64,000 bases of DNA from positions 1,736,001 through 1,800,000 of the forward strand of contig NC_052171.1 in assembly GCF_902713615.1 (NCBI RefSeq). Direction: 5' to 3'. Positions 1 to 64,000 of this stretch are shown here, one piece after another. A program made the position numbers and the translations under genes. Source of the DNA: Scyliorhinus canicula (taxonomy: Eukaryota). The notes beneath the pieces are model-generated. The model ran no database searches, was not told the origin of the DNA, and worked only from the letters and a program-made list of their open reading frames with translations. Numbering within the stretch: the first letter of the stretch is position 1; the number at the start of each line of letters is the position of its first letter.

Positions 1-412
1 TGCAATCCCTCACACCAGGCCATCTGTCGTTTGTTCTTTGAAGTTGCGACTTCTAATTGCAGTTTCTACATTCTCCGTCCTTTCAGTTCCGATGAAAACT
101 CTATGACTCGAAACATTAGCTCTGTTTCTCTCCTGAAAGATGTTGGCAGACCTGCTGGGTTTTTCCAGCCTCCTCAGTTCTTGGTCTATTTTCTAGGTGT
201 CTGGATTCCCTTCAAAAAAGTTTCATTATAGGACTGCTTCTTTCGATTTTTGATGCCAATACATAAATCTTTTTGATACACTTCTTGTGGTCAAACTTCT
301 AATTTATCTATACGGCTTCGACAATCCACTCCATCCTCAATTGACTGCTTACACAGGCTACCAGTTTTTGATATTAGGGTTGCCAACAATGATTAAATGT
401 ACAAAATCATTA

Positions 413-717
413 GTTAGCACAGTGGTTAGCACTGTTGCTTCACAGGGCCAGGGGGCCAGGGGGACAGGGTCCCAGGTTCGATTCCCGGCTTGTGTCACTG
501 TCTGTGTGGAGTCTGCACGTTCTCCCTGTGTCTATGTGGGTTTCCTCTGGGTGCTCCAGTTTCCTCCCGAAAGATGTGCTTGTTAGGTGAATTGATATTC
601 AGAATTCTCCCTGTGTACCCGGACAGGTGCCAGAATGTGGTGACGAGGGGCTTTTCACAGAAAGTTCATTGCAATGTTAACGTAAGCCTACTTGTGACAA
701 TCAAGATTATTATTATA
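413..717 (+). mobile_element. tRNA-derived shark-type SINE with GATTATTATTAT tail
   Basis: Head with A/B-box-like GTGGTTAGCAC...GGTTCGATTCCC, core GTCACTGTCTGTGTGGAGTCTGCAC; same tail as copies at 21171 and 40722. Confidence 0.8.
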
Positions 718-1007
718 ATCTTTGCAGGCCTGACAGCATGTGGAGAGTCTGGATGGCTCTTTGTCAAAGCTGCTTTTATCTTATATGATTAAACGTACAC
801 CTGGAGGTTTCATTGCATGACTTGCCCCTAAAACCTCCAGCGATTCGTCGGCCAACACATCCACCCTTGTGGCACAGGAAGGCAAAAGACTAATTATCCA
901 CAGCCTGTTCTCCCATTTTTAAATGTAATTATATCTGGTGAGGAGAAACTTTGAGGAAAATTCAAAAACCTGAGTTCAAGTCCCGCTGACTTTTCTCCAG
1001 GGTTGCT

Positions 1008-1293
1008 CACGGCACGGGGGCACAGTCGTTGGCGCTGCTGCCTCACAGCGCCAGGGACCAGCGTTCAATTTGGGTCACTGTCTGTGCGGAGTCTGCACGT
1101 CCTCCCCGTGTGTGCGTGGGTTTCCTCCGGGTGCTCCGGTTTCCTCCCACAGTCCAAAGATGTGCAGCTTAGGTGGATTGGCCATGATAAATTGCCCGTA
1201 GTGTCCAAAAGGTTGGGCCTAGGTAAGGAGGTCTGTTGAAGGGTCGGTGCAGAGTGGATGGGCCGAATGGCCTCCTGTCTGCACTATGGGGAT
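1008..1293 (+). mobile_element. HE1-like SINE with CR1-type tail
   Basis: Same core; tail GGGCCGAATGGCCTCCT...GCACT. Confidence 0.7.
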
Positions 1294-1419
1294 TGTATGG
1301 CGGTGTCCCGGAGATTGATCTCCATGTCGACCCTGCAGGGTGTTTTCCGATATTAAAAGGCGGTGTGTGTGTGAGGCCTACTTTTCTGCACCCGCTCCAC
1401 TCAAAAAAGACCCATCCTC

Positions 1420-1500
1420 CCGGCGCCGCCTCAGACCCGCACTGACCCGGCGCCGCCTCAGACCCGCACTGACCTGGCGCCGCCTCAGACCCGCACTGAC
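1420..1500. repeat. 27-bp tandem repeat, 3 copies
   Basis: CCGGCGCCGCCTCAGACCCGCACTGAC at 1420, 1447 and 1474. Confidence 0.95.
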
Positions 1501-1631
1501 CTGACGCCTCGGACGCTCCTGGGCGGCCGCTTTCTCCCACGGCGCAGATCCGCCCCGGTTCTTTCTTTTTTTTTGGACGGTGGAAATCCGTTACTCGAAT
1601 CAAAATTCAAAACTTTCCCGCGGCTCGACCG

Positions 1632-2015
1632 TGCGCACGCGCCACTGAGGACTGGAGGGGAGGTGCTGTTTGCGCACGCGCGGCTGGCCGGAGGACTGGA
1701 AGGGAGGGGCTGTTTGCGCACGCGCGGCTGGCCGGAGGACTGGAAGGGAGGGGCTGTTTGCGCACGCACGGCTGGCCGGAGGACTGGAGGGGCTATTTGC
1801 GCACGCGCGGAGGACTGGAGGGGCTGTTTGCGCACGCGCGGCTGGCCGGGGGACTGGAGGGGAGGGGCTGTTTGCGCACGCGCGGCTGGCCGGAGGACTG
1901 GAGGGGCTGTTTGCGCACGCGCGGCTGGCCGGAGGACTGGAGGGGAGGGGCTGTTTGCGCACGCGCGGCTGGCCGGAGGACTGGAGGGACTGTTTGCGCA
2001 CGCGCGGAGGACTGG
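1632..2015. repeat. GC-rich tandem repeat (31-44 bp variable unit, about 10 copies), each with TGCGCACGC
   Basis: Unit GGGGCTGTTTGCGCACGCGCGGCTGGCCGGAGGACTGGA. Confidence 0.9.
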
Positions 2016-3792
2016 CGGGGGCGAACGGACGGCGGTGGATCCATTTTATTATCCGGTTTAACTGGTGCGAATACGAAGGAGTATCGTCCCCGTCCCCCCC
2101 CGGCCGCTTCGCACCCAATCGTTCTTTTACAATGTTTGTCTGGTGAGCACGAGAAACTGATTACCTAAAGATGGATGACGAAAGCCATTCTGCCCATCCA
2201 GATCAATCCACCTCAGATCCCACATCCCCTCCTCCCATTGGCACAAATCCCGCTGTTTATTAAATAACTCCAGGATTTTTGCTCTCCTGGCCCCACCTGG
2301 TGATCCAGCCCATGTGTCGATCACTCTGTGAAAGATTTTCCTGCCACCAGTCCTAAAATTCCTGACGCCAGTTTTAACGCGCTCCCCGCAGTTCTCCCCC
2401 AATTTAATCCAGAGCAATATCACAGGCTTAGTTTCTGACACTTCCGCTTTCTGAACCACCCTTCGGATGCCTCCTTTCAAAGTTGCATTGAGAAGAGAGT
2501 GGCTATGTCAACTTCCAGAAGACATTTAGTCTGTGATGTGTTATCTGAGTTGGTCTAACATCGACTACAACTGGATGCAGTGAGACTCCAGTCCAGGTTT
2601 CCCACACAGGAGATGGTCCAACACTGTTTTATTGAATTTGCTTGTTGCTGTATATAATCTGCTGTGGGTTGACACTCTATTAATCTAAACTGATAACCTC
2701 AGACTAGCTCTCTGTCTCATGGAGAAGGTGCTCATGGCCTTGTGCCCTCTAACTATCTCTGTAGCTGTGTCCAGTGAGAAGAGGCAGAGTCTTAATGCAT
2801 GGTGTGTTTTTTTAAAAAATATTTTTATTCTCCTCTTTCACAATTTTTCTCCCGAATTTACACCATTTACACCCGAATTTACACAATCAATAACCAACAA
2901 CAAATATCTCAAACCCCATAACAGTGACAACGATCCCATCCTCCTACCATGCCCAGACATCAGCCCGCACGTTAACATAAACAAATGACAAAGAAAAAAA
3001 GGAATCAGGGATTACCCATAGCCATCTTCAACATACACAGCCCCTCTCCCCCCGCACCCCACCCACCCTTCCCCCCCCCCCAACTAATGTTATCCAGTTC
3101 TTGAAAGTGCATAATAAATAGTGCCCATGACTTGTAGAACCCCTCCGTGCTTCCCCTCAGTTCGAACTTAACCTTCTCAAGGGTCAAGTCTATAGAAGTG
3201 CGGTTTGCACTCTGCACAGATTGGGCAGTCCCTGGTGACCGCTTTTACCTCCTCGTTGGGGAAAGGCAGGTTTCGGGCTCTGATGTAGTGGGCGAGCCGG
3301 GTGACCCCTGGGTGGCAGAGGTCATCGTGGATGGCTTTTAGGCGACTGATTTGCGCGCTGGCGCATGTCCCGCGGGATAGGGCATCCGAGGGCTCGTTGA
3401 GCTTCCCAGGTCGATATTTGATATCATAATTGTAGGTGGAGAGTTCAATCCTCCACCGAAGAATTTTGTCATTTTAAATTTTGCCCCTTTGCCAGTTGTC
3501 GAACATGAAGGCGACCGATCGTTGGTCGGTAATGAGGGTGAACCTCCTACCTGCGAGGTAGTGCCTCCAGTGTCGGATAGCCTCCACGATGGCTTGCGCT
3601 TCCTTCTCGACTGAGGAGTGTCAGAGTTCTGAAGCGGATAGGGTACGGGAGACAAATGCAACGGGCCGCCCTGCTTGGTTTAAAGTGGCTGCTGAGGCGT
3701 CCCTCTCAACCTGAAAGGGAGTGGATTCATCCACCGCCCGCATGGCTGCTTTGGCGATGTCATCCCTGATGTAGCTGAAGGCCTGGCGCGCC

Positions 3793-5060
3793 TCAGCAGA
3801 CAGGGGAAATAGTGTGGCCTTGAACAGTGGGCGGGCTTTGTCCACATATTGGGGGACCCACTGGGCGTAGTACGAAAAGAGCCCCAAGCACCGTTTGAGG
3901 GCCTTGGGGCCATGGGGCAGGGGGAGTTCTAAGACTCCCTCTTAGGGAGCGCATGCGGTCCGGGTCTGGGCCTAGGACTCCGTTCTCCACGGCGTAGCCG
4001 AGGATGGCTAGTCTGTTTGTGCGTAACACACATTTCTCCTTGTTATCTGTACGGTTTAATTTTTGGGCCGTCTGGAGAAAACGGTGGAGGTTGGCATCGT
4101 GGTCCTGCTGGTCATGGCCGCAGATGGTAACATTATCCAGATACGGAAACGTGGCCCGCAGCCCGTTCTGGTCTACCATTCGGTCCATTGCTCGTTGGAA
4201 CACCGAAACCCTGTTAGTGACGCCGAAGGGAACCCAGAGGAAATGGAAGAGGCGGCCATCGGCCTCGAACGCCGTGTAATGGCGGTCCTCCGGGCAGATT
4301 GGGAGCTGGTGGTATGCAGACTTCAGATCTACCGTGGAAAATACCTGATATTGGGCGATCTGGTTTACCATGTCTGCAATTCTGGGGAGGGGATACGCGT
4401 CTAGGAGCGTAAAGCGATTGATGGTCTGGCTATAATCGACGACCATGCGGAATTTTCCCCCGGTCTTGACGACCACCACCTGAGCTCTCCAGGGACTGTT
4501 ACTGGCCTCTATGATCCCCTCACTGAGCAGCCTTCGGACCTCTGTACTGATAAATACCCTATCCTGCAGGCTATACCGCCTGCTGCGGGTGGCTACCGGT
4601 TTGCAATCCGGGGTGAGGTTGACGAAGAGAGGAGGGGGGGCGATGCGCAGCGTGGCGAGGCTGCAGATAGTGAGTGGGGGCAGGGGCCTGCCGAAGCTGA
4701 GGGTGAGACTCTTGAGGTTACATTGGAAATCCAAGCCTAAGAGGAGTGGCGCGCAGAGGTCAGGCAAGACATACAGTTTAAATTTGGAATAGCTAGCGCC
4801 TCGAATCGTTAGCGTTGCTGTAATGCGGCCTTGGATTTGGATGGAATGGGAGCCCAAAGCGAGGGCGATAGTTTGGTTGACGGGATAAATAGGGAGGGAA
4901 CAGCGTCTTACCAGCTCTGGGTGTATGAAGCTCTCTGTGCTCCCGGAGTCGAAGAGGCACGACGTGTTGTACCCGTTGATCTGGACCACCGTCATCGAAT
5001 TTCTCAGATGCTTGGGGCGAGATTGGTCGAGGGTGACCGCGTTGAGTTGCGGGCCGCGTG
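3793..5060 (-). pseudogene. pol: Gypsy pol (protease and RT) remnant
   Basis: DSG protease, SPWRAQVVVV, FRMVVDYSQTIN, VPFGVTN, YLDN; frameshift after RT. Confidence 0.85.
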
Positions 5061-5561
5061 GTGGGTGCCCGGGGGAGTAGAATTCTTCCGATCGGGCGTC
5101 CTGTCGAGTAGATGCCGCTGCGTTCTGGCGAGCTTGATGCAGGAACACTGCGCTGAGTTGCGGGCCATGTGGTGACTGCCCGGGAGGTCGTACTCCTCCG
5201 ATGAGCTGTTTGAGTCTGGGGATGCAGCTAGGGCCCGTGGATCGCACGTGGAGGGTGGTGATGAAGATGGCGGCCCCCATGAATCGCACGTGGCCGGCCG
5301 CATGGTGGAGGTTTGCAAAGATGGCGGCCCCCATGGATCGCACATGGCGGGAGGGGGCGGAGCCTGAGCGTAGGCCGCAGCGTTTCGGGCCCCGCGGGCC
5401 TGCTGGTGCTGGGGGCGATGTTTTTGGACTGTTGGGGTTTTGAGGGCTGGGGCCCTTCTGCCACGGCACACTCTAGCATAGTGGCCTTTCTTCCCGCAGC
5501 TGCTGCAGGTCGCGGATCGGGCTGAGCAGTGCTGCCGCGGGTGCTGGCTTTGTCCACAGAA

Positions 5562-6725
5562 GTGGCAGGCTGGAGCAGTTGAATAGCTGGTTTGGGGAGC
5601 TGAATAGTGACAGGCTGGAGCAGTTGAATAGCTGGTTTGGGGAGCTGAATAGTGGCAGGCTGGAGCAGTTGAATAGCTGGTTTGGGGAGCTGAATAGTGA
5701 CAGGCTGGAGCAGTTGAATAGCTGGTTTGGCGAGCTGAGGCTGGAGCAGTTGAATAGCTGGTTTGGGGAGCTGAATAGTGCCAGGCTGGGGCTGCTGAAT
5801 AACTGGTTTGGCGAGCTGAATAGTGGCAGGCTGAAGCAGTTGAATAGCTGGTTTGGGGAGCTGAATAGTGGCAGGCTGGAGCAGTTGAATAGCTGGTTTG
5901 GCGAGCTGAATAGTGGCAGGCTGGAGCAGTTGAATAACTGGTTTGGCGAGCTGAATAGTGGCAGGCTGGAGCAGTTGAAGAACTGGTTTGGGGAGCTGAA
6001 TAGTGGCAGGCTGGAGCAGTTGAATAACTGGTTTGGCGAGCTGAATAGTGGCAGGCTGGAGCAGTTGAACAGCTGGTTTGGGGAGCTGAATAGTGGCAGG
6101 CTGGAGCAGTTGAATAGCTGGTTTGGGGAGCTGAATAGTGGCAGGCTGGAGCAGTTGAACAGCTGGTTTGGGGAGCTGAATAGTGGCAGGCTGAAGCAGT
6201 TGAATAGCTGGTTTGGGGAGCTGAATAGTGGCAGGCTGGAGCAGTTGAATAACTGGTTTGGCGAGCTGAATAGTGGCAGGCTGGAGCAGTTGAATAACTG
6301 GTTTAGGGAGCTGAATAGTGGCAGGCTGGAGCACTTGAATAGCTGGTTTGGGGAGCTGAATAGTGACAGGCTGGAGCAGTTGAATAACTGGTTTGGGGAG
6401 CTGAATAGTGGCAGGCTGGAGCAGTTGAATAACTGGTTTGGGGAGATGAATAGTGGCAGGCTGGAGCAGTTGAACAGCTGGTTTGGGGAGCTGAATAGTG
6501 GCAGGCTGGAGCAGTTGAAGAACTGGTTTGGGGAGCTGAATAGTGGCAGGCTGGAGCAGTTGAATAGCTGGTTTGGGGAGCTGAATAGTGGCAGGCTGGA
6601 GCAGTTGAACAGCTGGTTTGGGGAGCTGAATAGTGGCAGGCTGGAGCAGTTGAACAGCTGGTTTGGGGAGCTGAATAGTGGCAGGCTGGAGCAGTTGAAT
6701 AACTGGTTTGGCGAGCTGAGTAGCT
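5562..6725. repeat. 45-bp tandem repeat (about 26 copies) inside Gypsy gag
   Basis: Unit GAATAGCTGGTTTGGGGAGCTGAATAGTGGCAGGCTGGAGCAGTT. Confidence 0.97.
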
Positions 6726-7762
6726 GGCTGGGGAAGCTGAGTAATTAGCTGGAGCAGCTGAATAGCTTGAGTATTTGACTGGGGGCCCCCATGAATCGCA
6801 CGTGGCCGGCCGCATGGTGGAGGTTTGCCAGGCTTGGGGGGGTCCTCAGGTTGGGGGCCCATGCGGGGTCCGCGAAAAATGAGTTGAGGCTGCAGAAGGA
6901 AACTTCCATCGTGATAGCAGCCTCTACGGTAGTCTCTAAGCCCTGGGCCCCATTTTCTAATAGTCTCTGGCGTACATAGCTAGATCGAAGGCCCGCTACA
7001 AAGACATCCCGCACAGCAAGCTCCCTATGTTCGGCTGCGGTTACAGCCTGGTAATTGCAGTCATTTGAGAGATTGTTCAACTCGCGTGCAAATTCAGCTA
7101 AAGTTTCAGTAGGCCGTTGTCGGCGAGTTGTGAACACATGGTGGGCAAAGACCTCGTTCATGGGCCTAATATACATTTTGTCCAAAATCGCCAGCACAGC
7201 GGTGTAGGAACCGGCTGGATTTAGTTGTGTAGAAATTCTGTGGCTTACCCTCGCTAGGTTGAGCTTTTGTTCCTCCGTAGTTTCAGCGGTGCTGATTTCG
7301 GCCAGGTAGGCCTTAAAACATTTCAGCCAGTGGCAGAAGGTTTCTTTCGCCTCTGCATCCTGCGGATCGCGTTCTGGACGTCCTGGTTTTAGAGCGGATT
7401 CCATGCTTTACTTCGGCAGCTTCTTAAGTGTAATAAATTGATGGAACCATCAATTCAGCGAACACGTGTAGTTGGATTTGAACAGAGGCTTTAATACACT
7501 TACAACAGAGCCAGCCTATTCGTCGTTGAACTTTAGGTGAAATGGCAGACTGGCTCTAAGGCACTGACCTTTATACATGGGTCCCAGGGGGAGGAGTCCT
7601 GGGCGGAGCCAAGGGAGGAGCCCAGTACAACTCTCGCATACACCCAGAGTGACTCCCCCTGGTGGTCAGATAGTGCAACTGCACTTACAATGGGTAGATA
7701 ACGAACATATATACATGCAGTGATATTGGCAACTATATATAGTGTGAATCACATTCACCACA

Positions 7763-8290
7763 TACTGCACTTGGCGGCTCGTTCACTTTGGGCATCGGCC
7801 TTAATGACCGATGGGCTCGGTCTAGCTCGTACTGGGAGGGGCTCTCACCCTCCCCCATCAGCTCCGCCAACTTCTTAGCGAAGTATTGTGTCCCTTCTGG
7901 CAAGCCCACAATTCTCAAATTATGCCGCCTTGAGCAGTTTTCCAAGTGTTCCAGCTTTGCTTGGAGACCTCTATTAATCTCCACAGCCCTCCGCAACTCA
8001 TCGTCCATCGAGGTGACCTGGTCGCTGTGTCGTGACATGGCTTCCTCCACTTCTTTCATCTTCTCGCCCTGCTCTCTCACCTCGGGCAATGCCTTTGCCA
8101 CTGCCACCTTCAATGGGGCAACTAGCGGGGCGATTGCCTCCTCCACCAGTAACTTAAATGCGGCCGCTGTCTTCTTTTTCCAGGCCTCCATGTGCCTCGC
8201 AAACTGTTTTACCAGCTCCCCCGAAATCATCTCGGTCATCTTCTCCACCGTAAATAGTGCGGCCCCACTTTGCAATTCAGCTTCCGCCAT
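7763..8290 (-). pseudogene. L1 ORF1p fragment (coiled coil and start of RRM)
   Basis: KLEHLENCSRRHNLRIVGLPEG and ELDRAHRSL, typical of L1 ORF1p; cut by the Gypsy LTR. Confidence 0.85.
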
Positions 8291-9048
8291 CCTATCACCA
8301 CTTTTATTCGTCTTCTCCTTCAGCAGCGACCCTGCGTTTCCTCCTTCGACGCTGCTTTTCGCATCCTTTAGCAGCTTATTGTTTTTAACTTTCTTTCTCT
8401 TCTCCTCTCTCTCCCTCCACCCTTCTGTCCTTCATCAATCGGAATTATTCTTTTTTTTAAAGACAAAGGGGAGGGAAAAAAACTTCACCAAACTTCTTTA
8501 AATTTCTTTAAATCTTCCAGCTCTCTTCCTTTCCCCTCTGTACTCATCCAGAACTCCCCTGGGACCAGGTTCCAACCTTCTTTCTTCCTCCTAGGTGGGA
8601 GCCATCCGTTGTGGGACACCGCTCTCACATGGTGCCCTGGACTCGGGCCTGCGTCCTCTGCCTCCTTGTAGCTCCGCCCCCGACGCCGCGCTGGGCCCAG
8701 GACCTCAGCCTCCACCGCCCCAACACCCGCGCGGGGTTCTTCACCGGTTATTAAACTGGCCCCGCTGGCTGCTCGCGACGGCCCCAAAGGCCGACGGTAG
8801 TTGGTGGGTGCGTCGAAACTCGGGGATTTCCTCGAAATCGCCGCGACTCACGGCCACCAGCGGGAGCACTTCGCGCTGCGGCCGCCCTGCACACCCACGC
8901 CATCGGAAGTCCATGCCTCGTGTGTTTTATCATGGTAGTGTCCTGTCTGGTGATTGGTTGTTCTGTGTCATGTGTGTTCATTGGTTATCCTGTGTGTCAA
9001 TCACTGCCTGTCTGCATCTCATTGTATCCATGAGTGGATATTATGACA

Positions 9049-9745
9049 GTCTGTACCACACAACAGATCATGAGCCAGGCCTGGGAGTGTGTGGAATCGG
9101 GGTAGTCTTTTAACTGCTTGGAAAATGATTGGGAGGTCGGAGACATCAGAGGTAAAAGATGAGACTGGTGGGATTTGACAAGTGGTGTTTCCCAGAAATC
9201 TGTTCAGGAGCCTCAACTTTTCAGCATATTTATTCACGACCTGGGTGAAGAGTTGAAAATTTGCAGGTGGCATTTCACAATGCCAAAAGAATGCGGTACA
9301 AAATTGCAAAGCAAGAGACAGAATATGGATGTAGTTCAACGGGTGGCGGTTGTCACGCCTCCACTTTCGACAAGGAAGAGAAATTAAGACATTTTCTATA
9401 TAATGAGAGACTAGATTCTGTTAGGGTGTTTAAAAATTTAATAGGATTTGGTCAGATAGAGAAGTTATTCCCTCTGACTGAGCCAGCAAGAACAGAGAGA
9501 CATGATCTTAAAATTAGAGCCAGGTAATTGAGGTGCGAAATCAGGAAGGATTTTCTCATACAAAAGGTACAAGAAATTTGGAATTCTCTGTTTCAAAATT
9601 CTGTAAATTCTCGAAAAATTGGAGCTTTCAAGATTTACAGAAATTTTTACACAATGGTCTCAAGGGATATGAAACAAAGGGAGGAAAGTGTGTTGACATA
9701 CAGGTCAGCCAAGATCTAATTAAATGGTGTAGCAGTCTGAATGAC
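9049..9745 (+). mobile_element. Old CR1-type LINE RT/3' fragment, continuing from about 2490-2533
   Basis: Degenerate TSGVSQKSVQEPQLFSIFIHDL (SGVPQGSVLGP-like) and CR1-like 3' region. Confidence 0.6.
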
Positions 9746-9910
9746 CTATTCATAGAACATGGCCCTTGATGTTGCACCGACCTGTGAAACCAGTGTAAAC
9801 CCATCTACACTATTCCATTATCATCCATATGTTTATCCAATGACCATTTAAATGCCCTTAATGTTGGCAAGTCCACTACTGTTGCAGGCAGGGAATTCCA
9901 CGCCCTTATT

Positions 9911-10245
9911 GGGCAGCACGGTAGCATGGTGGTTAGCATAAATGCTTCACAGCTCCAGGGTCCCAGGTTCAGTTCCCGGCTGGGTCACTGTCTGTGCGGA
10001 GTCTGCACGTCCTCCCCGTGTGTGCGTGGGTTTCCTCCGGGTGCTCCGGTTTCCTCCCACAGTCCAAAGATGTGCGGGTTAGGTGGATTGGCCAGGCTAA
10101 ATTGCCCTTAGTGTCCTAAAAAATAATGTTAATGGGGGTTTTTGGGTTACTGGTATAGGGTGGATACGTGGGCTTGAGTAGGGTGATCATTGCTCGGCAC
10201 AACATTGAGGGCCAAAGGGCCTGTTCTGTGCTGTACTATTCTAAT
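9911..10245 (+). mobile_element. HE1-like SINE, CR1-type tail
   Basis: Near-identical to copies at 33917 and 43350. Confidence 0.85.
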
Positions 10246-10709
10246 TCTAAAAAAAAATCTAATTCTAATTCTAATTATTGCTCTCTGAGTAACGAACCTA
10301 CCTCTGACATGAAATACTCTTCAGTTCTTTTTGTCTTTTCTTATAAATCAGATACTGATGCCATCAGATGTATTAGCACATTAAAATCTGGAATCACCTG
10401 CAATGAGAGGAGCAGACCAATCTCGTACAGGATAGGGGCAGCACTTTTTCAAAAAGATAGAAAACACAGATCATTTTACTGCACAACACATTCAGTAACA
10501 GATACAGCGAAGAGAAATGTAATTATGAAGGAAATATTGGTAGCCACATTGACATCTATTTGTTGTCTATGACTTTATATTACGATGGAAATGGACCATA
10601 AACCTTTAGTCACACGATTGAACGAGCTTGTGGCAATGTCATCAAGAGTTCAAAGAGATAAATTATGACGAATGAGGTCTGATACTCGTGCGCAACATGA
10701 GAGCACAAA

Positions 10710-10933
10710 TTTTTTTTTTAAATTTTGAGTACCTAATTCATTTTTCCAGTTAACAGGTAATTTAGCGTGGCCAATCCACCTACCCGGCACATCTTTGGGT
10801 TGTGGGGGCGAAACCCATGCAAACACGGGAGAATGTGCAAACTCCACATAGACAGTGACCCAGAACCAGGATCAAACCTGGGCCCTCGGTGCTGTGAGGC
10901 AGCAGTACTAGCCACTGCACCACCCTGCTGCCT
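10710..10933 (-). mobile_element. SINE, A-rich-tail subfamily
   Basis: Reverse complement of the SINE head and core. Confidence 0.8.
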
Positions 10934-11115
10934 TAATAGAGCGCAACATGAGGCTTTATTGTGCATTGAAAGAGAATTCAGAAAAATGCAATATCAAATG
11001 TGTGGATGGAGGAATTTTATTTCATGACAATCCCTACATTATCAGCAACCACGCAAAGATCAAGTGAAATTATAGAGACTCAAAAATCCAATGAGGAATG
11101 TAAACAGATCATGGT

Positions 11116-11340
11116 AGCGCGGTGGCATAGTGGTTAGCACTGCTGCCTCACGGCACCGAGGACCGGCGTTTAATCCCGGCCCTGTTGCCAATCCACCTAC
11201 CTTGCACATCTTTGGGTTGTGGGGGAAAACACAGCGAGAAGGTGCAAACTCCACACGGAAAGTGACCCGGGGCCGGGATCGAACCCGGGTCCTCAGCACT
11301 GTGAGGCAGCAGTGTTAACCACTGTGCCACCGTGCCGCCC
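11116..11340. mobile_element. Two opposed SINE pieces (plus-strand head fused to a minus-strand copy)
   Basis: SINE head at 11116-11180 on plus; minus-strand copy at 11185-11340. Confidence 0.65.
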
Positions 11341-12544
11341 CTACGAAATCAGGTTTCAAGAGTTTCCAGAATGTTTTGGATTCAGTCACACAAGTTCATT
11401 GAGGTTTCAACAAGCTCAACCTTTATTCCTAATGTACTCTCAATGTGACCAGGAAACCTAATTGTTGGCTAAGGAAACGTTTGATGGAGAAGCTGAGGGA
11501 TGTGTCAGAACTGCAAAGGCATTACTTTGACAATATGAGGATTTTCAACTAGCTCGCTTGAGTTTGTAGATCCTCACTCTTGCAAAATGGATTGGCTCTT
11601 TGCTCTTGGGAAAGTTACTCTTGGGAAAGACGGTCGCAGATACTCCTACCTTTCCAAGTATATTAACTCCGTCGGTCAAAGATACAGACAAAGTACAAGA
11701 GGCTGCACTGAGAGAGGTTTCCTACTGGCGAGCTGGTCCCGCCAGCGGAACGGCTGCTCGTAAATCGGGGCGCCGTATTGATTGGCAGGCCCTATCTTTT
11801 CCCCACAGCCCCTCCAATTTTCTCCCCCCCCCCCCCCCCCCACACTCCCCCAACCTTGTCAAGACCCCTGGGAAGACACCCCCCCCCCCCTTCCAATTGG
11901 CAAGCTCCCCACCCCGAGTCCTGGCAGTGGCACCTTGGTGCCAGGCTGGCAGTGCCAGGGTACCACCACCCGGGGCAGCCTGCAATGGCCTGCAAGACCA
12001 CCCGGAGTCGCCAAAGGCATGCAAGACCCCCTGAAGTGCTGTTAGACCTGGTCCACATTTGTGTGGGTCAGTACTAAATGGCGCCTGGCAAGGTCTCGCA
12101 GGCACAGCCATTGAGTCCTGGGCATCGGGTGAATCCGGCGTCTGGATATTTAAATGAACCATTAGGCTCGTTTAAAGATGCGGATCTGGTCCTCTCCCAG
12201 CCCGGTGAGATCTATGCAGTTATCACTGGGCGGAGTGTGTCAGGTAACTCGCAATTGATCCAGCGCTGAATATTTCCTATGAAACTTCAAAACATTGAAA
12301 TCTTCAAAATAATGAGGAGACTGTTTCCATGAACATCAAAAAACGCTGAAACTTGAACAAAAGTTGACACAAAGTCTCACAAAGGGTTCTTTGTAACTGT
12401 CTGAATGAACTAACATATCATCAGGTGATCTGAGATTCTAGGAGAAGGCAGTCTGGAAAGAGCAAGTAGAAGACAATGTTCTCAGAACTGTAAATATGTT
12501 ACAATGAAGTTAAAGCGATTGCAGCTGGCAGTCTTTGGCAATTA

Positions 12545-13000
12545 CTGAAACTCCTCCAACCCACCAACACAATAATCAGGGTAGTGGAGGTCGCGGGTTT
12601 GGAAGGTGCTGTCAAAGGAGCCTTTCTGAGTTGCTGTAGGGTACCCTGTAGCTGGTACACTGACTGCTGGCATTGCACATCGCTGGTGAAGGAAATTAGT
12701 ATTTAAAGTTCCATTCAAATGGGCTGCTTTGTCCTGGATGGTATTGAGCTTCCTGAGTGTTGTTGGAGCTGCACTAATCCAGACAAATGGAGAGTATACC
12801 ACCACACTTTTGACTTGTGCCTCGTGGTCAGGCTTTGGGTAGTCAGGTGGTGAGTTACTCATTGCAGGATTCCTAGCCTCTGACCTGCTCTTGTAGCGAC
12901 AGTATTTATAGTTGGCCTAGTTAAGTTTCTGGTCAATGGTAAACCCCAGGTTAGTGGGAGTTCCAGTGATGGTAATGCCGTTAAATGTCGTTAAATGCCG
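12545..13000 (-). mobile_element. LINE (CR1/L2 group) RT C-terminal fragment
   Basis: AQVKSVVVYSPFVWISAAPTTLRKLNTIQDKAAHL. Confidence 0.6.
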
Positions 13001-13004
13001 TTAA

Positions 13005-16000
13005 AGGGCACACCTCACCTCATGAGTTCAGCTCTGTTAGTCAACTGCAGCACTATGATGTGCAAAAACTGCAATCAGGAAGGTCATCTGAGAAAGGGTT
13101 GCAAGCATACTAAATGCTGACACCGTCTGGTGGGCAGGCCACCTCAAAGGCATGCCAAAATGCTGCCTCATTTAAGCCCAGACGGCGAGAGCCAAGGAGG
13201 AGCGGGCAGACAAAATGGTAATCATGTCTACCATAAAGAAGACCTGCAACCCATTACCAACCAAGCCCTCGGGTGAGCAAAGATGGACAGAGGGAGGAAG
13301 AAAAAGGTTGAGTCAGCAGCACTGTTCTCCCAGTCTCAACTCAGCATTTTGAATCAATGGAGGAGGAACCAGCAGAGGCACAACTGGGGAAGTAGCAACT
13401 GTTGAAGAAGACCAAAAACAAGAAGGTGCCAAGAAGGGACCAAGGCACTTGCAAGACATGACATTCACCGACAGGGAGTGCTATTCAGTTCGGAAGAACA
13501 AGGACGTCACCGACACAAGAAGCAGTAAAGCACTAAGGAGCTGGAGAAGAAGAAGAAACCATGCTCCAAAATATTTGTAACAGTGTAAAGGCCCAAGCTC
13601 CAAGCCTCAGGAAGCCAGGAGCAGCAACACTTCAAAGGGGAATGGATTGGAAAGACTTATCCAACGGAGGATATCCCGAACCTTGTTCCTTGCATGAATC
13701 CCTCCCGACAGAACCCAGGCGGAACATTCTAGCAGGGGTGGACCAAGGTGGTTTTCTCACCCCAAGACCAGCAAGCCAATCTGTGAACACTATGAGTGAA
13801 ATGGGTGAAAACATTGTCTCCATTAACAAGCATAGCCTTAAATCTACTGCGCAATGTGTTTCAATCTTGTGTTACCTTGCCGAGGTCAAAGTTGACTTGC
13901 TTCTGCAAAAGTGCAGAAAACGGCACCTCAGCTCCTGCAGGCAGTGGTGGTGATGGTTGTACCATGGGACATTGATCTGGTCAAGAGGAATCATTTGGGA
14001 ATTCTGCGTGGGGACCAACTCCAAAGCAATGGAGGTGTTGCCAGGTGCCACCTTGTGGAAGACGTTCCAGTTCAGTTCATGAGCATGTACTCAAAGCAGC
14101 AGCTGCCCATCCTTACACAGCTCCCATTGCTGCTAGCACCATCCTGGCTGGTCATTCCAGCCAATAACTTCATGGATGTGGCTGGATAATCTGGCAGAGC
14201 CATCAGAAAACTGTATACCTTGTCCAGGCTCCTGCTGCACGGTACCACCAACAACCTGCAGATGGCACAAATACATCTGATTCAGGCCAGATGGGTCAGT
14301 CTGTTCCGGTTGGGGGTCCGAACTTTCACGGTCAGCTCCGCCAACATCAAGCCGGTGTTCTTCTGATCACTGCCTCCTGCAGGCCATCTGTCACCTACAG
14401 GAGAACCAGGTAGTTGGCAGAGGGACAAAGAAGCTGAGTGTGAGTTAATTGACCCAGGAAATCTTGAGGAACTCAAAGTGCATTACAAAGGTTGGAGAAC
14501 AATCAAACTCATCTTTGTATTCCCAAAGGACAGGTAGGAGTATGCTTCTGGCCAGCAGCCTGTCAAAATGCAGAAAGAAATGCCGATAAAAAGATTTTTT
14601 AAAAAGGAATGCAGAAAGAAAGGCATCAACACCCTCATCTATGAGCAGAAGGGAGAGATGGAAGAAATGAGAAGTTGCCGAGTCATTTCACTGCTGAATG
14701 TGGACAACAAAATTCTGACCACAGTCATTGCCAATCAGGTCAAGTCTGGAGTTGTCGATCCATCCTGACCAGACCTGTGCTATATCCAGCAGCAGGATCT
14801 CTGAGTGCCTCACTTTACGCAAGGATATGATTGCCTGTCTGGTGGACTGGAAGGTGACTCATGAGGTTGGACCAGGAGAGGGCCTTTGACAGCATGTTAA
14901 ACACCTATACGATGTAGTTTGGAAAGGGAATCCACAATTGGATACGACTGCTCAACACAACCAGATGTGCATCAGGCCTTAGGAGCAAAACTGATCCGTG
15001 ACAAGAGTGAGGTTATGTTCTTTTGGAACTGGGCTCGCCGATAACTTCCCCTTTCACCGTCAGGTCAGACTATCTGAATGCGCTGGGATATGGTTCAGAG
15101 GGGTGTGGGGCATGTGTTATAAACTGCAAGAAGATTGCAGCTGTGGTGAAACATAAACTTGAACAACACTCCCTCTTAATTGCAGGTAAGAACCTGATTA
15201 TAAGGTTCAAGGTGCTCTCAGTAAAGCTGTATGTGGTACAGGTCTGGCTCATTTCCACTCAGGTACGATGGTGGTCATTTATGGAGGTAGCAAATGGACT
15301 GTGTCTGCAGCAACACGTCTAAAGTCGGAGAGGGGGACATACCAACATCATCCTGATACAGGATGTGCTTAGCTGCATCAATCTGTGTACAGTCCCTTGG
15401 TATGCAAGTGTCACCGCATGCTGAGGTACTTGTCCCGGTGTAGCGAAGAATGGAACTGCCAACATTGCCACATGATGCTCCAGAAAGTTGGATCAGTTGT
15501 ACCACCTGGAAAAGCTTATGCGAAGAAACTCCTTTGACCACAAGTCAGGCCGTGGTCAGCAGATAACGTCCTTGAGACCCTGCGGGAAAGGGAGCTGTGA
15601 TCTTGCCGAATGGATCAAATGAACCTGAGCACACATTTGGCAGAATACCTCTTTGCCAAAACTTTCAAATAAGCACTCAGCTGTAGCTTGGCTAGTGGTG
15701 AGAAAGGTCAGCCCATCAGCAGAAACATGAGATCTCATTCCTTCTGTGGTGGCTGTGAAGGGGAAGGGAACCATTATCCACCTCCTTCTGGAATGTGCCT
15801 TTAGTCTGGGAAGAGATTAAATGTTTTTTCTCGAGGTTCATCCCAATAGGATGTGGGGTAATCTACTGATCAGATTCCTCTGCGTTGGCGATACAGTTCT
15901 CTGGACTCTAGGTTGTTTCCAGGGATGAAAACATCAACTGCAGTTGGAGGACGAGTGAAAGACATTCTTTGGAATTTGATCTACCAGTGCAATGTCAAGA

Positions 16001-16140
16001 GTATTATGGCACCTCAGACTGGAACATGCTGTGTGGAGAAAAATTCAATTCATTTGCAGTTCTTGTAATATTCAATTTGAAATGTTTTGGAAAATGCTTT
16101 TGAAAATGTTATGAAGGAAGTATATTTTTGGATAAAAGAA
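13005..16140 (+). mobile_element. Decayed Tx1/L1-clade LINE
   Basis: Zinc knuckle CKNCNQEGHLRKGC near 13061; RT entry motif KGINTLIYEQKG...RVISLLNVDNKIL at 14568-14768; many stops. Confidence 0.7.
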
Positions 16141-16786
16141 AAGCCAGAAGAGGAACCAGAAGAATACAAAAGAAGAAGAAGCTGATGCAGCTCGAACTGT
16201 GCCCTGGCTGCAGCAGGAAGTAAAAAATCTTGTGCAGTCTCTCACCTGCCTGTTTGTTAGCATAAATCTTTGCTTCATAAATCTTCTATTTGTCTTGGAT
16301 GGCTTTGTTGTCTGCTTTGACTTTTATTTGGACCAAGAACATTTGTCCAAAACTGACACCTCAACGAGGCTCCATTATCCAATCCAGAATGGTTAAACAA
16401 ATAAAAGACGACACAAATTAATCTCTCAGTGATTCAGCGGGAAATTGTCCTGAGCCAAATTGACCAGGTGGGTTCTGGCTTGCATTCTCCTGTCACTGTG
16501 AGTTACGGCAAACCTCTGTTTAAGTTAGATAGGGTATAAGATCAGCCAATTGTTACTGTTGCTGATCTCCTGCCAATGCCCTGCATTGTGAGGATCTGGT
16601 GCTGCAGCTGTACTGAGCCATTGTCCAGGCTGCCATGGAGAACAGGAACGATTAATCGAACTGTCTCCCAGTATGAGTTACCATTTTCTGAAGAGGAGTA
16701 ATGGGAAGTTAACCAGAAGAATGTTTTATTGAAACATAAACAATTCCATTTGATATTGACAGGAACTTCATCCTCACCCCTTTCCA

Positions 16787-17012
16787 GGGCAGCACGGTGG
16801 TAAAGTGGGTTAGCCCTGCTGCCTCACGGCGCCAAGGTCCCAGGTTCGATCCCGGCTCTGGGTCACTGTCCATGTGGAGTTTGCACATTCTCCCCGTGTT
16901 TGCGTGGGTTTCGCACCCACAATCCAAAGATGTGCACGCTAGGTGGATTGGCCATGCTAAATTGCACCTTAATTGGAAAAAATTAATTGGGTACTCTTAA
17001 AAAAAAATTTTT
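16787..17012 (+). mobile_element. SINE, A-rich tail, with TSD
   Basis: Flanked by TCACCCCTTTCCA direct repeats. Confidence 0.85.
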
Positions 17013-17229
17013 TAATCACCCCTTTCCAAAAATCCACCAAGTGCAGAAGTTAGATATGCATGAAGTCACCACACAGCTCAAAGGAGAGCTGTAAATTTGA
17101 AATGTTTTTTTTAGAAGCAAATCTGCATTTAATTGGGTCCTGTACTCAATTTGGTCAGGAGATACGGAAGAGAAAGGAAGCACATTCCCACAGGATACTG
17201 GCCCACCTTCTTATGAACAGTTTGATATT

Positions 17230-18125
17230 GACATCAGGAGAGGCTGGAATATTGTGTACTGTGCTGGGGGCTTATAGAAAGGTTGTGAATGCATTGAAGT
17301 TCAGAAGATGGTTTACAAGGATAGTTCCAGGGATGAGAAACTTCAGTTATGAGGATAGACTGGAGAGGTTGGGACAGTTCTCCTTCACGCAGAGAAGATT
17401 AAAAGATTTGATAGAGATGTTTAGAATCATGAGGGACTGGACAGAGTAGATAGGGAGAAAGAGTTCCCACTTGTAAAACAGATCAAAAATGAGAGCCACC
17501 GGAGGAAACCCATGCAGACACGGGGAGACGTGCAGACTCCGCACGACAGTGACCCAAGCCATATGAAAATCGCTTATTGTCACGAGTAGGCTTCAATGAA
17601 GTTACTGTGAAAAGCCTCTAGTCGCCACATTCCGGCGCCTGTCCGGGGAGGCTGGTACGGGAATCAAACAGTGCTGCTGACCTGCTTGGTCTGCTTTAAA
17701 AGCCAGCGATTTAGCTCAGTGAGCTAAACCAGCCCCTTAACACTGCAATGAAGTTACGCTGAAACCCCCTCGTCGCCACATTCCAGCGCCTGTTCGGGTA
17801 CACCGAGGGAGAATTCTGAATTCCAATTCATCGAACAAGCATGTCTTTCAGAACATGTGGGAGGAAACTGGAGCGCCCGGAGGAAACCCACGTGTGCACA
17901 GGGAAGAACGTGCAGACTCCGTACAGACAGTGACCCAAGGCGGGGATTGAACCTGTGACCTAGCACTGTGAAGCAATAGTGCTAACCACAGTGCTACCAT
18001 GCCACCTTGAATAGAAGCAATGTGTATGGGGAAACGGTAGTGGAATGACACTTCGTCATGATGCTCATTTGGAGTTGGTACAGACACGATGGGCTAAATG
18101 GCCTCCTGCACCATAATAATCCTGT
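17230..18125. mobile_element. CR1 3' fragment (+) interrupted by nested minus-strand SINEs (about 17498-18005)
   Basis: RRWFTRIVPGMRNFSYEDRLERLG CR1 motif; SINE cores on minus. Confidence 0.7.
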
Positions 18126-19351
18126 GTTCAAAGCACTTCTCAGATTCAAGCAAGGATTTTATTAAAAAGCAATTTTTAAATGTCCTCATTGTGGAATGAT
18201 CTTTGCACCCACAAGTGCTTTACATGCTGAAATAACTATTTTTAGTGTCCAGTGCCTGCTGTTTTATATCAACTATTCTGCATTCATAATGTCCCATCAG
18301 TAAATCTATGCTTTTTTTCATGACTTTTCCGGGAGGAGGAAGTTCTTGCTCTCTTTCAAGTAACCACATGGCAACTTAAATGTCCATCTGAATGACCAGA
18401 GCAGGCAACTTAGTTCACACCACATTCAAATGGTGCTTCACTACAAAAGTGGAAAGTCAGTCTCAATCCCTTCCCATCCACAACATTCTCTTCACCATGT
18501 GCTGGGCATTCCATTAGTGCCACATTGAAATTTCTACAAGCATTCTTGCAAATCTTTTATCTTTCTTGTGCAGTAAATTTGATTTGATATTGTCTGAATT
18601 GTGGCTATTCGGAGTGGAGTGAACCAAAAAGTAGAAATTGAATTATTTGTAACTTCTCGACAGATTCTCATTACTTTTTCCATTTAGTGATTTTATGTAG
18701 TTAGTACCGAGGATTGGATGTTAATCAGTTTCTTCTTTCTTCATCTAACCGTAGGTGCTTAGGTACAGCACAGGTTGGATGGAAAATGAAGCTTCAGCTA
18801 CACCCAAACTCAAGAGAAGCACCACTGCAGCAGTAATGTAAGTTTGACCATTTCTTACCAGCCCACCTGAGTGAGATTGTCAGATTCTGTGTTGCATATG
18901 GATTGTATAATGCTCGAGAGCTACTATAGTCCTGCGAACTGTAGAGATTTTCCTCCATCAGTTTCAGTTCAAAGGGCAGGGTGCTAAACGACTGAACCAT
19001 CAAACATGCTCAGCTTATTTTGATTCATTCGAAAGATGAGATGAATTGCGACATAAAATTCTATGCAGATTTCACACACTTGGAATCTCATCTGCCTCTG
19101 TAAAATAAATGCAGGTAGCAATAAGTTGTCATTGTGCCACTGTTTCTGAGGTGTGGCAAGTGCAGCAGTGCGGAAAATGCCAGTACAACCATCATCGAGA
19201 GGTGTTGGGTTCAATTTGGTAACCATCCACTGATGATGGGCATACAGTTAACACACTGCAGTTTTTAAAACTACATTCGCATTCTCTGCTGGTGACTTGT
19301 GAAAAGGCATCTATGATGCAGGAACAATGCTCCTCTGGTACCTTAGCCTAC

Positions 19352-20300
19352 AGCAGTCATTTTCAACCCCAGGTTGCGACCCATGGGTAGGTCGCAGGTG
19401 GGTGGCGGGAGGGCCGCAGGGCCATGCGTCAGAGTTCCCGATTGCGGGACCATGCGCTGCGGCATTCCAGATTACGGAAAGCAGTGCCCAAAAGCATGAC
19501 TGGCTTTTATAAATGCCGGCCCTTTCGCGCATACATGACCCCTCAGCAGGCGCAGGCCCAGAGCCAAGCGAGGCAGAACACCTCCTTCTGAGATGAGCAA
19601 GCTGACCCATTAGCAGATGATTTTTTTTAAATAGCCGGAGTCTTCCTGCCTGGAGCAGTGGCAGGTCACGTATGCTGACGTCAGGTGGCACGTGGCACAG
19701 TGGTTAGTACTGGAACTACAGCGCTGAGGACCCGGCCCTGCGTCACTGTCCGTGTGGAGTTTGCACATTCTCCCCGTGTCTGCGTGCGTTTCACCCCCAC
19801 AACCCAAAAATATGCAGGGTAGGTGGATTGGCCACGCTAAGTTGCCCCTTAATTGGAAAAAAAAAATTGGGTACTCTAAATTTATAACAAAAAGAAGAAG
19901 AAAAAACGTATGCTGATGTGACCTGTTCTGGGTGCGAGAGATTCCTCCATTTTGCAGCTGCCAGCAGTGCTGGTGACCAACCGATGAAGAAGCTGAAAAC
20001 AGGAACAAAAGCAGCATAAAGATGATTACTTGAGGTGTGAGTTTAATCATTGTGCCACTGCAAATAAGAATTTGCCATTCATGTGTGTTATATGCAGGGA
20101 AGCACTGGCAATTGAAAGTTTAAAACCCTCAAAACTTTGAAGATATTTGAAGGCTAAACATTGGCGAGGTTGAGGATTAAGGAAGGCGACCATATTGAGG
20201 TTGAGGACAAAGGTCTTGATTTTTTTTCAACGGATGCAGTGTGATCTTAATTCATCAGCTGAAGTCATTAAAAGAAATGTAACATTAAATAACAAAGTGG
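19352..20300 (+). mobile_element. hAT (Buster/Charlie-like) remnant with internal SINE (19685-19885)
   Basis: Shares sequence with 55546-56885; degenerate MCVICRE.LA.ESLKPSKL motif near 20080-20140. Confidence 0.55.
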
Positions 20301-20305
20301 AGTTT

Positions 20306-21170
20306 TGTTGCTCTGTTTATCTGGTTCTAAATATTGCGGTCAATATGGTCGCCTTCCTTAATCCTGATTATGTTTGCTCTAGAGTCGCCAGGTATCTTTC
20401 AATACCGCCACATGGTTCAAACCCAAATACGGATCAAAGAACCAATGCACCAGTTAGTTAGTTCAAAGTCAATACTATTTATTTACACACACAGTAATAT
20501 CTACTCTCATGCACAAATACCATAAACTAAACTATCTCTAACACTAACGCCGATACTTAACTTCGGGTGCCCACTCAGTCAGAGGAACAATGGCCGTTGT
20601 TTGGATCTGAGGCTATTGGGTGCAAAGGTGAAACAGGAGAACAGCTAAGGTCGTCCGTCTGATGGTGAGCGTTGACCTTGGACTTACTGCTTCCGGTGCA
20701 GCTGGTGGACGGGTCTCTCCGCTTCGAGAGCCGAGCCCAAGAGAGCGATTCTCTCTCGGAGGCTTCTTCTTATACCCACAGGGGGCTTCGCGCACTTTTG
20801 GGCAGGCCTTGAACTTGGCCCCAATTAATTGGACCGCATCATGATCATCGGTATCGATCTTGACCAATAAAGGGTTGGGTGTCCTGATGGCTGGGCGTGT
20901 CTTAGGTGGCCATTGGCCTTGCTTTGTTTGTGTCTTTCTGGCGCTGGGATGTCTGCCTCAGTATCGGTTACTTGAATGTTATTCCTTTGTCCCCGGAGAT
21001 GGGCCATCAATATGCTAATTGATCTACAGTTTCAGTCTCGTCTGAGAGTTGCCCTCTCAATACGCATCCAGACTCTGTGCCTGCCTGCTTTCTTAGCACT
21101 GTCCATGTTTCCCTATAGTCTTTGCAAATATCCATTTGTATTCTGGAAGTGGCCATCCCAGATGGCTACA
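20306..21170 (-). mobile_element. Solo LTR related to the 44709-54526 provirus, inserted in a SINE
   Basis: TGTTG...ATGGCTACA termini; 4-bp TSD GTTT (20302-20305, 21171-21174) splitting the SINE core GTGGAGTTT|GCACAT. Confidence 0.85.
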
Positions 21171-21388
21171 GTTTGCACATTTGTCCCGTGTCTGCGTGGG
21201 TTTCCTTCGGGTGTTCCAGTTTCCTCTCCCAAGTCCCGAAAGACGTGCTTGTTAGGTGAATTGGACATTCTGAATTAACCCTCAGTGGACCTGAACAGGC
21301 GCCGGAGTGTGGCGACTAGGGGATTTTCACAATAACTTCATTGCACTGTTAATATAAGCCTACTTCTGACAATAATTAAGATTATTAT
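21171..21388 (+). mobile_element. SINE 3' part
   Basis: Core and GATTATTAT tail. Confidence 0.8.
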
Positions 21389-21883
21389 AACAAAGCCGTG
21401 AATGCGACATAATCCCATTCAGAGAAAATAGCAAGGAAGAAGGTGAAGAAAGCAGGTATGCAGATTAAACAATTGGTTCCTCAAACAAAAAAATGAAAGT
21501 GCTATGATGACCGGTTTGAAAAATATTTAATTTTGTGTGCACATAGAATGAAACAATTGCAGTGAAATATGCCACCTATTGCAATATGTTACCCCTTAAA
21601 AATGAGCTGATTAGCTGAAATAAGGTTTCCTAATTTGAGAGACATTGCTGAAATGCAACAGGATGGGCAGTAATCCCACATGTCCTCTTTACATCTACAC
21701 ATACATACACTCTTCAGGCATCAGTCACAGTATTTCAGATCATGGAAACTTTTATAAAGTGTTTATTTATTTCCTGCCTATTACATCTCAACACATCACA
21801 GTCATTAATTACTGTTCTTGACACTGTTATTTGGATAAATATGGCATAAAGTGTCCCACAAATGGTAAATGAGATGATAACCA

Positions 21884-22085
21884 GGGCGGCACGGTGGCAC
21901 AGTGGTTAGCACTGCTGCCTCATGCCGCCAAATACCCGGGTTCGATCCCGGCCCCGAGTCACTGTCCGTGTGAAGTTTGCACATTCTCCACATGTCTGCG
22001 TGGATCTCACCCCCACAGCCCAAAGATGTGCACGGGAGGTGGATTGGCCATGCTAAATTTCCTCTTCATTGGGGAAAAAAATAAT
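21884..22085 (+). mobile_element. SINE
   Basis: Head and core match other copies. Confidence 0.8.
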
Positions 22086-24476
22086 TTGATAATCAGATTG
22101 TTTTGATTTGGACGAATCATAACAAGCAATTTACAACATATCTTTTCTGCTGCCATAGCGCAACTCGGTCACACTGCCTGATTGCTGCAATGGAAATCTG
22201 GCTGATTTCATTCAATTGAGTTGCCGCTCCGAATCGTCCACATGTTTTTGTCTTTGGAGAGGAATTTGACATTACACTAGCAAAATATGTGCCCAGCCCA
22301 CGATTCTTAAATTACTAGCGACTGTCCTGCAATGCTGTCAACTAAGTCAGAGCATGTTATTTAATACCGACAGGACTACGAAACCACGTAAATCACAATG
22401 TATTATTCAGCTACTCACACATGATTTGTCCCTTTTAAGCCACACTTTTGATAAAACACTTTACACGTGTTAGGAGAACAATTGAACGAAGTGGACAATT
22501 ATCTGGGGACCTCATCGATACATTAAATGTCGGTGCCATGGACCAAAACGGGAATATACATGTAACCCAGCCAATGGTAGTATGAGGCTACTCCCTTCCA
22601 TTTTGAGGCAGGTAGGTTGAGAAAACAAATTCACCTGAAATTTAGCTAATTGCCTTTTTAGAGGCAATAAGACAAAGGTAAAGATTGGAGTATGCAGCTC
22701 TGATGCTAGCTTTAGCAGGAAAAACAAGTTGGAAAAGCTTTAGCAGGATCATCGTAGAGAAATAGCATCCTTTGCTCAAACCTGTATGATTGCGTGAATG
22801 ATTCATGTCACATATCAAACACAATAAATTGTCCACATTCCGTACGCCAACCATCACTGCAATGAGGTTTTCCTCCAAGGTGCCAAGGAGGACCAGTTAT
22901 TATTTCATGTTCATTTCCACCCTCTCAGTGCACCGTTCCTGTCATGGTCGTGCTGGGAGAGATTGTAAAAAAACTGACATATTCCAAACTACATGCGAAG
23001 ACTGAGTTTGTGAACTCTGAAAATATAACAAGTTTATTCATTGTAAAACAAGAGTGTACAGTAGAATAGAAAATACATTCGACACAAACACTGCATTCTT
23101 TAAAAATGACCATGGATGAATGCCCAAGGCCTCTTGCATAAAATATCACCAAGTTGAAAAGAGTAACAAAGATGATCATTCATTTATTACTTCAAAAGTT
23201 GCAAAATTGTGAAAATAGCAGGTTAAAAAAAAAACCTGTTTTGAACCATCCTGAAAATTAACAGATTGGGATGAATTTTCATTTCAATGCATTGGGGAAA
23301 TAATAGGGTATTGTACCGGTAGTTGGAATAAAAGTATGTTCAAAAGGAACGTTGGCTAAGTATGCAAACAAAACGGGAGTTTAAAAAAAGATGACAACAG
23401 ACTGTAGGTGAGAGGGATCACAACTCAATGAGAGGTTGAGAAGAACCTGCCCACCAAGAGGAGAATTGGACTTGGGCTTGAAGTTTAAGACAGCCCACCT
23501 CCATTCCTACAAATGAGGAACAGTGCAGCTGCAAGCCTCAACTCACCACTGTTCCACAAGGCACAACCTTCACGATTGATTTAAAGGCAAAAACATCTGA
23601 TTGAAGAGCGCATTTTAACATCGTCTTGTCCAAATGTCACTCTTGTTACAGAATGCACCTGGTCTCTGTGATAGAAAAAAAACTACAGAAACGTGGAAAT
23701 GCAATGAGAAACCGAAATTGTCAAGCTCTCCAAATATCAGCAGCGTCCTTAAGACTTCACCATAGGGAATATAAAGATTTATCGCAAGCTCAAATCTTTG
23801 CAGTGATCTTTCACGTCTTGTGTATAATGTGAGAATGACAGCCAGCATTCAGTAAAAGACGATCTGTTTAGTAGTTGAAGGATCAGCCTCTTTTCTTAAA
23901 AAACAAACATTCTTGATGCTTTTTGCTCAATGTGGAGTCTCACTGAGCTGTTGGTTCGGTTTAAGTTTTGGAAACATCCACCCTCACACCAAAGCACTGC
24001 AACAAAATGGGGCTGACTTCCCACTCAGTTTACCTCTTGCAAATCCTTCAGGGTTAGGGTTAGAGCTGGACTGCCCGTTTGGAATGGTGGGGTCAGTTCA
24101 GGTGTCCACTATCACACTTTGAATGGGGAGGGCAATTCACAAGCAGGCATCTGAGAAACTGTGTTCATGCTCTGCATATGACTACTTTCAACATCTTTGC
24201 AACTTCAAGATGTTCAAATCGATATTCTGAATGCAGTGTGAGGGCAGAAGGTGAAAGTGGAGAGTCAATGCATCTGCCACCAAGAAACACACACCCATGT
24301 TGTCCCAGGGCGAATATATGACAAAAAAAAATGGCATCAGAAATATATATTGAAAGAAGAGAAATGGGTGGCATGTAAATAACATCTATTAGAATGTACT
24401 CTTAATGGAACTGTAAATATTACACATCTGTTAAATAATTCTGCTCCCAACTCGGGAGCAAAGCCACTGTTTTCAG

Positions 24477-26093
24477 TCAGCTGACTGTATTATCTTTAAT
24501 GCATTCCATCATTAACGGACCCATGTCTCTTAATATTTTCTGATATTCCATTAGTGCTTGACCATAAGAGTCACGCTGTGTTACAAAGGACCGGAAGAGG
24601 TTTATGGGCTCTGCATACAGAAGCATTTCTGGAATTCCCATTTGCTTAGGAAAAGTCTGATTTCCGATCATAAATCGATGGAGCCGTTTCTCATCCAAGC
24701 ATTTCCCAAGATACTTCAAAATATCTCTGAGCCTATGTTCCAGGTGACACTCGTGCCAGTTTGAATATGGCTGGCTTAACAACAGATGCATAAGGACAGT
24801 CTTAAAAAGATAGGACCCAAGAATGTTCCGCTGGTCTGGAGAGCTACGGAGCTTTTCAGTTAGAAAGGTCAATATTTGAAGGCACTTGAGATGACAACTG
24901 TTTTTGGGAACGCTTTTTGCCATGATTTTTAGAAATCTGTACTCGCAGACAGCACAGGATATATGCCAGTAGGTAGTGGACGGCACTGTATTCTTGGTGT
25001 AATCAGGAAAGCTGGATACGAGATAGACGTCGGAATCCTTCAGCCTCACAGCGGGGAAGGCTTTAATGTAGATGTTTCGTCCTGACTGATACTGGACTTT
25101 TAACCCACAGCAACCGGTAATATTGTGGAAGGAAAGATCAAAATCATACTTGTGACAAACCTTGTTCCAGGACTTTGCGAGTGAAACCCTGAACCATTTG
25201 AGTACCTTCTTGTAGTCTAAGTACCACTCAGAACACACGATGGAAGCCAGGCAATTGGCACGAACATCAGCTTCAAACCTTTTACTGTGAATAAGACAAA
25301 GAACATCTCCTTCAAGTTCGGTACTTTTACACAGGCAGCCCAAGTCAGCACTTCCTGGTGTTACCATAACTATTCGGCCGTAACTTTGTTTATCAGGTGG
25401 GAGGTCACAGCAGCAGATCTCTGGTTTGAAGCAATATCCATCCTGAAGAAAAATTGGAACCAAAATATCGTACACCGAAGGCGTCTTGCAGCCCCATTTC
25501 TCAAACTGACTACCGATGCCGACACAGTCTTCGAGAATCAGCTCAGAGTCCCATTGGCAAATACTCCGACAAGCTTCCAAGAGGTTGTCCACAAAGCTTT
25601 CCACAAATTCGCACGTCTGCATCGGCTCTTGACTTACATTCTGAGTACACGCATCATAAAATTGATCCAGCACATATTTGTCAGGAATATTCAAAATGTT
25701 GTTGTAAATTTTTTGAGGAAATTCATTTTCCTTCTCTCCTTCCTCCTCTTCCTCACTGTTATAGTCCTGCGGTATATGTGGCCACGTGTCCTGTCTCCAC
25801 AGTTCCAAGAACAGAATTGTCACCATCAGGAGAATATTCCAGGTATTCCAATCTATCTGTGTTGAGTTTTCTGCTTTTACAATTGCATTGACCTTACTTT
25901 CCTGCTCAGGATTATACTTCTCATCCACTTCTTTCTGGAGCCGCTCCATCTCCAGCTTATACTTGTCCTCCTGCTCCTTCATCCTTGACTGCACTTCTTC
26001 ACTCTCAACTTCATCACTCAGGAGGCGGGGGTGGTACAAACTTCCCGTGATCACCAGGAGGCACACACTGAAAAGCCCTAATAGTGCTGGCAT
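24477..26093 (-). CDS. ITPRIP: Inositol 1,4,5-trisphosphate receptor-interacting protein family (ITPRIP or ITPRIPL1-like), 538 aa, Mab-21 fold, single coding exon
   Basis: Signal-like LGLFSVCLLVIT..HP, coiled coil, TM LFLELWRQD, EFVESFVDNLLEA, CHLKCLQI, SYLFKTVLMHLLL, LHRFMIGN, AEPINLFRSF, all matching recalled human ITPRIP; polypyrimidine tract and TAG acceptor 1 nt before the ATG. Paralog identity uncertain. Confidence 0.9.
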   Translation of the reverse strand: MPALLGLFSVCLLVITGSLYHPRLLSDEVESEEVQSRMKEQEDKYKLEMERLQKEVDEKYNPEQESKVNAIVKAENSTQIDWNTWNILLMVTILFLELWRQDTWPHIPQDYNSEEEEEGEKENEFPQKIYNNILNIPDKYVLDQFYDACTQNVSQEPMQTCEFVESFVDNLLEACRSICQWDSELILEDCVGIGSQFEKWGCKTPSVYDILVPIFLQDGYCFKPEICCCDLPPDKQSYGRIVMVTPGSADLGCLCKSTELEGDVLCLIHSKRFEADVRANCLASIVCSEWYLDYKKVLKWFRVSLAKSWNKVCHKYDFDLSFHNITGCCGLKVQYQSGRNIYIKAFPAVRLKDSDVYLVSSFPDYTKNTVPSTTYWHISCAVCEYRFLKIMAKSVPKNSCHLKCLQILTFLTEKLRSSPDQRNILGSYLFKTVLMHLLLSQPYSNWHECHLEHRLRDILKYLGKCLDEKRLHRFMIGNQTFPKQMGIPEMLLYAEPINLFRSFVTQRDSYGQALMEYQKILRDMGPLMMECIKDNTVS

Positions 26094-26296
26094 CCTACAA
26101 ACAATAAGCAGAGAAGAGATGTTCAGTAGATGTGTAATTCACAGGGGGAACAGCATTAGTAGATCTATCGGAGGCTGAGCCTCCACTGAGAGATCTTGCA
26201 AGCCTTTTAATAATTCATCCACCTTCACTGATTTGTAATATATACAGCTTCCTTTCCTGTTCTGTACAGCCTCAAGCTGTCTCACAGGGTTTGATG

Positions 26297-29200
26297 CAGT
26301 GGCGTGCAGAGGGGGGGGGGGGGGGGGGGCGACGGTGCATTGGCCACGGGCATCCATTGGATGGGGGCATCCAATCAGAGAAGGAAATATATATATTTTT
26401 TTTAATTTAGATTACCCAATTATTTTTTTCAATTATGGGGCAATTTAGCGTGGCCAATCCACCTATTCTGCACATTTTTTGGGTTGTGGGGGCGAAACCC
26501 ACGCAGACACGGGGAGAATGTGCAAACTCCACACGGACAGTGACCCAGAGCCGGGATCAAACCTGAGACCTCAGTTCCGTGAGGCGGTTGTGCTAACCAC
26601 TAGGCCACCGTGCTGCCCCAGAGAAGGAAATAAGATAGTAATTTTAAAATTTCAGCGGTGATAAATCAATTTTTGGAGGCTCACCGCACTGCAGAGGCAG
26701 TTGTTAGCCCTTTATTCCTTTAACATGGTGTACCCTTTCTGTCTAGAAAAAATGGTGCTTCTCCCCATCCCCCCACACGCATGCGCATGATGTACGTGGT
26801 GCAACCATCAAAAGCAACAAGCAGACGTGGCTGTTCGTTCCTGCGTTTCCTCGAGTCATAACTTCAGCTTTTTCTGTATCTAGATTAGTTCTTTTACCTA
26901 CTCAGGTCAGTGAATAGCTCTAGAACGGGTGCAACTACGTTTTTTATAGGTTTTTTGGTGATATTTAATGAAATATTTACGTGGGATGTAGTAAGAGTGA
27001 AGCCTGGATGATCAGAGGACTGCTATGGCATTTAATCTCGGAATAGGAGACATTATTCCTTAACCTGCTAATATTCGAATACAGATACCACTAATTTGCA
27101 AGTCTATGATATAAATTGCACAAAATTATCAGTAAAGAATCAGTGTGAAATAATTTGATACGAAGGAACAAAGAAATGAAATATGGGTTATCCATCTGCA
27201 ACTGACCAATTGTTTACCATTTTCTTCCCATTTTCTCATGCGTCTTACGGTTTTTGAGATAGAAAGTGAAATGTTACGAGTATTTCGTGTACAACCGAGT
27301 GGAGCACAGAACAGGAAAAAAAAGAGGGCCAGAGTCGAAGAAGAGTCCCATCAAAGAGGGGCATTAGATGCATGGATAAAAAGAAGTAAAGAAGAAGTAG
27401 GAGAACCTGGAGAAGTAAAAGATGATGTGGGTGCAGAGAAGGATTTTTCTGATACGGATTCAGCTCGGTCAGAACATAATACTCTCTCTCCTCAGTCTCG
27501 TTGTCAGGCTGATGATCCATGTGAAGAAAATAAAGAAGATTTTAGCATATTTTTGCAAAGAAGCGATTTTGGCTGTTTGAAGAAACCGTAGTTCGACTCC
27601 ATCATTCAACTACGATAGATGCTGAACTTCAACAGCAAATGTCTGCTGAAAAGAAAAGATGGAAAGCTATAACTGAACGGATTGTCGAGGTTATATCCTT
27701 TCTGGCAAAACAGAATCTGGCCTATCGTGGACATCGAGGAGAAGGAATACCTGGGTTATCAGAGCCAGGGGAGACAGTCAGTGAAAATACAGGAAACTTT
27801 CTAGCAACAATCAGACTTTTGGCCAAATATGATGACATCTTAGCAAAACACTTGCAGAGAGGGAAAGAGAAACCAAAAAGTGTCACCTACTTGTCCAACA
27901 GAATTCAAAACGAAATAATCAATCTTCTTGGTGAAACTGTCAAGAAAAATATATTTCCGAAATTAAAGACGCAAATATTTTAGCATAATGCTGGATTCAA
28001 TTCCAGATATTGCCCATGAAGATCAGGTTTCTGAAATTCTGCGTTACGTTCATATTGATGAAAACAGAAAAGTAGAAATAAAGGAGACATTTCTGGGATT
28101 TTTTCAAGTCAACAAGAAAGATGCAGTCAGCCTGGTAAATAAAATTCAGGAAAAATTGGAAGAAGACAAAATTTCCATGAATGACTGTCGTGGTCAAGCA
28201 TATGCTAACGCAGCAGTTATGGCTGGAGTGAGAGGAGGTGTTCAACAAAAAATTCTTGAAGTTAACCCAAAAGCTGTGTTTGTGAACTGCGAGAACCACA
28301 GCCTCAATTTGGCCTGTGTCCATGCAAGTGAGGTGCAACCTGTTGTTACATTTTTTGGCATGCTAGAAAAACTCTTTACTTTTTTTTCTTCATCTACTTC
28401 TCGTTGGGAAGTGTTAAAATCATGTCACTCGGACTGTGAAAAGACAGTGTGACACAAGATGGAGTTCCAGCCATGATGCTGTGCAAGTAATCCACGAAGA
28501 GTGTGACAACGTTATTGCAAGCCTTCAACACCTGCTGGAAGGAGAATTTTCAAGGGAAACTAAATCTGATGCAGGATCGCTACTGAACTCTATTCAACAG
28601 TTCCCGTTTATAGCTTTATTAAAATTTTGGTTCTCAGTTTTATCATCAGTGGAGAAAGTCTCAAAACATTTGCAGGATCCGAAAATGGGGTTCCATGAAG
28701 CTTCTTGTGATCTGAGAGGACTTATTCATATCTTGAATTTGAAGAATGATGAAATTATCCACAATGCAATAGATTTAGCCAACGAATATTGTGAAAATTG
28801 GGGAATATCAATTGCACGAACAAGGAGAAGAAGAATAATGCCTGGAGAGTCAGCAAGAGATAGTGGACTGACGGCACAAGAAGAAATGAATAGAGTAATG
28901 GTAGAGATTGTGAACAGATTAAAAACTGAAATTGAAGACCTCAGTGTCCGTCTTCAAAGACTCAGTGACTGATTTTCTTTTCTTCTGAACTTGAATTCAG
29001 TAGTGATTGAAGATGAACAAGAAAGAGAGAAATTAAAAAAGGAATGTTCAGACTTTGCAAATTATTATGACAATGATGTGGTTGCAATTCAGTTATATGA
29101 TGAAATTATTGATTTTGTGATGTTCCTTCGAGCTGGAGGGAATAGAGTTCCCCCTGATCCTAAAGATGCTCTGGAGTCTTTACTGCAGTATGGGAGGGAT

Positions 29201-29618
29201 GTCTTTCCGACGCTGTGTGTTTCATACAGATTACTGCTTACAATCGCATTTTCAGTCGCAAGCTGTGAAAGGTCATTTTCAAAACTGAAATTAATAAAAA
29301 CATATCCGAGGTCTTCTATGTCACAGGAGCGACTGACCAACCTGGCTTTAATAAGCATTGAAAAGAATTTCTCACAGCTGATGTAAAAAAGTGAAGTAGT
29401 TCAGGTGTTTTGTGACAGGAGGTATCATTTGGGGAAAAGAACTTAATAAATTTGATTGATTTATATTAAAATCGAATAAAGCGTTTATTTTATGTTTATA
29501 TATTCACAATGTTTTCCTGTCTCATAATATTTCTCAGTATATTAGGCCTTATACTTGAGTCTTTGGGGCATACAATCAAGATTTGCCCCGGGCATCACCA
29601 GACCTCTGCACGCTACTG
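26297..29618 (+). mobile_element. hAT DNA transposon with both TIRs
   Basis: TIRs CAGTGGCGTGCAGAGG and CCTCTGCACGCTACTG (1 mismatch); 8-bp flanks match only 5/8; SINE inside at 26400-26619. Confidence 0.88.
27268..29445 (+). pseudogene. hAT transposase (ZMYM1-like), frameshifted
   Basis: FLAKQNLAYRGH, GNFLA, IQNEII, DQVSEILRYV, CENHSLNL, DTRWSS, SVASCERSFSKLKLIK..RSSMSQERL over five broken ORFs. Confidence 0.9.
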
Positions 29619-30338
29619 GGTGGAGGAAGCAATTACAAGGCACAGTATCAAGGAACAAGGCAGGAAAAGGAAGGGACTTGACCAAAGAACTATAAATAAA
29701 AGAGGAGAAAGATTGCAGTGGAGAGGGAGAGGAACGAGGTGTGGAGGAGCCAGACAAGAAGGATCACCAGTCAGACAACGGATAAATGAACAATGGTCCA
29801 TCCAGAAAGTTCCAAACAATCACAATGAGTCGCAATATATACACTCCCCATCGAAACCAAAAGCCATACAAACTGCTGGAAAACATTTTTTAAAAATGAT
29901 ACCAACCTCGTCCAATTATAAGCAAACATGTGGAAAATTCTTGCATTCATCACTCACATTCTCTCATCCTGCTGGCAATCACAACTAATGCAGGAGACTA
30001 CGCTAACACTGATTAACATTACACAATGCCGACCTTTTGTAAGAGGTGAACTCTGCCCCAGCCAGGATCAGATTCAGCCCTCACTATTCTCTGGAAAAGA
30101 ACTCCCAAAACATTCGTCAGAGTTCTGGTTTTATGTAACTTCAAATTATAATTCCTGGTCCTCTTCAATTTTTTTTAGTTGAAACCAGCTGTCAGAGTCC
30201 TTCCTGCTGATTTCCTCAGTTCCTATTTCTTTTTTATTGCTGTTCTTGTTTTTGTTGTCTATGGATCTTTAATGGAGGCATACCTTTAAGTCGAGCAGAA
30301 GAAGTGAGGAACTCAAAAGTTTCAAAATAGTACACTGA

Positions 30339-31310
30339 GGGGCAGCACGGTGGCCTAGTGGTTAGCACAACCACCTCACGGCGCTGAGGTCCCAGGTTCG
30401 ATCCCGGCTCTGGGTCACTGTCCGTGTGGAGTTTGCACGTTCTCCCCGTGTCTGCGTGGGGTTAACCCCACAACCCAAAAATGTGCAGAGTAGGTGGATT
30501 GGCCACGCTAAATTGCCCCTTAATTGGAAAAAATAATTGGCTAATCTAAATTTTAAAAAAAAATAGTACTCTGAGCTGTCAGCTTTCAGATTTTGAACAA
30601 AACTCAGATTTTATGGTTTTCAGAGGACCCAGCAGAAAGCTTCTGGACTCTGAATGGAGAAGCTTTGTTCGTCGATCTTTTTCTTAATATCTTCGACCGT
30701 AAGCCCTGAAATAAGTGGTTTCTGTCTCAAATGCTTGCTGCCTCTATTGCTCTGAGACTGCACTGAAAAAAGCATTATGATAGCACAGTGGTTAGCAGCA
30801 GTTGTGCTGTCTCAGCACCGAAGACCTGGGTTCAATCCCAGCCACGGGTCACTGTCCGTGTGGAGTTTGCACATTCTCCCCGTGACTACTGAGTTTCGCC
30901 CCCACAACCCAAAGATGTGCAGGGTAGGTGGATTGGCCATGCTAAATTGCCCCTTAATTGGTAAAAGAACTGGGTACTCTAAATTTTTAAAAAAGTTTTT
31001 GTTGCCTGTTTATAGTAACTGAATAAGTACACTCTGGTTTCTCTTCAGATCGTACGGTAATTGAATAATAAAAGTTAATTGTGTTTAAATTATGGGGCAG
31101 CACGGTGGAACAGTGGTTAGCACTGCTGCCTCTCAGGCTGAGGTCCCAGGTTTGATCCTGGCTCACTGTCCGTGTGTCGTTTGCACATTCTCCCCGTGTG
31201 TGCGTGGGTTTTCACCCCCACAACCAAATGATGTGCATGGTAGGTGGATTGGCCATGCTAAATTGCCCCTTAATTGGAAAAAATGAATTGGGTGCTCTAA
31301 ATTTATTTAG
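30339..31310 (+). mobile_element. Three SINE copies (30339-30555, 30778-30990, 31094-31310)
   Basis: Head, core and A-rich tail; the first has TSD AAAATAGTAC(A/T)CTGAG. Confidence 0.8.
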
Positions 31311-31559
31311 TTTTTTAAATTGTGTAAGTTTACAAATCTGGTGACCGGAGTTATTGGGCAGCCTATTCAACTTGTTTCAACTCCGGATCAAGTGGAGCTG
31401 GAATTGACCACACACCATGACAACAAACACAATATATTCTCTTCATGATCTTATAAATCTCGGTAAAAATCACCCCTTAATGCTGGGAATCGTGTTGACG
31501 CATATTGGTCAGAGCACGAGGCCAAATATGCGTAATTTTAACAGGGATGTGGGAATACT

Positions 31560-34500
31560 GAGACGTGGGGTATCTGTGCACAATCTCTGAGAGTATAGAA
31601 GCATGTGGGATCATTGACTTTGTCAAGCACTGGTTAGGCCTCAGCTGAGATATTGTGTTCAATTCTGGTACCACACTTGTGGAAGGATGTCAAGGGCTTG
31701 GAGAGGAGACTTGCCAGACTTACCAGGGATGCAAAGAGACAAGGGAAGCTGGAGTTGTTCTCCTCACAGCAGAGAAGGTAAACAAGTGATTTTATAAAGC
31801 TGTTTAAAATCATCTGAATGGCTTTCAGAGTTAATAACTGTTTTCAATAAGACATGGATCAGAAGCTTGCAGACAAAAAATTTAAGGTGACTGGCAAAAG
31901 AGCCAGAGGCAACATGAGGAAACTTATTTTTGCACAGTGAGCTGTTTTTAAAAAATAGATTTAGTGTACACAATTCTTTTTTTTCCAATTAAGGGGTAAT
32001 TTAGCGTGGCCAATCCACCTGCGCTGTACATCTTTGGGTTGTGAGGGTGAGACCCTCGCAGACATGGGGAGAATGTGCAAACTCCACCCGGGGCCAGGAT
32101 CAAACCTGGGTCCTTGGCGTCGTGAAGCAGCAGTGCTCACCACTGCTGCACCGTACCATCCTCACAGTGAGATGTTATGAAATGAAATGAAAATCGCTTA
32201 TTGTCACGAGTAGGCTTCAATGAAGTTACTGTGAAAAGCCCCTAGTCGCCACATTCCGGCGCCTGTCCGGGGAGGCTGGTACGGGAATCGAACCGTGCTG
32301 CTGGCCTGCTTGGTCTGCTTTAAAAGCCAGCGATTTAGCCTTGTGAGCTAAACCAGCCCCTGGTTATGATGGGGAATGTACTACCTTGGGATAATGGTGA
32401 GGGCAGATTCAGTAGCAACATTCTAAAGTGATAAATATTTGAAGGGGAGGAAAAATTACAGAACAAAGGGGAAAGAGCAGGAGAGTGGGTTGACTTGGAC
32501 AGCTCTGCCTCTGCACAGGCATGATGGGGTCTCTGTGCTGTATAATCGTCAAATCTTCGATATAAATACATCCCACCACTCTAGTCGCTCTTGCTATGAT
32601 GTCAGTGTTGGTCATGAACCTTTAGCGATCCATGTACCAGAACGGTCATTCTCTTTATCCACCAGCTTCTGTACTTTTCCCTGAAGGGTATATATGCATA
32701 TTCATCATTCACCCAGCCGACATGCATAACTGTACAAAGGTAAACATTCTTTTCCAGTAACTAGCTCAAACATCTCCCACTTACAGCTCTATTCTTGCAT
32801 GTATTTTACTGTCAAATCTGCCTGCAGGTTATATTCCAAATACCTGCATTTAGATCAAAACAACGGACAGCCGTCTGAACAAAATCCCATGGGACAGCAA
32901 GATTGGAGTCCAAGCAAATACAAACTAATCTCCTACCCCTTTATTCCTATGGCTTTCAGTCAGTTCTCAATCCAGTGCAGTGAATTGACATGAATGCCCA
33001 AGGCTTTTATCTTCTATCAAAGCATTTAGTGTGTCAAAATGTTTCTCAGAAATTTAGGTACATAGCTCCCTACTGGGTTTACCTCAGTGACTTATCAAAA
33101 TATACAATCAACTCCAAAGATGTGCGGGTTAGGTGGATTGGCCATTCTAAATTGCCCGTAGTGTAAGGTTAATGGGGGGATTGTTGGGTTACGGGTATGT
33201 GGGTTTAAGTAGGGTGATAATTGCTCAGCACAACATTGAGGGCCGAAGGGCCTGTTCTGTGCTGTACTGTTCTATGTTCTAACTCCATAAGAAAGGACCT
33301 CCAATTTTTGAAGCTGTGTCAGGTGGTCTCTAATGCTTTTCTCTTTCTCTATCCAAATAACATGTTCATTCCCTTCAGCATCTTCCAGATTACTTGTCAA
33401 GCAAATGGGCCTATAGTAACCTGGAACCATCTTTTTAAAAAAACCTTGGGACAACTTGAGGCTCTTTCCAGTCTGAGGAAGCACTTTCAAACTCCCAACA
33501 GACTAAACGGATCGGCAAGGAGCTTGCACAGCACCTGTTCTATCTTCCCCAGAAACCTCAGGTGGATATCATCTGGATGCATTGCCATAAAAAATGCTCT
33601 CGATTTCTAATTCGATCAAAACGAAATCTTCACCTTTGTTGATATTACAATTTATTATTGAATTCTATTAGTCAATCAAGCTTTGTCTTAAAGAGTGAAA
33701 TGGATGCAAATTACTCACATTCTATGTCCGCCATTCCAAGCAACCCCTTACTAGCCTTCCCTGAAGCATCCTTCAAAAGTCCAGAAGTTTTCTGACTCTT
33801 CACATAACTAACAAAGCTTTTCCCATTATTTCCACAATTGACCACCATCCTCTTTCAAGTTATCCTTTCAGCTGATCTAACAGGGACCTTTATTTCCTGT
33901 AACCACCCCAATCTATGGGCAGCACGGTAGCATGGTGGTTAGCATAAATGCTTCACAGCTCCAGGGTCCCAGGTTCAGTTCCCGGCTGGGTCACTGTCTG
34001 TGCGGAGTCTGCACATCCTCCCCGTGTGTGCGTGGGTTTCCTCCCACAGTCCAAAGATGTGCGGGTTAGGTGGATTGGCCATGCTATATTGCCCATAGTG
34101 TCCTAAAAAAAGTAAGGTATGGGGGGGGGGTTGTTGGGTTACGGGTATAGGGTGGATACGTGGGTTTGAGTAGGGTGATCATTGCTCGGCACAACATCGA
34201 GGGCCGAAGGGCCTGTTCTGTGCTGTACTGTTCTATGTTCTATCTGTTATTTTATCAGTCGAGTTTGATTTGCATACTTTTACTTTTTAAAATTCACAAT
34301 TAGTTAGCTACCATGACTTTTCTTTTGACTCATCTCGTCTTTTAACTTCAGGCGCACAATTTGTCTTGCACATGTTTTAATTTTGTTGTGGAAATCTGAA
34401 CCATTTATATTCTTTACCAATTTGATTACATCTTTTTGAGGAAAGCAAGAGACATATTATTGGAGATGAGGTATTCCCAAGTATGGCAGCAACATTGGAG

Positions 34501-34745
34501 GCCATTTATATACTTTCATTTAAAAAAAAAATTTAGATTAGCCAATTATTTTTTCCAATTAAGGGGCAATTTAGCATTGGCCAATCCACCTACTCTGCAC
34601 ATTTTTGGGTTGTGGGGGCGAAACCCACACAGACACGGGGAGAACGTGCAAACTCCACACGGACAGTGACCCAGAGCCGGGATCAAACCTGGGACCTCAG
34701 CGCCGTGAGGCGGTTGTGCTAACCACTAGGCCACCGTGCTGCCCC
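31560..34745. mobile_element. Patchwork of CR1 fragments and SINEs (31950-32360 -, 33112-33280 +, 33917-34243 +, 34520-34745 -)
   Basis: CR1 motifs (LVRPQL, YRPICLTS) and SINE cores. Confidence 0.65.
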
Positions 34746-35597
34746 TTTTATATACTTTCATGACAACATTTTTTAATCAGGCATGAAGAATTGGAATCAT
34801 TCTGTTGTGACAAAAAAGATGGTGTAAAATGTAGTTTAAGCTCTGATAAAGTCAACATCGTATCCTAAAAATAATGGATATTGATGAAATGTTTAAAGAA
34901 ATGTTGGCGAAACAGCCAGAGTAGGGAGGCCTACTCTAAGTCTTGAAAATAGATATAAAAATTACAAAGAAGGACATGAGCTCACTGTTCATAGGTTGGG
35001 GGCAAAGTCAACCCATGAAACTAAAATGATATGAGAGTGGGACTGCCAACATCATAACCTTTCATGTTCCTTGATCATATTCTGGCTTAAAACTGAGGAA
35101 AGGTTTGTCCTGTCCTTCAGACCAAGGCGTATACATTACTCCAATAGAAGTCCCAGACTTCTGTGGGCCACACAGCAACACCATTTAGTCACAGGTACTG
35201 CAATATTGGGGGGGGGGGGGGGGGGGGGATCCTTCCTTACAATTATGGACACAGGTACAAAAACATCTGCATCCCAACAAAACACGCGTCCACTGTTTTC
35301 TTTCTGGCCGTTTTCCCAGCACAATTCAAAGTGGATGTGCTCTGCAAATAAATATGGAAATTGCGTGCTTCGGGACGTGTCCATTGTTCCATCTAATAAA
35401 AGTGTACTTTCCTGGAAATGATGAGTTACATCCGGATTCCCAACTGAATGGACGAGACTGGGGTGGATGCAAAATGGGAAAAATAAGTGCGGCTCACTGG
35501 GGATGGGGTCTGGGAGGGCGGTGTGCCTGGAGTGCGAGGACAGGATGGTTCTCAGGAAGAAAGTTTCAGACTCCCAGCCAGGGAGCGAGGGATGGAG

Positions 35598-36140
35598 GAG
35601 AGCTGGGTGGGGGAGAGCTGGGTGTGGGCGAGCTGGGTGAGCTGGGTGTGCTGGGTGAGCTGGGTGTGCTGGGTGAGCTGGGTGAGCTGGGTGGGGGTGA
35701 GCTGGGTGAGCTGGGTGTGCTGGGTGAGCTGGGTGTGCTGGGTGAGCTGGGTGTGCTGGGTGAGCTGGGTGAGCTGGGTGGGGGTGAGCTGGGTGGGGGA
35801 GAGCTGGGTGGGGGTGAGCTGGGTGGGGGAGAGCTGGGTGAGCTGGGTGGGGGTGAGCTGGGTGGGGGAGAGCTGGGTGGGGGAGAGCTGGGTGGGGGAG
35901 AGGTGGGTGGGGGTGAGCTGGGTGGGGGAGAGGTGGGTGGGGGTGAGCTGGGTGGGGGGTGGGGGAGAGCGGGGTGGGGGGGGTGGGAGGGAGAGCTGGG
36001 TGGGGGTGAGCTGGGTGGGGGGTGGGGGAGAGCGGGGTGGGGGGGTGGGGGAGAGCGGGGTGGGGGGGGTGGGGGAGAGCGGGGTGGGGGGGGTGGGGGA
36101 GAGCGGGGTGGGGGGGGGTGGGAGGGAGAGCGGGGTGGGG
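35598..36140. repeat. G-rich minisatellite (GAGCTGGGT / GAGCTGGGTGGGGG units)
   Basis: Direct inspection. Confidence 0.95.
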
Positions 36141-36191
36141 GGCACTCCGTCGCTGTTGAAGGGTGAGTGAGGGTGCCCTTCACCCCCTTAC

Positions 36192-36360
36192 CTGGTCACT
36201 TGTGGCCCCGAGCCCGCTTCACATGGTGCTTGGGCCTCGCTTGCACGGGCGGCGCTGCTTGTGGTTCAGGCTGCCATGTCTGGGAAGCGCCTCCTCTCCC
36301 TGTGCTCACAGCCTCTGAGGCGGGACAATACCTTCCCCTGTGACGCCACTTGGCCGGGCC
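36192..36360 (-). other. Candidate 5' non-coding exon of the ITPRIP-like gene
   Basis: Strong donor CAG|GTAAGG at 36192/36191 in unique GC-rich sequence; the coding exon begins with an acceptor and needs an upstream exon. Confidence 0.5.
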
Positions 36361-36380
36361 TGGCCAGGCCGGGCTGGCTC

Positions 36381-39300
36381 CGGGCTCCCTGCCCGGGGGC
36401 TCCCTGCCCGGGGGCTCCCTGCCCGGGGGCTCCCTGCCCGGGGGCTCCCTCCCTGCCCGGGGGCTCCCTGCCCGGGGGCTCCCTCCCCGCCCGGGGGCTC
36501 CCTGCCCGCGGGCTCCCTGCCCGGGGGCTCCCTGCCCGGGGGCTCCCTGCCCGGGGGCTCCCTGCCCGGGGGCTCCCTCCCTGCCCGGGGGCTCCCTGCC
36601 CGGGGGCTCCCTGCCCGGGGGCTCCCTGCCCGGGGGCTCCCTCCCTGCCCGGGGGCTCCCTGCCCGGGGGCTCCCTGCCCGGGGGCTCCCTCCCTGCCCG
36701 GGGGCTCCCTCCCTGCCCGGGGGCTCCCTGCCCGGGGGCTCCCTGCCCGGGGGCTCCCTCCCTGCCCGGGGGCTCCCTGCCCGGGGGCTCCCTCCCTGCC
36801 CGGGGGCTCCCTCCCTGCCCGGGGGCTCCCTCCCTGCCCGGGGGCTCCCTCCCTGTCTGGGGGCTCCCTCCCTGCCCGGGGGCTCCCTCCCTGCCCGGGG
36901 GCTCCCTCCCTGCCCGGGGGCTCCCTGCCCGGGGGCTCCCTCCCTGCCCGGGGGCTCCCTGCCCGGGGGCTCCCTCCCTGCCCGGGGGCTCCCTCCCTGC
37001 CCGGGGGCTCCCTCCCTGTCTGGGGGCTCCCTCCCTGTCTGGGGGCTCCCTCCCTGTCTGGGGGCTCCCTCCCTGCCCGGGCGCTCCCTCCCTGCCCGGG
37101 GGCTCCCTCCCTGCCCGGGGGCTCCCTGCCCGGGGGCTCCCTCCCTGCCCGGGGGCTCCCTCCCTGCCCGGGGGCTCCCTCCCTGTCTGGGGGCTCCCTC
37201 CCTGCCCGGGGGCTCCCTCCCTGCCCGGGGGCTCCCTCCCTGCCCGGGGGCTCCCTGCCCGGGGGCTCCCTCCCTGCCCGGGGGCTCCCTCCCTGCCCGG
37301 GGGCTCCCTCCCTGCCCGGGGGCTCCCTCCCTGTCTGGGGGCTCCCTCCCTGCCCGGGGGCTGCCTGCCCGGGGGCTCCCTCCCTGCCTGGGGGCTCCCT
37401 CCCTGCCCGGGGGCTCCCTCCCTGCCCGGGGCTCCCTCCCTGCCCGGGGGCTCCCTCCCTGCCCGGGGGCTCCCTCCCTGCCCGGGGGCTCCCTGCCTGC
37501 CCGGGGGCTCCCTGCCTGCCTGGGGGCTCCCTGCCCGGGGGCTGCCTCCCTGCCCGGGGGCTCCCTGCCCGGGGGCTCCCTCCCTGCCCGGGAGCTCCCT
37601 CCCTGCCCGGGGGCTCCCTGCCTGCCCGGGGGCTCCCTGCTTGGGGGCTCCCTGCCCGGGGGCTCCCTGCCTGCCCGGGGGCTCCCTGCCTGCCCGGGGG
37701 CTCCCTGCCTGCCCGGGGGCTCCCTGCCCGGGGGCTCCCTGCCCGGGGGCTCCCTCCCTGCCCGGGGGCTCCCTGCCTGGGGGCTCCCTCCCTGCCCGGG
37801 GGCTCCCTCCCTGCCCGGGGGCTCCCTGCCTGCCCGGGGGCTCCCTCCCTGCCCGGGGGCTCCCTGCCCGGGGGCTCCCTGTCTGGGGGCTCCCTCCCTG
37901 CCCGGGGGCTCCCTCCCTGTCTGGGGGCTCCCTCCCTGCCCGGGGGCTCCCTCCCTGCCCGGGGGCTCCCTCCCTGTCTGGGGGCTCCCTCCCTGCCCGG
38001 GGGCTCCCTCCCTGCCCGGGGGCTCCCTCCCTGCCCGGGGGCTCCCTCCCTGCCCGGGGGCTCCCTCCCTGCCTGGGGGCTCCCTCCCTGCCCGGGGGCT
38101 CCCTGCCCGGGGGCTCCCTGTCTGGGGGCTCCCTCCCTGCCCGGGGGCTCCCTCCCTGTCTGGGGGCTCCCTCCCTGCCCGGGGGCTCCCTCCCTGCCCG
38201 GGGGCTCCCTCCCTGCCCGGGGGCTCCCTCCCTGCCCGGGGGCTCCCTCCCTGCCCGGGGGCTCCCTCCCTGCCCGGGGGCTCCCTCCCTGCCCGGGGGC
38301 TCCCTGCCCGGGGGCTCCCTCCCTGCCAGGGGGCTCCCTGCCTGCCCGGGGGCTCCCTCCCTGCCCGGGGGCTCCCTCCCTGCCCGGGGGCTCCCTCCCT
38401 GCCCGGGGGCTCCCTGCTTGGGGGCTCCCTGCCTGGGGGCTCCCTCCCTGCCCGGGGGCTCCCTCCCTGCCCGGGGGCTCCCTCCTTGCCCGGGGGCTCC
38501 CTGCCTGCCCGGGGGCTCCCTCCCTGCCCGGGGGCTCCCTCCCTGCCCGGGGGCTCCCTCCCTGCCCGGGGGCTCCCTGCCTGCCTGGGGGCTCCCTGCC
38601 CGGGGGCTCCCTCCCTGCCCGGGGGCTCCCTCCCTGCCCGGGGGCTCCCTGCCTGCCTGGGGGCTCCCTGCCCGGGGGCTCCCTCCCTGCCCGGGGCTCC
38701 CTCCCTGCCCGGGGGCTCCCTCCCTGCCCGGGGGCTCCCTCCCTGCCCGGGGGCTCCCTCCCTGCCCGGGGGCTCCCTCCCTGCCCGGGGGCTCCCTCCC
38801 TGCCCGGGGGCTCCCTGCCTGCCCGGGGGCTCCCTGCCCGGGGGCTCCCTCCCTGCCCGGGGGCTCCCTGCCCGGGGGCTCCCTGCCTGCCCGGGGGCTC
38901 CCTGCCCGGGGGCTCCCTCCCTGCCCGGGGGCTCCCTCCCTGCCCGGGGGCTCCCTGCCTGCCCGGGGGCTCCCTGCCTGCCCGGGGGCTCCCTGCCTGC
39001 CCGGGGGCTCCCTGCCCGGGGGCTCCCTGCCTGCCCGGGGGCTCCCTGCCTGCTTGGGGGCTCCCTGCCCGGGGGCTCCCTGCCTGCCCGGGGGCTCCCT
39101 GCCCGGGGGCTCCCTGCCCCGGGGCTCCCTCCCTGCCCGGGGGCTCCCTGCCCGGGCGCGCCCTGCCTGCCCGGGGGCTCCCTGCCCGGGGGCTCCCTGC
39201 CCGGGGGCTCCCTGCCTGCCCGGGGGCTCCCTGCCCGGGGGCTCCCTGCCCGGGGGCTCCCTGCCCCGGGGCTCCCTCCCTGCCCGGGGGCTCCCTGCCT

Positions 39301-39690
39301 GGGGGCTCCCTGCCCGGGGGCTCCCTGCCCGGGGGCTCCCTGCCCGGGGCTCCCTGCCTGCCCGGGGGCTCCCTGCCTGCTTGGGGGCTCCCTGCCCGGG
39401 GGCTCCCTGCCTGCCCGGGGGCTCCCTCCCTGCCCGGGGGCTCCCTCCCTGCCCGGGGGCTCCCTGCCCGGGGGCTCCCTGCCCGGGGGCTCCCTCCCTG
39501 CCCGGGGGTTCCCTGCCTGCTTGGGGGCTCCCTGCCCGGGGGCTCCCTGCCCGGGGGTTCCCTGCCTGCTTGGGGGCTCCCTGCCCGGGGGCTCCCTGCC
39601 TGCCCGGGGGCTCCCTGCCCGGGGGCTCCCTCCCTGCCCGGGGGCTCCCTGCCCGGGTACACCCTCCCTGCCCGGGTACACCCTCCCTGC
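36381..39690. repeat. 3.3-kb GC-rich minisatellite of interspersed 15-bp and 19-bp units
   Basis: GGGGGCTCCCTGCCC and GGGGGCTCCCTCCCTGCCC; almost no A on the plus strand. Confidence 0.98.
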
Positions 39691-39775
39691 CCAGGGACAC
39701 CCTCCTCCCCCCAGCCGCACTGGAATGGGTGTGAGCAGGATGAGCCAATGCTGCTTCCGGGTTTCCCAGATCGGA

Positions 39776-39881
39776 ATGGCTCACCCTGCGCTGCTGCCGC
39801 TGCTCCTGCTGCTGCTCCTGCTGGCTTACAGCCCCCTCCCCCGGCTCCACACCTTGAAACTCAACCACAGACCCATTATCG
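39776..39881 (+). CDS. GGH: Gamma-glutamyl hydrolase exon 1 (signal peptide to NHRPIIG)
   Basis: MAHPALLPLLLLLLLLAYS...RPIIG, donor G|GTAAGT; in-frame upstream ATGs at 39725 and 39740 are alternatives. Confidence 0.88.
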
Positions 39882-40376
39882 GTAAGTCCGGCTCCGGCCT
39901 GTCCCCAATGAAACTTTCCCTTCCTCCCCTCCCATTCTCCATGAAACTTCCCTCACACTGTCTCAGTCAGCCGCATTTTCTCTCCAAAAGATCTGACCAA
40001 GCCGGAGCAGACTCATCGCCCTGGGCCATTGTAGCCCAATGTGGAATCGTCAGCGACGAGAACCAACTTATTTTAATGCGCTCCTTTGCTCAGGGGGAAA
40101 TACCGCCCAAAACACTACTAGGCCGATTTGAGGAAAATATGTCCTCAACAAAGTTCCCCTATCGGTTTCCGTGATAGCTAATATGCTGTGGCCATCGGAG
40201 CAAGAGCTCTCGGATTTTGGCAGATGGAAAAATAAGACTAATGCGACAGATAGCCTTCCCAAATGGCAAAAACACTGCCCACCCTATAACAAAGTACTAA
40301 ATCTTTAAAACTCTCAAGAGGTGCTTCAGTTGCCCTCTCACACCTGGTTTCTCCATCCTCCTCCAGTGCCTGTTCT

Positions 40377-40568
40377 CCATTGGTACTGCCCTTCCTTGAT
40401 CCATTGGTACTGCCCTTCCTTGATCCATTGGTACTGCCCTTCCTTGATCCATTGGTACTGCCCTTCCTTGATCCATTGGTACTGCCCTTCCTTGATCTAT
40501 TGGTACTGCCCTTCCTTGATCCATTGGTACTGCCCTTCCTTGATCCATCGGTACTGCCCTTCCTTGAT
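40377..40568. repeat. 24-bp tandem repeat, 8 copies
   Basis: CCATTGGTACTGCCCTTCCTTGAT. Confidence 0.97.
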
Positions 40569-40721
40569 TGCACTGTTGCATAAGCAATCCGAGCTAGAAC
40601 ACCCCACTCAAATTTACCTTCCCACCCTTGTATCCGTAGGTCTGGAGTTCCCCAAGAGTCCATGCTGCGCTTTGGTGATATCATCTGCAGACAGAGGGTC
40701 AGCTTTCACACACATGTAGTT

Positions 40722-40998
40722 GGGTGGCACGGTAGCACAGTGGTTAACACTGTTGCTTCACAGCGCCACAGGTTCGATTCCCGGCTTGGGTCACTGTTTG
40801 TGTGGAGTCTGCACGTTCTCCCCGTATCTGCGTGGGTTTTCTCCCATAGCCCCGAAAGACGTGCTTGTTAGGGTGAATTGGACAGTCTGAATTCTCCCCG
40901 TGTACCCGAACAGGCGCCGGAGTGTGGCGATGAGGGATTTTTACAGTAACTTCATTGCAGTGTTCATGTAAGCCAACTTGTGACAATAATAATAAAGA
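40722..40998 (+). mobile_element. SINE
   Basis: Head, core and GACAATAATAATAAAGA tail. Confidence 0.8.
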
Positions 40999-41668
40999 TA
41001 CCCAACTGTTACTTCTTCACTCTTGCCACCGCATTCTCAGACTGCTTTGCAGATTGGGTGTGTTGAGGCGATCAACTTTAACTTCAATTTGTTCTTGGAT
41101 TTGTCAGTGTTCAACACATGAAATGTTTTTGATGATTGTGACTAATGATAGGTAAAGGAATGCCATAGATGTGGGCTTTTAGAAAGTGTTCATTAGGTGG
41201 GTCACAGGGAGAGTTTGTGACAAACATTTAGTCTGAATCCATGGTTTTTCTCAATTTCTGAAATGTATGATTTTAATATGGACAACATGACATTAGTGTT
41301 TGAAAATGGCAAATGTAGGGAGTGGGAAACAGGATAAATCAAAGACTTAAGGAGGACATTGGAGTGGAAAGACACAATAGTTGCATATTTTATGTTGAAT
41401 AAGACAAATGGAACCATCAACAGAAAGATCCAAAAGGATGCGGCAAAAAGAGATCAACAAACACAAGTGACTTTGAAAGTGCTGCCATCTTTAATGATCT
41501 GTGCACACTGCTGCTCTACTCCATTTCAAACCTTGCCATTTAAAATGCATTTCATTTCCTCATTGTTGACAACTTTGAACACTGGACTAGATCTACCAGT
41601 TATCTCCCAACCTGCCAGCCTTTCTATATCTTTCTGGAGTATGGTGCACAGTTTTGCCCTCCATATTT

Positions 41669-41798
41669 TTTTCAGTATTTTTATTAAGATTTTAACATTT
41701 TATACATAAGAACCACAAACACACCCTACCCCAAACTAACATAGTTCAAAGAAAAATAAACACCCCCATACTACAACACACACCCCAGCCTAAACTCT

Positions 41799-41829
<31 letters not shown>

Positions 41830-42760
41830 AGCAGCTGACGGTGACCAATTCTTTAAAATACAGAATGAACGGGCGCCTTCATTTGTGGAACCCCTTGATT
41901 GCACCTCAATATGAACTTAACATTTTCAAGGTATATAAAATCCATTAAATCCCCCAGCCACCCTGAAGCACAGGGCAGTGAAGCTGACCTCCACTCCCAA
42001 CAGAACCTGCCTGCGAGCAATCAGCAAGGCGAAGGCTAAAACACCCGACCCCCATCTGTAGCTCCGGCAGGTCCAGCAGCCTAAATATGGCCCCTGGAAG
42101 ACTGGGCTCCAACTCCATTCGCAAGATTGCCGATGGTGCAGAAGAAAGAGCCCCAAAACCTCTCCAACTCAGGACAGGACCTAAACATCTGAACATGATT
42201 GACTGGGCCCCTCCTCACACTTACCCTCCACTCCCGCAAACCTCAACCTTGTGAGATGTGCCCAACCCACCACCTTTAATTGTATTAACTCTAGTCTCGC
42301 ACACAAAGTGGTGGCGTTCACCCTGCACAACACCTCCGACCACATCCACTCATCCAGAGCTATTCCCAACTCCTCACTTGGCCTTAACCCCCTCCAACGA
42401 TACCATATCCTCCTCTAGTATCCTCCCATGGATCCTTGATGTACCCACCTCCTCCAGTCCTCTAACAGCAAGGCGGGCAGCATCATGGGATTGTGCATAT
42501 ACTGGAACGTTTCTGACTGGGATTCCAAACATCTCTGTCAATTCCTCCAAACTGCCCCACCAGAAACAAATCCCTCACTCCTACTACCATCTTGTCTTCC
42601 CAACCCTGGTTCAAACAGCTGATTGGCGTCAGCTTCGACATCACCTCAACCTTAAATTGCTGCCGAAAATGCCTCCATATCTTCAGTGTCGCCACCACCG
42701 GATTGCCTGAGTATTTCCCTGGGGAGAACGGAAATGGAGCCGTTTCCAGCACTCGCAGTC
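41669..42760 (-). mobile_element. 5'-truncated L1-clade LINE
   Basis: ORF2 C-terminus (VNATTLCARLELIQLKVV); TSD TGCCCTCCATATTT at 41655-41668 and 42761-42774. Confidence 0.85.
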
Positions 42761-43349
42761 TGCCCTCCATATTTAAGGAAGAATATACTTGCATTGGAAG
42801 CGGTACAGCTGATAATAATACGCTGAGTAAACTGGGCCTATGGTCCCTGGAGTTCAGAGGAATGAAAGGTGATCTGATTGAAAGAGATGAGTTTCTAAAG
42901 GGGCTTGACAGGTCAGGCAATGAGAGCTTGTTCCCGCTGGCTGGGGAATCTAGAACACAGGGCACAGGCTTGCGGTGAGGGATCATTGATGTGGGGTGTG
43001 GGGGGGTGACTTCTTCACTCAAAGAGGAATGGATCTGTGTAATCCCCTCTCTCTCTCAGAGGATTGTGCATGCTCCATTTTTGAATATATCTCGGGCTGT
43101 GATAGACAGAATTCAGGGAACAATGGGGAGCTGGCGGGAAAGTGGAGCTAAGGCAGAAGATCAGCTGTGATCATATGGAAGAGCAGGTTTGAGGGCCCAT
43201 TCCCATTCCGTCAATCATGATTTTGCTGTGGGGGATTCTTTCATCCTCATGTTTTCTGGGTAGGGTGCTGCGGATACAACTGCAACATCAATCTTTCAGG
43301 TAAAGGGGAAAATCTGAAATGAACAAGCCTGCATCTCAGTGCAGTACTC

Positions 43350-43700
43350 GGGGCAGCAGGGTAGCATGGTGGTTAGCATAAATGCTTCACAGCTCCAGGG
43401 TCCCAGGTTCGATTCCCGGCTGGGTCACTGTCTGTGTGGAGTCTGCACGTCCTCCCCGTGTGTGCGTGGGTTTCCTCCGGGTGCTCCGGTTTCCTCCCAC
43501 AGTCCAAAGATGTGCGGGTTAGGTGGATTGGCCATGCTAAATTGCCCGTAGTGTCCTAATAAAAGTAAGGTTAAGGGGGGGGGGGGGGTTGTTGGGTTAC
43601 GGGTATAGGGTGGATACGTGGGTTTGAGTAGGGTGATCATGGCTCGGCACAACATTGAGGGCCGAAGGGCCTGTTCTGTGCTGTACTGTTCTATGTTCTA
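43350..43700 (+). mobile_element. HE1-like SINE, CR1-type tail
   Basis: Ends GTGCTGTACTGTTCTATGTTCTA. Confidence 0.85.
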
Positions 43701-43750
43701 CTACATTTATTATTCTCTCTTAAACAGGATCTATATTTTGTGCCCCACAG

Positions 43751-43865
43751 GGATATTGGCCCAGGAAACAGTTGATGCAGATCACCTTCCATACGGCAAG
43801 AGTTACATTGCTGCGCCCTATGTAAAGTATCTGGAGTCAGGTGGCTGCAGAGTGGTACCAGTCAG
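43751..43865 (+). CDS. GGH: GGH exon 2
   Basis: ILAQE...[24 protein letters not shown]; AG/GT boundaries, 115 nt, phases fit. Confidence 0.95.
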
Positions 43866-44708
43866 GTATTACTTCATATGTTTTAGTAGCTCTAGCGGCA
43901 GTCATACTGAGCAACAGCACAGAATGCACAGCCCAGTGACCCTCAGGTTGACTCAGACCCACCAACAAGAATACATCAGTTTCCCCTGGGATGCAGTGGT
44001 CAATTTTTGAATATGTGGTGGAACTGGAGATTACATGCAATTATTTTGCTCAATACATCTTATCGCAAGCAAAAGTAAGAGTACCACAATACCCTTCAAT
44101 CATTGAGGGGGAGATCAGTAAGCAGTCCTTGCAAGACAACACAGACTGCATTTGAAGTATTTCATTCATTGTGAAGCATTTTAGAGAGCCTTGAGATTGT
44201 GAAAGTGTAATACATTCGCTTTCTTTCTTTCCTGAAAAGCCGCTCGTGTAAGCTACTGAAGGCTGACTCACACGTCTCTGGATTCGTGGGAATGTGGGTT
44301 TTGCTGACAAGCTGGCATTTTATTGCCCAACCCTCACTGCACTTGAGTAGATGCCTGAGAGCCACCTTGTTGAATCCAACTGACTGGCCATTTCAGAGAG
44401 CAGCTAACAGCCAGTTGTTTGAGGTCGGTAGACACACTGAGACCAGACCGGGTGAGGGAAAGCAAGGTCCATTCCCTGAAGGAATATGGGTTTTCGAGAT
44501 AATCCTGTCATTTCATGGTCACCATTCCTGATACTAATTCCAGATTTCTGACATTAATGGAATTTAAATTGCTCAGTTACCATGGTAACCATGAAATTAA
44601 AGGTGTTTGAATGCATATCCCTGGGTCATATGGCTGGCCTCTGGATTAACTAGTCCAGTAACTAGCACTGTGCTGTCTTAACTCCATATGAAACATGTGA
44701 AGCGATAT

Positions 44709-45657
44709 TGTTGCACGTTTTACTATGGGCGTAAAACGCGTTTATTGGAGTGTATTAACACGCCTCCGAGTTCGACGTGTGCTTAACACTGCTAGGCTCT
44801 GTTCTATGTAATTATTTAGCTCTGGAGTCGCCAGCTGCCGTATAGGCAACGTCACAAGTATTCCAAGGTCAAATTCAAAGTAATAAAGACGATACACCGA
44901 TTAGTAAAGTTCAAACGATCAATATTTATTATACAGTTAATAATAAATACTCATGCACACACTAAGAGACTAAACTACAACTAAACATAAGCAAACAGAA
45001 TACTTATCTAACAGGAACAGGCAAGGTCAGAGAACGAGGCCTTCGTCCTGGTTTTGTCTGCAGCCTTCAGCAAGCGTTCTGGCACTTGGGAGTCTAGCGG
45101 GCTTGGATCGCGTAGCGAGCGTTGAACTTACGGTTTCGGCGGCTGGTGCTCAACGGCTGGAGTCAGGATACCAGGTGTCAGTCGGGGCCGGAGCACAGGT
45201 TTAACAGACCGGACAACACGAGGTCCCTATCTTTTATAGGGGTTCCGTTGTCCTTCCCTCTTCCCGGGCGGGCTCTACCTATTGGATCAATTTCTTATCG
45301 ATACTGGATTAATTCCCCAATGCGAGGGGGTCTCCGTGATGGAGGGGGCGTTTCTTATGTCCTTTTGTTCGGAGGTTTCTGGTGCCTCGATGTCTGGGTC
45401 TTGATTGGAATGTGTCCATTCAGAACCAAATGTATCTTTTGTGTGGGTGTTCAAGTCTGATGGCCTCATTAGCATGCAAAGCGTTTTGCCATTTGCACCT
45501 AGCTAAGGTCTTTTCACCTGAGCCCAAACTGGTTTCTGCTGCTGCAGAATGCAAACTGCTCTTTGCAGACTGCTGTTCTGGCTGAACTGTCTGTTTCTCA
45601 GCAGCCTTCCATTTTAGTTTGGCTCAGTGTCCATTTTGCGTGGCCAGCATGGCTACA
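44709..45657 (-). repeat. 3' LTR
   Basis: TG...CA; minus-strand AATAAA at 44925-44930; identical to the other LTR except G45327 vs A54196 as read by eye. Confidence 0.97.
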
Positions 45658-45667
45658 TTCCCTCCTT
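45658..45667 (-). other. Polypurine tract AAGGAGGGAA
   Basis: Abuts the 3' LTR on the minus strand. Confidence 0.85.
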
Positions 45668-45988
45668 GTGATCCTCACAATCATACTATTGTGAAGGATC
45701 ACCTATGTGCTTTGCCTCCTTGTGTTCTGACCTCTTGCCAGTTCCTGTTCTACTCTGTTCTAAACTATGGGAAGAAGAGAAAATTTTTTTTTAACTAACA
45801 TCTCTACTTGGCCCTATGTCAAAAGGGACATGCATTACTACAATTGGGAACCTCTACCTATCACTATTAACCTTAACCTTAACTTAAACATTTAATCACT
45901 CTAAAATCTTAACCATTCACACCACAACATCACACTTCCCAACTCGGCAGTCGAGTATGGAACAATATAATACATGGCTGAATTTTAT

Positions 45989-46342
45989 TTACAGAGTGTT
46001 GTAATCAGTGAGGGGTTGAGGGGTTTGGTGGAATCCGAAGATGGGGGATTGCACTCTATAGATGGGTGAGGTGCTGGAACGAGAGGCTCTCCTCTTCCAT
46101 TTCCTCAACCTGAGGGTCTGCACTAGGATGGTGAGGATCGCGATCACCAACAGTGATTCGATTATGTAGGACATGGAGTACCACGTCATGAATTTAGTAC
46201 ACCAGGTCTGAACCTCGCTGATCAGAGCTGAGCACTGGGGGTTTGTTGTACTAACATTTACGGTGGGGGTTGTGGGGGAAACGTGTCTTGTTTCCACACA
46301 TATACATATGACATTAAATAGTAATAAGTGGGCTTCCATCAT
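45989..46342 (-). CDS. Proviral small single-pass membrane protein, 117 aa, in the env position
   Basis: First ATG after predicted acceptor at 46445; hydrophobic N-terminus, Thr/Pro stalk with NVS sequon, Cys pair, TM YIIESLLVIAILTILVQTL, RLRKWKRR, terminal YNTL. Confidence 0.65.
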   Translation of the reverse strand: MMEAHLLLFNVICICVETRHVSPTTPTVNVSTTNPQCSALISEVQTWCTKFMTWYSMSYIIESLLVIAILTILVQTLRLRKWKRRASRSSTSPIYRVQSPIFGFHQTPQPLTDYNTL

Positions 46343-47282
46343 TTTGCTGTTCTTCTTCTTTCTCTTCCTTCTTCCTCCGGTATTGACAATCCTGGCTTCG
46401 ACCTCTGTCTCGTCCTTTGAAACCTTTGGGATCAAGCACAGTATCTGTCAATACACAGTTTAAGACCTTTACTTGTTAGTGCATCTGTCTTTCAAAACCC
46501 AATTGACCCTTTAAAATGACTGGCTAAGTCACACCCTGTGACTCCCCTCATTTTTTTTTTTCAAAAGCGAATTTAAAGACCAGCATACACCTAACAATCC
46601 TTCCTTCTGCGAGCCGTCTCGCAGGCTTTGCTGATTTACCATCCGAATGTTCCCGGATGTAAATAGCATGTGGGATGGCGGCCGAAGGGCTACCTAACGT
46701 AAAATGAAAACAAACTTGGAAACAAACATCCGAATGAGTTGCGTATGGGCCGCTACGGGTATGAGTTGGATGGGATCCCCGGGTAGGGCGTGCTGTGCCA
46801 TACCCGAGCTTGGCTGACCAAGGGTTGGTTCTCAGACAGGGCGGGTCCTCAGTGCCGTTTGTCCACTGCCTGAGTAACCTGGAGAAAACGGGTACGAATG
46901 TGTTTACCATGACTTGCAGCCTCTATTTCGCCGAATAGAGGGGCACCTAAAAAAAAAACCAAGGGAGCCAAGATGCTCCAACTGAGGACATCACTGAAGT
47001 TCTCAGAGATATCTGCAGATAAACTATTTGGCGTGTGGCCTTACAACTTTGGAAAAGATCTCCAATCAAACCGAAGTTCTCAGAAGTATCTGCGGACAAA
47101 CTAACGTGTATGTGAGGTGGTCACAATCTTTTCAGCTGAAAAGAAGATGTCCATCCTCCAGCTGAAACATTTACATTCCTGAAAACAAACAAACATAAAA
47201 CGAAGACAAACATACGTGCAGGTTCCATCAGAAAGGACATCGTTTCCCTCAAACGATTCCTATCTTACATCATCTGGACACC

Positions 47283-50200
47283 TCACTTTGATTCTGCCTC
47301 TGTGAACAGGGTCACAAAGGGGTTGCCGTGTCGGGAGTCAGACACCGTGTCGTCCTGCTCTCCCGGATCCCACACCCTTGTGTGGATCAGGCATGCTATT
47401 TTGGAGTTGTGTGACCGGGGGTCACTTTCATCATTGCGGACAAGTCTGTAGGAATTGTCCCTGTGCCATTGTGTAGCGTCGAGTGTGTTGTCGGGGTAGT
47501 CGGGGTCGGGTGGTGGTTCTGGGTTTTTAAGGTAAGTGACTTCCATGGGGTCACTGGAGTCGGGGTCGTAGTTGGTGCAGTGTGGGCTGTATGGCTGTGT
47601 GGTGTCGCTGTCCTCAGAGTCAGTGTCTGTCCTACTGTCTCTGCTGTGGCAGCTTGTGGGCGTGTCGGGGCGTGGTCTGTAGTGGTCTGTGGGCGGAGTC
47701 GTGGGCGAGTCCGTTGATGAACTGGTCTGTGAGGGGGATGGTGGAAAAGTGTTTCTGGTGGGCGGGGTGAAGTGTTCTGCTGCATCCAGCAGGACATGGT
47801 GAGCATGGTTGGCCTGTGTTCCATATGCCTTTAACTGGTTTATATGGAACCACGCGGTCTTCCCATTAGGATATTTGATCCTGTATACGGAGGGGCTAAT
47901 TTTGTCCGAAATTGAGTAGGGACCGGAATATTTTGGAGCCAAAAAACTGCTGGGGTTATAAACAGATAACATTACCTGTTGCCCAACCTGGAATTCTGTG
48001 GTGTGTACGGTCTTATTGAAACAGGCAGTCCGTTGCTGTCGGCGTTTCCCTAGCTGGACTGCGGCTGCGAGCTGTGCAGACCTCACAGTCTCAACTAGAT
48101 CTTTAACTGCCTTTTCATGTGTGAGGGCCGTCACTTCGGGGCTTGTCATGTCCAGTCCTAAAAGGAATTCTGTACCTTTCATAGGGCGTCCGGTCATGAG
48201 TGTATGTGGTGTGTATCCTGTAGATGTGGAGACAGTGTTCCTTATGAACATAAGTGCAAAGGGGAGCACTGAATCCCATGTGGAATTGTTCTCTTGAACC
48301 ATTTTTCTGAGGGTAGTTTTTAGGGTCCGATTCATGCGCTCCACAATCCCGCTGGACTGTGGATGATACGCAATGTGGAAGTTTTGTTTGATGCCGAATA
48401 TTGTCAGGACGTTCCTCATGACCCGTCCTGTAAAGTGAGATCCCTGGTCCGAATCGATACTTCGGGGTAAACCCCATCTCGTGAAGATGTGGTGGGTCAG
48501 GATCTTTGCAGCTGTCTTAGCTGTGTTTGTTCGTGAGGGAAATGCCTCTACCCACTTGGTAAAGGTATCTATCACCACCAGAACGTATTTATAGCCATTC
48601 CTGCAAGGGGGCAATGGACCTATAAAGTCGATCTGGAGGTTTGTCCAAGGGCCGTTAACTGGGCGAGTATGCCGAAGTTGTGCTTTCTTAGAATACCTCT
48701 CCGGGTTATTCTGAGCACAAATCAGGCAATTCTCTATGTAGTGCGTTACATCATTCCTGAGATTAGGCCACCAACAGAGTTGCCTGAGGTGCCTCGTTGT
48801 TGCATCAATTCCCTGATGCCCGTGTCCGTCATGGAACAAGGCAATCATCTGATTCCTGTCCTGCTGTGGGACCACATAAAGTTGGTCCTTAATGATCACA
48901 CCCTCATGTGTGGTCAGTGCGTGTTTAAAGTGCTCGTAAGCAGGCACAAAGTTTCCCTTGAAAACCTCCCTGAGGTCTCCGTCCTGTTTTTGTGCTGCCA
49001 CGAGATCTTTAATATCAGTCTGTGAGACTTGGACTGCGCTCACAGGGGCGCTAGCTGGTGCGCTAGCTGGGGGGGTCCATAAGTGTCCTCTCCTGGAACC
49101 TGCTTTAGCCAATGCGTCGGCTTTTACATTCCCAGGGGGTGATGACCTATGGTGGCTTCGAACTTTTATAATGCCGAAGGTCCTGTCCTTCGCTTTTGCT
49201 AAAATATGCTGGAGTAGAGGGGCTGATGGAAGGGGTTTTCCGTCTGCGGAGACAAAACCTCGTGTCCTCCACAGGGGCAGAAAATCGGTTAAACTGTTAC
49301 AGACATATAAGCTGTCTGAATATATGTCTGCTGGGCTGGGGAAAGAATCGGGGTGGTCCACTATGTACGCTATGGCTGCTAGCTCTGCTGCCTGCGCGCC
49401 TAAGTGACCTGGTAACTTAAGAGCTATCTCTTCGAGAGCGCGCCCCTGCGCGTCCTCTACATAGATGCCGCATCCTGTGATACGCTCACCATTTAAAACT
49501 GTGGAGGAACCGTCTACATAAATCCTCAAGGGTCCACACGTGTCTGTGGGCTGGGGGCTTTGTTTCGGGTTCCCTATCTTCCTGGGGGGTGTTTTTGCTA
49601 AAAAGGGTCCTGTGTTATGCAGGGGAACTACAATTTCACAGTCATGGGGCTGTCCGGGGTATTGGAGGTTGTCGGCTAAGTATGTGTGTGTGCGTGTCCG
49701 TTTCACTGTAATGTCCCGTCCTTGTAAAAGTAGGGTCCACCTAGCTGCCCTAATCTGGCTAACTGAACCGTCCTTCAGTCGACCGTCTAGTAGTAGCTGT
49801 GTGGGTGTGTGTTCGGTCAGAATAGTAATGGGGTTGAGTCCGGTGATGTATGAGAAATACTGTACTGCCCAGAAGACAGCAAGGAGGTGCCTCTCACAGG
49901 CTGAAAATCCTTGTTCTACTGGGTCTAACAGTCGGGAGGCATAAGCCACTGGTCTTAGCTGCTCGTGCCGTTCCTGAAGCAACACGGCCGAGAGGGTCAG
50001 ATCGGTGCTCGCTACCTCTATTGCGTACGGTGAAAGTTGGTCGGGGACTAGCAGCGCGGGTGCTGCACTAAGGGCTCGTTTCAACTCTTCCACAGCGCCT
50101 GTATGCTGCGGAAGCCATTCCCAGGGGGCTCCTTTCTTAAGGAGGTCTGAAAGTGGGGCGGCTTTTGTCGCGAATCCGTCGATGTGGTTCCGACAATAGC

Positions 50201-51509
50201 CAACCAGTCCTAAAAACGACCGGAGGGCTGATACATTCTGGGGAAGGGGCAATTTGACAATCGAATCAATTCTTTTGAATTCGATCTCGCGTTTGCCTTG
50301 CGTGATGACTGTTCCCAAATACATCACTTTACTTTCCAATATCTGGGCCTTTTTCGGGTTAACTTTACAGCCAATTTCAGTTAAGAGTTCTAGGAGTTCG
50401 GCCAGAAGCGAAATGTGCTCTGCCTTTGTGTCTGTCTGCAGTAGTAGGTCGTCTACATACTGTACCAGACAATCGGGTCGGGAAAATTTTTCTAATCCAC
50501 TTGCCAGCTGTCGGTGGAAAATGGAGGGTGAATTGTGGAATCCTTGTGGGAGGCATGTCCACGTGTACTGCTGTGTTTTAAAAGTGAATGCGAATTTGTA
50601 TTGGCACGCTTTTGCCAATGGTATTGACCAGAATCCATTACTGATGTCCAATACCGTGAAGTACTTGGCGTTGAGACCCTGCTTGAGCATGGTCTCGGGA
50701 CTAGTAGCTACCGTTGGGGCTACTGCGGGGGTTACTTTGTTGAGTTCCCGATAATCGATGGTCAGACGCCATGATCCATCGGGCTTCCTCACTGGCCAAA
50801 TAGGGGTATTGTTGGTGGAGGCTACCGTTCTCAGTACACCTTGGTCCAACAAGCTGCCTATAACTTTTTCTATTTCCACCTCTGCCTCGAGGGGAAATCT
50901 ATACTGTTTTTGCGGTCGGGGGTCCTGTCCGGTAACATGAACTTGTCCAGTCATTCTACCACAGTCATGACGGTGACTTGCAAATGCTGTCCTGTGTTTG
51001 TTTAGTAGGGCCTTAATTTGTCTGTCGGTGTGGAGTGTAGTCAGGTCGAATGAGTACTCTCCCACTGCGCTAATCCGATTAGCGTAGTCTCCTACTGTGA
51101 GGGTGGCTGGGGCTCTGTCTGATCTCGCCATTCGCCAGACACACTGGTTCACTGGGTCGAACGACAAGCTATGAGCGTTCATAAAATCTATCCCCAGGAT
51201 GTGCTCTGCTGTCCGGGGAAGATTTACTAAAACTACGGGGTGCCTTGTGCTAATGTTCCCTAGCTGGATCGCTACGGGTGCTGTGATATGTCCCTGCTGC
51301 GAGTGTCCGGTGAACCCGCTAAGTGTGATGGTGGAGGTGGTCGGCCACGTGTCTATGTGTGCCGTGGTTGTGGAGTTAATGGTGGTGCGGGATCCTCCTG
51401 TGTCCCACAGTAACTCTATGGGCTTCCCTTTGACTTTTGCCGTGACTACGGGCCTCCCTGATGAGTCCCATAGTGTGTCACAGACCCAAGTGGGGGAGCC
51501 CGAACACCG
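47283..51509 (-). CDS. pol: Pro-Pol (protease, RT, tether/RNase H-like, RNase H, integrase), 1408 aa, in frame with gag
   Basis: Translated by hand upstream of the listed ORF with no stop: LLWDTGGS and ILGIDFM; RT LPQGFHNSP and YVDD; RNase H YVDGSS, AELAA, YSDS, GNVKADALAK; IN HHCC, D-D35-E and GPY. Confidence 0.95.
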   Translation of the reverse strand, partial: RCSGSPTWVCDTLWDSSGRPVVTAKVKGKPIELLWDTGGSRTTINSTTTAHIDTWPTTSTITLSGFTGHSQQGHITAPVAIQLGNISTRHPVVLVNLPRTAEHILGIDFMNAHSLSFDPVNQCVWRMARSDRAPATLTVGDYANRISAVGEYSFDLTTLHTDRQIKALLNKHRTAFASHRHDCGRMTGQVHVTGQDPRPQKQYRFPLEAEVEIEKVIGSLLDQGVLRTVASTNNTPIWPVRKPDGSWRLTIDYRELNKVTPAVAPTVATSPETMLKQGLNAKYFTVLDISNGFWSIPLAKACQYKFAFTFKTQQYTWTCLPQGFHNSPSIFHRQLASGLEKFSRPDCLVQYVDDLLLQTDTKAEHISLLAELLELLTEIGCKVNPKKAQILESKVMYLGTVITQGKREIEFKRIDSIVKLPLPQNVSALRSFLGLVGYCRNHIDGFATKAAPLSDLLKKGAPWEWLPQHTGAVEELKRALSAAPALLVPDQLSPYAIEVASTDLTLSAVLLQERHEQLRPVAYASRLLDPVEQGFSACERHLLAVFWAVQYFSYITGLNPITILTEHTPTQLLLDGRLKDGSVSQIRAARWTLLLQGRDITVKRTRTHTYLADNLQYPGQPHDCEIVVPLHNTGPFLAKTPPRKIGNPKQSPQPTDTCGPLRIYVDGSSTVLNGERITGCGIYVEDAQGRALEEIALKLPGHLGAQAAELAAIAYIVDHPDSFPSPADIYSDSLYVCNSLTDFLPLWRTRGFVSADGKPLPSAPLLQHILAKAKDRTFGIIKVRSHHRSSPPGNVKADALAKAGSRRGHLWTPPASAPASAPVSAVQVSQTDIKDLVAAQKQDGDLREVFKGNFVPAYEHFKHALTTHEGVIIKDQLYVVPQQDRNQMIALFHDGHGHQGIDATTRHLRQLCWWPNLRNDVTHYIENCLICAQNNPERYSKKAQLRHTRPVNGPWTNLQIDFIGPLPPCRNGYKYVLVVIDTFTKWVEAFPSRTNTAKTAAKILTHHIFTRWGLPRSIDSDQGSHFTGRVMRNVLTIFGIKQNFHIAYHPQSSGIVERMNRTLKTTLRKMVQENNSTWDSVLPFALMFIRNTVSTSTGYTPHTLMTGRPMKGTEFLLGLDMTSPEVTALTHEKAVKDLVETVRSAQLAAAVQLGKRRQQRTACFNKTVHTTEFQVGQQVMLSVYNPSSFLAPKYSGPYSISDKISPSVYRIKYPNGKTAWFHINQLKAYGTQANHAHHVLLDAAEHFTPPTRNTFPPSPSQTSSSTDSPTTPPTDHYRPRPDTPTSCHSRDSRTDTDSEDSDTTQPYSPHCTNYDPDSSDPMEVTYLKNPEPPPDPDYPDNTLDATQWHRDNSYRLVRNDESDPRSHNSKIACLIHTRVWDPGEQDDTVSDSRHGNPFVTLFTEAESK

Positions 51510-53258
51510 TCAGTTCGTCTCGTCCACATTGGTGGGTCCTGACTGTACTGCTACATTGTGGATTGGTTTTGCTTTGTTGCGGTTCAGAGTGCCTGTCTGC
51601 TGGCCTCTCTGAGATCGCTGGGGTGCATTACACTCTTTTGCCCAATGCCCTAACTGTCCACAGTTATAGCATTCCTGTCCTTTCTGTTGAGGGCTGCTCT
51701 TGCCTTCATTTACCCATGCGGGCTTCTGGTGCTCTCTGACTGCTTGGATATCTGCAGCAGCCTGAGCCTCTTCTGGGGATCTAACCTTTGCTTTTGCCTG
51801 AAGCGATTGCTCCCAAGCGCGGGACAATCTTTTGAGGACCCATTTTTCGTTATGGGCCTCTTCTGAGGGGTCGTAATTATTGCAAGCGCTCTGTCCTGCT
51901 TCTGTTGCGTGTGAGATAATTGTGCGCGTCCACTTAACCATGTTTTCGCGGGTTAAATGCGCTCTATCTAGCTGTCCGAAAACTGCGCTGAAATGAATCC
52001 ACAGCCTTCCTGCGAATGCTGTGGGGTGTTCGGATCTCTTCTGCCTGCACTTATTTAAGCCTTCTACGGGGTCACCTCTATTGTACCCGATGGCATCTAA
52101 AATGGCAGTGTGCATCTCCTCTAGGCTGCCTCCTGCCACGTTCTGTGGGTCGGGGAGGGCTGCCACTACACTCTGGTCTAAGCTCAGCACGGTGAGCTTA
52201 ACCTGCTCTCTCTCATCCAGGCCGTACATGGTAGCCTGCTGTTTTACTTTAGCAAAGAACTGGTGGGGGTCTGCGGTGGGGAGGAACGGAGTGATCTTTT
52301 CACAAGCGTCCCTTAGCTGGGTTACTGTTAAAGGGGTGGTGTAAGTTATGTCTGGGGCGCCTTCTGATTCGGCTTTCCTCTGTGTGGTTACGGGATTCAT
52401 GGGTGCGGTTATGGTCTGAGCTGTGGGGGGTTGGGGTGCCTGTCGTTTCTGCTGAGCTGCTGGCGCACATGTTCCCTGAACATAACGCTGCGCTGTCTCG
52501 CTTAATTCCTGCCAATCTGGGGCATTTTCCCCATCTAACTGAGCTCCAAAGGTGCTTTGGAAGCCATTCTGCACCGAAAGCAGAGATTGCAGTTCCGCAA
52601 TCTGTTTCCTGCATTTCGCGTGGTCAACTGTGCTTTGTCTTTGTTCGGTCGTTGCAGCGTGGAGTGCTCTCAAAGCTGCTTTGAGATCGGAGCATTGCCT
52701 CTGCAATGCCTCCACCTGCTTTTCCGATTCCTGTCTTATCAGAACGGCACGTTGCACGTCCTGATAGGCTTTCTCATACTGGGTCTGGGAACTGTTCAGA
52801 TGAGCTAGACAAGACTGGTGAGCCCTCTTGGCATCATCCACCTCTCTACCCTTCTCTGCCAACTTCCCTTTTAATTCCAGGTTTTCTTTCTCGATGTCCC
52901 TGACATCGACCTTACTCATTCGGTTCCTTTCCTCTAAATCTGCCCGGAGCGTCCTGATGACCTCCTCTGCGCCTCGCAACTGTGCCAAGCAGGACACAAT
53001 CGCCATCGGCTTGCGTGCTTTACTTAAACTCTTTTTGTGTATTTGAGAGAGGTTCTCCCACCAAGTATGACCTATACTTCCGGGACCTGTCTCCTCATTT
53101 GCACAAAACTCTTTCCAAAGGGGCCATCCCTTTCCCTGCAGATATTTGCGGAGTTCCAGCTCCCACGTGGGACACTGGCCTACTCTGCTACTGCTGCTGG
53201 TCGCTGCGACCACAAACTTTGCTGGATCCATCAGACGTTCCATTGCCTGCATGGCCAT
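51510..53258 (-). CDS. gag: Gag, 582 aa, with long N-proximal coiled coil and one CCHC knuckle
   Basis: First ATG at 53258; CYNCGQLGHWAKEC; ends in TGA. Confidence 0.92.
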   Translation of the reverse strand: MAMQAMERLMDPAKFVVAATSSSSRVGQCPTWELELRKYLQGKGWPLWKEFCANEETGPGSIGHTWWENLSQIHKKSLSKARKPMAIVSCLAQLRGAEEVIRTLRADLEERNRMSKVDVRDIEKENLELKGKLAEKGREVDDAKRAHQSCLAHLNSSQTQYEKAYQDVQRAVLIRQESEKQVEALQRQCSDLKAALRALHAATTEQRQSTVDHAKCRKQIAELQSLLSVQNGFQSTFGAQLDGENAPDWQELSETAQRYVQGTCAPAAQQKRQAPQPPTAQTITAPMNPVTTQRKAESEGAPDITYTTPLTVTQLRDACEKITPFLPTADPHQFFAKVKQQATMYGLDEREQVKLTVLSLDQSVVAALPDPQNVAGGSLEEMHTAILDAIGYNRGDPVEGLNKCRQKRSEHPTAFAGRLWIHFSAVFGQLDRAHLTRENMVKWTRTIISHATEAGQSACNNYDPSEEAHNEKWVLKRLSRAWEQSLQAKAKVRSPEEAQAAADIQAVREHQKPAWVNEGKSSPQQKGQECYNCGQLGHWAKECNAPQRSQRGQQTGTLNRNKAKPIHNVAVQSGPTNVDETN

Positions 53259-53554
53259 TTCCTCTGACTCTCTTTTTATAATTTGGAACAGGGGGTTGCT
53301 GGGGTGGTGTTTCGAGAAACGGGTACGGCTTGCGCTATGTTCCGTTAACAAAACTACCGAAAGTTTGTCGCAACAAAAAGCTTTCAGTTTTACCTTACAG
53401 CCCTGTTAGTACGCATGCACTAAAACACACTTCCGAATTTCGCTTATTATTTTGAACACCTTGAATACTTGTGATCTCTTTCTTTCTCTGCAATTTGGAG
53501 TTCTAATTCAAATTTCAGGGTCCTGGACACTGTGGTGTTTCCACTTACAACAGG

Positions 53555-53572
53555 GTCCCGGCGGAGTCGCCA
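53555..53572 (-). other. Primer-binding site for tRNA-Arg(UCU)
   Basis: TGGCGACTCCGCCGGGAC is complementary to the recalled vertebrate tRNA-Arg-TCT 3' end GUCCCGGCGGAGUCGCCA; 5 nt from the LTR. Confidence 0.8.
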
Positions 53573-53577
53573 CTAAA

Positions 53578-54526
53578 TGTTGCACGTTTTACTATGGGCG
53601 TAAAACGCGTTTATTGGAGTGTATTAACACGCCTCCGAGTTCGACGTGTGCTTAACACTGCTAGGCTCTGTTCTATGTAATTATTTAGCTCTGGAGTCGC
53701 CAGCTGCCGTATAGGCAACGTCACAAGTATTCCAAGGTCAAATTCAAAGTAATAAAGACGATACACCGATTAGTAAAGTTCAAACGATCAATATTTATTA
53801 TACAGTTAATAATAAATACTCATGCACACACTAAGAGACTAAACTACAACTAAACATAAGCAAACAGAATACTTATCTAACAGGAACAGGCAAGGTCAGA
53901 GAACGAGGCCTTCGTCCTGGTTTTGTCTGCAGCCTTCAGCAAGCGTTCTGGCACTTGGGAGTCTAGCGGGCTTGGATCGCGTAGCGAGCGTTGAACTTAC
54001 GGTTTCGGCGGCTGGTGCTCAACGGCTGGAGTCAGGATACCAGGTGTCAGTCGGGGCCGGAGCACAGGTTTAACAGACCGGACAACACGAGGTCCCTATC
54101 TTTTATAGGGGTTCCGTTGTCCTTCCCTCTTCCCGGGCGGGCTCTACCTATTGGATCAATTTCTTATCGATACTGGATTAATTCCCCAATGCGAGAGGGT
54201 CTCCGTGATGGAGGGGGCGTTTCTTATGTCCTTTTGTTCGGAGGTTTCTGGTGCCTCGATGTCTGGGTCTTGATTGGAATGTGTCCATTCAGAACCAAAT
54301 GTATCTTTTGTGTGGGTGTTCAAGTCTGATGGCCTCATTAGCATGCAAAGCGTTTTGCCATTTGCACCTAGCTAAGGTCTTTTCACCTGAGCCCAAACTG
54401 GTTTCTGCTGCTGCAGAATGCAAACTGCTCTTTGCAGACTGCTGTTCTGGCTGAACTGTCTGTTTCTCAGCAGCCTTCCATTTTAGTTTGGCTCAGTGTC
54501 CATTTTGCGTGGCCAGCATGGCTACA
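53578..54526 (-). repeat. 5' LTR with promoter
   Basis: TATAAAA on minus at 54101-54107, CCAAT about 45 nt upstream. Confidence 0.97.
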
Positions 54527-54674
54527 ATATGCCAGAAAGAGCTTGTGCCTTCAGAAGGTGGATAAAATTGTTGGGAGGAAAAATAAAAACCACATAGTAA
54601 TGGTACAATATTTGGAGATTTTTACTACAGGGAGCCAATGACTCAGGCTGCTGTAATAAAGGAAAATTATGAAA

Positions 54675-54885
54675 GTGGCACAGTGGTTAGCGCTGCTGCC
54701 TCACAGCGCCGAGGACCCGGGTTCGATCCCAGCCTCGGGTCACTGTCTGTGTGGAGTTTGCATATTCTCCCCATTTCTGCATGGGTTTCACCTGCACAAC
54801 CCAAAGATGTGCAGGGTAGGTGGATTGGCCACGCTAAATTGCCCCTTAATTGGGAAAAAAATAATTGGGTACTCTGAATTTTTAA
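54675..54885 (+). mobile_element. SINE
   Basis: Head, core and A-rich tail. Confidence 0.8.
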
Positions 54886-54931
54886 ATAAAGAATGTTCAA
54901 ACTAAAACTCTTTTTTTTTTGTTGAACATAG

Positions 54932-54982
54932 GTTGAATCTGACGAATGACGAATATGAAAGGATTTTCTCTTCAATCAATGG
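54932..54982 (+). CDS. GGH: GGH exon 3
   Basis: LNLTNDEYERIFSSING, 51 nt, AG/GT; not in the ORF track. Confidence 0.93.
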
Positions 54983-55166
54983 GTAAATAAAGAACAATGT
55001 AACCTTCCGATACATTTCAATTGCAGACAAAGTCAGCCACTGCGCGAGTCCCCACCTAAACCACCATCAAAGCCCACCTTTCTGTCATATCAGTCGACAG
55101 TCTGACATTAACAATCCCTGCTATGTTGATATAATAATGCAGCCCATTAAAACTCTGAGGCTAAGC

Positions 55167-55375
55167 GGGTGGCACGGTGGTGCAGTGGTTAGCTCTGCTA
55201 CCTACAGCTCTGAGGACCCAGCCCCGGATCACTGTCTGTGTGGGTTTGCACATTCTCCCCGTGTCTGCCTGGGTTTCACCCCCACAACCCAAAGATATGC
55301 AGGTCAGGTGGTTTGGCCACGCTAAAGTGCCCCTTAATTGGAGACAAATAATTAGGCACTCTAACTTTTAAAAAA
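55167..55375 (+). mobile_element. SINE
   Basis: Flanked by AAAAC(T/C)CTGAGGCT repeats. Confidence 0.8.
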
Positions 55376-55545
55376 ACCCTGAGGCTGTTCCCTCCATTGA
55401 ACAGATATGTACAATTGTGGTAAAAATCAATGAATATACAGCGCAGAAATTCTGCTCTGTTAGCCCTCAGCATTAGGGTGCTTCATGTAGGCAAAGTTTG
55501 AGGAAGAAGAATCAGCTTGTATTCCTACTCTTGATTGCCTACAAG

Positions 55546-56885
55546 AAAGTTTTTCAAACTGCGGCCCCTGACCTGTGGGTGGGTCACGGGAGGCATTGAG
55601 AGGACGGGGAGCAATCAACCGTGTCATTCCCAATAATAGCTGACCGCTAGCCAGCTTTTAGGTTGAGAATGCCAGCCGTGACAGACTTGTAAATGTGAAC
55701 GATGCAGTCTTCCCGTCATAAGCGCCAGCAGAGAGCAGGTCACACACCCGGCACGTAGAATCGCGTGCCCTGTATGTCCTTGCTTTTGGCCCAAAATCAC
55801 AGAGGAGAGATTCCTCCATTTTCTCGCTGCGAGCAAGCAGAGCAACAGGACTGTGAAGAACTGAAGTCGATCTTTTCGGTATAAGGAAGAGAGAACCAGA
55901 GAAGCAAACAGGCCAGGATCTCATAACTGAATCTTCTGGAGAGAGCTGCGCAGGAGAGTCCATGGCAGGAAAAAGCAGTGCTAGTATGGGCTGTACACAG
56001 AGCTCTGGGGCTTCTGGTGAACAGCCTACTAAGAAGAAACTGAGATCGGGAACAAAGCAGTATAAAGATAAAGGCTTAATCAATTGTGCCAATGCAAATC
56101 AGGATACAAAACCCATGTGTGTTATATGAAGGGACATACTGGCAAATGAGAGTCCGATGCTAACTATGTCTTACGTTGCAAATAGCTTTTCAACTCTAAA
56201 TGAACTGAAACTCAAATTACAAGGTAAGGATGATGACTGTTTTCAGCACTTTGAAGAAATAGATACTTTCAAAAAGTAATTGAAAGTTTGGCATGTGCAA
56301 GTACAAAGCCAAAACTACTACATGTTCCCCACACTGCTATGACACATCGTCAGTAAGGGAACTGTCAACACACTGGCTGCACTGATCAACAGTTTTTACC
56401 CCAACTTTTCAGAGGAGACATTTCAGATTTTGAAAGAGAAGATGTGGATAAAAAGTTATTTTGATTTTGAGACCCCAGAGTCAATTATTAACTGACAGCT
56501 GACTCCTAATGAAGAATCTGAACTCCTGCGCCTCACCTGTGACAGCACATTAAAAACATGAGGATGTCAGCATTCTGGTGTAGCATCTCCGATCCAGTGC
56601 TGAGTAAAACAAGCATTTTGTTGCTATTACCCTTCACAACGACCTATACGTGAGAGGTTGGGTTTTCTGTCCTCACAGAGGAACTGGCTGAACGCTACAC
56701 CTGCTATGCACGTTGCCTTCTCCTCCAGTGAACCCAATTGGAGTGAGATCGTGAGGCCCAAGCAAGCTCACCTGTCACATGAAAGGTAAGCGGAAATGGT
56801 TTGTTGTGAAGGTCGGTCAGCATGGGTCATGATGGTCAGCCAGTTGGTGAAAGTTTGTCCCGGGGACGAAAATTCCCTGGTTCAC
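55546..56885 (+). mobile_element. Internally deleted hAT (Buster/Charlie-like) remnant
   Basis: KPMCVI..DILANES N-terminal and LLPFTTTY..EVGFS C-terminal transposase remnants. Confidence 0.65.
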
Positions 56886-57316
56886 AAGATCTTTGTTGGT
56901 CACAGAATGAGGGCAGGATCCAGCTTCTACAAACAGAAGTACCCTTCTCAGAGTCACTGTCAAGACTGAGAGTTATACAGAATGTGCAGCTCTTTCCAAT
57001 TCATGGAATGGACAGAAACTTGTGTGAAGAAGAAGCACCAGCAGAAGTTGTGTCAATTGACTTATTTCTGTTCTGCGCATTCCATCTACCACACTTCAGC
57101 AAATCAGCATGTCTCTTCCTTCCCTAGTTTCTCTCACCTAGTTTCTTTTATGAATCATGTTACTTTGAGGAATAAGGACACCCATCCTCCAACGCATCTA
57201 TGAAATTGTAACCCCTGTCAGGGGGTAATTGGAAGGAAGGAGTATGTACATGTTGTGAGAATGTACATGTTGTGACACAACACGTTCCTTCACCCATCTC
57301 CCTACTCTTTTCTCAG

Positions 57317-57401
57317 CATTCTACTCCCTGGTGGATCATCTAATTTGGAGACATCTGCGTTTGCCAAGGCTGCAAAGAAATTTTATGAACTTGCATTAAA
57401 G
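57317..57401 (+). CDS. GGH: GGH exon 4
   Basis: ILLPGGSSNLETSAFAKAAKKFYELALK, 85 nt, AG/GT. Confidence 0.95.
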
Positions 57402-57542
57402 GTAGGTACAAACAACATGTCTTTGTATTTAATTCAAGCCTTCACCAAGTAAAAGTGAACTTGTCTGCTGCTCCAAGCATGTTAAATTATTCACATTTCT
57501 CCTCTCTTTTCCTGGATGTTACGAACAAAGACAATTCCCAAA

Positions 57543-57770
57543 GGGCAGCACGGTGGCGCAGTGGGTTAGCCCTGCTGCCTCACGGCGCCGAGGTCCCAGG
57601 TTCGACTCTGGGTCACTGTCCGTGTGGAGTTTGCACATTCTCCCCGTGTTTGTGTGGGTTTTGCCCCCACAACCCAAAGATGTGCAGGATTGACCACACT
57701 AAATTGCCCCTTAATTGGAAAAAATGAATTGGGTACTCTAAATTTTATCCAAAAAAAAAGAAAGAAAAAA
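57543..57770 (+). mobile_element. SINE with TSD
   Basis: TSD AAAGACAATTCCCA. Confidence 0.85.
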
Positions 57771-59268
57771 AAGACAATTCCCATCACAGGAATTGATTTA
57801 GTGTGGCTAGATGCAGCAAGTCGTTTCATCTTAATCTGGCAATTCTCTCGATTTGAACAGAGATTATTCATTACAGTTTATTGCTGTAATTAAAACAACA
57901 GCAGCACCTTTATATCATGTCTTCAACAAGATAAAACATTCCAAGTCCCTCATTTGGAGCATAATGAAAGAAAAAAATGACACCAAATCAAATCAGGAAA
58001 TATTAGAGAAGAGGTAGATTTTAAGGAGTTTGTTAAAGTAAAAAGCGCGGTAGAGAGCAGAGAGGTCCCCAGAGGCAATTCAGAGTTTGGACCACCACTA
58101 CTGGAACAGTTAAAATCCAGATGCTCAAGAGACCCGAATTCGAGCAGTGCAGATACCATGGAGGGTTGTGGGGCTTATTACCAGCCAGTTGGGAAACATT
58201 AACATTTCAAAAGAAATCAGAACACCTAATTTTAGCCATGAGAATCACACAAGGAGATTTCACTTTGTTAAAAAACAAAAAAACAAGCTTTATTGTATAT
58301 AAAAGAATTGAACAAAATAAGCACTATTAACTAAATAATATCATTTATAACTACACAAGCTATGCACTCAAATTTATTTCTTAGTTCCTCTGGAGGATTC
58401 TCTTCAAAGACATTTAAGTAAATTACTTCTATAGGACTGTCCGTGTGGAGTTTGAACATTCTCATGTCTGCATGGGTCTCACCTCAACAGCACAAAGATG
58501 TGCAGAGTAGGTGAATTGGACACACTAAATTGCCCCTTAATTGGAAAAAAAATTGGGTACTTTAAATTATTTTTAAAAATTACTCCTGTAGGGACCCCTC
58601 TGAAACCCAGAATTTTAATTACTTTACCTTTCTATGTGTTAACCTCTGAAGGCAACTTGTTCCCCACTTTTAAGTGTACTAGGCTCCAAGTTTGTGAGAA
58701 TTGCATTTATCCCATTTTTCACAGTTAAACTTTAAATCCTAAATTCTCCTAAATAAGCCTGGGTTATATTCCAGAACACACGTTAACTATTTGCAGCAGG
58801 CTGGAGAAGATTCCAGAGATATGGAGGAAAAAGGCATGTTGGGCTTTGGAAAAAAAGGATGAGAATTTTAAAATGGCTTTGCCTACCTGGGAACCAGTGT
58901 AAGGAAGTGAGCATATGGGGTGATGGATGAACAGTATTTGGTGCAAGATTTTTTTAAAATTTGTTCATGTGGGGAACCAACATTTATTGCTCATCCCTAA
59001 TTGCCCTTGAGGGAGCAGTTAAAAGTCAACCACATTGCAGGCCTGGAGTCACATGTAGGTCAGATCAGGTAAGGACGGTAGATATCCTTCCCTAAAGGAA
59101 GGAAATTGTTTCATGGTCATCATTAGACTTTTAATTCCAGATTTTTATTCAATTCATATTTCACCACCAGCAGCGTTTCTGGTTTCTAGTCCAGTGACAA
59201 TACCGCGACATCCACCGCCTCCCCATGATACGAGCAGCAGAGTATTGGATGACCTCCAGCTTACAGAG

Positions 59269-59572
59269 TGTTGGAACCAACAATTCTACGGACACGTGCT
59301 TGTAGGATTAGAATAGCGGTTTTAATATACTCACAACAGAGCCAGCCGGTTAGCCATTGAACTTTCGGTGAACTGGCCGGCTGACCATGTGGCACTGACC
59401 TTTTATACAGCAGCTTCCGGGGGAGGAGTCCTGGGCAGAGCCAAGGGAGAAGCCCCATACAACTCGAGCATTCCCAGAGCTACTCCCCTGGAGGACAGGT
59501 AGTGCAACTGCACTTACAATACAGACACATGTATATACAGATTACAATCCGGTGTGAATCACATTCACCACA
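59269..59572 (-). mobile_element. Gypsy solo LTR related to 7439-7762
   Basis: Colinear similarity, shared end GTGTGAATCACATTCACCACA; 5-bp TSD CAGAG. Confidence 0.9.
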
Positions 59573-59697
59573 CAGAGGTTGAACATGGGAGGCCAGCTAA
59601 CAGTGTGTTTGAATAGTCAAGACTGTGAGGTAAATGTAGTTTGGATGATTATGTTTATTCTCCTTTATTTCATGCTGTTTCTATGTTTCTACTGCAG

Positions 59698-59836
59698 GCG
59701 TTCGATGCTGGCGATTATTTTCCAATATGGGGAACCTGCTTGGGACTGCAGTTCCTGGTCGTTTGTACTGCTGGGAAGAACCTACTGACAAATACTGACT
59801 CAGAAGACATTGCTCTCCCACTTAATCTGACCAATG
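59698..59836 (+). CDS. GGH: GGH exon 5, with catalytic Cys
   Basis: AFDAGDYFPIWGTCLGLQFL...LPLNLTN, 139 nt. Confidence 0.96.
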
Positions 59837-60228
59837 GTAAGAGTACTTTGTGACAGAGGTATTCTAACCTGGGGATTACACTGTAAAGAGGGTTTGGTGG
59901 CGGTGTGTTGCATTTCAGATTAAAACAGATTTATATCAGATAACAAACAATAATGATTTGTGTATTATCTCAGCTGACTTGCAGGAGAATGCAGACAAAG
60001 TGTTGTCAGACATGTCCTCTTTCAGATGAGAGGTGAATGAGTCCTGCCTGCCAGGATAAACAATTTTGTAACACAGCAACATTTCCTCCTCAACTTGTAT
60101 CACCTCACAAAGGACGGGAACTGGCCATTTATCTGTTTGTGGGTTATTGCTGGCCACATTTAGCTCCATAACAATGGTCAATGCGTCCTGAAAATAATTC
60201 ACCGTGTGATGTGCTTTGAGATATTTCT

Positions 60229-61356
60229 TTTTTTTTAATAAACAATTTTATTGAGGTAGTTTTTGGCTTTATAAACAGTTACAGACATCATCAGAAAGAA
60301 AGCAAAAAAGGCAAAAATGTGCAAACATCCACGTACTTTCAATACTTCCATCGTAACATACTGCACAAGCCCGCTCCTCTCCCACCGGTACTACCCGCCA
60401 TATTTTCCCTCCTACTCTACCCCCCCCCCCCCCCCCCCCCCACCCCCACCCCCTGCTGACGCTCACTCTCCCGCAAAGAAGTCAATAAATGGTTGCCACC
60501 TCCGGGCTAACCCCTGTACAGATCCCCTCACGGTGAACTTAATTTTTTCCATACCCAGGAAACTTGACATGTCCGCAAGCCACAACTCAGTCTTTGGGGG
60601 CTTTGAGTCCCTCCACACCAATAGTATTCGTCGCCGGGCTATCAGGGAAGCAAAGGCCAAAACATCGGCCTCTTTCTCCCCCTGGACTCCCGGGTCTTCC
60701 GAAACCCCAAAAATTGCCACCCCTGGACTCATCACCACCCTTGTTTTTAGCACCCGGGACATGACCCCCGCAAAACCCTCCCAGTACCCCCTCAGCTTAG
60801 GGCATGCCCAAAACATGTGAACGTGGTTCGCTGGTCCTCCCGCGCACCTAGCGCATTTGTCCTCTATCCCAAAGAATTTGCTCATCCGAGCCACCGTCAT
60901 ATGGGCCCGGTGAACGACCTTAAATTGAACCTGGCACATGTCGCGGTCGAATTTACCCTACTCAGGGCCTCTGCCCACAGCCCATCCTCCATTTCCCCGC
61001 CTAGCTCCTCCTCCCATTTAAGTTTCAGTTCCTCTGTCTGGGACCCTTCCTCCCTCATGAGCACCTTATAAATATCAGAGACTCTACCCCCCCCTTCTTC
61101 CCTCCTAGAGACTATTCTGTCTTGGATCCCCATTGGCGGGAGGCGTGGGAAAGATGGGACCTGTCTACGAACAAAGTCCTGCAACTGTAGGTATCTAAAG
61201 TCATTTCCCCTTACCAAACCAAATTTCTCCTCCAAGCTCCTCAAACTCACAAAGCTCCCGTCCAGGAACATATCGCCCACCCTTCCCGCCCCTGCTCGCC
61301 GCCATACTCGGAACCCCCCATCTATACTCCCGGGGGCAAACCGATGGTTGTCGCAG
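60229..61356 (-). mobile_element. 5'-truncated L1-clade LINE
   Basis: ORF2 C-terminus (QFKVVHRAH, CARC..HMFWAC); 18-bp TSD GTGCTTTGAGATATTTCT. Confidence 0.92.
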
Positions 61357-61989
61357 GTGCTTTGAGATATTTCTATGTGACAAGGTATCATATAAAAATA
61401 AACACTATTGCAGGAACGTTGAGGAAAATAGAGTGAGAGAAATGTTAGTTTGCTCTACTGACTAAGTTGCTTACATGAGTCATGCCAAGCAGATTCAAGA
61501 AGATGCCCCCTGCAAGGTTAATGGAAATGCCTTGTACTTATAATAATAATCTTTATTAGTGTCACAAGTAGATTTACATTAACACTGTAATGAAATTACT
61601 GTGAAAATCCCCTAGTTGCCACACTCCGGCGCCTGTTTCTGTTTCTGCTGAGTGAACTGCAGGGAGAATTGAGGCCAGACTGGGACTAAGCTTACAGTTC
61701 AAGGCAGTAATGCGGGACTTGCCCTTCTGTTTTCCTCAAAAGCAATCCGTGTAAGCCTTTGCTTGAATATCATAGAATCATTCCCAGAGACAACAACTGG
61801 CTGAGGTCAGCAAATCTGTCTCTTTGGACAATGTGGACTTCTGATCAATGGGTCAATACTATCAATTTAAAAAGTTTCAATGTGGGTCCATTTGTCCACT
61901 ATTGTTCCAATCGATCAAGTTTTTTATTTTAATCAAAACATTCTTTCTCATTAAAGAATGATGACTGAGCATTTTAATTTAATTTTTTT

Positions 61990-62205
61990 TAAAATTTAAA
62001 GTGCCAACTTCTTTTTGTTTCCAATTAAGGGGCAATTCAGCATGGCCAATCCACCTACCCTACACATCTTGGAGTTGTGGGGGTCAGACCATCTCAGACA
62101 CGAGGAGAATGTTCAAACGCCACATGGACAATGATCGGAGGCTGGGATTGAATCAGGGTCCTCAGCACTGTGAGGTAGCAGTGTGAACCACTTCACCACC
62201 AGGCT
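61990..62205 (-). mobile_element. Diverged SINE
   Basis: Reverse-complement head and core. Confidence 0.7.
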
Positions 62206-62243
62206 GCTCTTCATTTTAACTCAATTTCTCTCTCCTCCCACAG

Positions 62244-62350
62244 CTGCAGCATCTAGCAAAATGTTTCAGAAATTTCCTCCAGATGTGTACAAGGCTTTAT
62301 CCAACGAACCCCTGACTGCAAACTTCCATCACTATTCTATTACCGTGAAG
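62244..62350 (+). CDS. GGH: GGH exon 6; gene continues beyond the window
   Basis: AASSKMFQKFPPDVYKALSNEPLTANFHHYSITVK, 107 nt, AG/GT. Confidence 0.95.
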
Positions 62351-63392
62351 GTAATCATTTTCATATTGTTCATTGCACCATTATATGCAGTAACAAAGAA
62401 GGTGTAAAGATGCCTTAGAAAGAGATGCAACAAAGGTTCACTGGATTGATTCCTGTGATAAGAGGGTTGGGCTATGAAGACAGATGACTTGGTGTTTAAA
62501 TGAATGAGAGTGGATTTCATTGAAACATGGCAGATTCTGAGAGGATTTGACAGAAGGTGTCATTCAACAAAGGGTGTTGCTGGGAAAAGATTGAGATTGA
62601 TCTTGCTAGCAAGAAGGAAATGTTGCTTAGAATAGAGATTTCCAAAATAAATTAGATGAATGCAAGTCACCAATTGTCGGACTGTTTTACGAAGAGAAGT
62701 GCTTGCTCCAAGATATAAGATGTACTGGAAGCAGCCGGGGTGCCCAGGCATCGACCGCCATCTTGCTGAACACCTCCTGACCATCCACCCTGGGCCCTGG
62801 TTCTACACAGTGGCACCGATCGTATGGGCGCCCCCCCCCCCCCCTCGGCACCGAATACCCGCCCAACCGGCAGCCACCTACCGGGACCACCCAGATCCAC
62901 ACTCAAGGCAGTCCCCAATGAGGGCAGCGCCAGCCAGCAGGACGGGCACCAGGATCGGGGGGCACTGGCGGATAACAGGCCAAGGATGAGGGGGTAAGGG
63001 TGAGAGCGAGGGGTGTGGGCATCCAAAATGGCCGCCCGCACATATAGATGAGAAATTGGTCAACACAGAGACGCAGACAGGCTGCAGCTTGCAAATATAC
63101 AAGGGCTGCAGCCCAGACCTTGCAGAAACTGACACAGGGAAAAGGTCATTGAAAGGCCATCCCGGGATAATGGGCTGCAGGTAGAAACTAACAATATGTG
63201 GCAGACTTGGTGGCGTTAGTTTCATTATTTGGGAAGGCCTACGTGCCTCAGACACTAGTGGCCATGGCCGACAGAGACCCACCCCGCCATCGAGGTGTCC
63301 ACCGCCTACTGGTTGAGATCGATTTGGGTGATCGAGTCCTGATCGATCTATTGAACATCTACTTGGGACCGCCCAAAAGTGCGCGAAACCAA

Positions 63393-63613
63393 GGGCAGCA
63401 CGGTGGCCTAGTGGTTAGCACAACCGCCTCACGGCGCTGAGGTCCCAGGTTCGATCCCGGCTCTGGGTCACTGTCCGTGTGGAGTTTGCACATTCTCCCC
63501 GTGTCTGCGTGGGTTTCGACCCCACAACCCAAAAATGTGCAGGGTGGGTGGATTGGCCATGCTAAATTGCCCCTTAATTGGAAAAAATAATTGGGTAATC
63601 TAAATTTTTTTTT
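63393..63613 (+). mobile_element. Young SINE with 16-bp TSD
   Basis: TSD AAAAGTGCGCGAAACC. Confidence 0.9.
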
Positions 63614-63835
63614 AAAAAGTGCGCGAAACCTGCATGGGGAAAAAGGTGCTGCGTAGCCCACTACTCGCTCCCTCGAGCACCGCCGACAACAACGGTGATA
63701 CCTGCACCAGCCGGGAAGGGGAACATCCACACCATCCACAGAGGGACCGAAGCCGGGGACAGTAACGACCGGCGACAGACACCCAGCAATGCCAGACAAC
63801 GCATTCCACAGGAGGCCATATCTGCTCTGCACATG

Positions 63836-64000
63836 TTTTTGTTGCAAGTATTTTTATTAAGGTTTTGCAGAATTTTTCACAATAAAACAGTAGTAACCAT
63901 AATAGCAAAACAAACTAGAGTGAACATTAACATTGTGCAATAAGAGAATATACAATAACAATTAAATAGACATTACCCCACACAACCCAGTCTTCCCACA
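63836..64000 (-). mobile_element. Probable L1 3' end, running out of the window
   Basis: T-rich start with TTTATT, resembling 41669 and 60229. Confidence 0.45.

Follow-up and report, generated by a model that had tools for sequence, protein, structure and literature searches.

A provirus in an intron of GGH in the catshark Scyliorhinus canicula belongs, as judged from its sequence, to a large, env-less family of basal snakehead-retrovirus (SnRV)-like grade, and a conserved ORF of 117 aa in the env position encodes a predicted membrane protein. We read the provirus, with moderate confidence, as a young and likely self-copied member of this family, in which the small membrane protein probably replaces Env at the membrane step of the particle. 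The window is the 64,000-nt stretch of DNA that was analysed, and the features are collected in Table 1. The small membrane gene in the env slot is what is new relative to the initial annotation; the wider SnRV-like group is already known as clade Huo (PMC6001957) and as CmiERV lineage I in the elephant shark (PMC4422223).

Anatomy and expression of the GGH provirus

The earlier description of a young, coding-intact and env-less provirus is supported. The two LTRs have TG...CA ends and differ, as first noted, at a single position (45327 G / 54196 A), and the target-site duplication is perfect. The element is inserted antisense in the GGH intron, at the reported distance from the next exon. The flanking exons are presumably numbers 2 and 3, a numbering taken from the initial annotation and the general GGH structure. 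This exon region occurs once in the assembly, and no second haplotype was found there when we looked for an empty site. The insertion had been called very recent, which is relative: the one LTR mismatch corresponds to ~0.24 My at a rate of 2.2e-9 or ~2.4 My at 2.2e-10, as PMC4422223 assumes for sharks, and the Poisson range is wide.

Table 1. Features of the provirus and its GGH flanks, in window coordinates
Feature	Position	Strand	Basis or remark
Host GGH exon upstream of insertion	43751..43866	+	match to human GGH, E 2e-6
Left target-site duplication ATAT	44705..44708	.	direct reading
3' LTR, 949 bp	44709..45657	-	
Polypurine tract AAGGAGGGAA	45658..45667	-	abuts 3' LTR
Small ORF, 117 aa	45989..46342	-	in env position
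Predicted branch point and splice acceptor	46424..46453	-	exon start would be 46423
Non-coding spacer, pol to small ORF	46454..47282	-	frame-breaking indels among copies
pol, 1408 aa	47283..51509	-	in frame after gag TGA
gag stop TGA, then CGG and ~35 nearly invariant nt	51475..51512	-	predicted readthrough signal
gag, 582 aa from ATG 53258	51510..53258	-	Pfam, model
Primer binding site TGGCGACTCCGCCGGGAC	53555..53572	-	tRNA-Arg(TCT)
5' LTR, 949 bp	53578..54526	-	
Right target-site duplication ATAT	54527..54530	.	direct reading
Host GGH exon downstream of insertion	54932..54982	+	405 nt from LTR

The primer binding site (PBS) and the polypurine tract are intact, as stated before. The former matches a host tRNA-Arg(TCT) gene (ARAGORN called one of the three loci fetched) and is separated from the LTR by a 5-nt spacer, TTTAG. 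Among copies the PBS varies; the variants, which we take to include other Arg isoacceptor ends, are expected from repeated reverse transcription. In each of the 45 other copies the polypurine tract is unchanged or differs by a single base.

Both gag and pro-pol proved intact. The gag frame extends over 631 aa from stop to stop and ends in TGA. Gag contains one CCHC knuckle (Pfam) and a capsid-like region resembling Retrotrans_gag by language-model features (0.94); it has no N-terminal Gly, that is, no myristoylation site. A long helix was predicted at ~82-237 in a low-confidence model (pLDDT 39, too poor for structure search). The Pfam domains of Pol are PR, RT, a tether RNase H, a second RNase H, an IN zinc finger, rve and SH3. 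Landmarks are the DTG of PR near 51410, the YVDD of RT at 50459, RNase H at 49520-49130 and, in IN, HHCC at 48833-48720 and DDE at 48635-48340, then GPY/SH3; the C-terminal tail is rich in P/T/D. All RT and IN motifs quoted in the initial annotation are present. At the gag stop, TGACGGTGT was found in 40 of 45 copies (the pattern did not find five), and this putative readthrough context is also present in older lineages; the fold of a hairpin at the stop was not significant (z -1.4). gag is open in 36 and pol in 28 of the 45 copies. Both genes are under purifying selection, with a shared pN/pS of 0.06 each (44 copies plus the window copy).

The family is transcribed in sense and polyadenylated in the LTR, although among the indexed sequencing runs no RNA run was listed as carrying it. 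RNA reads, which describe the family and are not assignable to the GGH copy, covered all 30 bins, mostly on one strand, and 55 poly(A) tails mapped 18 nt past AATAAA, at the position equivalent to 53776 in the 5' LTR. In this LTR, TATA lies at 54107, AATAAA at 53799 and a predicted splice donor GTAAGT at 54000, in R.

About 1,000 internal copies of the family are present in the catshark genome, so the GGH provirus is not a lone element. Exact-word counts were 1,024 for RT, 1,059 for the small ORF and 2,406 for the LTR start (reversed controls, 0). A perfect 4-bp duplication flanks 37 of the 45 other copies, and the LTRs are free of substitutions in 19. Older lineages share the layout, with Pol mostly 75-88% and the small ORF 49-68% identical.

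In each copy examined env was absent. On contig C1 the small-ORF word lies 4,580 +/- 120 nt downstream of the RT word in 64 of 67 cases, a spacing that leaves no room for env; the remaining RT words comprise two with longer spacing through insertions and one unpaired. Longer copies were rejected as env carriers: five such elements on C1 lack env, and their extra DNA consists of an unrelated transposase-like insertion, RT-like insertions, and short insertions or LTR duplications. The missing env is read as loss or replacement among loci of which the diverged ones were chosen by small-ORF similarity, so that an env-bearing relative lacking the small ORF may exist elsewhere in the genome.

Placement among basal retroviruses

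The RT falls inside Retroviridae, in a 32-row clade (100/98) apart from Ty3/Gypsy and lokiretroviruses (42-row LG+G4 tree), and a quick 79-row RT tree gave the identical split. The Pfam domains agree, since a tether and a second RNase H are present where Metaviridae have a single RNase H. The claim of a basal retroviral lineage distinct from Ty3/Gypsy therefore holds. Together with frog and coelacanth elements the RT forms a basal clade (87/98) beside SnRV, in trees built without ERV-L, ERV4, OVEX1, SpeV, FLERV and CmiERV rows. It also lies outside class I (epsilon/gamma), the anchor for the epsilon rows being a viral record of 12.7 kb that has the WDSV motif. ERV3 (ERV-L) and ERV4 have a 5-bp duplication, no zinc finger and no GPY/F motif (PMC4299795 Table 1), whereas the catshark family has a 4-bp duplication, CCHC and GPY; 4-bp duplications are also seen in ERV1 (PMC4299795 Table 1).

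A relationship to spuma- or lokiretroviruses, as initially proposed, did not stand. AU tests rejected an RT clade with foamy viruses (p-AU 0.021, in a tree without fish/amphibian FLERV rows) and one with lokiretroviruses (p-AU 0.011, the loki rows being labelled via a motif in the PMC7947760 supplement). Monophyly with SnRV is absent from the free tree and not rejected (p-AU 0.19). The description of RT and IN as foamy-like likewise failed: foamy viruses scored 147-165 bits for RT and 126-145 for IN, below the SnRV RT (228) and the full-length loki-type IN (220-233). Loki-type Pol reached 154-178 bits for RT, and the frog/coelacanth clade 237-290 for IN. The loki-type IN score is high, but the IN tree leaves the fork open for a CGIN1-type integrase. 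A foamy Pol is the best PDB match because the PDB gave nothing closer.

The nearest relatives are the frog and coelacanth elements annotated as 'NYNRIN-like' or 'GIN1-like' (Pyxicephalus, Rhinophrynus, Aquarana, Xenopus, Latimeria), with 52-59% RT identity, a double RNase H and a similar IN. SnRV gives the best RT score among named viruses (49% identity) and shares an Arg tRNA PBS with a spacer ending in AG (three of four SnRV loci were called Arg-ACG), a stop codon between in-frame gag and pol, and a Gag with a coiled coil and one knuckle but no myristoylation. SnRV differs in its env frame of ~1,100 codons and several accessory ORFs, in its stop (TAG against TGA) and in its PBS (Arg(ACG) against Arg(TCT)). 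The Gags align at the knuckle only. The SnRV IN scores 115 bits, below foamy and loki, and groups with foamy IN (98/98), not with that of the catshark family.

Lokiretroviruses (PMC7947760) share the double RNase H, a loki/CGIN1 (NYNRIN)-type IN by score and the deep position, and differ in the RT motif (PFG against LPQG); the catshark family lacks their paramyxovirus-F-like env and the long insertion before RT. Neither this F-like env nor the optional smc gene occurs in the GGH provirus. With foamy viruses the family has in common YVDD and a long R with a predicted donor; in contrast to them it has a CCHC knuckle and pol in frame with gag (foamy: no CCHC, separate pol frame/start). The published catshark foamy-type ERV, ERV-Spuma.0-Sca (PMC10699275), has 9,220 nt, 866-nt LTRs, a 982-codon pol and env, and these differences mark it as a separate family. 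The suggestion that the lineage may be undescribed in this host group stands in part: SnRV-like ERVs are known in cartilaginous fish (PMC4422223), but no publication on the catshark family was found.

The small ORF in the env position

By hydropathy, the basis of the topology given here in place of TMHMM or SignalP, the small protein has an N-terminal hydrophobic stretch (predicted signal peptide), an S/T/P stalk with an N-x-S sequon at 29 (predicted to be glycosylated) and an aromatic membrane-proximal helix. These are followed by a membrane helix at ~56-76, in which Glu62 is invariant, the basic cluster RLRKWKRR and a short tail. All 22 aligned small proteins carry 6-7 K/R within 15 residues of the membrane helix, and the luminal sequon is present in 21.

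The small ORF is under purifying selection. Its frame is open in 43 of the 45 copies and in 19 of 20 older loci. Its shared pN/pS is 0.16 (44 copies plus the window copy), with 24 synonymous and 8 non-synonymous variants on 81:270 sites (p 7e-10). Compared with eight diverged copies, the whole ORF has a dN/dS of 0.14-0.21, at dS up to 0.69, and residues 36-88 have 0.04-0.07. It is very improbable that the ORF is not a working gene and owes its conservation to an RNA element close to the 3' end. The upstream non-coding spacer is equally or more conserved in nucleotides and no spliced read was seen, as such an element would allow, but in residues 36-88 dS reaches 0.87 with dN no higher than 0.046, the ORF is open in nearly all older loci, and its sole shared indel is of 3 nt and preserves the frame, where the flanks carry indels of 1, 2 and 4 nt. 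Nucleotide conservation in the spacer spans 46470-46950, and its RNA gave no Rfam match. Other ATG frames of the spacer, such as a 124-codon frame at 46548-46922, were rejected as indels break them among copies.

The predicted exon start lies 81 nt ahead of the small-ORF ATG. The acceptor AG is kept in 21 of 21 aligned copies, the donor in R is retained across LTR subfamilies, and two RefSeq models join exons at the acceptor point. Three RNA read sets and one contig set (4% threshold) listed neither a donor-acceptor read nor any other splice joint, so expression of the small protein stays a prediction. An acceptor just after pol (~47175) was rejected as not conserved, and a donor just after the PBS because it is lost in five of the ten copies shown.

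Homologs of the small ORF occur in two Scyliorhinus species, and none outside this genus turned up in a profile search over 1.84 billion representatives. The four matches of this search were all catshark relatives of the small ORF or gene models spliced into one, and none was an Env. A word-indexed search of near lengths found no homolog, the Atlas gave look-alikes below 0.9 only, and Foldseek with a pLDDT-65 model gave no match at E under 0.001. In the searches run, no Env, FAST or sORF2 protein matched in sequence or structure. These results bear on the idea that the ORF is an env remnant, left by one old internal deletion that fused the signal peptide to anchor and tail, and kept for a residual role such as ER-membrane assembly. 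The env position, the env-like splice signals and the order of signal peptide, stalk, aromatic helix, anchor and tail would fit such an origin, but neither the profile search nor a comparison with SnRV Env returned a match to an Env, and we consider it distinctly unlikely. Its mechanism overlaps with that of an Env stand-in; the origin differs.

The protein could instead be an accessory factor of a family that retrotransposes inside germ cells, countering a host restriction or immune factor or acting as a small Vpu- or M2-like channel. SnRV has accessory ORFs of 52, 94, 76 and 205 residues, according to PMC12193657. The invariant Glu62, a weak Atlas look-alike in influenza M2 (score 0.84, lead level only) and the outer part and signal region, which evolve faster than Pol (49-68% against mostly 75-88%), point the same way. 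Against this, the env slot contains no other ORF, an env-like donor/acceptor pair precedes the small ORF, and it has no similarity to the SnRV small ORFs (best E 0.5); an accessory role appears rather unlikely, if less so than an env remnant.

A likeness in plan is found in the sORF2 proteins of the Drosophila MDG1 group and the reovirus FAST proteins (bioRxiv 10.1101/2025.03.14.642691). These are short single-pass proteins with a short outer part containing an amphipathic stretch and a basic cluster past the helix, and sORF2 follows pol in an env-less LTR element; two fly sORF2s also lack the myristoylation motif. By hydropathy the catshark protein falls within 60-210 aa and has one helix, a short outer part and at least 3 K/R within 15 residues. 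It has no sequence similarity to sORF2 or FAST, and its host element is a vertebrate retrovirus. The MGxxxS/T myristoylation motif of FAST is found in none of the 22 small proteins, whereas all 22 have the N-terminal hydrophobic stretch (predicted signal peptide), together with a predicted N-glycan. FAST proteins have no signal peptide. A p10 FAST-like cystine loop was rejected, as older lineages do not conserve the first Cys (36).

Proposed replication and its meaning

In the proposed cycle U3 would drive a full-length RNA, Gag-Pol would be made by readthrough of the TGA-CGG stop, an Arg tRNA would prime reverse transcription and IN would generate the 4-bp duplications. A singly spliced RNA joining the donor in R to the acceptor at 46423 would make the small protein, which would enter the secretory pathway, its short outer part glycosylated and its inner part basic. 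Since Gag lacks a myristoylation site, the small protein would supply the capsids' membrane attachment. As in the case of fly sORF2, it may also pass capsids on to an adjacent (germ) cell, a step to which we give about half the probability of the Env stand-in. The lineage might have lost Env long ago and spread through catshark genomes in repeated waves by direct cell-to-cell transfer via a FAST/sORF2-like protein of independent origin, and the family may still be inserting; we put this forward tentatively, as possible rather than probable.

IAP, MusD and ERV-L are env-less superspreaders with high copy numbers and many full-length young copies, and they spread well without a small membrane gene, which counts against the Env stand-in. 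None of them is known to retain such a gene under selection where env would lie. An ERV that has lost env is usually regarded as confined to one cell. That selection has kept a membrane gene in the env slot through thousands of insertions and in two species suggests that a membrane-linked replication step persists. If this step is cell-to-cell transfer, the Env-independent route of fly retrotransposons would also have arisen in vertebrate retroviruses. Retroviridae would then have their first example of this kind; the sORF2/FAST-like cases named in the consulted passages of bioRxiv 10.1101/2025.03.14.642691 come from insect elements, nackednaviruses and picornaviruses, and none from Retroviridae. 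The catshark family would by design be overlooked in ERV surveys for which env is a requirement (PMC4422223, PMC10435555). With its basal RT and loki/NYNRIN-type integrase, the family bears on the gain and swapping of Env and IN, and its ~1,000 young copies, which add up to roughly 10 Mb in a shark used as a laboratory model, offer insertion markers and are a likely source of new mutations.

The provirus in GGH and its family

The initial annotation had described an intact, very recent provirus lying antisense in GGH, and intactness and position were both confirmed. The two LTRs are 949 bp each and differ at 1 position, the duplicated ATAT is perfect, and gag (582 aa counted from the ATG, ending in TGA) is followed in frame by a pol of 1408 aa. 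Pfam detected a single CCHC knuckle, the protease, the RT, the tether, a second RNase H as well as an integrase (IN). The primer binding site (PBS) matches a host tRNA-Arg(TCT) gene. GGH exons lie on both sides, the downstream one 405 nt away. At a mammalian rate the single LTR mismatch corresponds to 0.24 My, at the rate that PMC4422223 assumes for sharks to 2.4 My, and its Poisson range is very wide. Therefore, the age claim is limited to 'young'. The window provirus is a real, young insertion from a large env-less basal ERV family. Two 81% matches to a portion of a GGH exon, at G000:C16:2071947 and 2136692 in the catshark genome (G000), are possibly paralogs.

Features of the window (positions in the window)
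Feature	Position	Strand	Remarks
Provirus	44709-54526	-	LTR pair; ATAT at both flanks
Small ORF	46342-45989	-	env slot of the provirus
G+C-rich stretch	36200-39900		~3.7 kb, 80% G+C, extreme strand skew, all six frames open; probably a tandem repeat
SINE-like repeat	43361-43547, 54675-54860, 55177-55348		tRNA-headed; three copies in GGH introns

As a copy-number check, exact-match words were counted over the whole 4.22-Gb genome, where the window corresponds to G000:C26:1736001-1800000; reversed control words gave 0 matches genome-wide. The LTR-start word occurred 2,406 times, the RT word 1,024 times, the small-ORF word 1,059 times and the LTR-PBS junction word of the window's type 365 times. 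These counts argue for about 1,000 internal copies, the window provirus among them, with solo LTRs comparatively scarce. Further copies belong to older lineages (150 of 1,771 and 150 of 2,476 candidates were scored). Of the 46 elements that we fetched, 11 had the LTRs most similar to the window's, and the other 35 were LTR pairs among the first 100 matches on contig C1. L028, whose 5' LTR end was not found, was left out. LTRs without any substitution were present in 19 of the remaining 45 copies and a perfect 4-bp duplication in 37. Open frames were counted for gag (36 copies), pol (28) and the small ORF (43), and 24 copies had all three open. Subfamilies differ chiefly in U3 (71-99.6% identity, versus at least 93% elsewhere). 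Selected gag and pol, many young copies with target-site duplications and varied Arg primer sites point to repeated reverse transcription.

Individual copies showed further peculiarities. The commonest PBS (23/45; L004-L054 and five joined C1 loci) has one extra base relative to the end of tRNA-Arg(TCT). Several further 19-nt variants are present, with odd tRNA genes or inherited slips as candidate sources; they include presumed ends of other Arg isoacceptors. In L074 (G000:C14:149676100-149686050) gag and pol are fused in a single 2,020-codon frame lacking the usual stop. Tandem proviruses with a common middle LTR, recognized from a set of three LTR starts or a pair of PBS words ~8.87 kb apart, lie at G000:C1:102284463-102302232 and C3:127689568-127698458. 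L009 and L010 (C9, ~0.5 Mb apart) have equal length and identical flanking letters, and are probably a segmental or assembly duplicate, not two insertions. L126, L129, L130, L133, L025 and L026 have internal deletions of pol, keep gag, small ORF and LTRs, and possibly form a non-autonomous subfamily. Foreign mobile elements lie within L015-L016 and L017-L018. In this set a 2.15-kb insertion carries a 488-codon transposase-like ORF, and of a 3.5-kb and a 0.3-kb insertion the larger has RT-like ORFs on both strands, which we take to be Penelope-like.

Placement among retroviruses

The RT tree (42 rows chosen from 79, LG+G4) omitted near-duplicates as well as the long branches of delta and alpha/beta, had no ERV-L, ERV4, OVEX1 or FLERV rows, and was labelled by motif, not curated names. 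The element fell into a clade of 9 rows (87/98), basal within Retroviridae (100/98); lokiretroviruses (loki) and Gypsy lay outside, as expected for the basal, non-Ty3/Gypsy lineage initially proposed. The nearest proteins came from elements of frogs and coelacanth that bear the label NYNRIN-like (RT 52-59% identical), followed by a Pol (RT 49% identical) whose motifs agree with the snakehead retrovirus (SnRV) row in the PMC7947760 supplement. The viral record carrying it has 10,688 nt, the SnRV length stated in PMC12193657. RT bit scores were 253-311 for the frog/coelacanth clade, 228 for SnRV, 154-178 for loki-type, 147-165 for foamy and 123-156 for gamma records. In AU tests, RT grouping with SnRV was not rejected (p 0.19); foamy (p 0.021) and loki (p 0.011) clades were rejected. 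For IN, the top scores came from the frog/coelacanth clade and from loki; it is the SnRV IN that groups with foamy IN. The proposed spuma relationship of RT and the foamy resemblance of IN were thus dismissed, and loki affinity was rejected for RT; the IN may be of loki type. SnRV shares the Arg primer site, single knuckle and in-frame stop, and its Gag is coiled-coil and non-myristoylated (PMC2717909); it differs in its foamy-side IN. From RT placement, shared features and the differing IN, the element would behave as a basal retrovirus of SnRV grade whose IN is of the loki/NYNRIN type.

SnRV-like ERVs are already known in cartilaginous fish (PMC4422223, PMC4977317 and PMC6001957), so the suggestion of a lineage undescribed in this host group was too broad; the particular family was not found in the literature searched, subscription journals, Repbase and Dfam lying outside that search, and a repeat-library consensus may exist. 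According to PMC7947760, lokiretroviruses were not found in three orectolobiform sharks. Catshark ERV-Spuma.0-Sca bears env (PMC10699275) and belongs to a different family.

A small predicted membrane gene in the env position

The env-less claim held at the C1 pairs and at eleven further loci. On C1 the small-ORF word stood at a fixed distance from the RT word in 64 of 67 cases, and the two longer spacings were insertions. The eleven loci, at 82-95% nucleotide identity and comprising nine that have the PBS word and lack the LTR-start word plus two others, contained no env; their small ORF was open in 7, interrupted in 1 and truncated in 3. Twenty older loci were chosen via diverged small-ORF matches, a choice that by design passes over env-bearing relatives without the small ORF. 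Here, gag and/or pol lay upstream in 18; L134 had neither, and for L123 the orientation was misread. The pol end lay ~0.9 kb ahead of the small ORF in 13 of the 14 having pol, and four had gag and small ORF without pol. We consider it improbable that the ORF is an env remnant, whose function would partly overlap that of an Env substitute.

The protein of the 117-codon ORF carries a predicted hydrophobic stretch at its N-terminus and an N-x-S site; next come an S/T/P stalk, an aromatic helix (WCTKFMTWY), a predicted membrane helix in which one Glu is invariant, a cluster of basic residues and a short tail. Variants among 44 copies and the window were 24 synonymous and 8 non-synonymous (p 7e-10; L032 was left out for many indels). 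For residues 36-88, dN/dS against 8 diverged copies was 0.04-0.07, and the sole shared indel kept the frame. Non-coding constraint as the cause of this conservation is very improbable. Of 1.84 billion representatives searched by profile, 4 matched, all of them RefSeq models of Scyliorhinus canicula and S. torazame; two of these agree exactly with catshark loci. In P0194 (S. torazame HEPACAM2-like isoform X2), residues ~340-454 end an immunoglobulin-domain protein in a similar anchor and basic cluster, which suggests that the ERV acceptor can provide host genes with an alternative membrane anchor.

Expression and possible role

A predicted splice acceptor 81 nt ahead of the small-ORF ATG was kept in 21/21 rows, and exons join there in two of the four RefSeq models. 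The predicted donor in R persists across the LTR subfamilies, and the predicted spliced RNA, as read from the sequence, has zero ATG between the predicted start site and the small ORF. The RNA data mapped on 45658-54526 comprised three raw runs, of which 32%, 34% and 1% were read, together with one contig set. No splice joints were listed there, which counts against spliced expression. The RNA-seq check gave family-level reads in 30/30 bins, and 55 poly(A) tails 18 nt past the LTR AATAAA. In the two single-end runs most reads were on the plus strand, indicating element-sense RNA if the customary stranded protocol applies. Depth was 3- to 6-fold higher across the last 1.5 kb and U3. For a several-fold step near 47.1 kb (47100-47200), with no junction listed, candidate causes are 3' bias, a run of A near 46550 and a subgenomic RNA. 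The non-coding spacer at 46470-46950 is conserved across old lineages more than the small-ORF DNA, has no Rfam match, and may serve in export, packaging or translation.

According to Belshaw and colleagues, an env under selection in ERV copies is reportedly the standard sign of replication via a membrane step. Carried over by analogy to an env-slot protein predicted to enter the secretory pathway, this logic makes us lean towards an Env substitute, which would act, with about equal weight on each, in cell-to-cell transfer or in membrane anchoring for assembly. An accessory factor is a possible, less probable role. The small protein resembles FAST/sORF2 proteins in size, single helix and basic cluster, as set out in bioRxiv 10.1101/2025.03.14.642691. 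In contrast, it has no myristoylation motif and no sequence similarity, and is therefore not classed with them. No such small protein was found for a vertebrate retrovirus in the literature searched, and the preprint's supplements, outside that search, could list vertebrate candidates. The weight of the finding rests on the selected small membrane gene, not on the single GGH copy.

Follow-up and report, generated by a model that had tools for sequence, protein, structure and literature searches.

Loss of env is usually taken to make a retrovirus a cell-confined retrotransposon. The concept of an Env substitute has already been published for insect MDG1 elements (PMC11952523). According to that report, env-less MDG1 elements such as Drosophila 412 and Stalker2 carry a small transmembrane (TM) protein, sORF2, for soma-to-oocyte transfer, and the concept is extended there by prediction to nackednaviruses and picornaviruses (PMC11952523). 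Its survey is described as covering arthropod Metaviridae and NCBI viruses, and fusion by insect sORF2 is stated not to have been reproduced in culture (PMC11952523). The FAST proteins of reoviruses are described as having fusion peptides in the form of a cystine loop, a proline-hinged loop or a polyproline helix (PMC7830690), and in p14 the membrane-proximal basic patch is reported to be a Golgi export signal (PMC3952855).

Among retroviruses, the snakehead retrovirus (SnRV) is described as complex, with a number of accessory ORFs (PMC12193657), and SnRV-like endogenous retroviruses (ERVs) have already been reported in sharks (PMC4422223). An env-less SnRV-like element has been reported in the frog Pelophylax, and the account of it describes no replacement membrane protein (PMC4131045). 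For six cartilaginous fish genomes, PMC7947760 reports no lokiretroviruses. Additional background is given in PMC10435555, 10.1101/2021.11.23.469661, 10.1101/2024.07.05.601823 and PMC6001957. A literature search, in which subscription papers were thinly covered and Repbase and Dfam lay outside the search, found no description of the catshark family presented here or of any vertebrate retrovirus in which a small membrane ORF takes the place of env.

The element described below is an env-less, still-amplifying ERV of the catshark Scyliorhinus canicula that probably comes from the poorly sampled group around SnRV. In the position of env it carries a 117-aa ORF, which is genuine and under purifying selection.

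The provirus, its relatives and its family

The window analysed is a stretch of 64,000 nt of the S. canicula genome (NC_052171.1:1,736,001-1,800,000), and it contains a complete ERV on the minus strand with both LTRs present. The parts of the provirus are as follows, with positions given in the window:

44705-44708 and 54527-54530: target duplication ATAT, 4 nt
53578-54526, minus: 5' LTR, 949 nt, TG...CA, with a TATA box at 54107, AATAAA at 53799 and a poly(A) site near 53776
53995-54000, minus: GTAAGT in the R region of the LTR, a conserved and likely major donor, with the stretch from the predicted cap site to it free of ATGs
53555-53572, minus: primer-binding site (PBS), 18 nt, complementary to the 3' end of host tRNA-Arg(UCU)
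53543-53548, minus: post-PBS GTAAGT, in young subfamilies only
51510-53258, minus: gag, 582 aa, one CCHC knuckle, no Gly2, TGA stop in frame with pol
47283-51509, minus: pol, about 1400 aa, with protease, RT, tether, RNase H and integrase
46480-46905, minus: block of conserved non-coding sequence that follows pol and precedes the small ORF, with several short hairpins
46445-46481, minus: first branch-point-like motif (CACTAAC, 46481-46475) and first AG (TTGACAG ending at 46445)
46424-46436, minus: second AG (46425-46424), the likely true acceptor, with the exon starting at 46423
46343-46423, minus: purine (GAA)-rich, ATG-free leader, possibly with an enhancer role
45989-46342, minus: small ORF, 117 aa, in the env position, ATG at 46342
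45658-45675, minus: polypurine tract
44709-45657, minus: 3' LTR, 949 nt, one mismatch to the 5' LTR (1/949 nt)

In run X22, 46 reads with poly(T) loose ends at 53776 mark the poly(A) site of the 5' LTR. The match to the tRNA-Arg(UCU) primer occurs 11 times in the genome, and ARAGORN calls tRNA-Arg TCT in one of the three examined. The gag-TGA-pol frame is presumably expressed through readthrough of the stop. The small ORF is separated from the pol stop by 940 non-coding nt and from the 3' LTR by 331 nt. The CACTAAC, TTGACAG, ATG and post-PBS GTAAGT (53548-53543) motifs named in the original prediction were all found on the minus strand at these positions, and the GAA-rich stretch that it had pointed out is 89% purine over 46380-46343.

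On the plus strand, positions 43714-43869 match a gamma-glutamyl hydrolase exon (PDB match, E 4e-7), and because this exon lies 0.8 kb from the 3' LTR, the provirus is probably placed antisense within an intron of that gene. Elsewhere in the window, the minus strand carries a single 553-aa frame (24477-26138), hydrophobic at its N-terminus and with a Mab-21 domain at the C-terminus, which we take to be ITPRIP-like, and a broken Ty3/gypsy-type element (3338-7407) with about 26 tandem 45-nt repeats in its gag-protease region. A frameshifted hAT transposase lies on the plus strand (27154-29386), and a minisatellite of about 3.5 kb (36200-39750) has 80% GC, units of 15/19 nt and an extreme strand skew.

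The relationships of Pol were examined with reference RT rows named from the supplement of PMC7947760 (Dataset S2), from which P0020 was taken as SnRV and P0017 as Loki-Xtr. In an RT-only tree the element falls on the retrovirus side with support of 98/95. Lokiretrovirus identity was rejected as an RT grouping (p-AU 0.028 for RT, 1e-7 for RT plus tether). In a set that holds no foamy or ERV-L rows, an RT clade with SnRV was neither recovered nor rejected (p-AU 0.18), and a wider set was rejected on RT plus tether (p-AU 0.0006). The RT is 48% identical to that of SnRV, whereas the tether and integrase are 40-47% identical to lokiretroviruses versus 26-33% to SnRV; the closest Pol proteins are those of frog and coelacanth elements (42-48%), which are annotated as NYNRIN-like. 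Pol thus looks mosaic in these comparisons, with an RT nearer to SnRV and a tether and integrase nearer to lokiretroviruses, and the element possibly represents an unnamed early-branching retrovirus clade. We use 'SnRV-related, class III-like' only as a working label, because the SnRV clade was neither recovered nor rejected, the tether and integrase are nearer to lokiretroviruses, and foamy and ERV-L rows are absent from the set.

Several features of organization accompany these identities. The in-frame gag-pol stop is shared with SnRV and related ERVs (clade Huo; CmiERV lineage I of the elephant shark). A further likeness is the Arg-tRNA primer, which is observed on the catshark side, and SnRV presumably primes on tRNA-Arg. 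A non-myristoylated Gag with one zinc knuckle is likewise described for SnRV (PMC2717909). In contrast, the env frame of SnRV exceeds 1100 codons while the catshark element has none, and no SnRV reading frame is similar to the small protein. With lokiretroviruses the element shares a dual RNase H and a similar tether and integrase (PMC7947760), but it lacks their paramyxovirus-F-like env. The published catshark element ERV-Spuma.0-Sca is a different one, as its LTR starts otherwise and it has an annotated env (PMC10699275).

A genome search with the 117-aa protein found at least 150 copies, all 98-100% identical and unbroken; as 150 of 5337 candidates were scored, the copy number is a lower bound. 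The PBS plus donor has 186 exact matches in the genome. Among 20 young copies that were fetched, the LTR pairs are 99.3-100% identical (nine of them fully) and gag and pol are both open in 16, and amplification of the family is therefore recent or ongoing. Older subfamilies encode small proteins about 45-65% identical to that of the window with an unchanged layout, and their LTR pairs, found in 14 of 20 copies, are 91-98% identical. The small ORF is also open in all 16 copies that were chosen by PBS rather than by ORF. Its homologues occur in S. torazame; none was found outside Scyliorhinus in sequence searches that included 1.84 billion representatives, in which the fifth match, a 1498-aa repetitive protein, was treated as spurious.

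The small ORF had been predicted to stand in place of env, and this is borne out by the family: none of the 56 fetched copies has room for env, and the gap from pol to the ORF is about 0.6-1.2 kb in those that retain the end of pol. In the catshark genome no env-bearing sister was found with an SnRV env query or with PF00523, both insensitive searches; the genome-wide PF00523 search, which was uncontrolled, was blank, and the element itself lacks a paramyxovirus-F-like env. The same genome contains 78 gamma-type env loci. The env-less class III ERVs MuERV-L and the Pelophylax element resemble the catshark family in lacking env and in their high copy number, and to our knowledge MuERV-L has no replacement membrane protein.

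Some individual copies deviate from this layout. Two older ones (L119 and L121) have gag and the small ORF without pol, with LTRs about 95-96% alike, and may be non-autonomous derivatives. Just 3' of the 5' LTR, many young copies (in the series L122-L141) have a one-base insertion in the PBS. One of them (L127) carries about 25 further bases beyond the PBS that read like more tRNA-complementary sequence, as from over-extension of the primer.

The small reading frame and its protein

The length of the ORF is by itself weak evidence for a gene, because shuffling the 3' region 2000 times gave an ATG ORF of at least 110 aa in 48 cases. That count, together with the lack of junction reads in four runs described below, favours the explanation that the ORF arose by chance in the 3' untranslated region and is propagated with the element. 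This explanation is effectively refuted by dN/dS values of 0.13-0.3 with a frame-specific signal, and by a start, a length and motifs that are conserved across the divergent subfamilies and in the second species. Purifying, frame-specific selection shows that the small ORF is a real gene.

The ORF is both conserved and under selection. Pairwise comparison of the window ORF with its intact counterparts in 36 older copies (of 50 loci, the 14 that were broken or unparsed were left out) gave an overall dN/dS of 0.29 at a dS of about 1.4, and these figures are guides rather than tests, as the pairs are non-independent and dS is near saturation. The value is 0.31 in frame versus 0.88 and 2.03 in the shifted frames. 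By region, dN/dS reaches 0.81 in the signal and 0.77 in the distal ectodomain and drops to 0.15 over residues 46-77 and 0.13 in the tail, hence selection is focused on the juxtamembrane, TM and tail part of the protein. For the same element pairs, the small ORF gave 0.24, gag 0.12 and pol 0.09. Env has been lost, and the small protein has been kept long enough to saturate dS.

By hydropathy and motif, residues 1-18 form a predicted signal peptide with a hydrophobic stretch at 6-16, and an AxA-type signal end is present in 35 of the 36 older copies. The Thr/Pro ectodomain with its NVS sequon would measure about 37 residues if the signal is cleaved after residue 18, and its distal part is hydrophilic and nearly unconstrained. 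The distance from the start to the conserved core is 45-51 residues in the 36 older copies. An aromatic juxtamembrane segment rich in Trp, Phe and Tyr (47-59) is conserved and could act as an MPER. It is followed by one strong TM window at about 56-77, which contains Glu62, and by a polybasic segment at 78-88. A low-confidence structure model (pTM 0.30) places helices at 2-18 and 47-90; in the tail, where FAST proteins have an amphipathic helix, the hydrophobic moment is 0.43-0.48 at 91-103, and the model shows the tail as non-helical with pLDDT below 50. The protein is likely a type I glycoprotein displayed at the cell surface.

The N-glycan sequon and the TM Glu are kept in all 36 older copies, as is the basic patch (5-7 K/R in the 12 residues after the single TM helix, hence always at least five), and the ectodomain Cys of the WC motif is kept in 35. 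The proposed C-x10-C loop and the YNTL end are present in the window protein; however, the first Cys of the loop has a counterpart in only one of the 36 older copies and a terminal YxxL in none, and both are recent features of the young subfamilies. Conversely, a single Cys in the C-terminal half of the TM is found in 35 of the 36 and is absent from the window protein. Gly2 is absent from the window protein and from all of the older copies.

An unlikely explanation of this layout is that env long ago lost its middle by deletion, leaving the signal peptide, the membrane-proximal region, the TM and the tail, with a remaining role in capsid targeting or budding and not in fusion. The env position, the env-type splice pattern and the aromatic juxtamembrane segment are what a collapsed env would retain. 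An engineered VSV G stem of similar layout reportedly aids budding; our literature search found no paper on the VSV G stem or on shark follicle-cell processes. Sequence comparison speaks against such an origin, as a profile of 37 copies had no match in SnRV or in 20 catshark env loci, where the best of 1588 frames had an E of about 1, and all ten longer database matches are Scyliorhinus models ending in the small-ORF exon, none annotated as env. Furthermore, the insensitive search with the SnRV env query gave no env-bearing sister, and the 940-nt spacer holds no conserved frame in 41 older copies. The small protein matched none of the envs tested, with no alignment to the ends of any of them.

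Transcription and splice signals

The element is transcribed on its sense strand. In the stranded run X23 (1675 reads), sense depth over 45660-47139 is 35-61x and over gag-pol 0.5-15x; it neither steps at the acceptor nor rises downstream of it, and one contig of run X1 is unbroken over 46091-46678. This read evidence is blurred by internal priming at an A-run near 46555 and by poor 5' coverage. After the pol stop, 18 ATGs precede the small ORF, therefore splicing or internal entry is needed for its translation. From the conserved signals, the small protein is very probably made from a spliced mRNA.

The donor and the acceptor are probably not the pair first proposed; the main donor is more probably the LTR GTAAGT at 54000 and the main acceptor the AG at 46424. 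The post-PBS GTAAGT of the original prediction exists and is kept in 14 of 18 readable young copies, but in none of 16 older leaders. The LTR donor is conserved instead, in 20/20 young LTRs and in 17/20 older LTRs that are otherwise barely alignable; it lies 107 nt after the TATA box, and the chance of a GTAAGT is about 3% per 120 nt. No ATG precedes it in any of the 29 LTRs in which both the TATA box and the donor were found, and use of the post-PBS donor would add two upstream ATGs by comparison. On the acceptor side, the motif proposed at 46445 is present with its AG in 34 of 41 older copies, whereas the second AG at 46424 is kept in all 41. In 39 of 42 sequences an ATG follows the first AG, and likewise in 39 of 42 there is no ATG between the second AG and the start codon. 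Two annotated S. canicula gene models join element copies exactly at the second AG, and four annotated S. torazame models have an exon start at the peptide that matches it.

The spliced mRNA thus has a conserved donor and acceptor on its side, but no junction read. None joining 53549 to 46444, as had been predicted, was found in runs X22, X23, X1 and X2, and these four runs list no junction that links one of the two donors to one of the two acceptors, although the power of the search is low since the joint lies within about 80 nt of the cap and the libraries are oligo-dT primed. Genomic retrocopies of spliced RNA gave 0 matches for the post-PBS donor, while a related pattern gave 186, and 0 matches for the LTR donor.

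The conserved block upstream of the acceptor (46905-46480) has 54-86% column identity per 30-nt window in the 41 older copies, and may have a role in export, packaging, splice control or internal entry. A second coding frame at 46878-46620 was rejected, being open in at most five of the 41. The alignment of the block folds at -114.7 versus -82.6 +/- 4.3 when shuffled; the antisense folds equally (-112.2), only two compensatory pairs occur, and the single-sequence z is -1.24, hence a strong conserved RNA structure was considered weakly supported and set aside. An Rfam search of the block had no match.

Annotated S. canicula proteins are identical, letter for letter, to genomic copies over the element exon. 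Scyliorhinus isoforms of SUGCT, KIAA1958, CFAP36, PTGER3, B3GAT1-like, HEPACAM2-like and a galectin-domain gene end in the small-ORF exon (P0121-P0124 and P0126-P0132), and some gain its TM segment. These annotations suggest that host gene models have repeatedly captured the exon as a terminal exon. Such isoforms, and the sense-strand transcripts that cover the small ORF, would suit a captured or host-benefit gene, for example one that interferes with other retroviruses. This reading is very improbable, as selection is seen among the subfamilies of the element, in parallel with gag and pol, and not at one fixed locus, and no cellular homologue was found among the 1.84 billion representatives.

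Possible roles and comparison with known systems

As a working mechanism, we propose that the small protein is a type I membrane glycoprotein which the element would need for making new germline copies. With a single splice from 54000 to 46424, no ATG would precede that of the small ORF in the mRNA. Cleavage of the signal peptide and glycosylation of the ectodomain would follow, and the basic patch may aid delivery to the plasma membrane. There the protein might stand in for Env: it might collect capsids where cells touch and promote membrane merger or protrusions locally, through which capsids would pass into the adjoining cell, in the end a germ cell. This transfer model follows, by analogy, the proposal made for MDG1 sORF2. 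We tentatively put a role as Env substitute for cell-to-cell spread first, mainly because a cell-confined retrotransposon would have no clear use for a surface glycoprotein. Against this ranking, one short TM with a basic patch is common among small viral membrane proteins, and env-less retroviruses can amplify without such a protein. The more specific scenario, in which a vertebrate retrovirus swapped Env for a minimal glycosylated membrane protein and passes directly from cell to cell into the germline, is conceivable and is advanced with somewhat more reserve. A fusogen is one plausible reading of the sequence beside an accessory or budding role.

Rather unlikely, though it accounts for several of the same features, is an accessory factor resembling Vpu, M2 or E3, which would form a channel, or would bind a host membrane protein through the TM Glu and remove or block it. 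It would counter a restriction factor or the immune recognition of cells that express the element, while the element would retrotranspose inside germ cells or borrow Env from other retroviruses, for which the gamma-type env loci are possible helpers in trans. A type I topology with a glycan, the invariant TM Glu and one ectodomain Cys would suit TM-mediated binding of a partner, and selection acts on the TM and tail and not on the distal ectodomain. A likeness of the TM Glu to CD3-zeta/FcR-gamma adaptors had no support in a Pfam search and was set aside. Influenza M2 is found with TMIE among the nearest language-model neighbours of the protein (0.84-0.86, at the level of a lead only), and the relative SnRV is described as having accessory ORFs of its own (PMC12193657). 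However, searches with the small protein in Pfam, PDB sequences and viral folds returned nothing significant, so that no family or structure match backs an accessory factor, SnRV has no similar frame, and a gene that outlives env over a dS-saturating span needs a separate explanation. The invariant TM Glu and the single Cys fit an accessory channel or antagonist equally well as an Env substitute.

The family is of interest because it has no env, and yet a surface-type protein is strongly selected across many subfamilies and the element is still inserting. If capsids moved between cells as the Env-substitute reading proposes, Env-independent infectivity would reach from insect Metaviridae to vertebrate retroviruses, with an origin separate from those of insect sORF2 and reovirus FAST. 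The protein would then be a small fusogen with a cleaved signal peptide, and a new class of 100-residue fusogens would become testable. If it is instead an accessory factor, it would represent an orphan retroviral membrane protein aimed at the defences of cartilaginous fish.

The original prediction had likened the protein to reovirus FAST proteins, and this likeness stands in size, the single TM and the polybasic patch but fails in other respects. FAST proteins have about 100-200 aa and one TM in an N-out/C-in orientation, to which the 117 aa and the predicted topology of the small protein correspond; their ectodomains of 20-40 aa and their juxtamembrane polybasic motif likewise have counterparts in it. 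FAST proteins are described as lacking a signal peptide and using a reverse signal anchor (PMC3952855), whereas the small protein has a predicted signal and a glycan site. The myristate or palmitoylated di-Cys reported for FAST proteins (PMC3952855, PMC7830690, PMC12945298) has no conserved counterpart here, where a myristoylation site is missing. In addition, the FAST ectodomain is described as a fusion peptide (PMC7830690), whereas the distal ectodomain of the small protein is hydrophilic, glycosylatable and almost free to change. On the features compared, the small protein is not a member of the FAST family, and its fusion-promoting part, if any, would have to be the aromatic segment with the TM and tail.

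The likeness to MDG1 sORF2 is one of layout. Both are sense-encoded, single-pass proteins with a juxtamembrane basic patch in env-less LTR elements, and some lepidopteran sORF2 cases are reported to sit 3' of pol (PMC11952523). They differ in that MDG1 elements are insect Metaviridae and the catshark element belongs to the vertebrate retrovirus lineage. Moreover, sORF2 proteins are described as 63-107 aa long and mostly predicted to be N-myristoylated, with no splicing seen in that account (PMC11952523), whereas the catshark protein has 117 aa, no Gly2, a predicted signal peptide and N-glycan, and a predicted spliced mRNA.

Follow-up and report, generated by a model that had tools for sequence, protein, structure and literature searches.

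A UGA-CGG context and a predicted stem-loop point to probable type II readthrough of the stop codon between gag and pol in a shark endogenous retrovirus

The 64,000-nucleotide window of the Scyliorhinus canicula genome analysed here (contig NC_052171.1) contains a young, multi-copy, env-less endogenous retrovirus on the minus strand, with its gag-pol junction in the region 51449..51512. The organization of this junction indicates that its UGA is very probably read through to make Gag-Pro-Pol, and such readthrough is best read as programmed and of type II, in which a UGA-CGG context is combined with stimulation by an RNA structure. The case for readthrough is built on the reading frame, the codon context, a missing ATG and a stop that is kept in other copies; from known systems we infer that readthrough occurs, how often it does so and what the structure contributes. 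A first-pass annotation of this DNA had proposed programmed UGA readthrough as unusual for a retrovirus. The proposal stands, by inference, as the best explanation and in its likeness to type II signals, but the codon is not unusual, since UGA junctions have already been reported for SSSV, ZFERV, RMEV and XtERV-S. The full alphavirus/coltivirus-type signal is so far on record for alphaviruses, coltiviruses and plant viruses, and we did not find it in print for a retrovirus; searches of the PMC open-access and bioRxiv literature listed no paper on this shark family or on lokiretrovirus readthrough, although subscription papers, Repbase entries and supplements may cover either.

Table 1. Features of the shark element, in window coordinates.
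Feature	Coordinates	Strand	Remarks
Target site duplication ATAT, 4 nt	54527-54530 and 44705-44708		flanks both LTRs
5' LTR, TG...CA	53578..54526, 949 nt	(-)	1 mismatch vs 3' LTR
Primer binding site, 18 nt	53555..53572	(-)	5 nt after 5' LTR
gag, 582 codons + TGA	51510..53258	(-)	PF00098, E 1.1e-07
UGA CGG hexanucleotide, candidate readthrough signal, type II context; next UGU UCG	51507..51512	(-)	class definition PMC13517186
Spacer, 8 nt, stop to structure	51502..51509	(-)	
Predicted extended stem-loop, 82 nt, start +12	51420..51501	(-)	folding prediction only
pro-pol frame, 1408 codons: aspartic protease, RT, tether RNase H, RNase H, integrase, low-complexity tail	47283..51509	(-)	
Small ORF, 117 aa from ATG, one hydrophobic stretch and basic tail	45989..46342	(-)	occupies env position
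Polypurine tract	45658..45670	(-)	
3' LTR	44709..45657, 949 nt	(-)	differs from 5' LTR at 1/949 sites

The element is a retrovirus rather than a Ty3/gypsy retrotransposon, with the order PR-RT-tether-RNase H-IN, a dual RNase H and an RT that lies apart from gypsy. Its primer binding site is one that we take to resemble tRNA-Arg. The N-terminal half of gag looks coiled-coil-like by eye, and a single CCHC zinc knuckle lies about 54 codons upstream of the stop. The 1.6 kb between pol and the 3' LTR holds no Pfam match to env and no coding-strand ORF above 152 aa; the small ORF there has no ESM Atlas match at 0.9 or above, and that resource otherwise returned only generic retrotransposon Gag look-alikes.

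In a careful RT-tether tree of 50 rows, hand-picked from about 340 proteins, which replaced a 101-row quick tree (P0185 omitted for short coverage; no named SnRV, ERV-L or foamy sequence among these proteins), the element falls in the basal grade of retroviruses. MLV-type sequences and WEHV1 group together to its exclusion (100/99), and forcing it into this gamma/epsilonretrovirus clade is rejected (p-AU 1e-77). A lokiretrovirus affiliation was also rejected, as the RT of the element lies in a separate clade (p-AU 1e-5) and the element has no paramyxovirus-fusion-like env; the groups compared in both p-AU tests were named after the tree had been seen, and we assigned the reference rows to loki on the basis of a Labeo rohita host and a YXDD-motif match to Loki-Bsp. 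Foamy-like viruses (clade Tu) have a Gag without a Cys-His box and express pol independently of gag (PMC5210030), whereas the shark Gag has a zinc knuckle and its pol has no ATG of its own, and this placement was set aside. By exclusion only, SnRV-like or class III ERVs (clade Huo) are a plausible home. The nearest named rows are basal ERVs labelled 'protein NYNRIN-like' from Pyxicephalus, Rhinophrynus, Aquarana, Latimeria and Xenopus, which are 39-44% identical over Pol residues 1-900 and have the domain order of the shark element. A single clade uniting it with these frog and coelacanth ERVs is weakly supported (85/35); RT identity is 54-58% to amphibian and coelacanth ERVs versus 38-39% to loki-like proteins.

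On the minus strand the gag-side frame is open from 53405 to 51510, its first ATG at 53258 lying 582 codons ahead of the TGA (51512-51510), and the codons that follow are CGG TGT TCG. The pol-side frame (51509-47283) is open over 1408 codons, which bears out the earlier observation that the TGA is in frame with protease and pol and that no further stop follows. This is the sole in-frame stop between the zinc knuckle and the protease, and the two remaining reading frames are closed at the junction. The catalytic Asp of the protease DTG is codon 36 past the stop and the earliest in-frame ATG is codon 110 (51182), beyond the protease active site, so that the first-pass claim of no ATG ahead of the protease motif also holds. 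Frameshifting was rejected: a slippery heptamer of the tested pattern is absent from 51360-51900, and the gag and pol frames are already aligned. The annotated CGG directly after the TGA is present, and the type II comparison drawn from it is sound, as the class is defined by UGACGG or UGACUA with an extended stem-loop 7-12 nt past the stop (PMC13517186) and the junction has the first of these hexanucleotides together with, in the predicted fold, an extended stem-loop after an 8-nt spacer.

The 90 nt past the stop have the lowest energy of 196 gag-pol windows (-37.5 kcal/mol), a value reached by 4 of 2000 synonymous shuffles, and a 103-nt fold has a z of -2.71 with 0 of 200 dinucleotide shuffles as good. 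The predicted basal helix joins 51501-51494 to 51420-51428 (8 bp and a bulge), and inner helices form between 51483-51477 and 51440-51446 and between 51472-51463 and 51447-51456. On this modelling we favour, with moderate confidence, the 82-nt stem-loop as the readthrough-stimulating structure. The stem originally annotated here paired 51502-51494 with 51458-51449; both arms are present and could pair over 9 bp, leaving a 1-nt bulge, but they were probably mispaired. That shorter helix does not stand out from chance, since 43 of 200 shuffles fold equally well (73-nt fold, z -0.86), and it is favoured only in folds of up to 75 nt (pair probability 0.84-0.90). Its probability drops to 0.0 in folds of 90-200 nt, where the 5' arm instead pairs with 51428-51420, probably its actual 3' partner.

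A variant of the readthrough reading, which we regard as possible but tentative, is that the UGA-C context alone or some other structure, such as the shorter helix or a pseudoknot of a kind invisible to the folding program, drives readthrough and that the 82-nt fold is incidental. The dominance of the shorter helix in the shortest folds would suit this variant, as would the z-score rank of the post-stop window, only 6th of 196 with five others as unusual, and the example of PSIV, in which a stem-loop is predicted yet not required. Moreover, a relative, P0282 (55% identity), differs in the residues beneath the 3' arm and the inner hairpin, so the exact 82-nt fold may not be conserved. Against it, the shorter helix costs 7.4 kcal/mol within the 100-nt fold, the 82-nt fold begins at the canonical +12, and UGACGG viruses require the structure, with UGACGG alone giving <1% readthrough in VEEV and CTFV (PMC13517186).

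Pol could instead be made from a spliced RNA in the foamy style, by a splice that removes the stop, or from a non-AUG start before the protease, routes that we consider improbable. The position of the element in the basal retroviral grade would accommodate them, as would the best PDB match of Pol, to foamy Pol (241.8 bits) by a small margin over Ty3 (239.1) and MLV (238.6), the strong acceptors elsewhere in the element, and the near-cognate codons ACG, ATA and CTG at codons 23, 31 and 34 past the stop. However, residues conserved with P0282 start at codon 9 past the stop, upstream of these near-cognate codons, and P0282 has no Met before the DTG. A crude score puts the best acceptor-like sites in 51405-51700 at places 107 and 108 among 745 AGs, none of the 15 joints listed out of 28 removes the stop, and the zinc knuckle and the lack of a pol ATG weigh against these routes as they do against a foamy affiliation.

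Judging from sequencing runs and gene models, the TGA is not a private lesion of one copy. The main contig of run X3 (629 nt, 51205-51833, depth 128.8) keeps the TGA, with 4 differences that all lie outside 51357-51563, and is identical across the junction; run X11 gave a junction-spanning contig with 7 differences (4/7 among those listed). Because the comparison lists 40 of the 809 differences and 15 of the 28 joints, minor sense-codon or spliced forms could exist. Four Scyliorhinus torazame models share 72-78% identity with the gag product, and in three of them (72-76% identity) Gag ends at the same column, the fourth being frameshifted earlier. These data make it quite unlikely that the active element has one gag-pol ORF and that the TGA is a nonsense mutation (e.g. 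from CGA or TGG) spread by complementation. The apparently env-less family, a Gln at the stop column of coelacanth gene model P0007 of the same group, and the annotation of 7 published loki consensus sequences as fused smc-gag-pol could be read in favour of such a mutation, but no fused shark Gag-Pol occurs among the best 120 of 165 matches (774-2464 aa), and both the context and the predicted structure look like those of a designed signal. That a single nonsense mutation arose by accident at precisely the junction is unlikely because both ORFs are otherwise open and the LTRs are nearly identical. Selenocysteine recoding, suggested by a UGA with a 3' stem-loop, is very unlikely, as Rfam models, among them SECIS, gave no match with E of 1 or below in either 44700-54530 or 51200-51800 and the UGA sits in a linker rather than an active site. 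Viral contigs and metagenome contigs yielded no homologous junction DNA, and the 66 retrovirus-like metagenome loci are all distant (25-46% identity). A stop between zinc knuckle and protease is found in 27 of the 66, as TAG in 25, TGA-GG in 2 and TGA-C in none.

In the mechanism that we propose, most ribosomes would halt at the UGA and release Gag, and a few percent would insert an amino acid via a near-cognate tRNA and continue into Gag-Pro-Pol, this share setting how much structural protein is made relative to enzymes. Readthrough would be stimulated jointly by the weak UGA-CGG context and by the 82-nt stem-loop 8 nt on, located at the ribosome mRNA entry channel.

The UGA-C type II signal is known from alphaviruses and leaky human genes. 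The occurrence of UGA-CUA(G) in lokiretroviruses and of UGA-CGG with a predicted coltivirus-like stem-loop in the shark lineage raises the speculative idea that UGA-C readthrough is widespread and possibly ancestral at the base of retroviruses, the gammaretroviral amber codon and pseudoknot being a later replacement. A 2026 review of animal-virus readthrough describes the cis-elements of non-gamma retroviruses as unknown and does not list any retrovirus in which a type II signal is complete. The shark junction provides a short, directly testable candidate and, together with the loki junctions, makes the recoding mode of the earliest retroviruses a testable question. Readthrough would also explain missed or truncated pol in annotation pipelines for such families.

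Among retroviral junctions, those of MoMLV and WDSV share with the shark element an in-frame stop between the nucleocapsid knuckle and the protease DTG and a structure at +12, which in the shark element is a predicted one. Gamma- and epsilonretroviruses differ in using UAG-G, with a compact pseudoknot in MoMLV, and the shark element lies outside their clade. A UGA between gag and pol, with presumed readthrough, is given for SSSV (UGAAGA), ZFERV (UGACGA, one base away from the shark UGACGG), RMEV (UGAAGU) and XtERV-S (TGA); these accounts, in the passages considered, mention neither a downstream structure nor a type II signal, call the first three distantly epsilon-related, and place XtERV-S in class III with no description of a zinc knuckle. 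Lokiretroviruses (Wang and Han 2021, PMC7947760) share the dual RNase H and a coiled-coil gag region, and relatives bear the NCBI label 'NYNRIN-like', but they have an env related to paramyxovirus fusion proteins, which the shark element lacks, and the context after UGA is CUA rather than CGG. In 6 of 7 separately annotated published lokiretrovirus genes gag ends in UGA-CUA, a feature unremarked in the text of PMC7947760.

The closest likeness is to signals outside retroviruses. The tested signal of CTFV segment 9, UGA CGG UGU U, equals the first 10 nt of the shark junction (PMC13517186), and the structures, of 78 nt in CTFV, 126 nt in VEEV and a predicted 82 nt in the shark, all start at +12 after an 8-nt spacer (PMC13517186, PMC3159437). 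The basal helix has 17 bp in CTFV and 8 bp with a bulge in the shark prediction. Of the plant-virus motif stop-CGx-xxx-xxG, the shark junction has the +9 G, whereas its -1 base is C rather than A. The candidate shark signal joins retroviral gag to pol. The candidate thus resembles the coltivirus signal, sharing its first 10 nt and having a predicted structure of similar position and size; it would work like the CTFV and VEEV signals while being unrelated to them by descent, and such a match would be a clear convergence on one ribosome-level solution.

The gag-pol junction of the env-less endogenous retrovirus of Scyliorhinus canicula (the shark ERV) is a real, well-formed candidate readthrough site. 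Reading of the frames bore out the layout described in the first-pass annotation, an in-frame TGA with CGG next and no ATG before the protease motif. The open gag frame closes with this TGA and the pol frame resumes directly 3' of it, in frame with gag, as CGG TGT TCG GGC TCC CCC, with the Asp of the DTG protease motif at codon 36 past the stop and the earliest in-frame ATG at codon 110. The remaining two frames are each blocked at the junction, with several stops between them, and no slippery heptamer of the tested pattern was found within 51360-51900. By analogy with type II systems, defined by UGACGG or UGACUA (accessible part of PMC13517186), it is highly probable that Gag-Pro-Pol arises by near-cognate decoding of the UGA, in which a few percent of ribosomes would read the stop and continue into Gag-Pro-Pol.

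Expression of pol from a spliced RNA or a non-AUG start is improbable, as acceptor-like sites near the junction rank only 107th or lower of 745 by a crude score. Slightly less probable still is a nonsense mutation within a fused gag-pol ORF, a reading favoured by the coelacanth (Latimeria) gene model P0007 of the same group, whose Gag-like piece continues into protease, Gln-Gly-Cys standing where the shark ERV has stop-Arg-Cys. P0007 has altered conserved motifs; it may be an old copy from a family with an amber junction, its Gln reflecting UAG-GG, and a fused gag-pol lineage is possible. Against a mutation, the stop is kept in the main contig of sequencing run X3 (629 nt, depth 128.8), which spans 51205-51833 without gaps and differs at 51355, 51356, 51564 and 51790 only, none of which touches the stop, its context or either candidate stem; the UGA-CGG, whose presence in other copies had been proposed as a check, is thus retained there. 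A contig from run X11 also spans the junction without gaps (four of its seven differences listed). The listed differences (40 of 809) and joints (15 of 28) neither alter nor remove the stop, but minor forms may exist. The only Gag relatives found were four S. torazame models (72-78% identity), three of which end at exactly the same column as the shark ERV Gag despite diverged last 15 residues, the fourth leaving the frame before the Gag end. No fused shark Gag-Pol occurs among the best 120 of 165 matches, and the relative P0282 (55% identity) keeps residues from codon 9 past the stop onward, with no Met ahead of DTG. Decoding of the UGA as selenocysteine is very improbable, there being no Rfam match.

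Near-cognate decoding would probably be aided by downstream RNA structure, although in a different form from that first proposed. The arms of the helix put forward in the first-pass annotation (51494-51502 with 51449-51458) can pair (9 bp with one bulge), but this helix prevails only in folds limited to at most 75 nt, and the 73-nt fold containing it is ordinary (z -0.86; matched by 43 of 200 shuffles). Its pair probability is 0.0 in folds of 90, 100, 120, 150 and 200 nt, and imposing it carries a penalty of 7.4 kcal/mol. In the longer folds its 5' arm (51501-51494) is predicted to pair with 51420-51428, the four outer G-C pairs at 0.92-1.0, closing a predicted 82-nt stem-loop that starts after exactly 8 spacer bases and contains the former 3' arm within its inner hairpin. 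Among 196 windows along gag-pol, the 90 nt past the stop fold at the lowest energy (-37.5 kcal/mol) and rank sixth by z-score, and 4 of 2000 synonymous-codon shuffles equal them; because the site was chosen beforehand, these statistics are fair, not overwhelming, support for structure. The P0282 residues under the 3' arm of the stem-loop differ from those of the shark ERV. On these folding models the stem-loop is a reasonably likely stimulator of readthrough, and would act by promoting UGA decoding.

The Gag of this element has a single zinc knuckle about 54 codons ahead of the stop, and its Pol comprises protease, RT, tether, RNase H and integrase. Past the integrase lies a Pro/Ser/Thr/Asp-rich tail of about 170 residues, which the frog and coelacanth relatives lack. 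The primer binding site, putatively of tRNA-Arg type, lies farther from the LTR than the usual 0-2 nt. No env was found between pol and the 3' LTR; the 117-aa ORF in its place, with no assignment from Pfam or Atlas, could encode a small membrane accessory protein or be an env remnant, and an AG acceptor-like site (46445) lies just 5' of it. Four of the six top-scoring acceptor-like sites of the element (47179, 46947, 46879, 46694) are grouped just past pol, within 46690-47300 (-), which suggests spliced RNAs for 3' accessory ORFs. Elsewhere in the window, a 553-aa host ORF carries a Mab-21 C-terminal domain (E 3.6e-09) and represents a cGAS/Mab-21-family exon, a second retroelement piece adjoins the 45-nt array, and a short interspersed repeat, presumably a shark HE1-like SINE, recurs many times throughout.

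Features of the shark ERV and of the surrounding window
Feature	Position	Strand	Remarks
5' LTR	53578-54526	-	949 nt; one site differs between LTRs; 4-nt duplication at flanks
Primer binding site	begins 5 nt past 5' LTR (gap 53573-53577)	-	18 nt
gag frame	53405-51510	-	open
gag stop (TGA)	51512-51510	-
pol frame	from stop to 47283	-	1408 codons
Pol C-terminal tail	47283-47800	-
117-aa ORF	45989-46342	-	env position; N-terminus hydrophobic, with a short segment containing Cys, a single strongly hydrophobic stretch and a basic tail
Polypurine tract	directly before 3' LTR	-
3' LTR	44709-45657	-	949 nt
Host ORF	24477-26138	-
Second retroelement piece	3793-7400	-	protease and RT
45-nt tandem array	5432-6847		about 26 copies
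GC-rich minisatellite	35500-40200		15/19-nt units; about 4 kb; open frames in all six phases
24-nt array	40328-40615

Contigs at 85-100% identity to the shark ERV number hundreds to thousands in each of four runs, and at least half of its words are present in 20 of the 24 runs listed (one organism, nine studies), which together indicate a multi-copy family. The best full-length relatives of its Pol, at 39-44% identity, come from frogs and coelacanth and bear the label NYNRIN-like, and a Mustelus model carries RT pieces at 67% identity. In a 50-row RT-tether tree the shark ERV groups with its two nearest relatives (99/98) within a basal retroviral grade of unresolved branching, excluded from both the WEHV1 and MLV-type clade (100/99) and the loki-like plus gypsy branch (100/100). 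Forced placements inside the WEHV1/MLV-type and loki-like groups, as defined after the tree was seen, were both rejected. On this tree, whose rows include no named SnRV, ERV-L or foamy virus, the shark ERV may belong to clade Huo or to clade Tu (clades as in the accessible part of PMC6001957); its zinc knuckle in Gag and its lack of an ATG for pol speak against a foamy-type identity (foamy features from the accessible part of PMC5210030). The shark ERV is a young member of a basal family that is apparently undescribed. Two frog models, P0003 and P0285, end in a weak immunoglobulin-like domain C-terminal of pol (E 0.01-0.06), which may derive from a captured or env-like gene of this group.

UGA at retroviral junctions is known, and the mechanism class is textbook. 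The first-pass description of UGA as unusual for a retrovirus gives way to the precedents of SSSV, ZFERV (UGACGA) and RMEV (accessible part of PMC13517186) and of XtERV-S, with TGA in frame at the junction (accessible part of PMC8278194), but the likeness it drew to type II signals holds in both the UGA-CGG and the predicted +12 position of the structure. Knuckle, stop and protease are in frame in 27 of 66 metagenome loci, many of them near-duplicates, with 25 TAG, two TGA-GG and no TGA-C; the TGA-GG loci (L038:1040 and L055:1065) are epsilon-like ERVs in which a strong 3' fold is absent. Among lokiretroviruses, in the accessible part of the PMC7947760 supplement (data set S1), gag ends with TGA-CTA in six and TAA in one of the seven consensus families with gag annotated separately, a count that covers 7 of 24 families; seven others are annotated as fused. 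The next base is G in three of the six and A in three. Judged by eye, five of these six gags continue in frame into pol, two reaching the published Pol start directly and three by homology (one of the three with an ATG two codons past the stop); the published frame of the sixth is discontinuous, and an eighth consensus has the TGA-CTA motif in the same setting. The terms "stop codon", "readthrough" and "frameshift" have zero occurrences in the whole main text of PMC7947760, these terms are absent from PMC9040795 too, and in this sense they are absent from the accessible parts of PMC12440569 and PMC8922424.

The accessible part of PMC3159437 gives spacers of 7-12 nt and a plant-virus motif closing with a +9 G, which the shark ERV also has. 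In that of PMC13517186, cis-elements are unclear for retroviruses other than gammaretroviruses, and readthrough is structure-dependent in both VEEV (structure at +12, 126 nt) and the Colorado tick fever coltivirus, CTFV (+12, 78 nt; UGA CGG UGU UGG). A complete UGA-CGG plus extended stem-loop in a retrovirus was not found in open-access literature text. The initial 10 nt of the CTFV signal are identical to those of the shark ERV junction, whose predicted structure likewise starts at +12; a retrovirus with a candidate for the whole alphavirus/coltivirus-type signal, taken with the lokiretrovirus junctions, offers specialists a cheap and pointed test.
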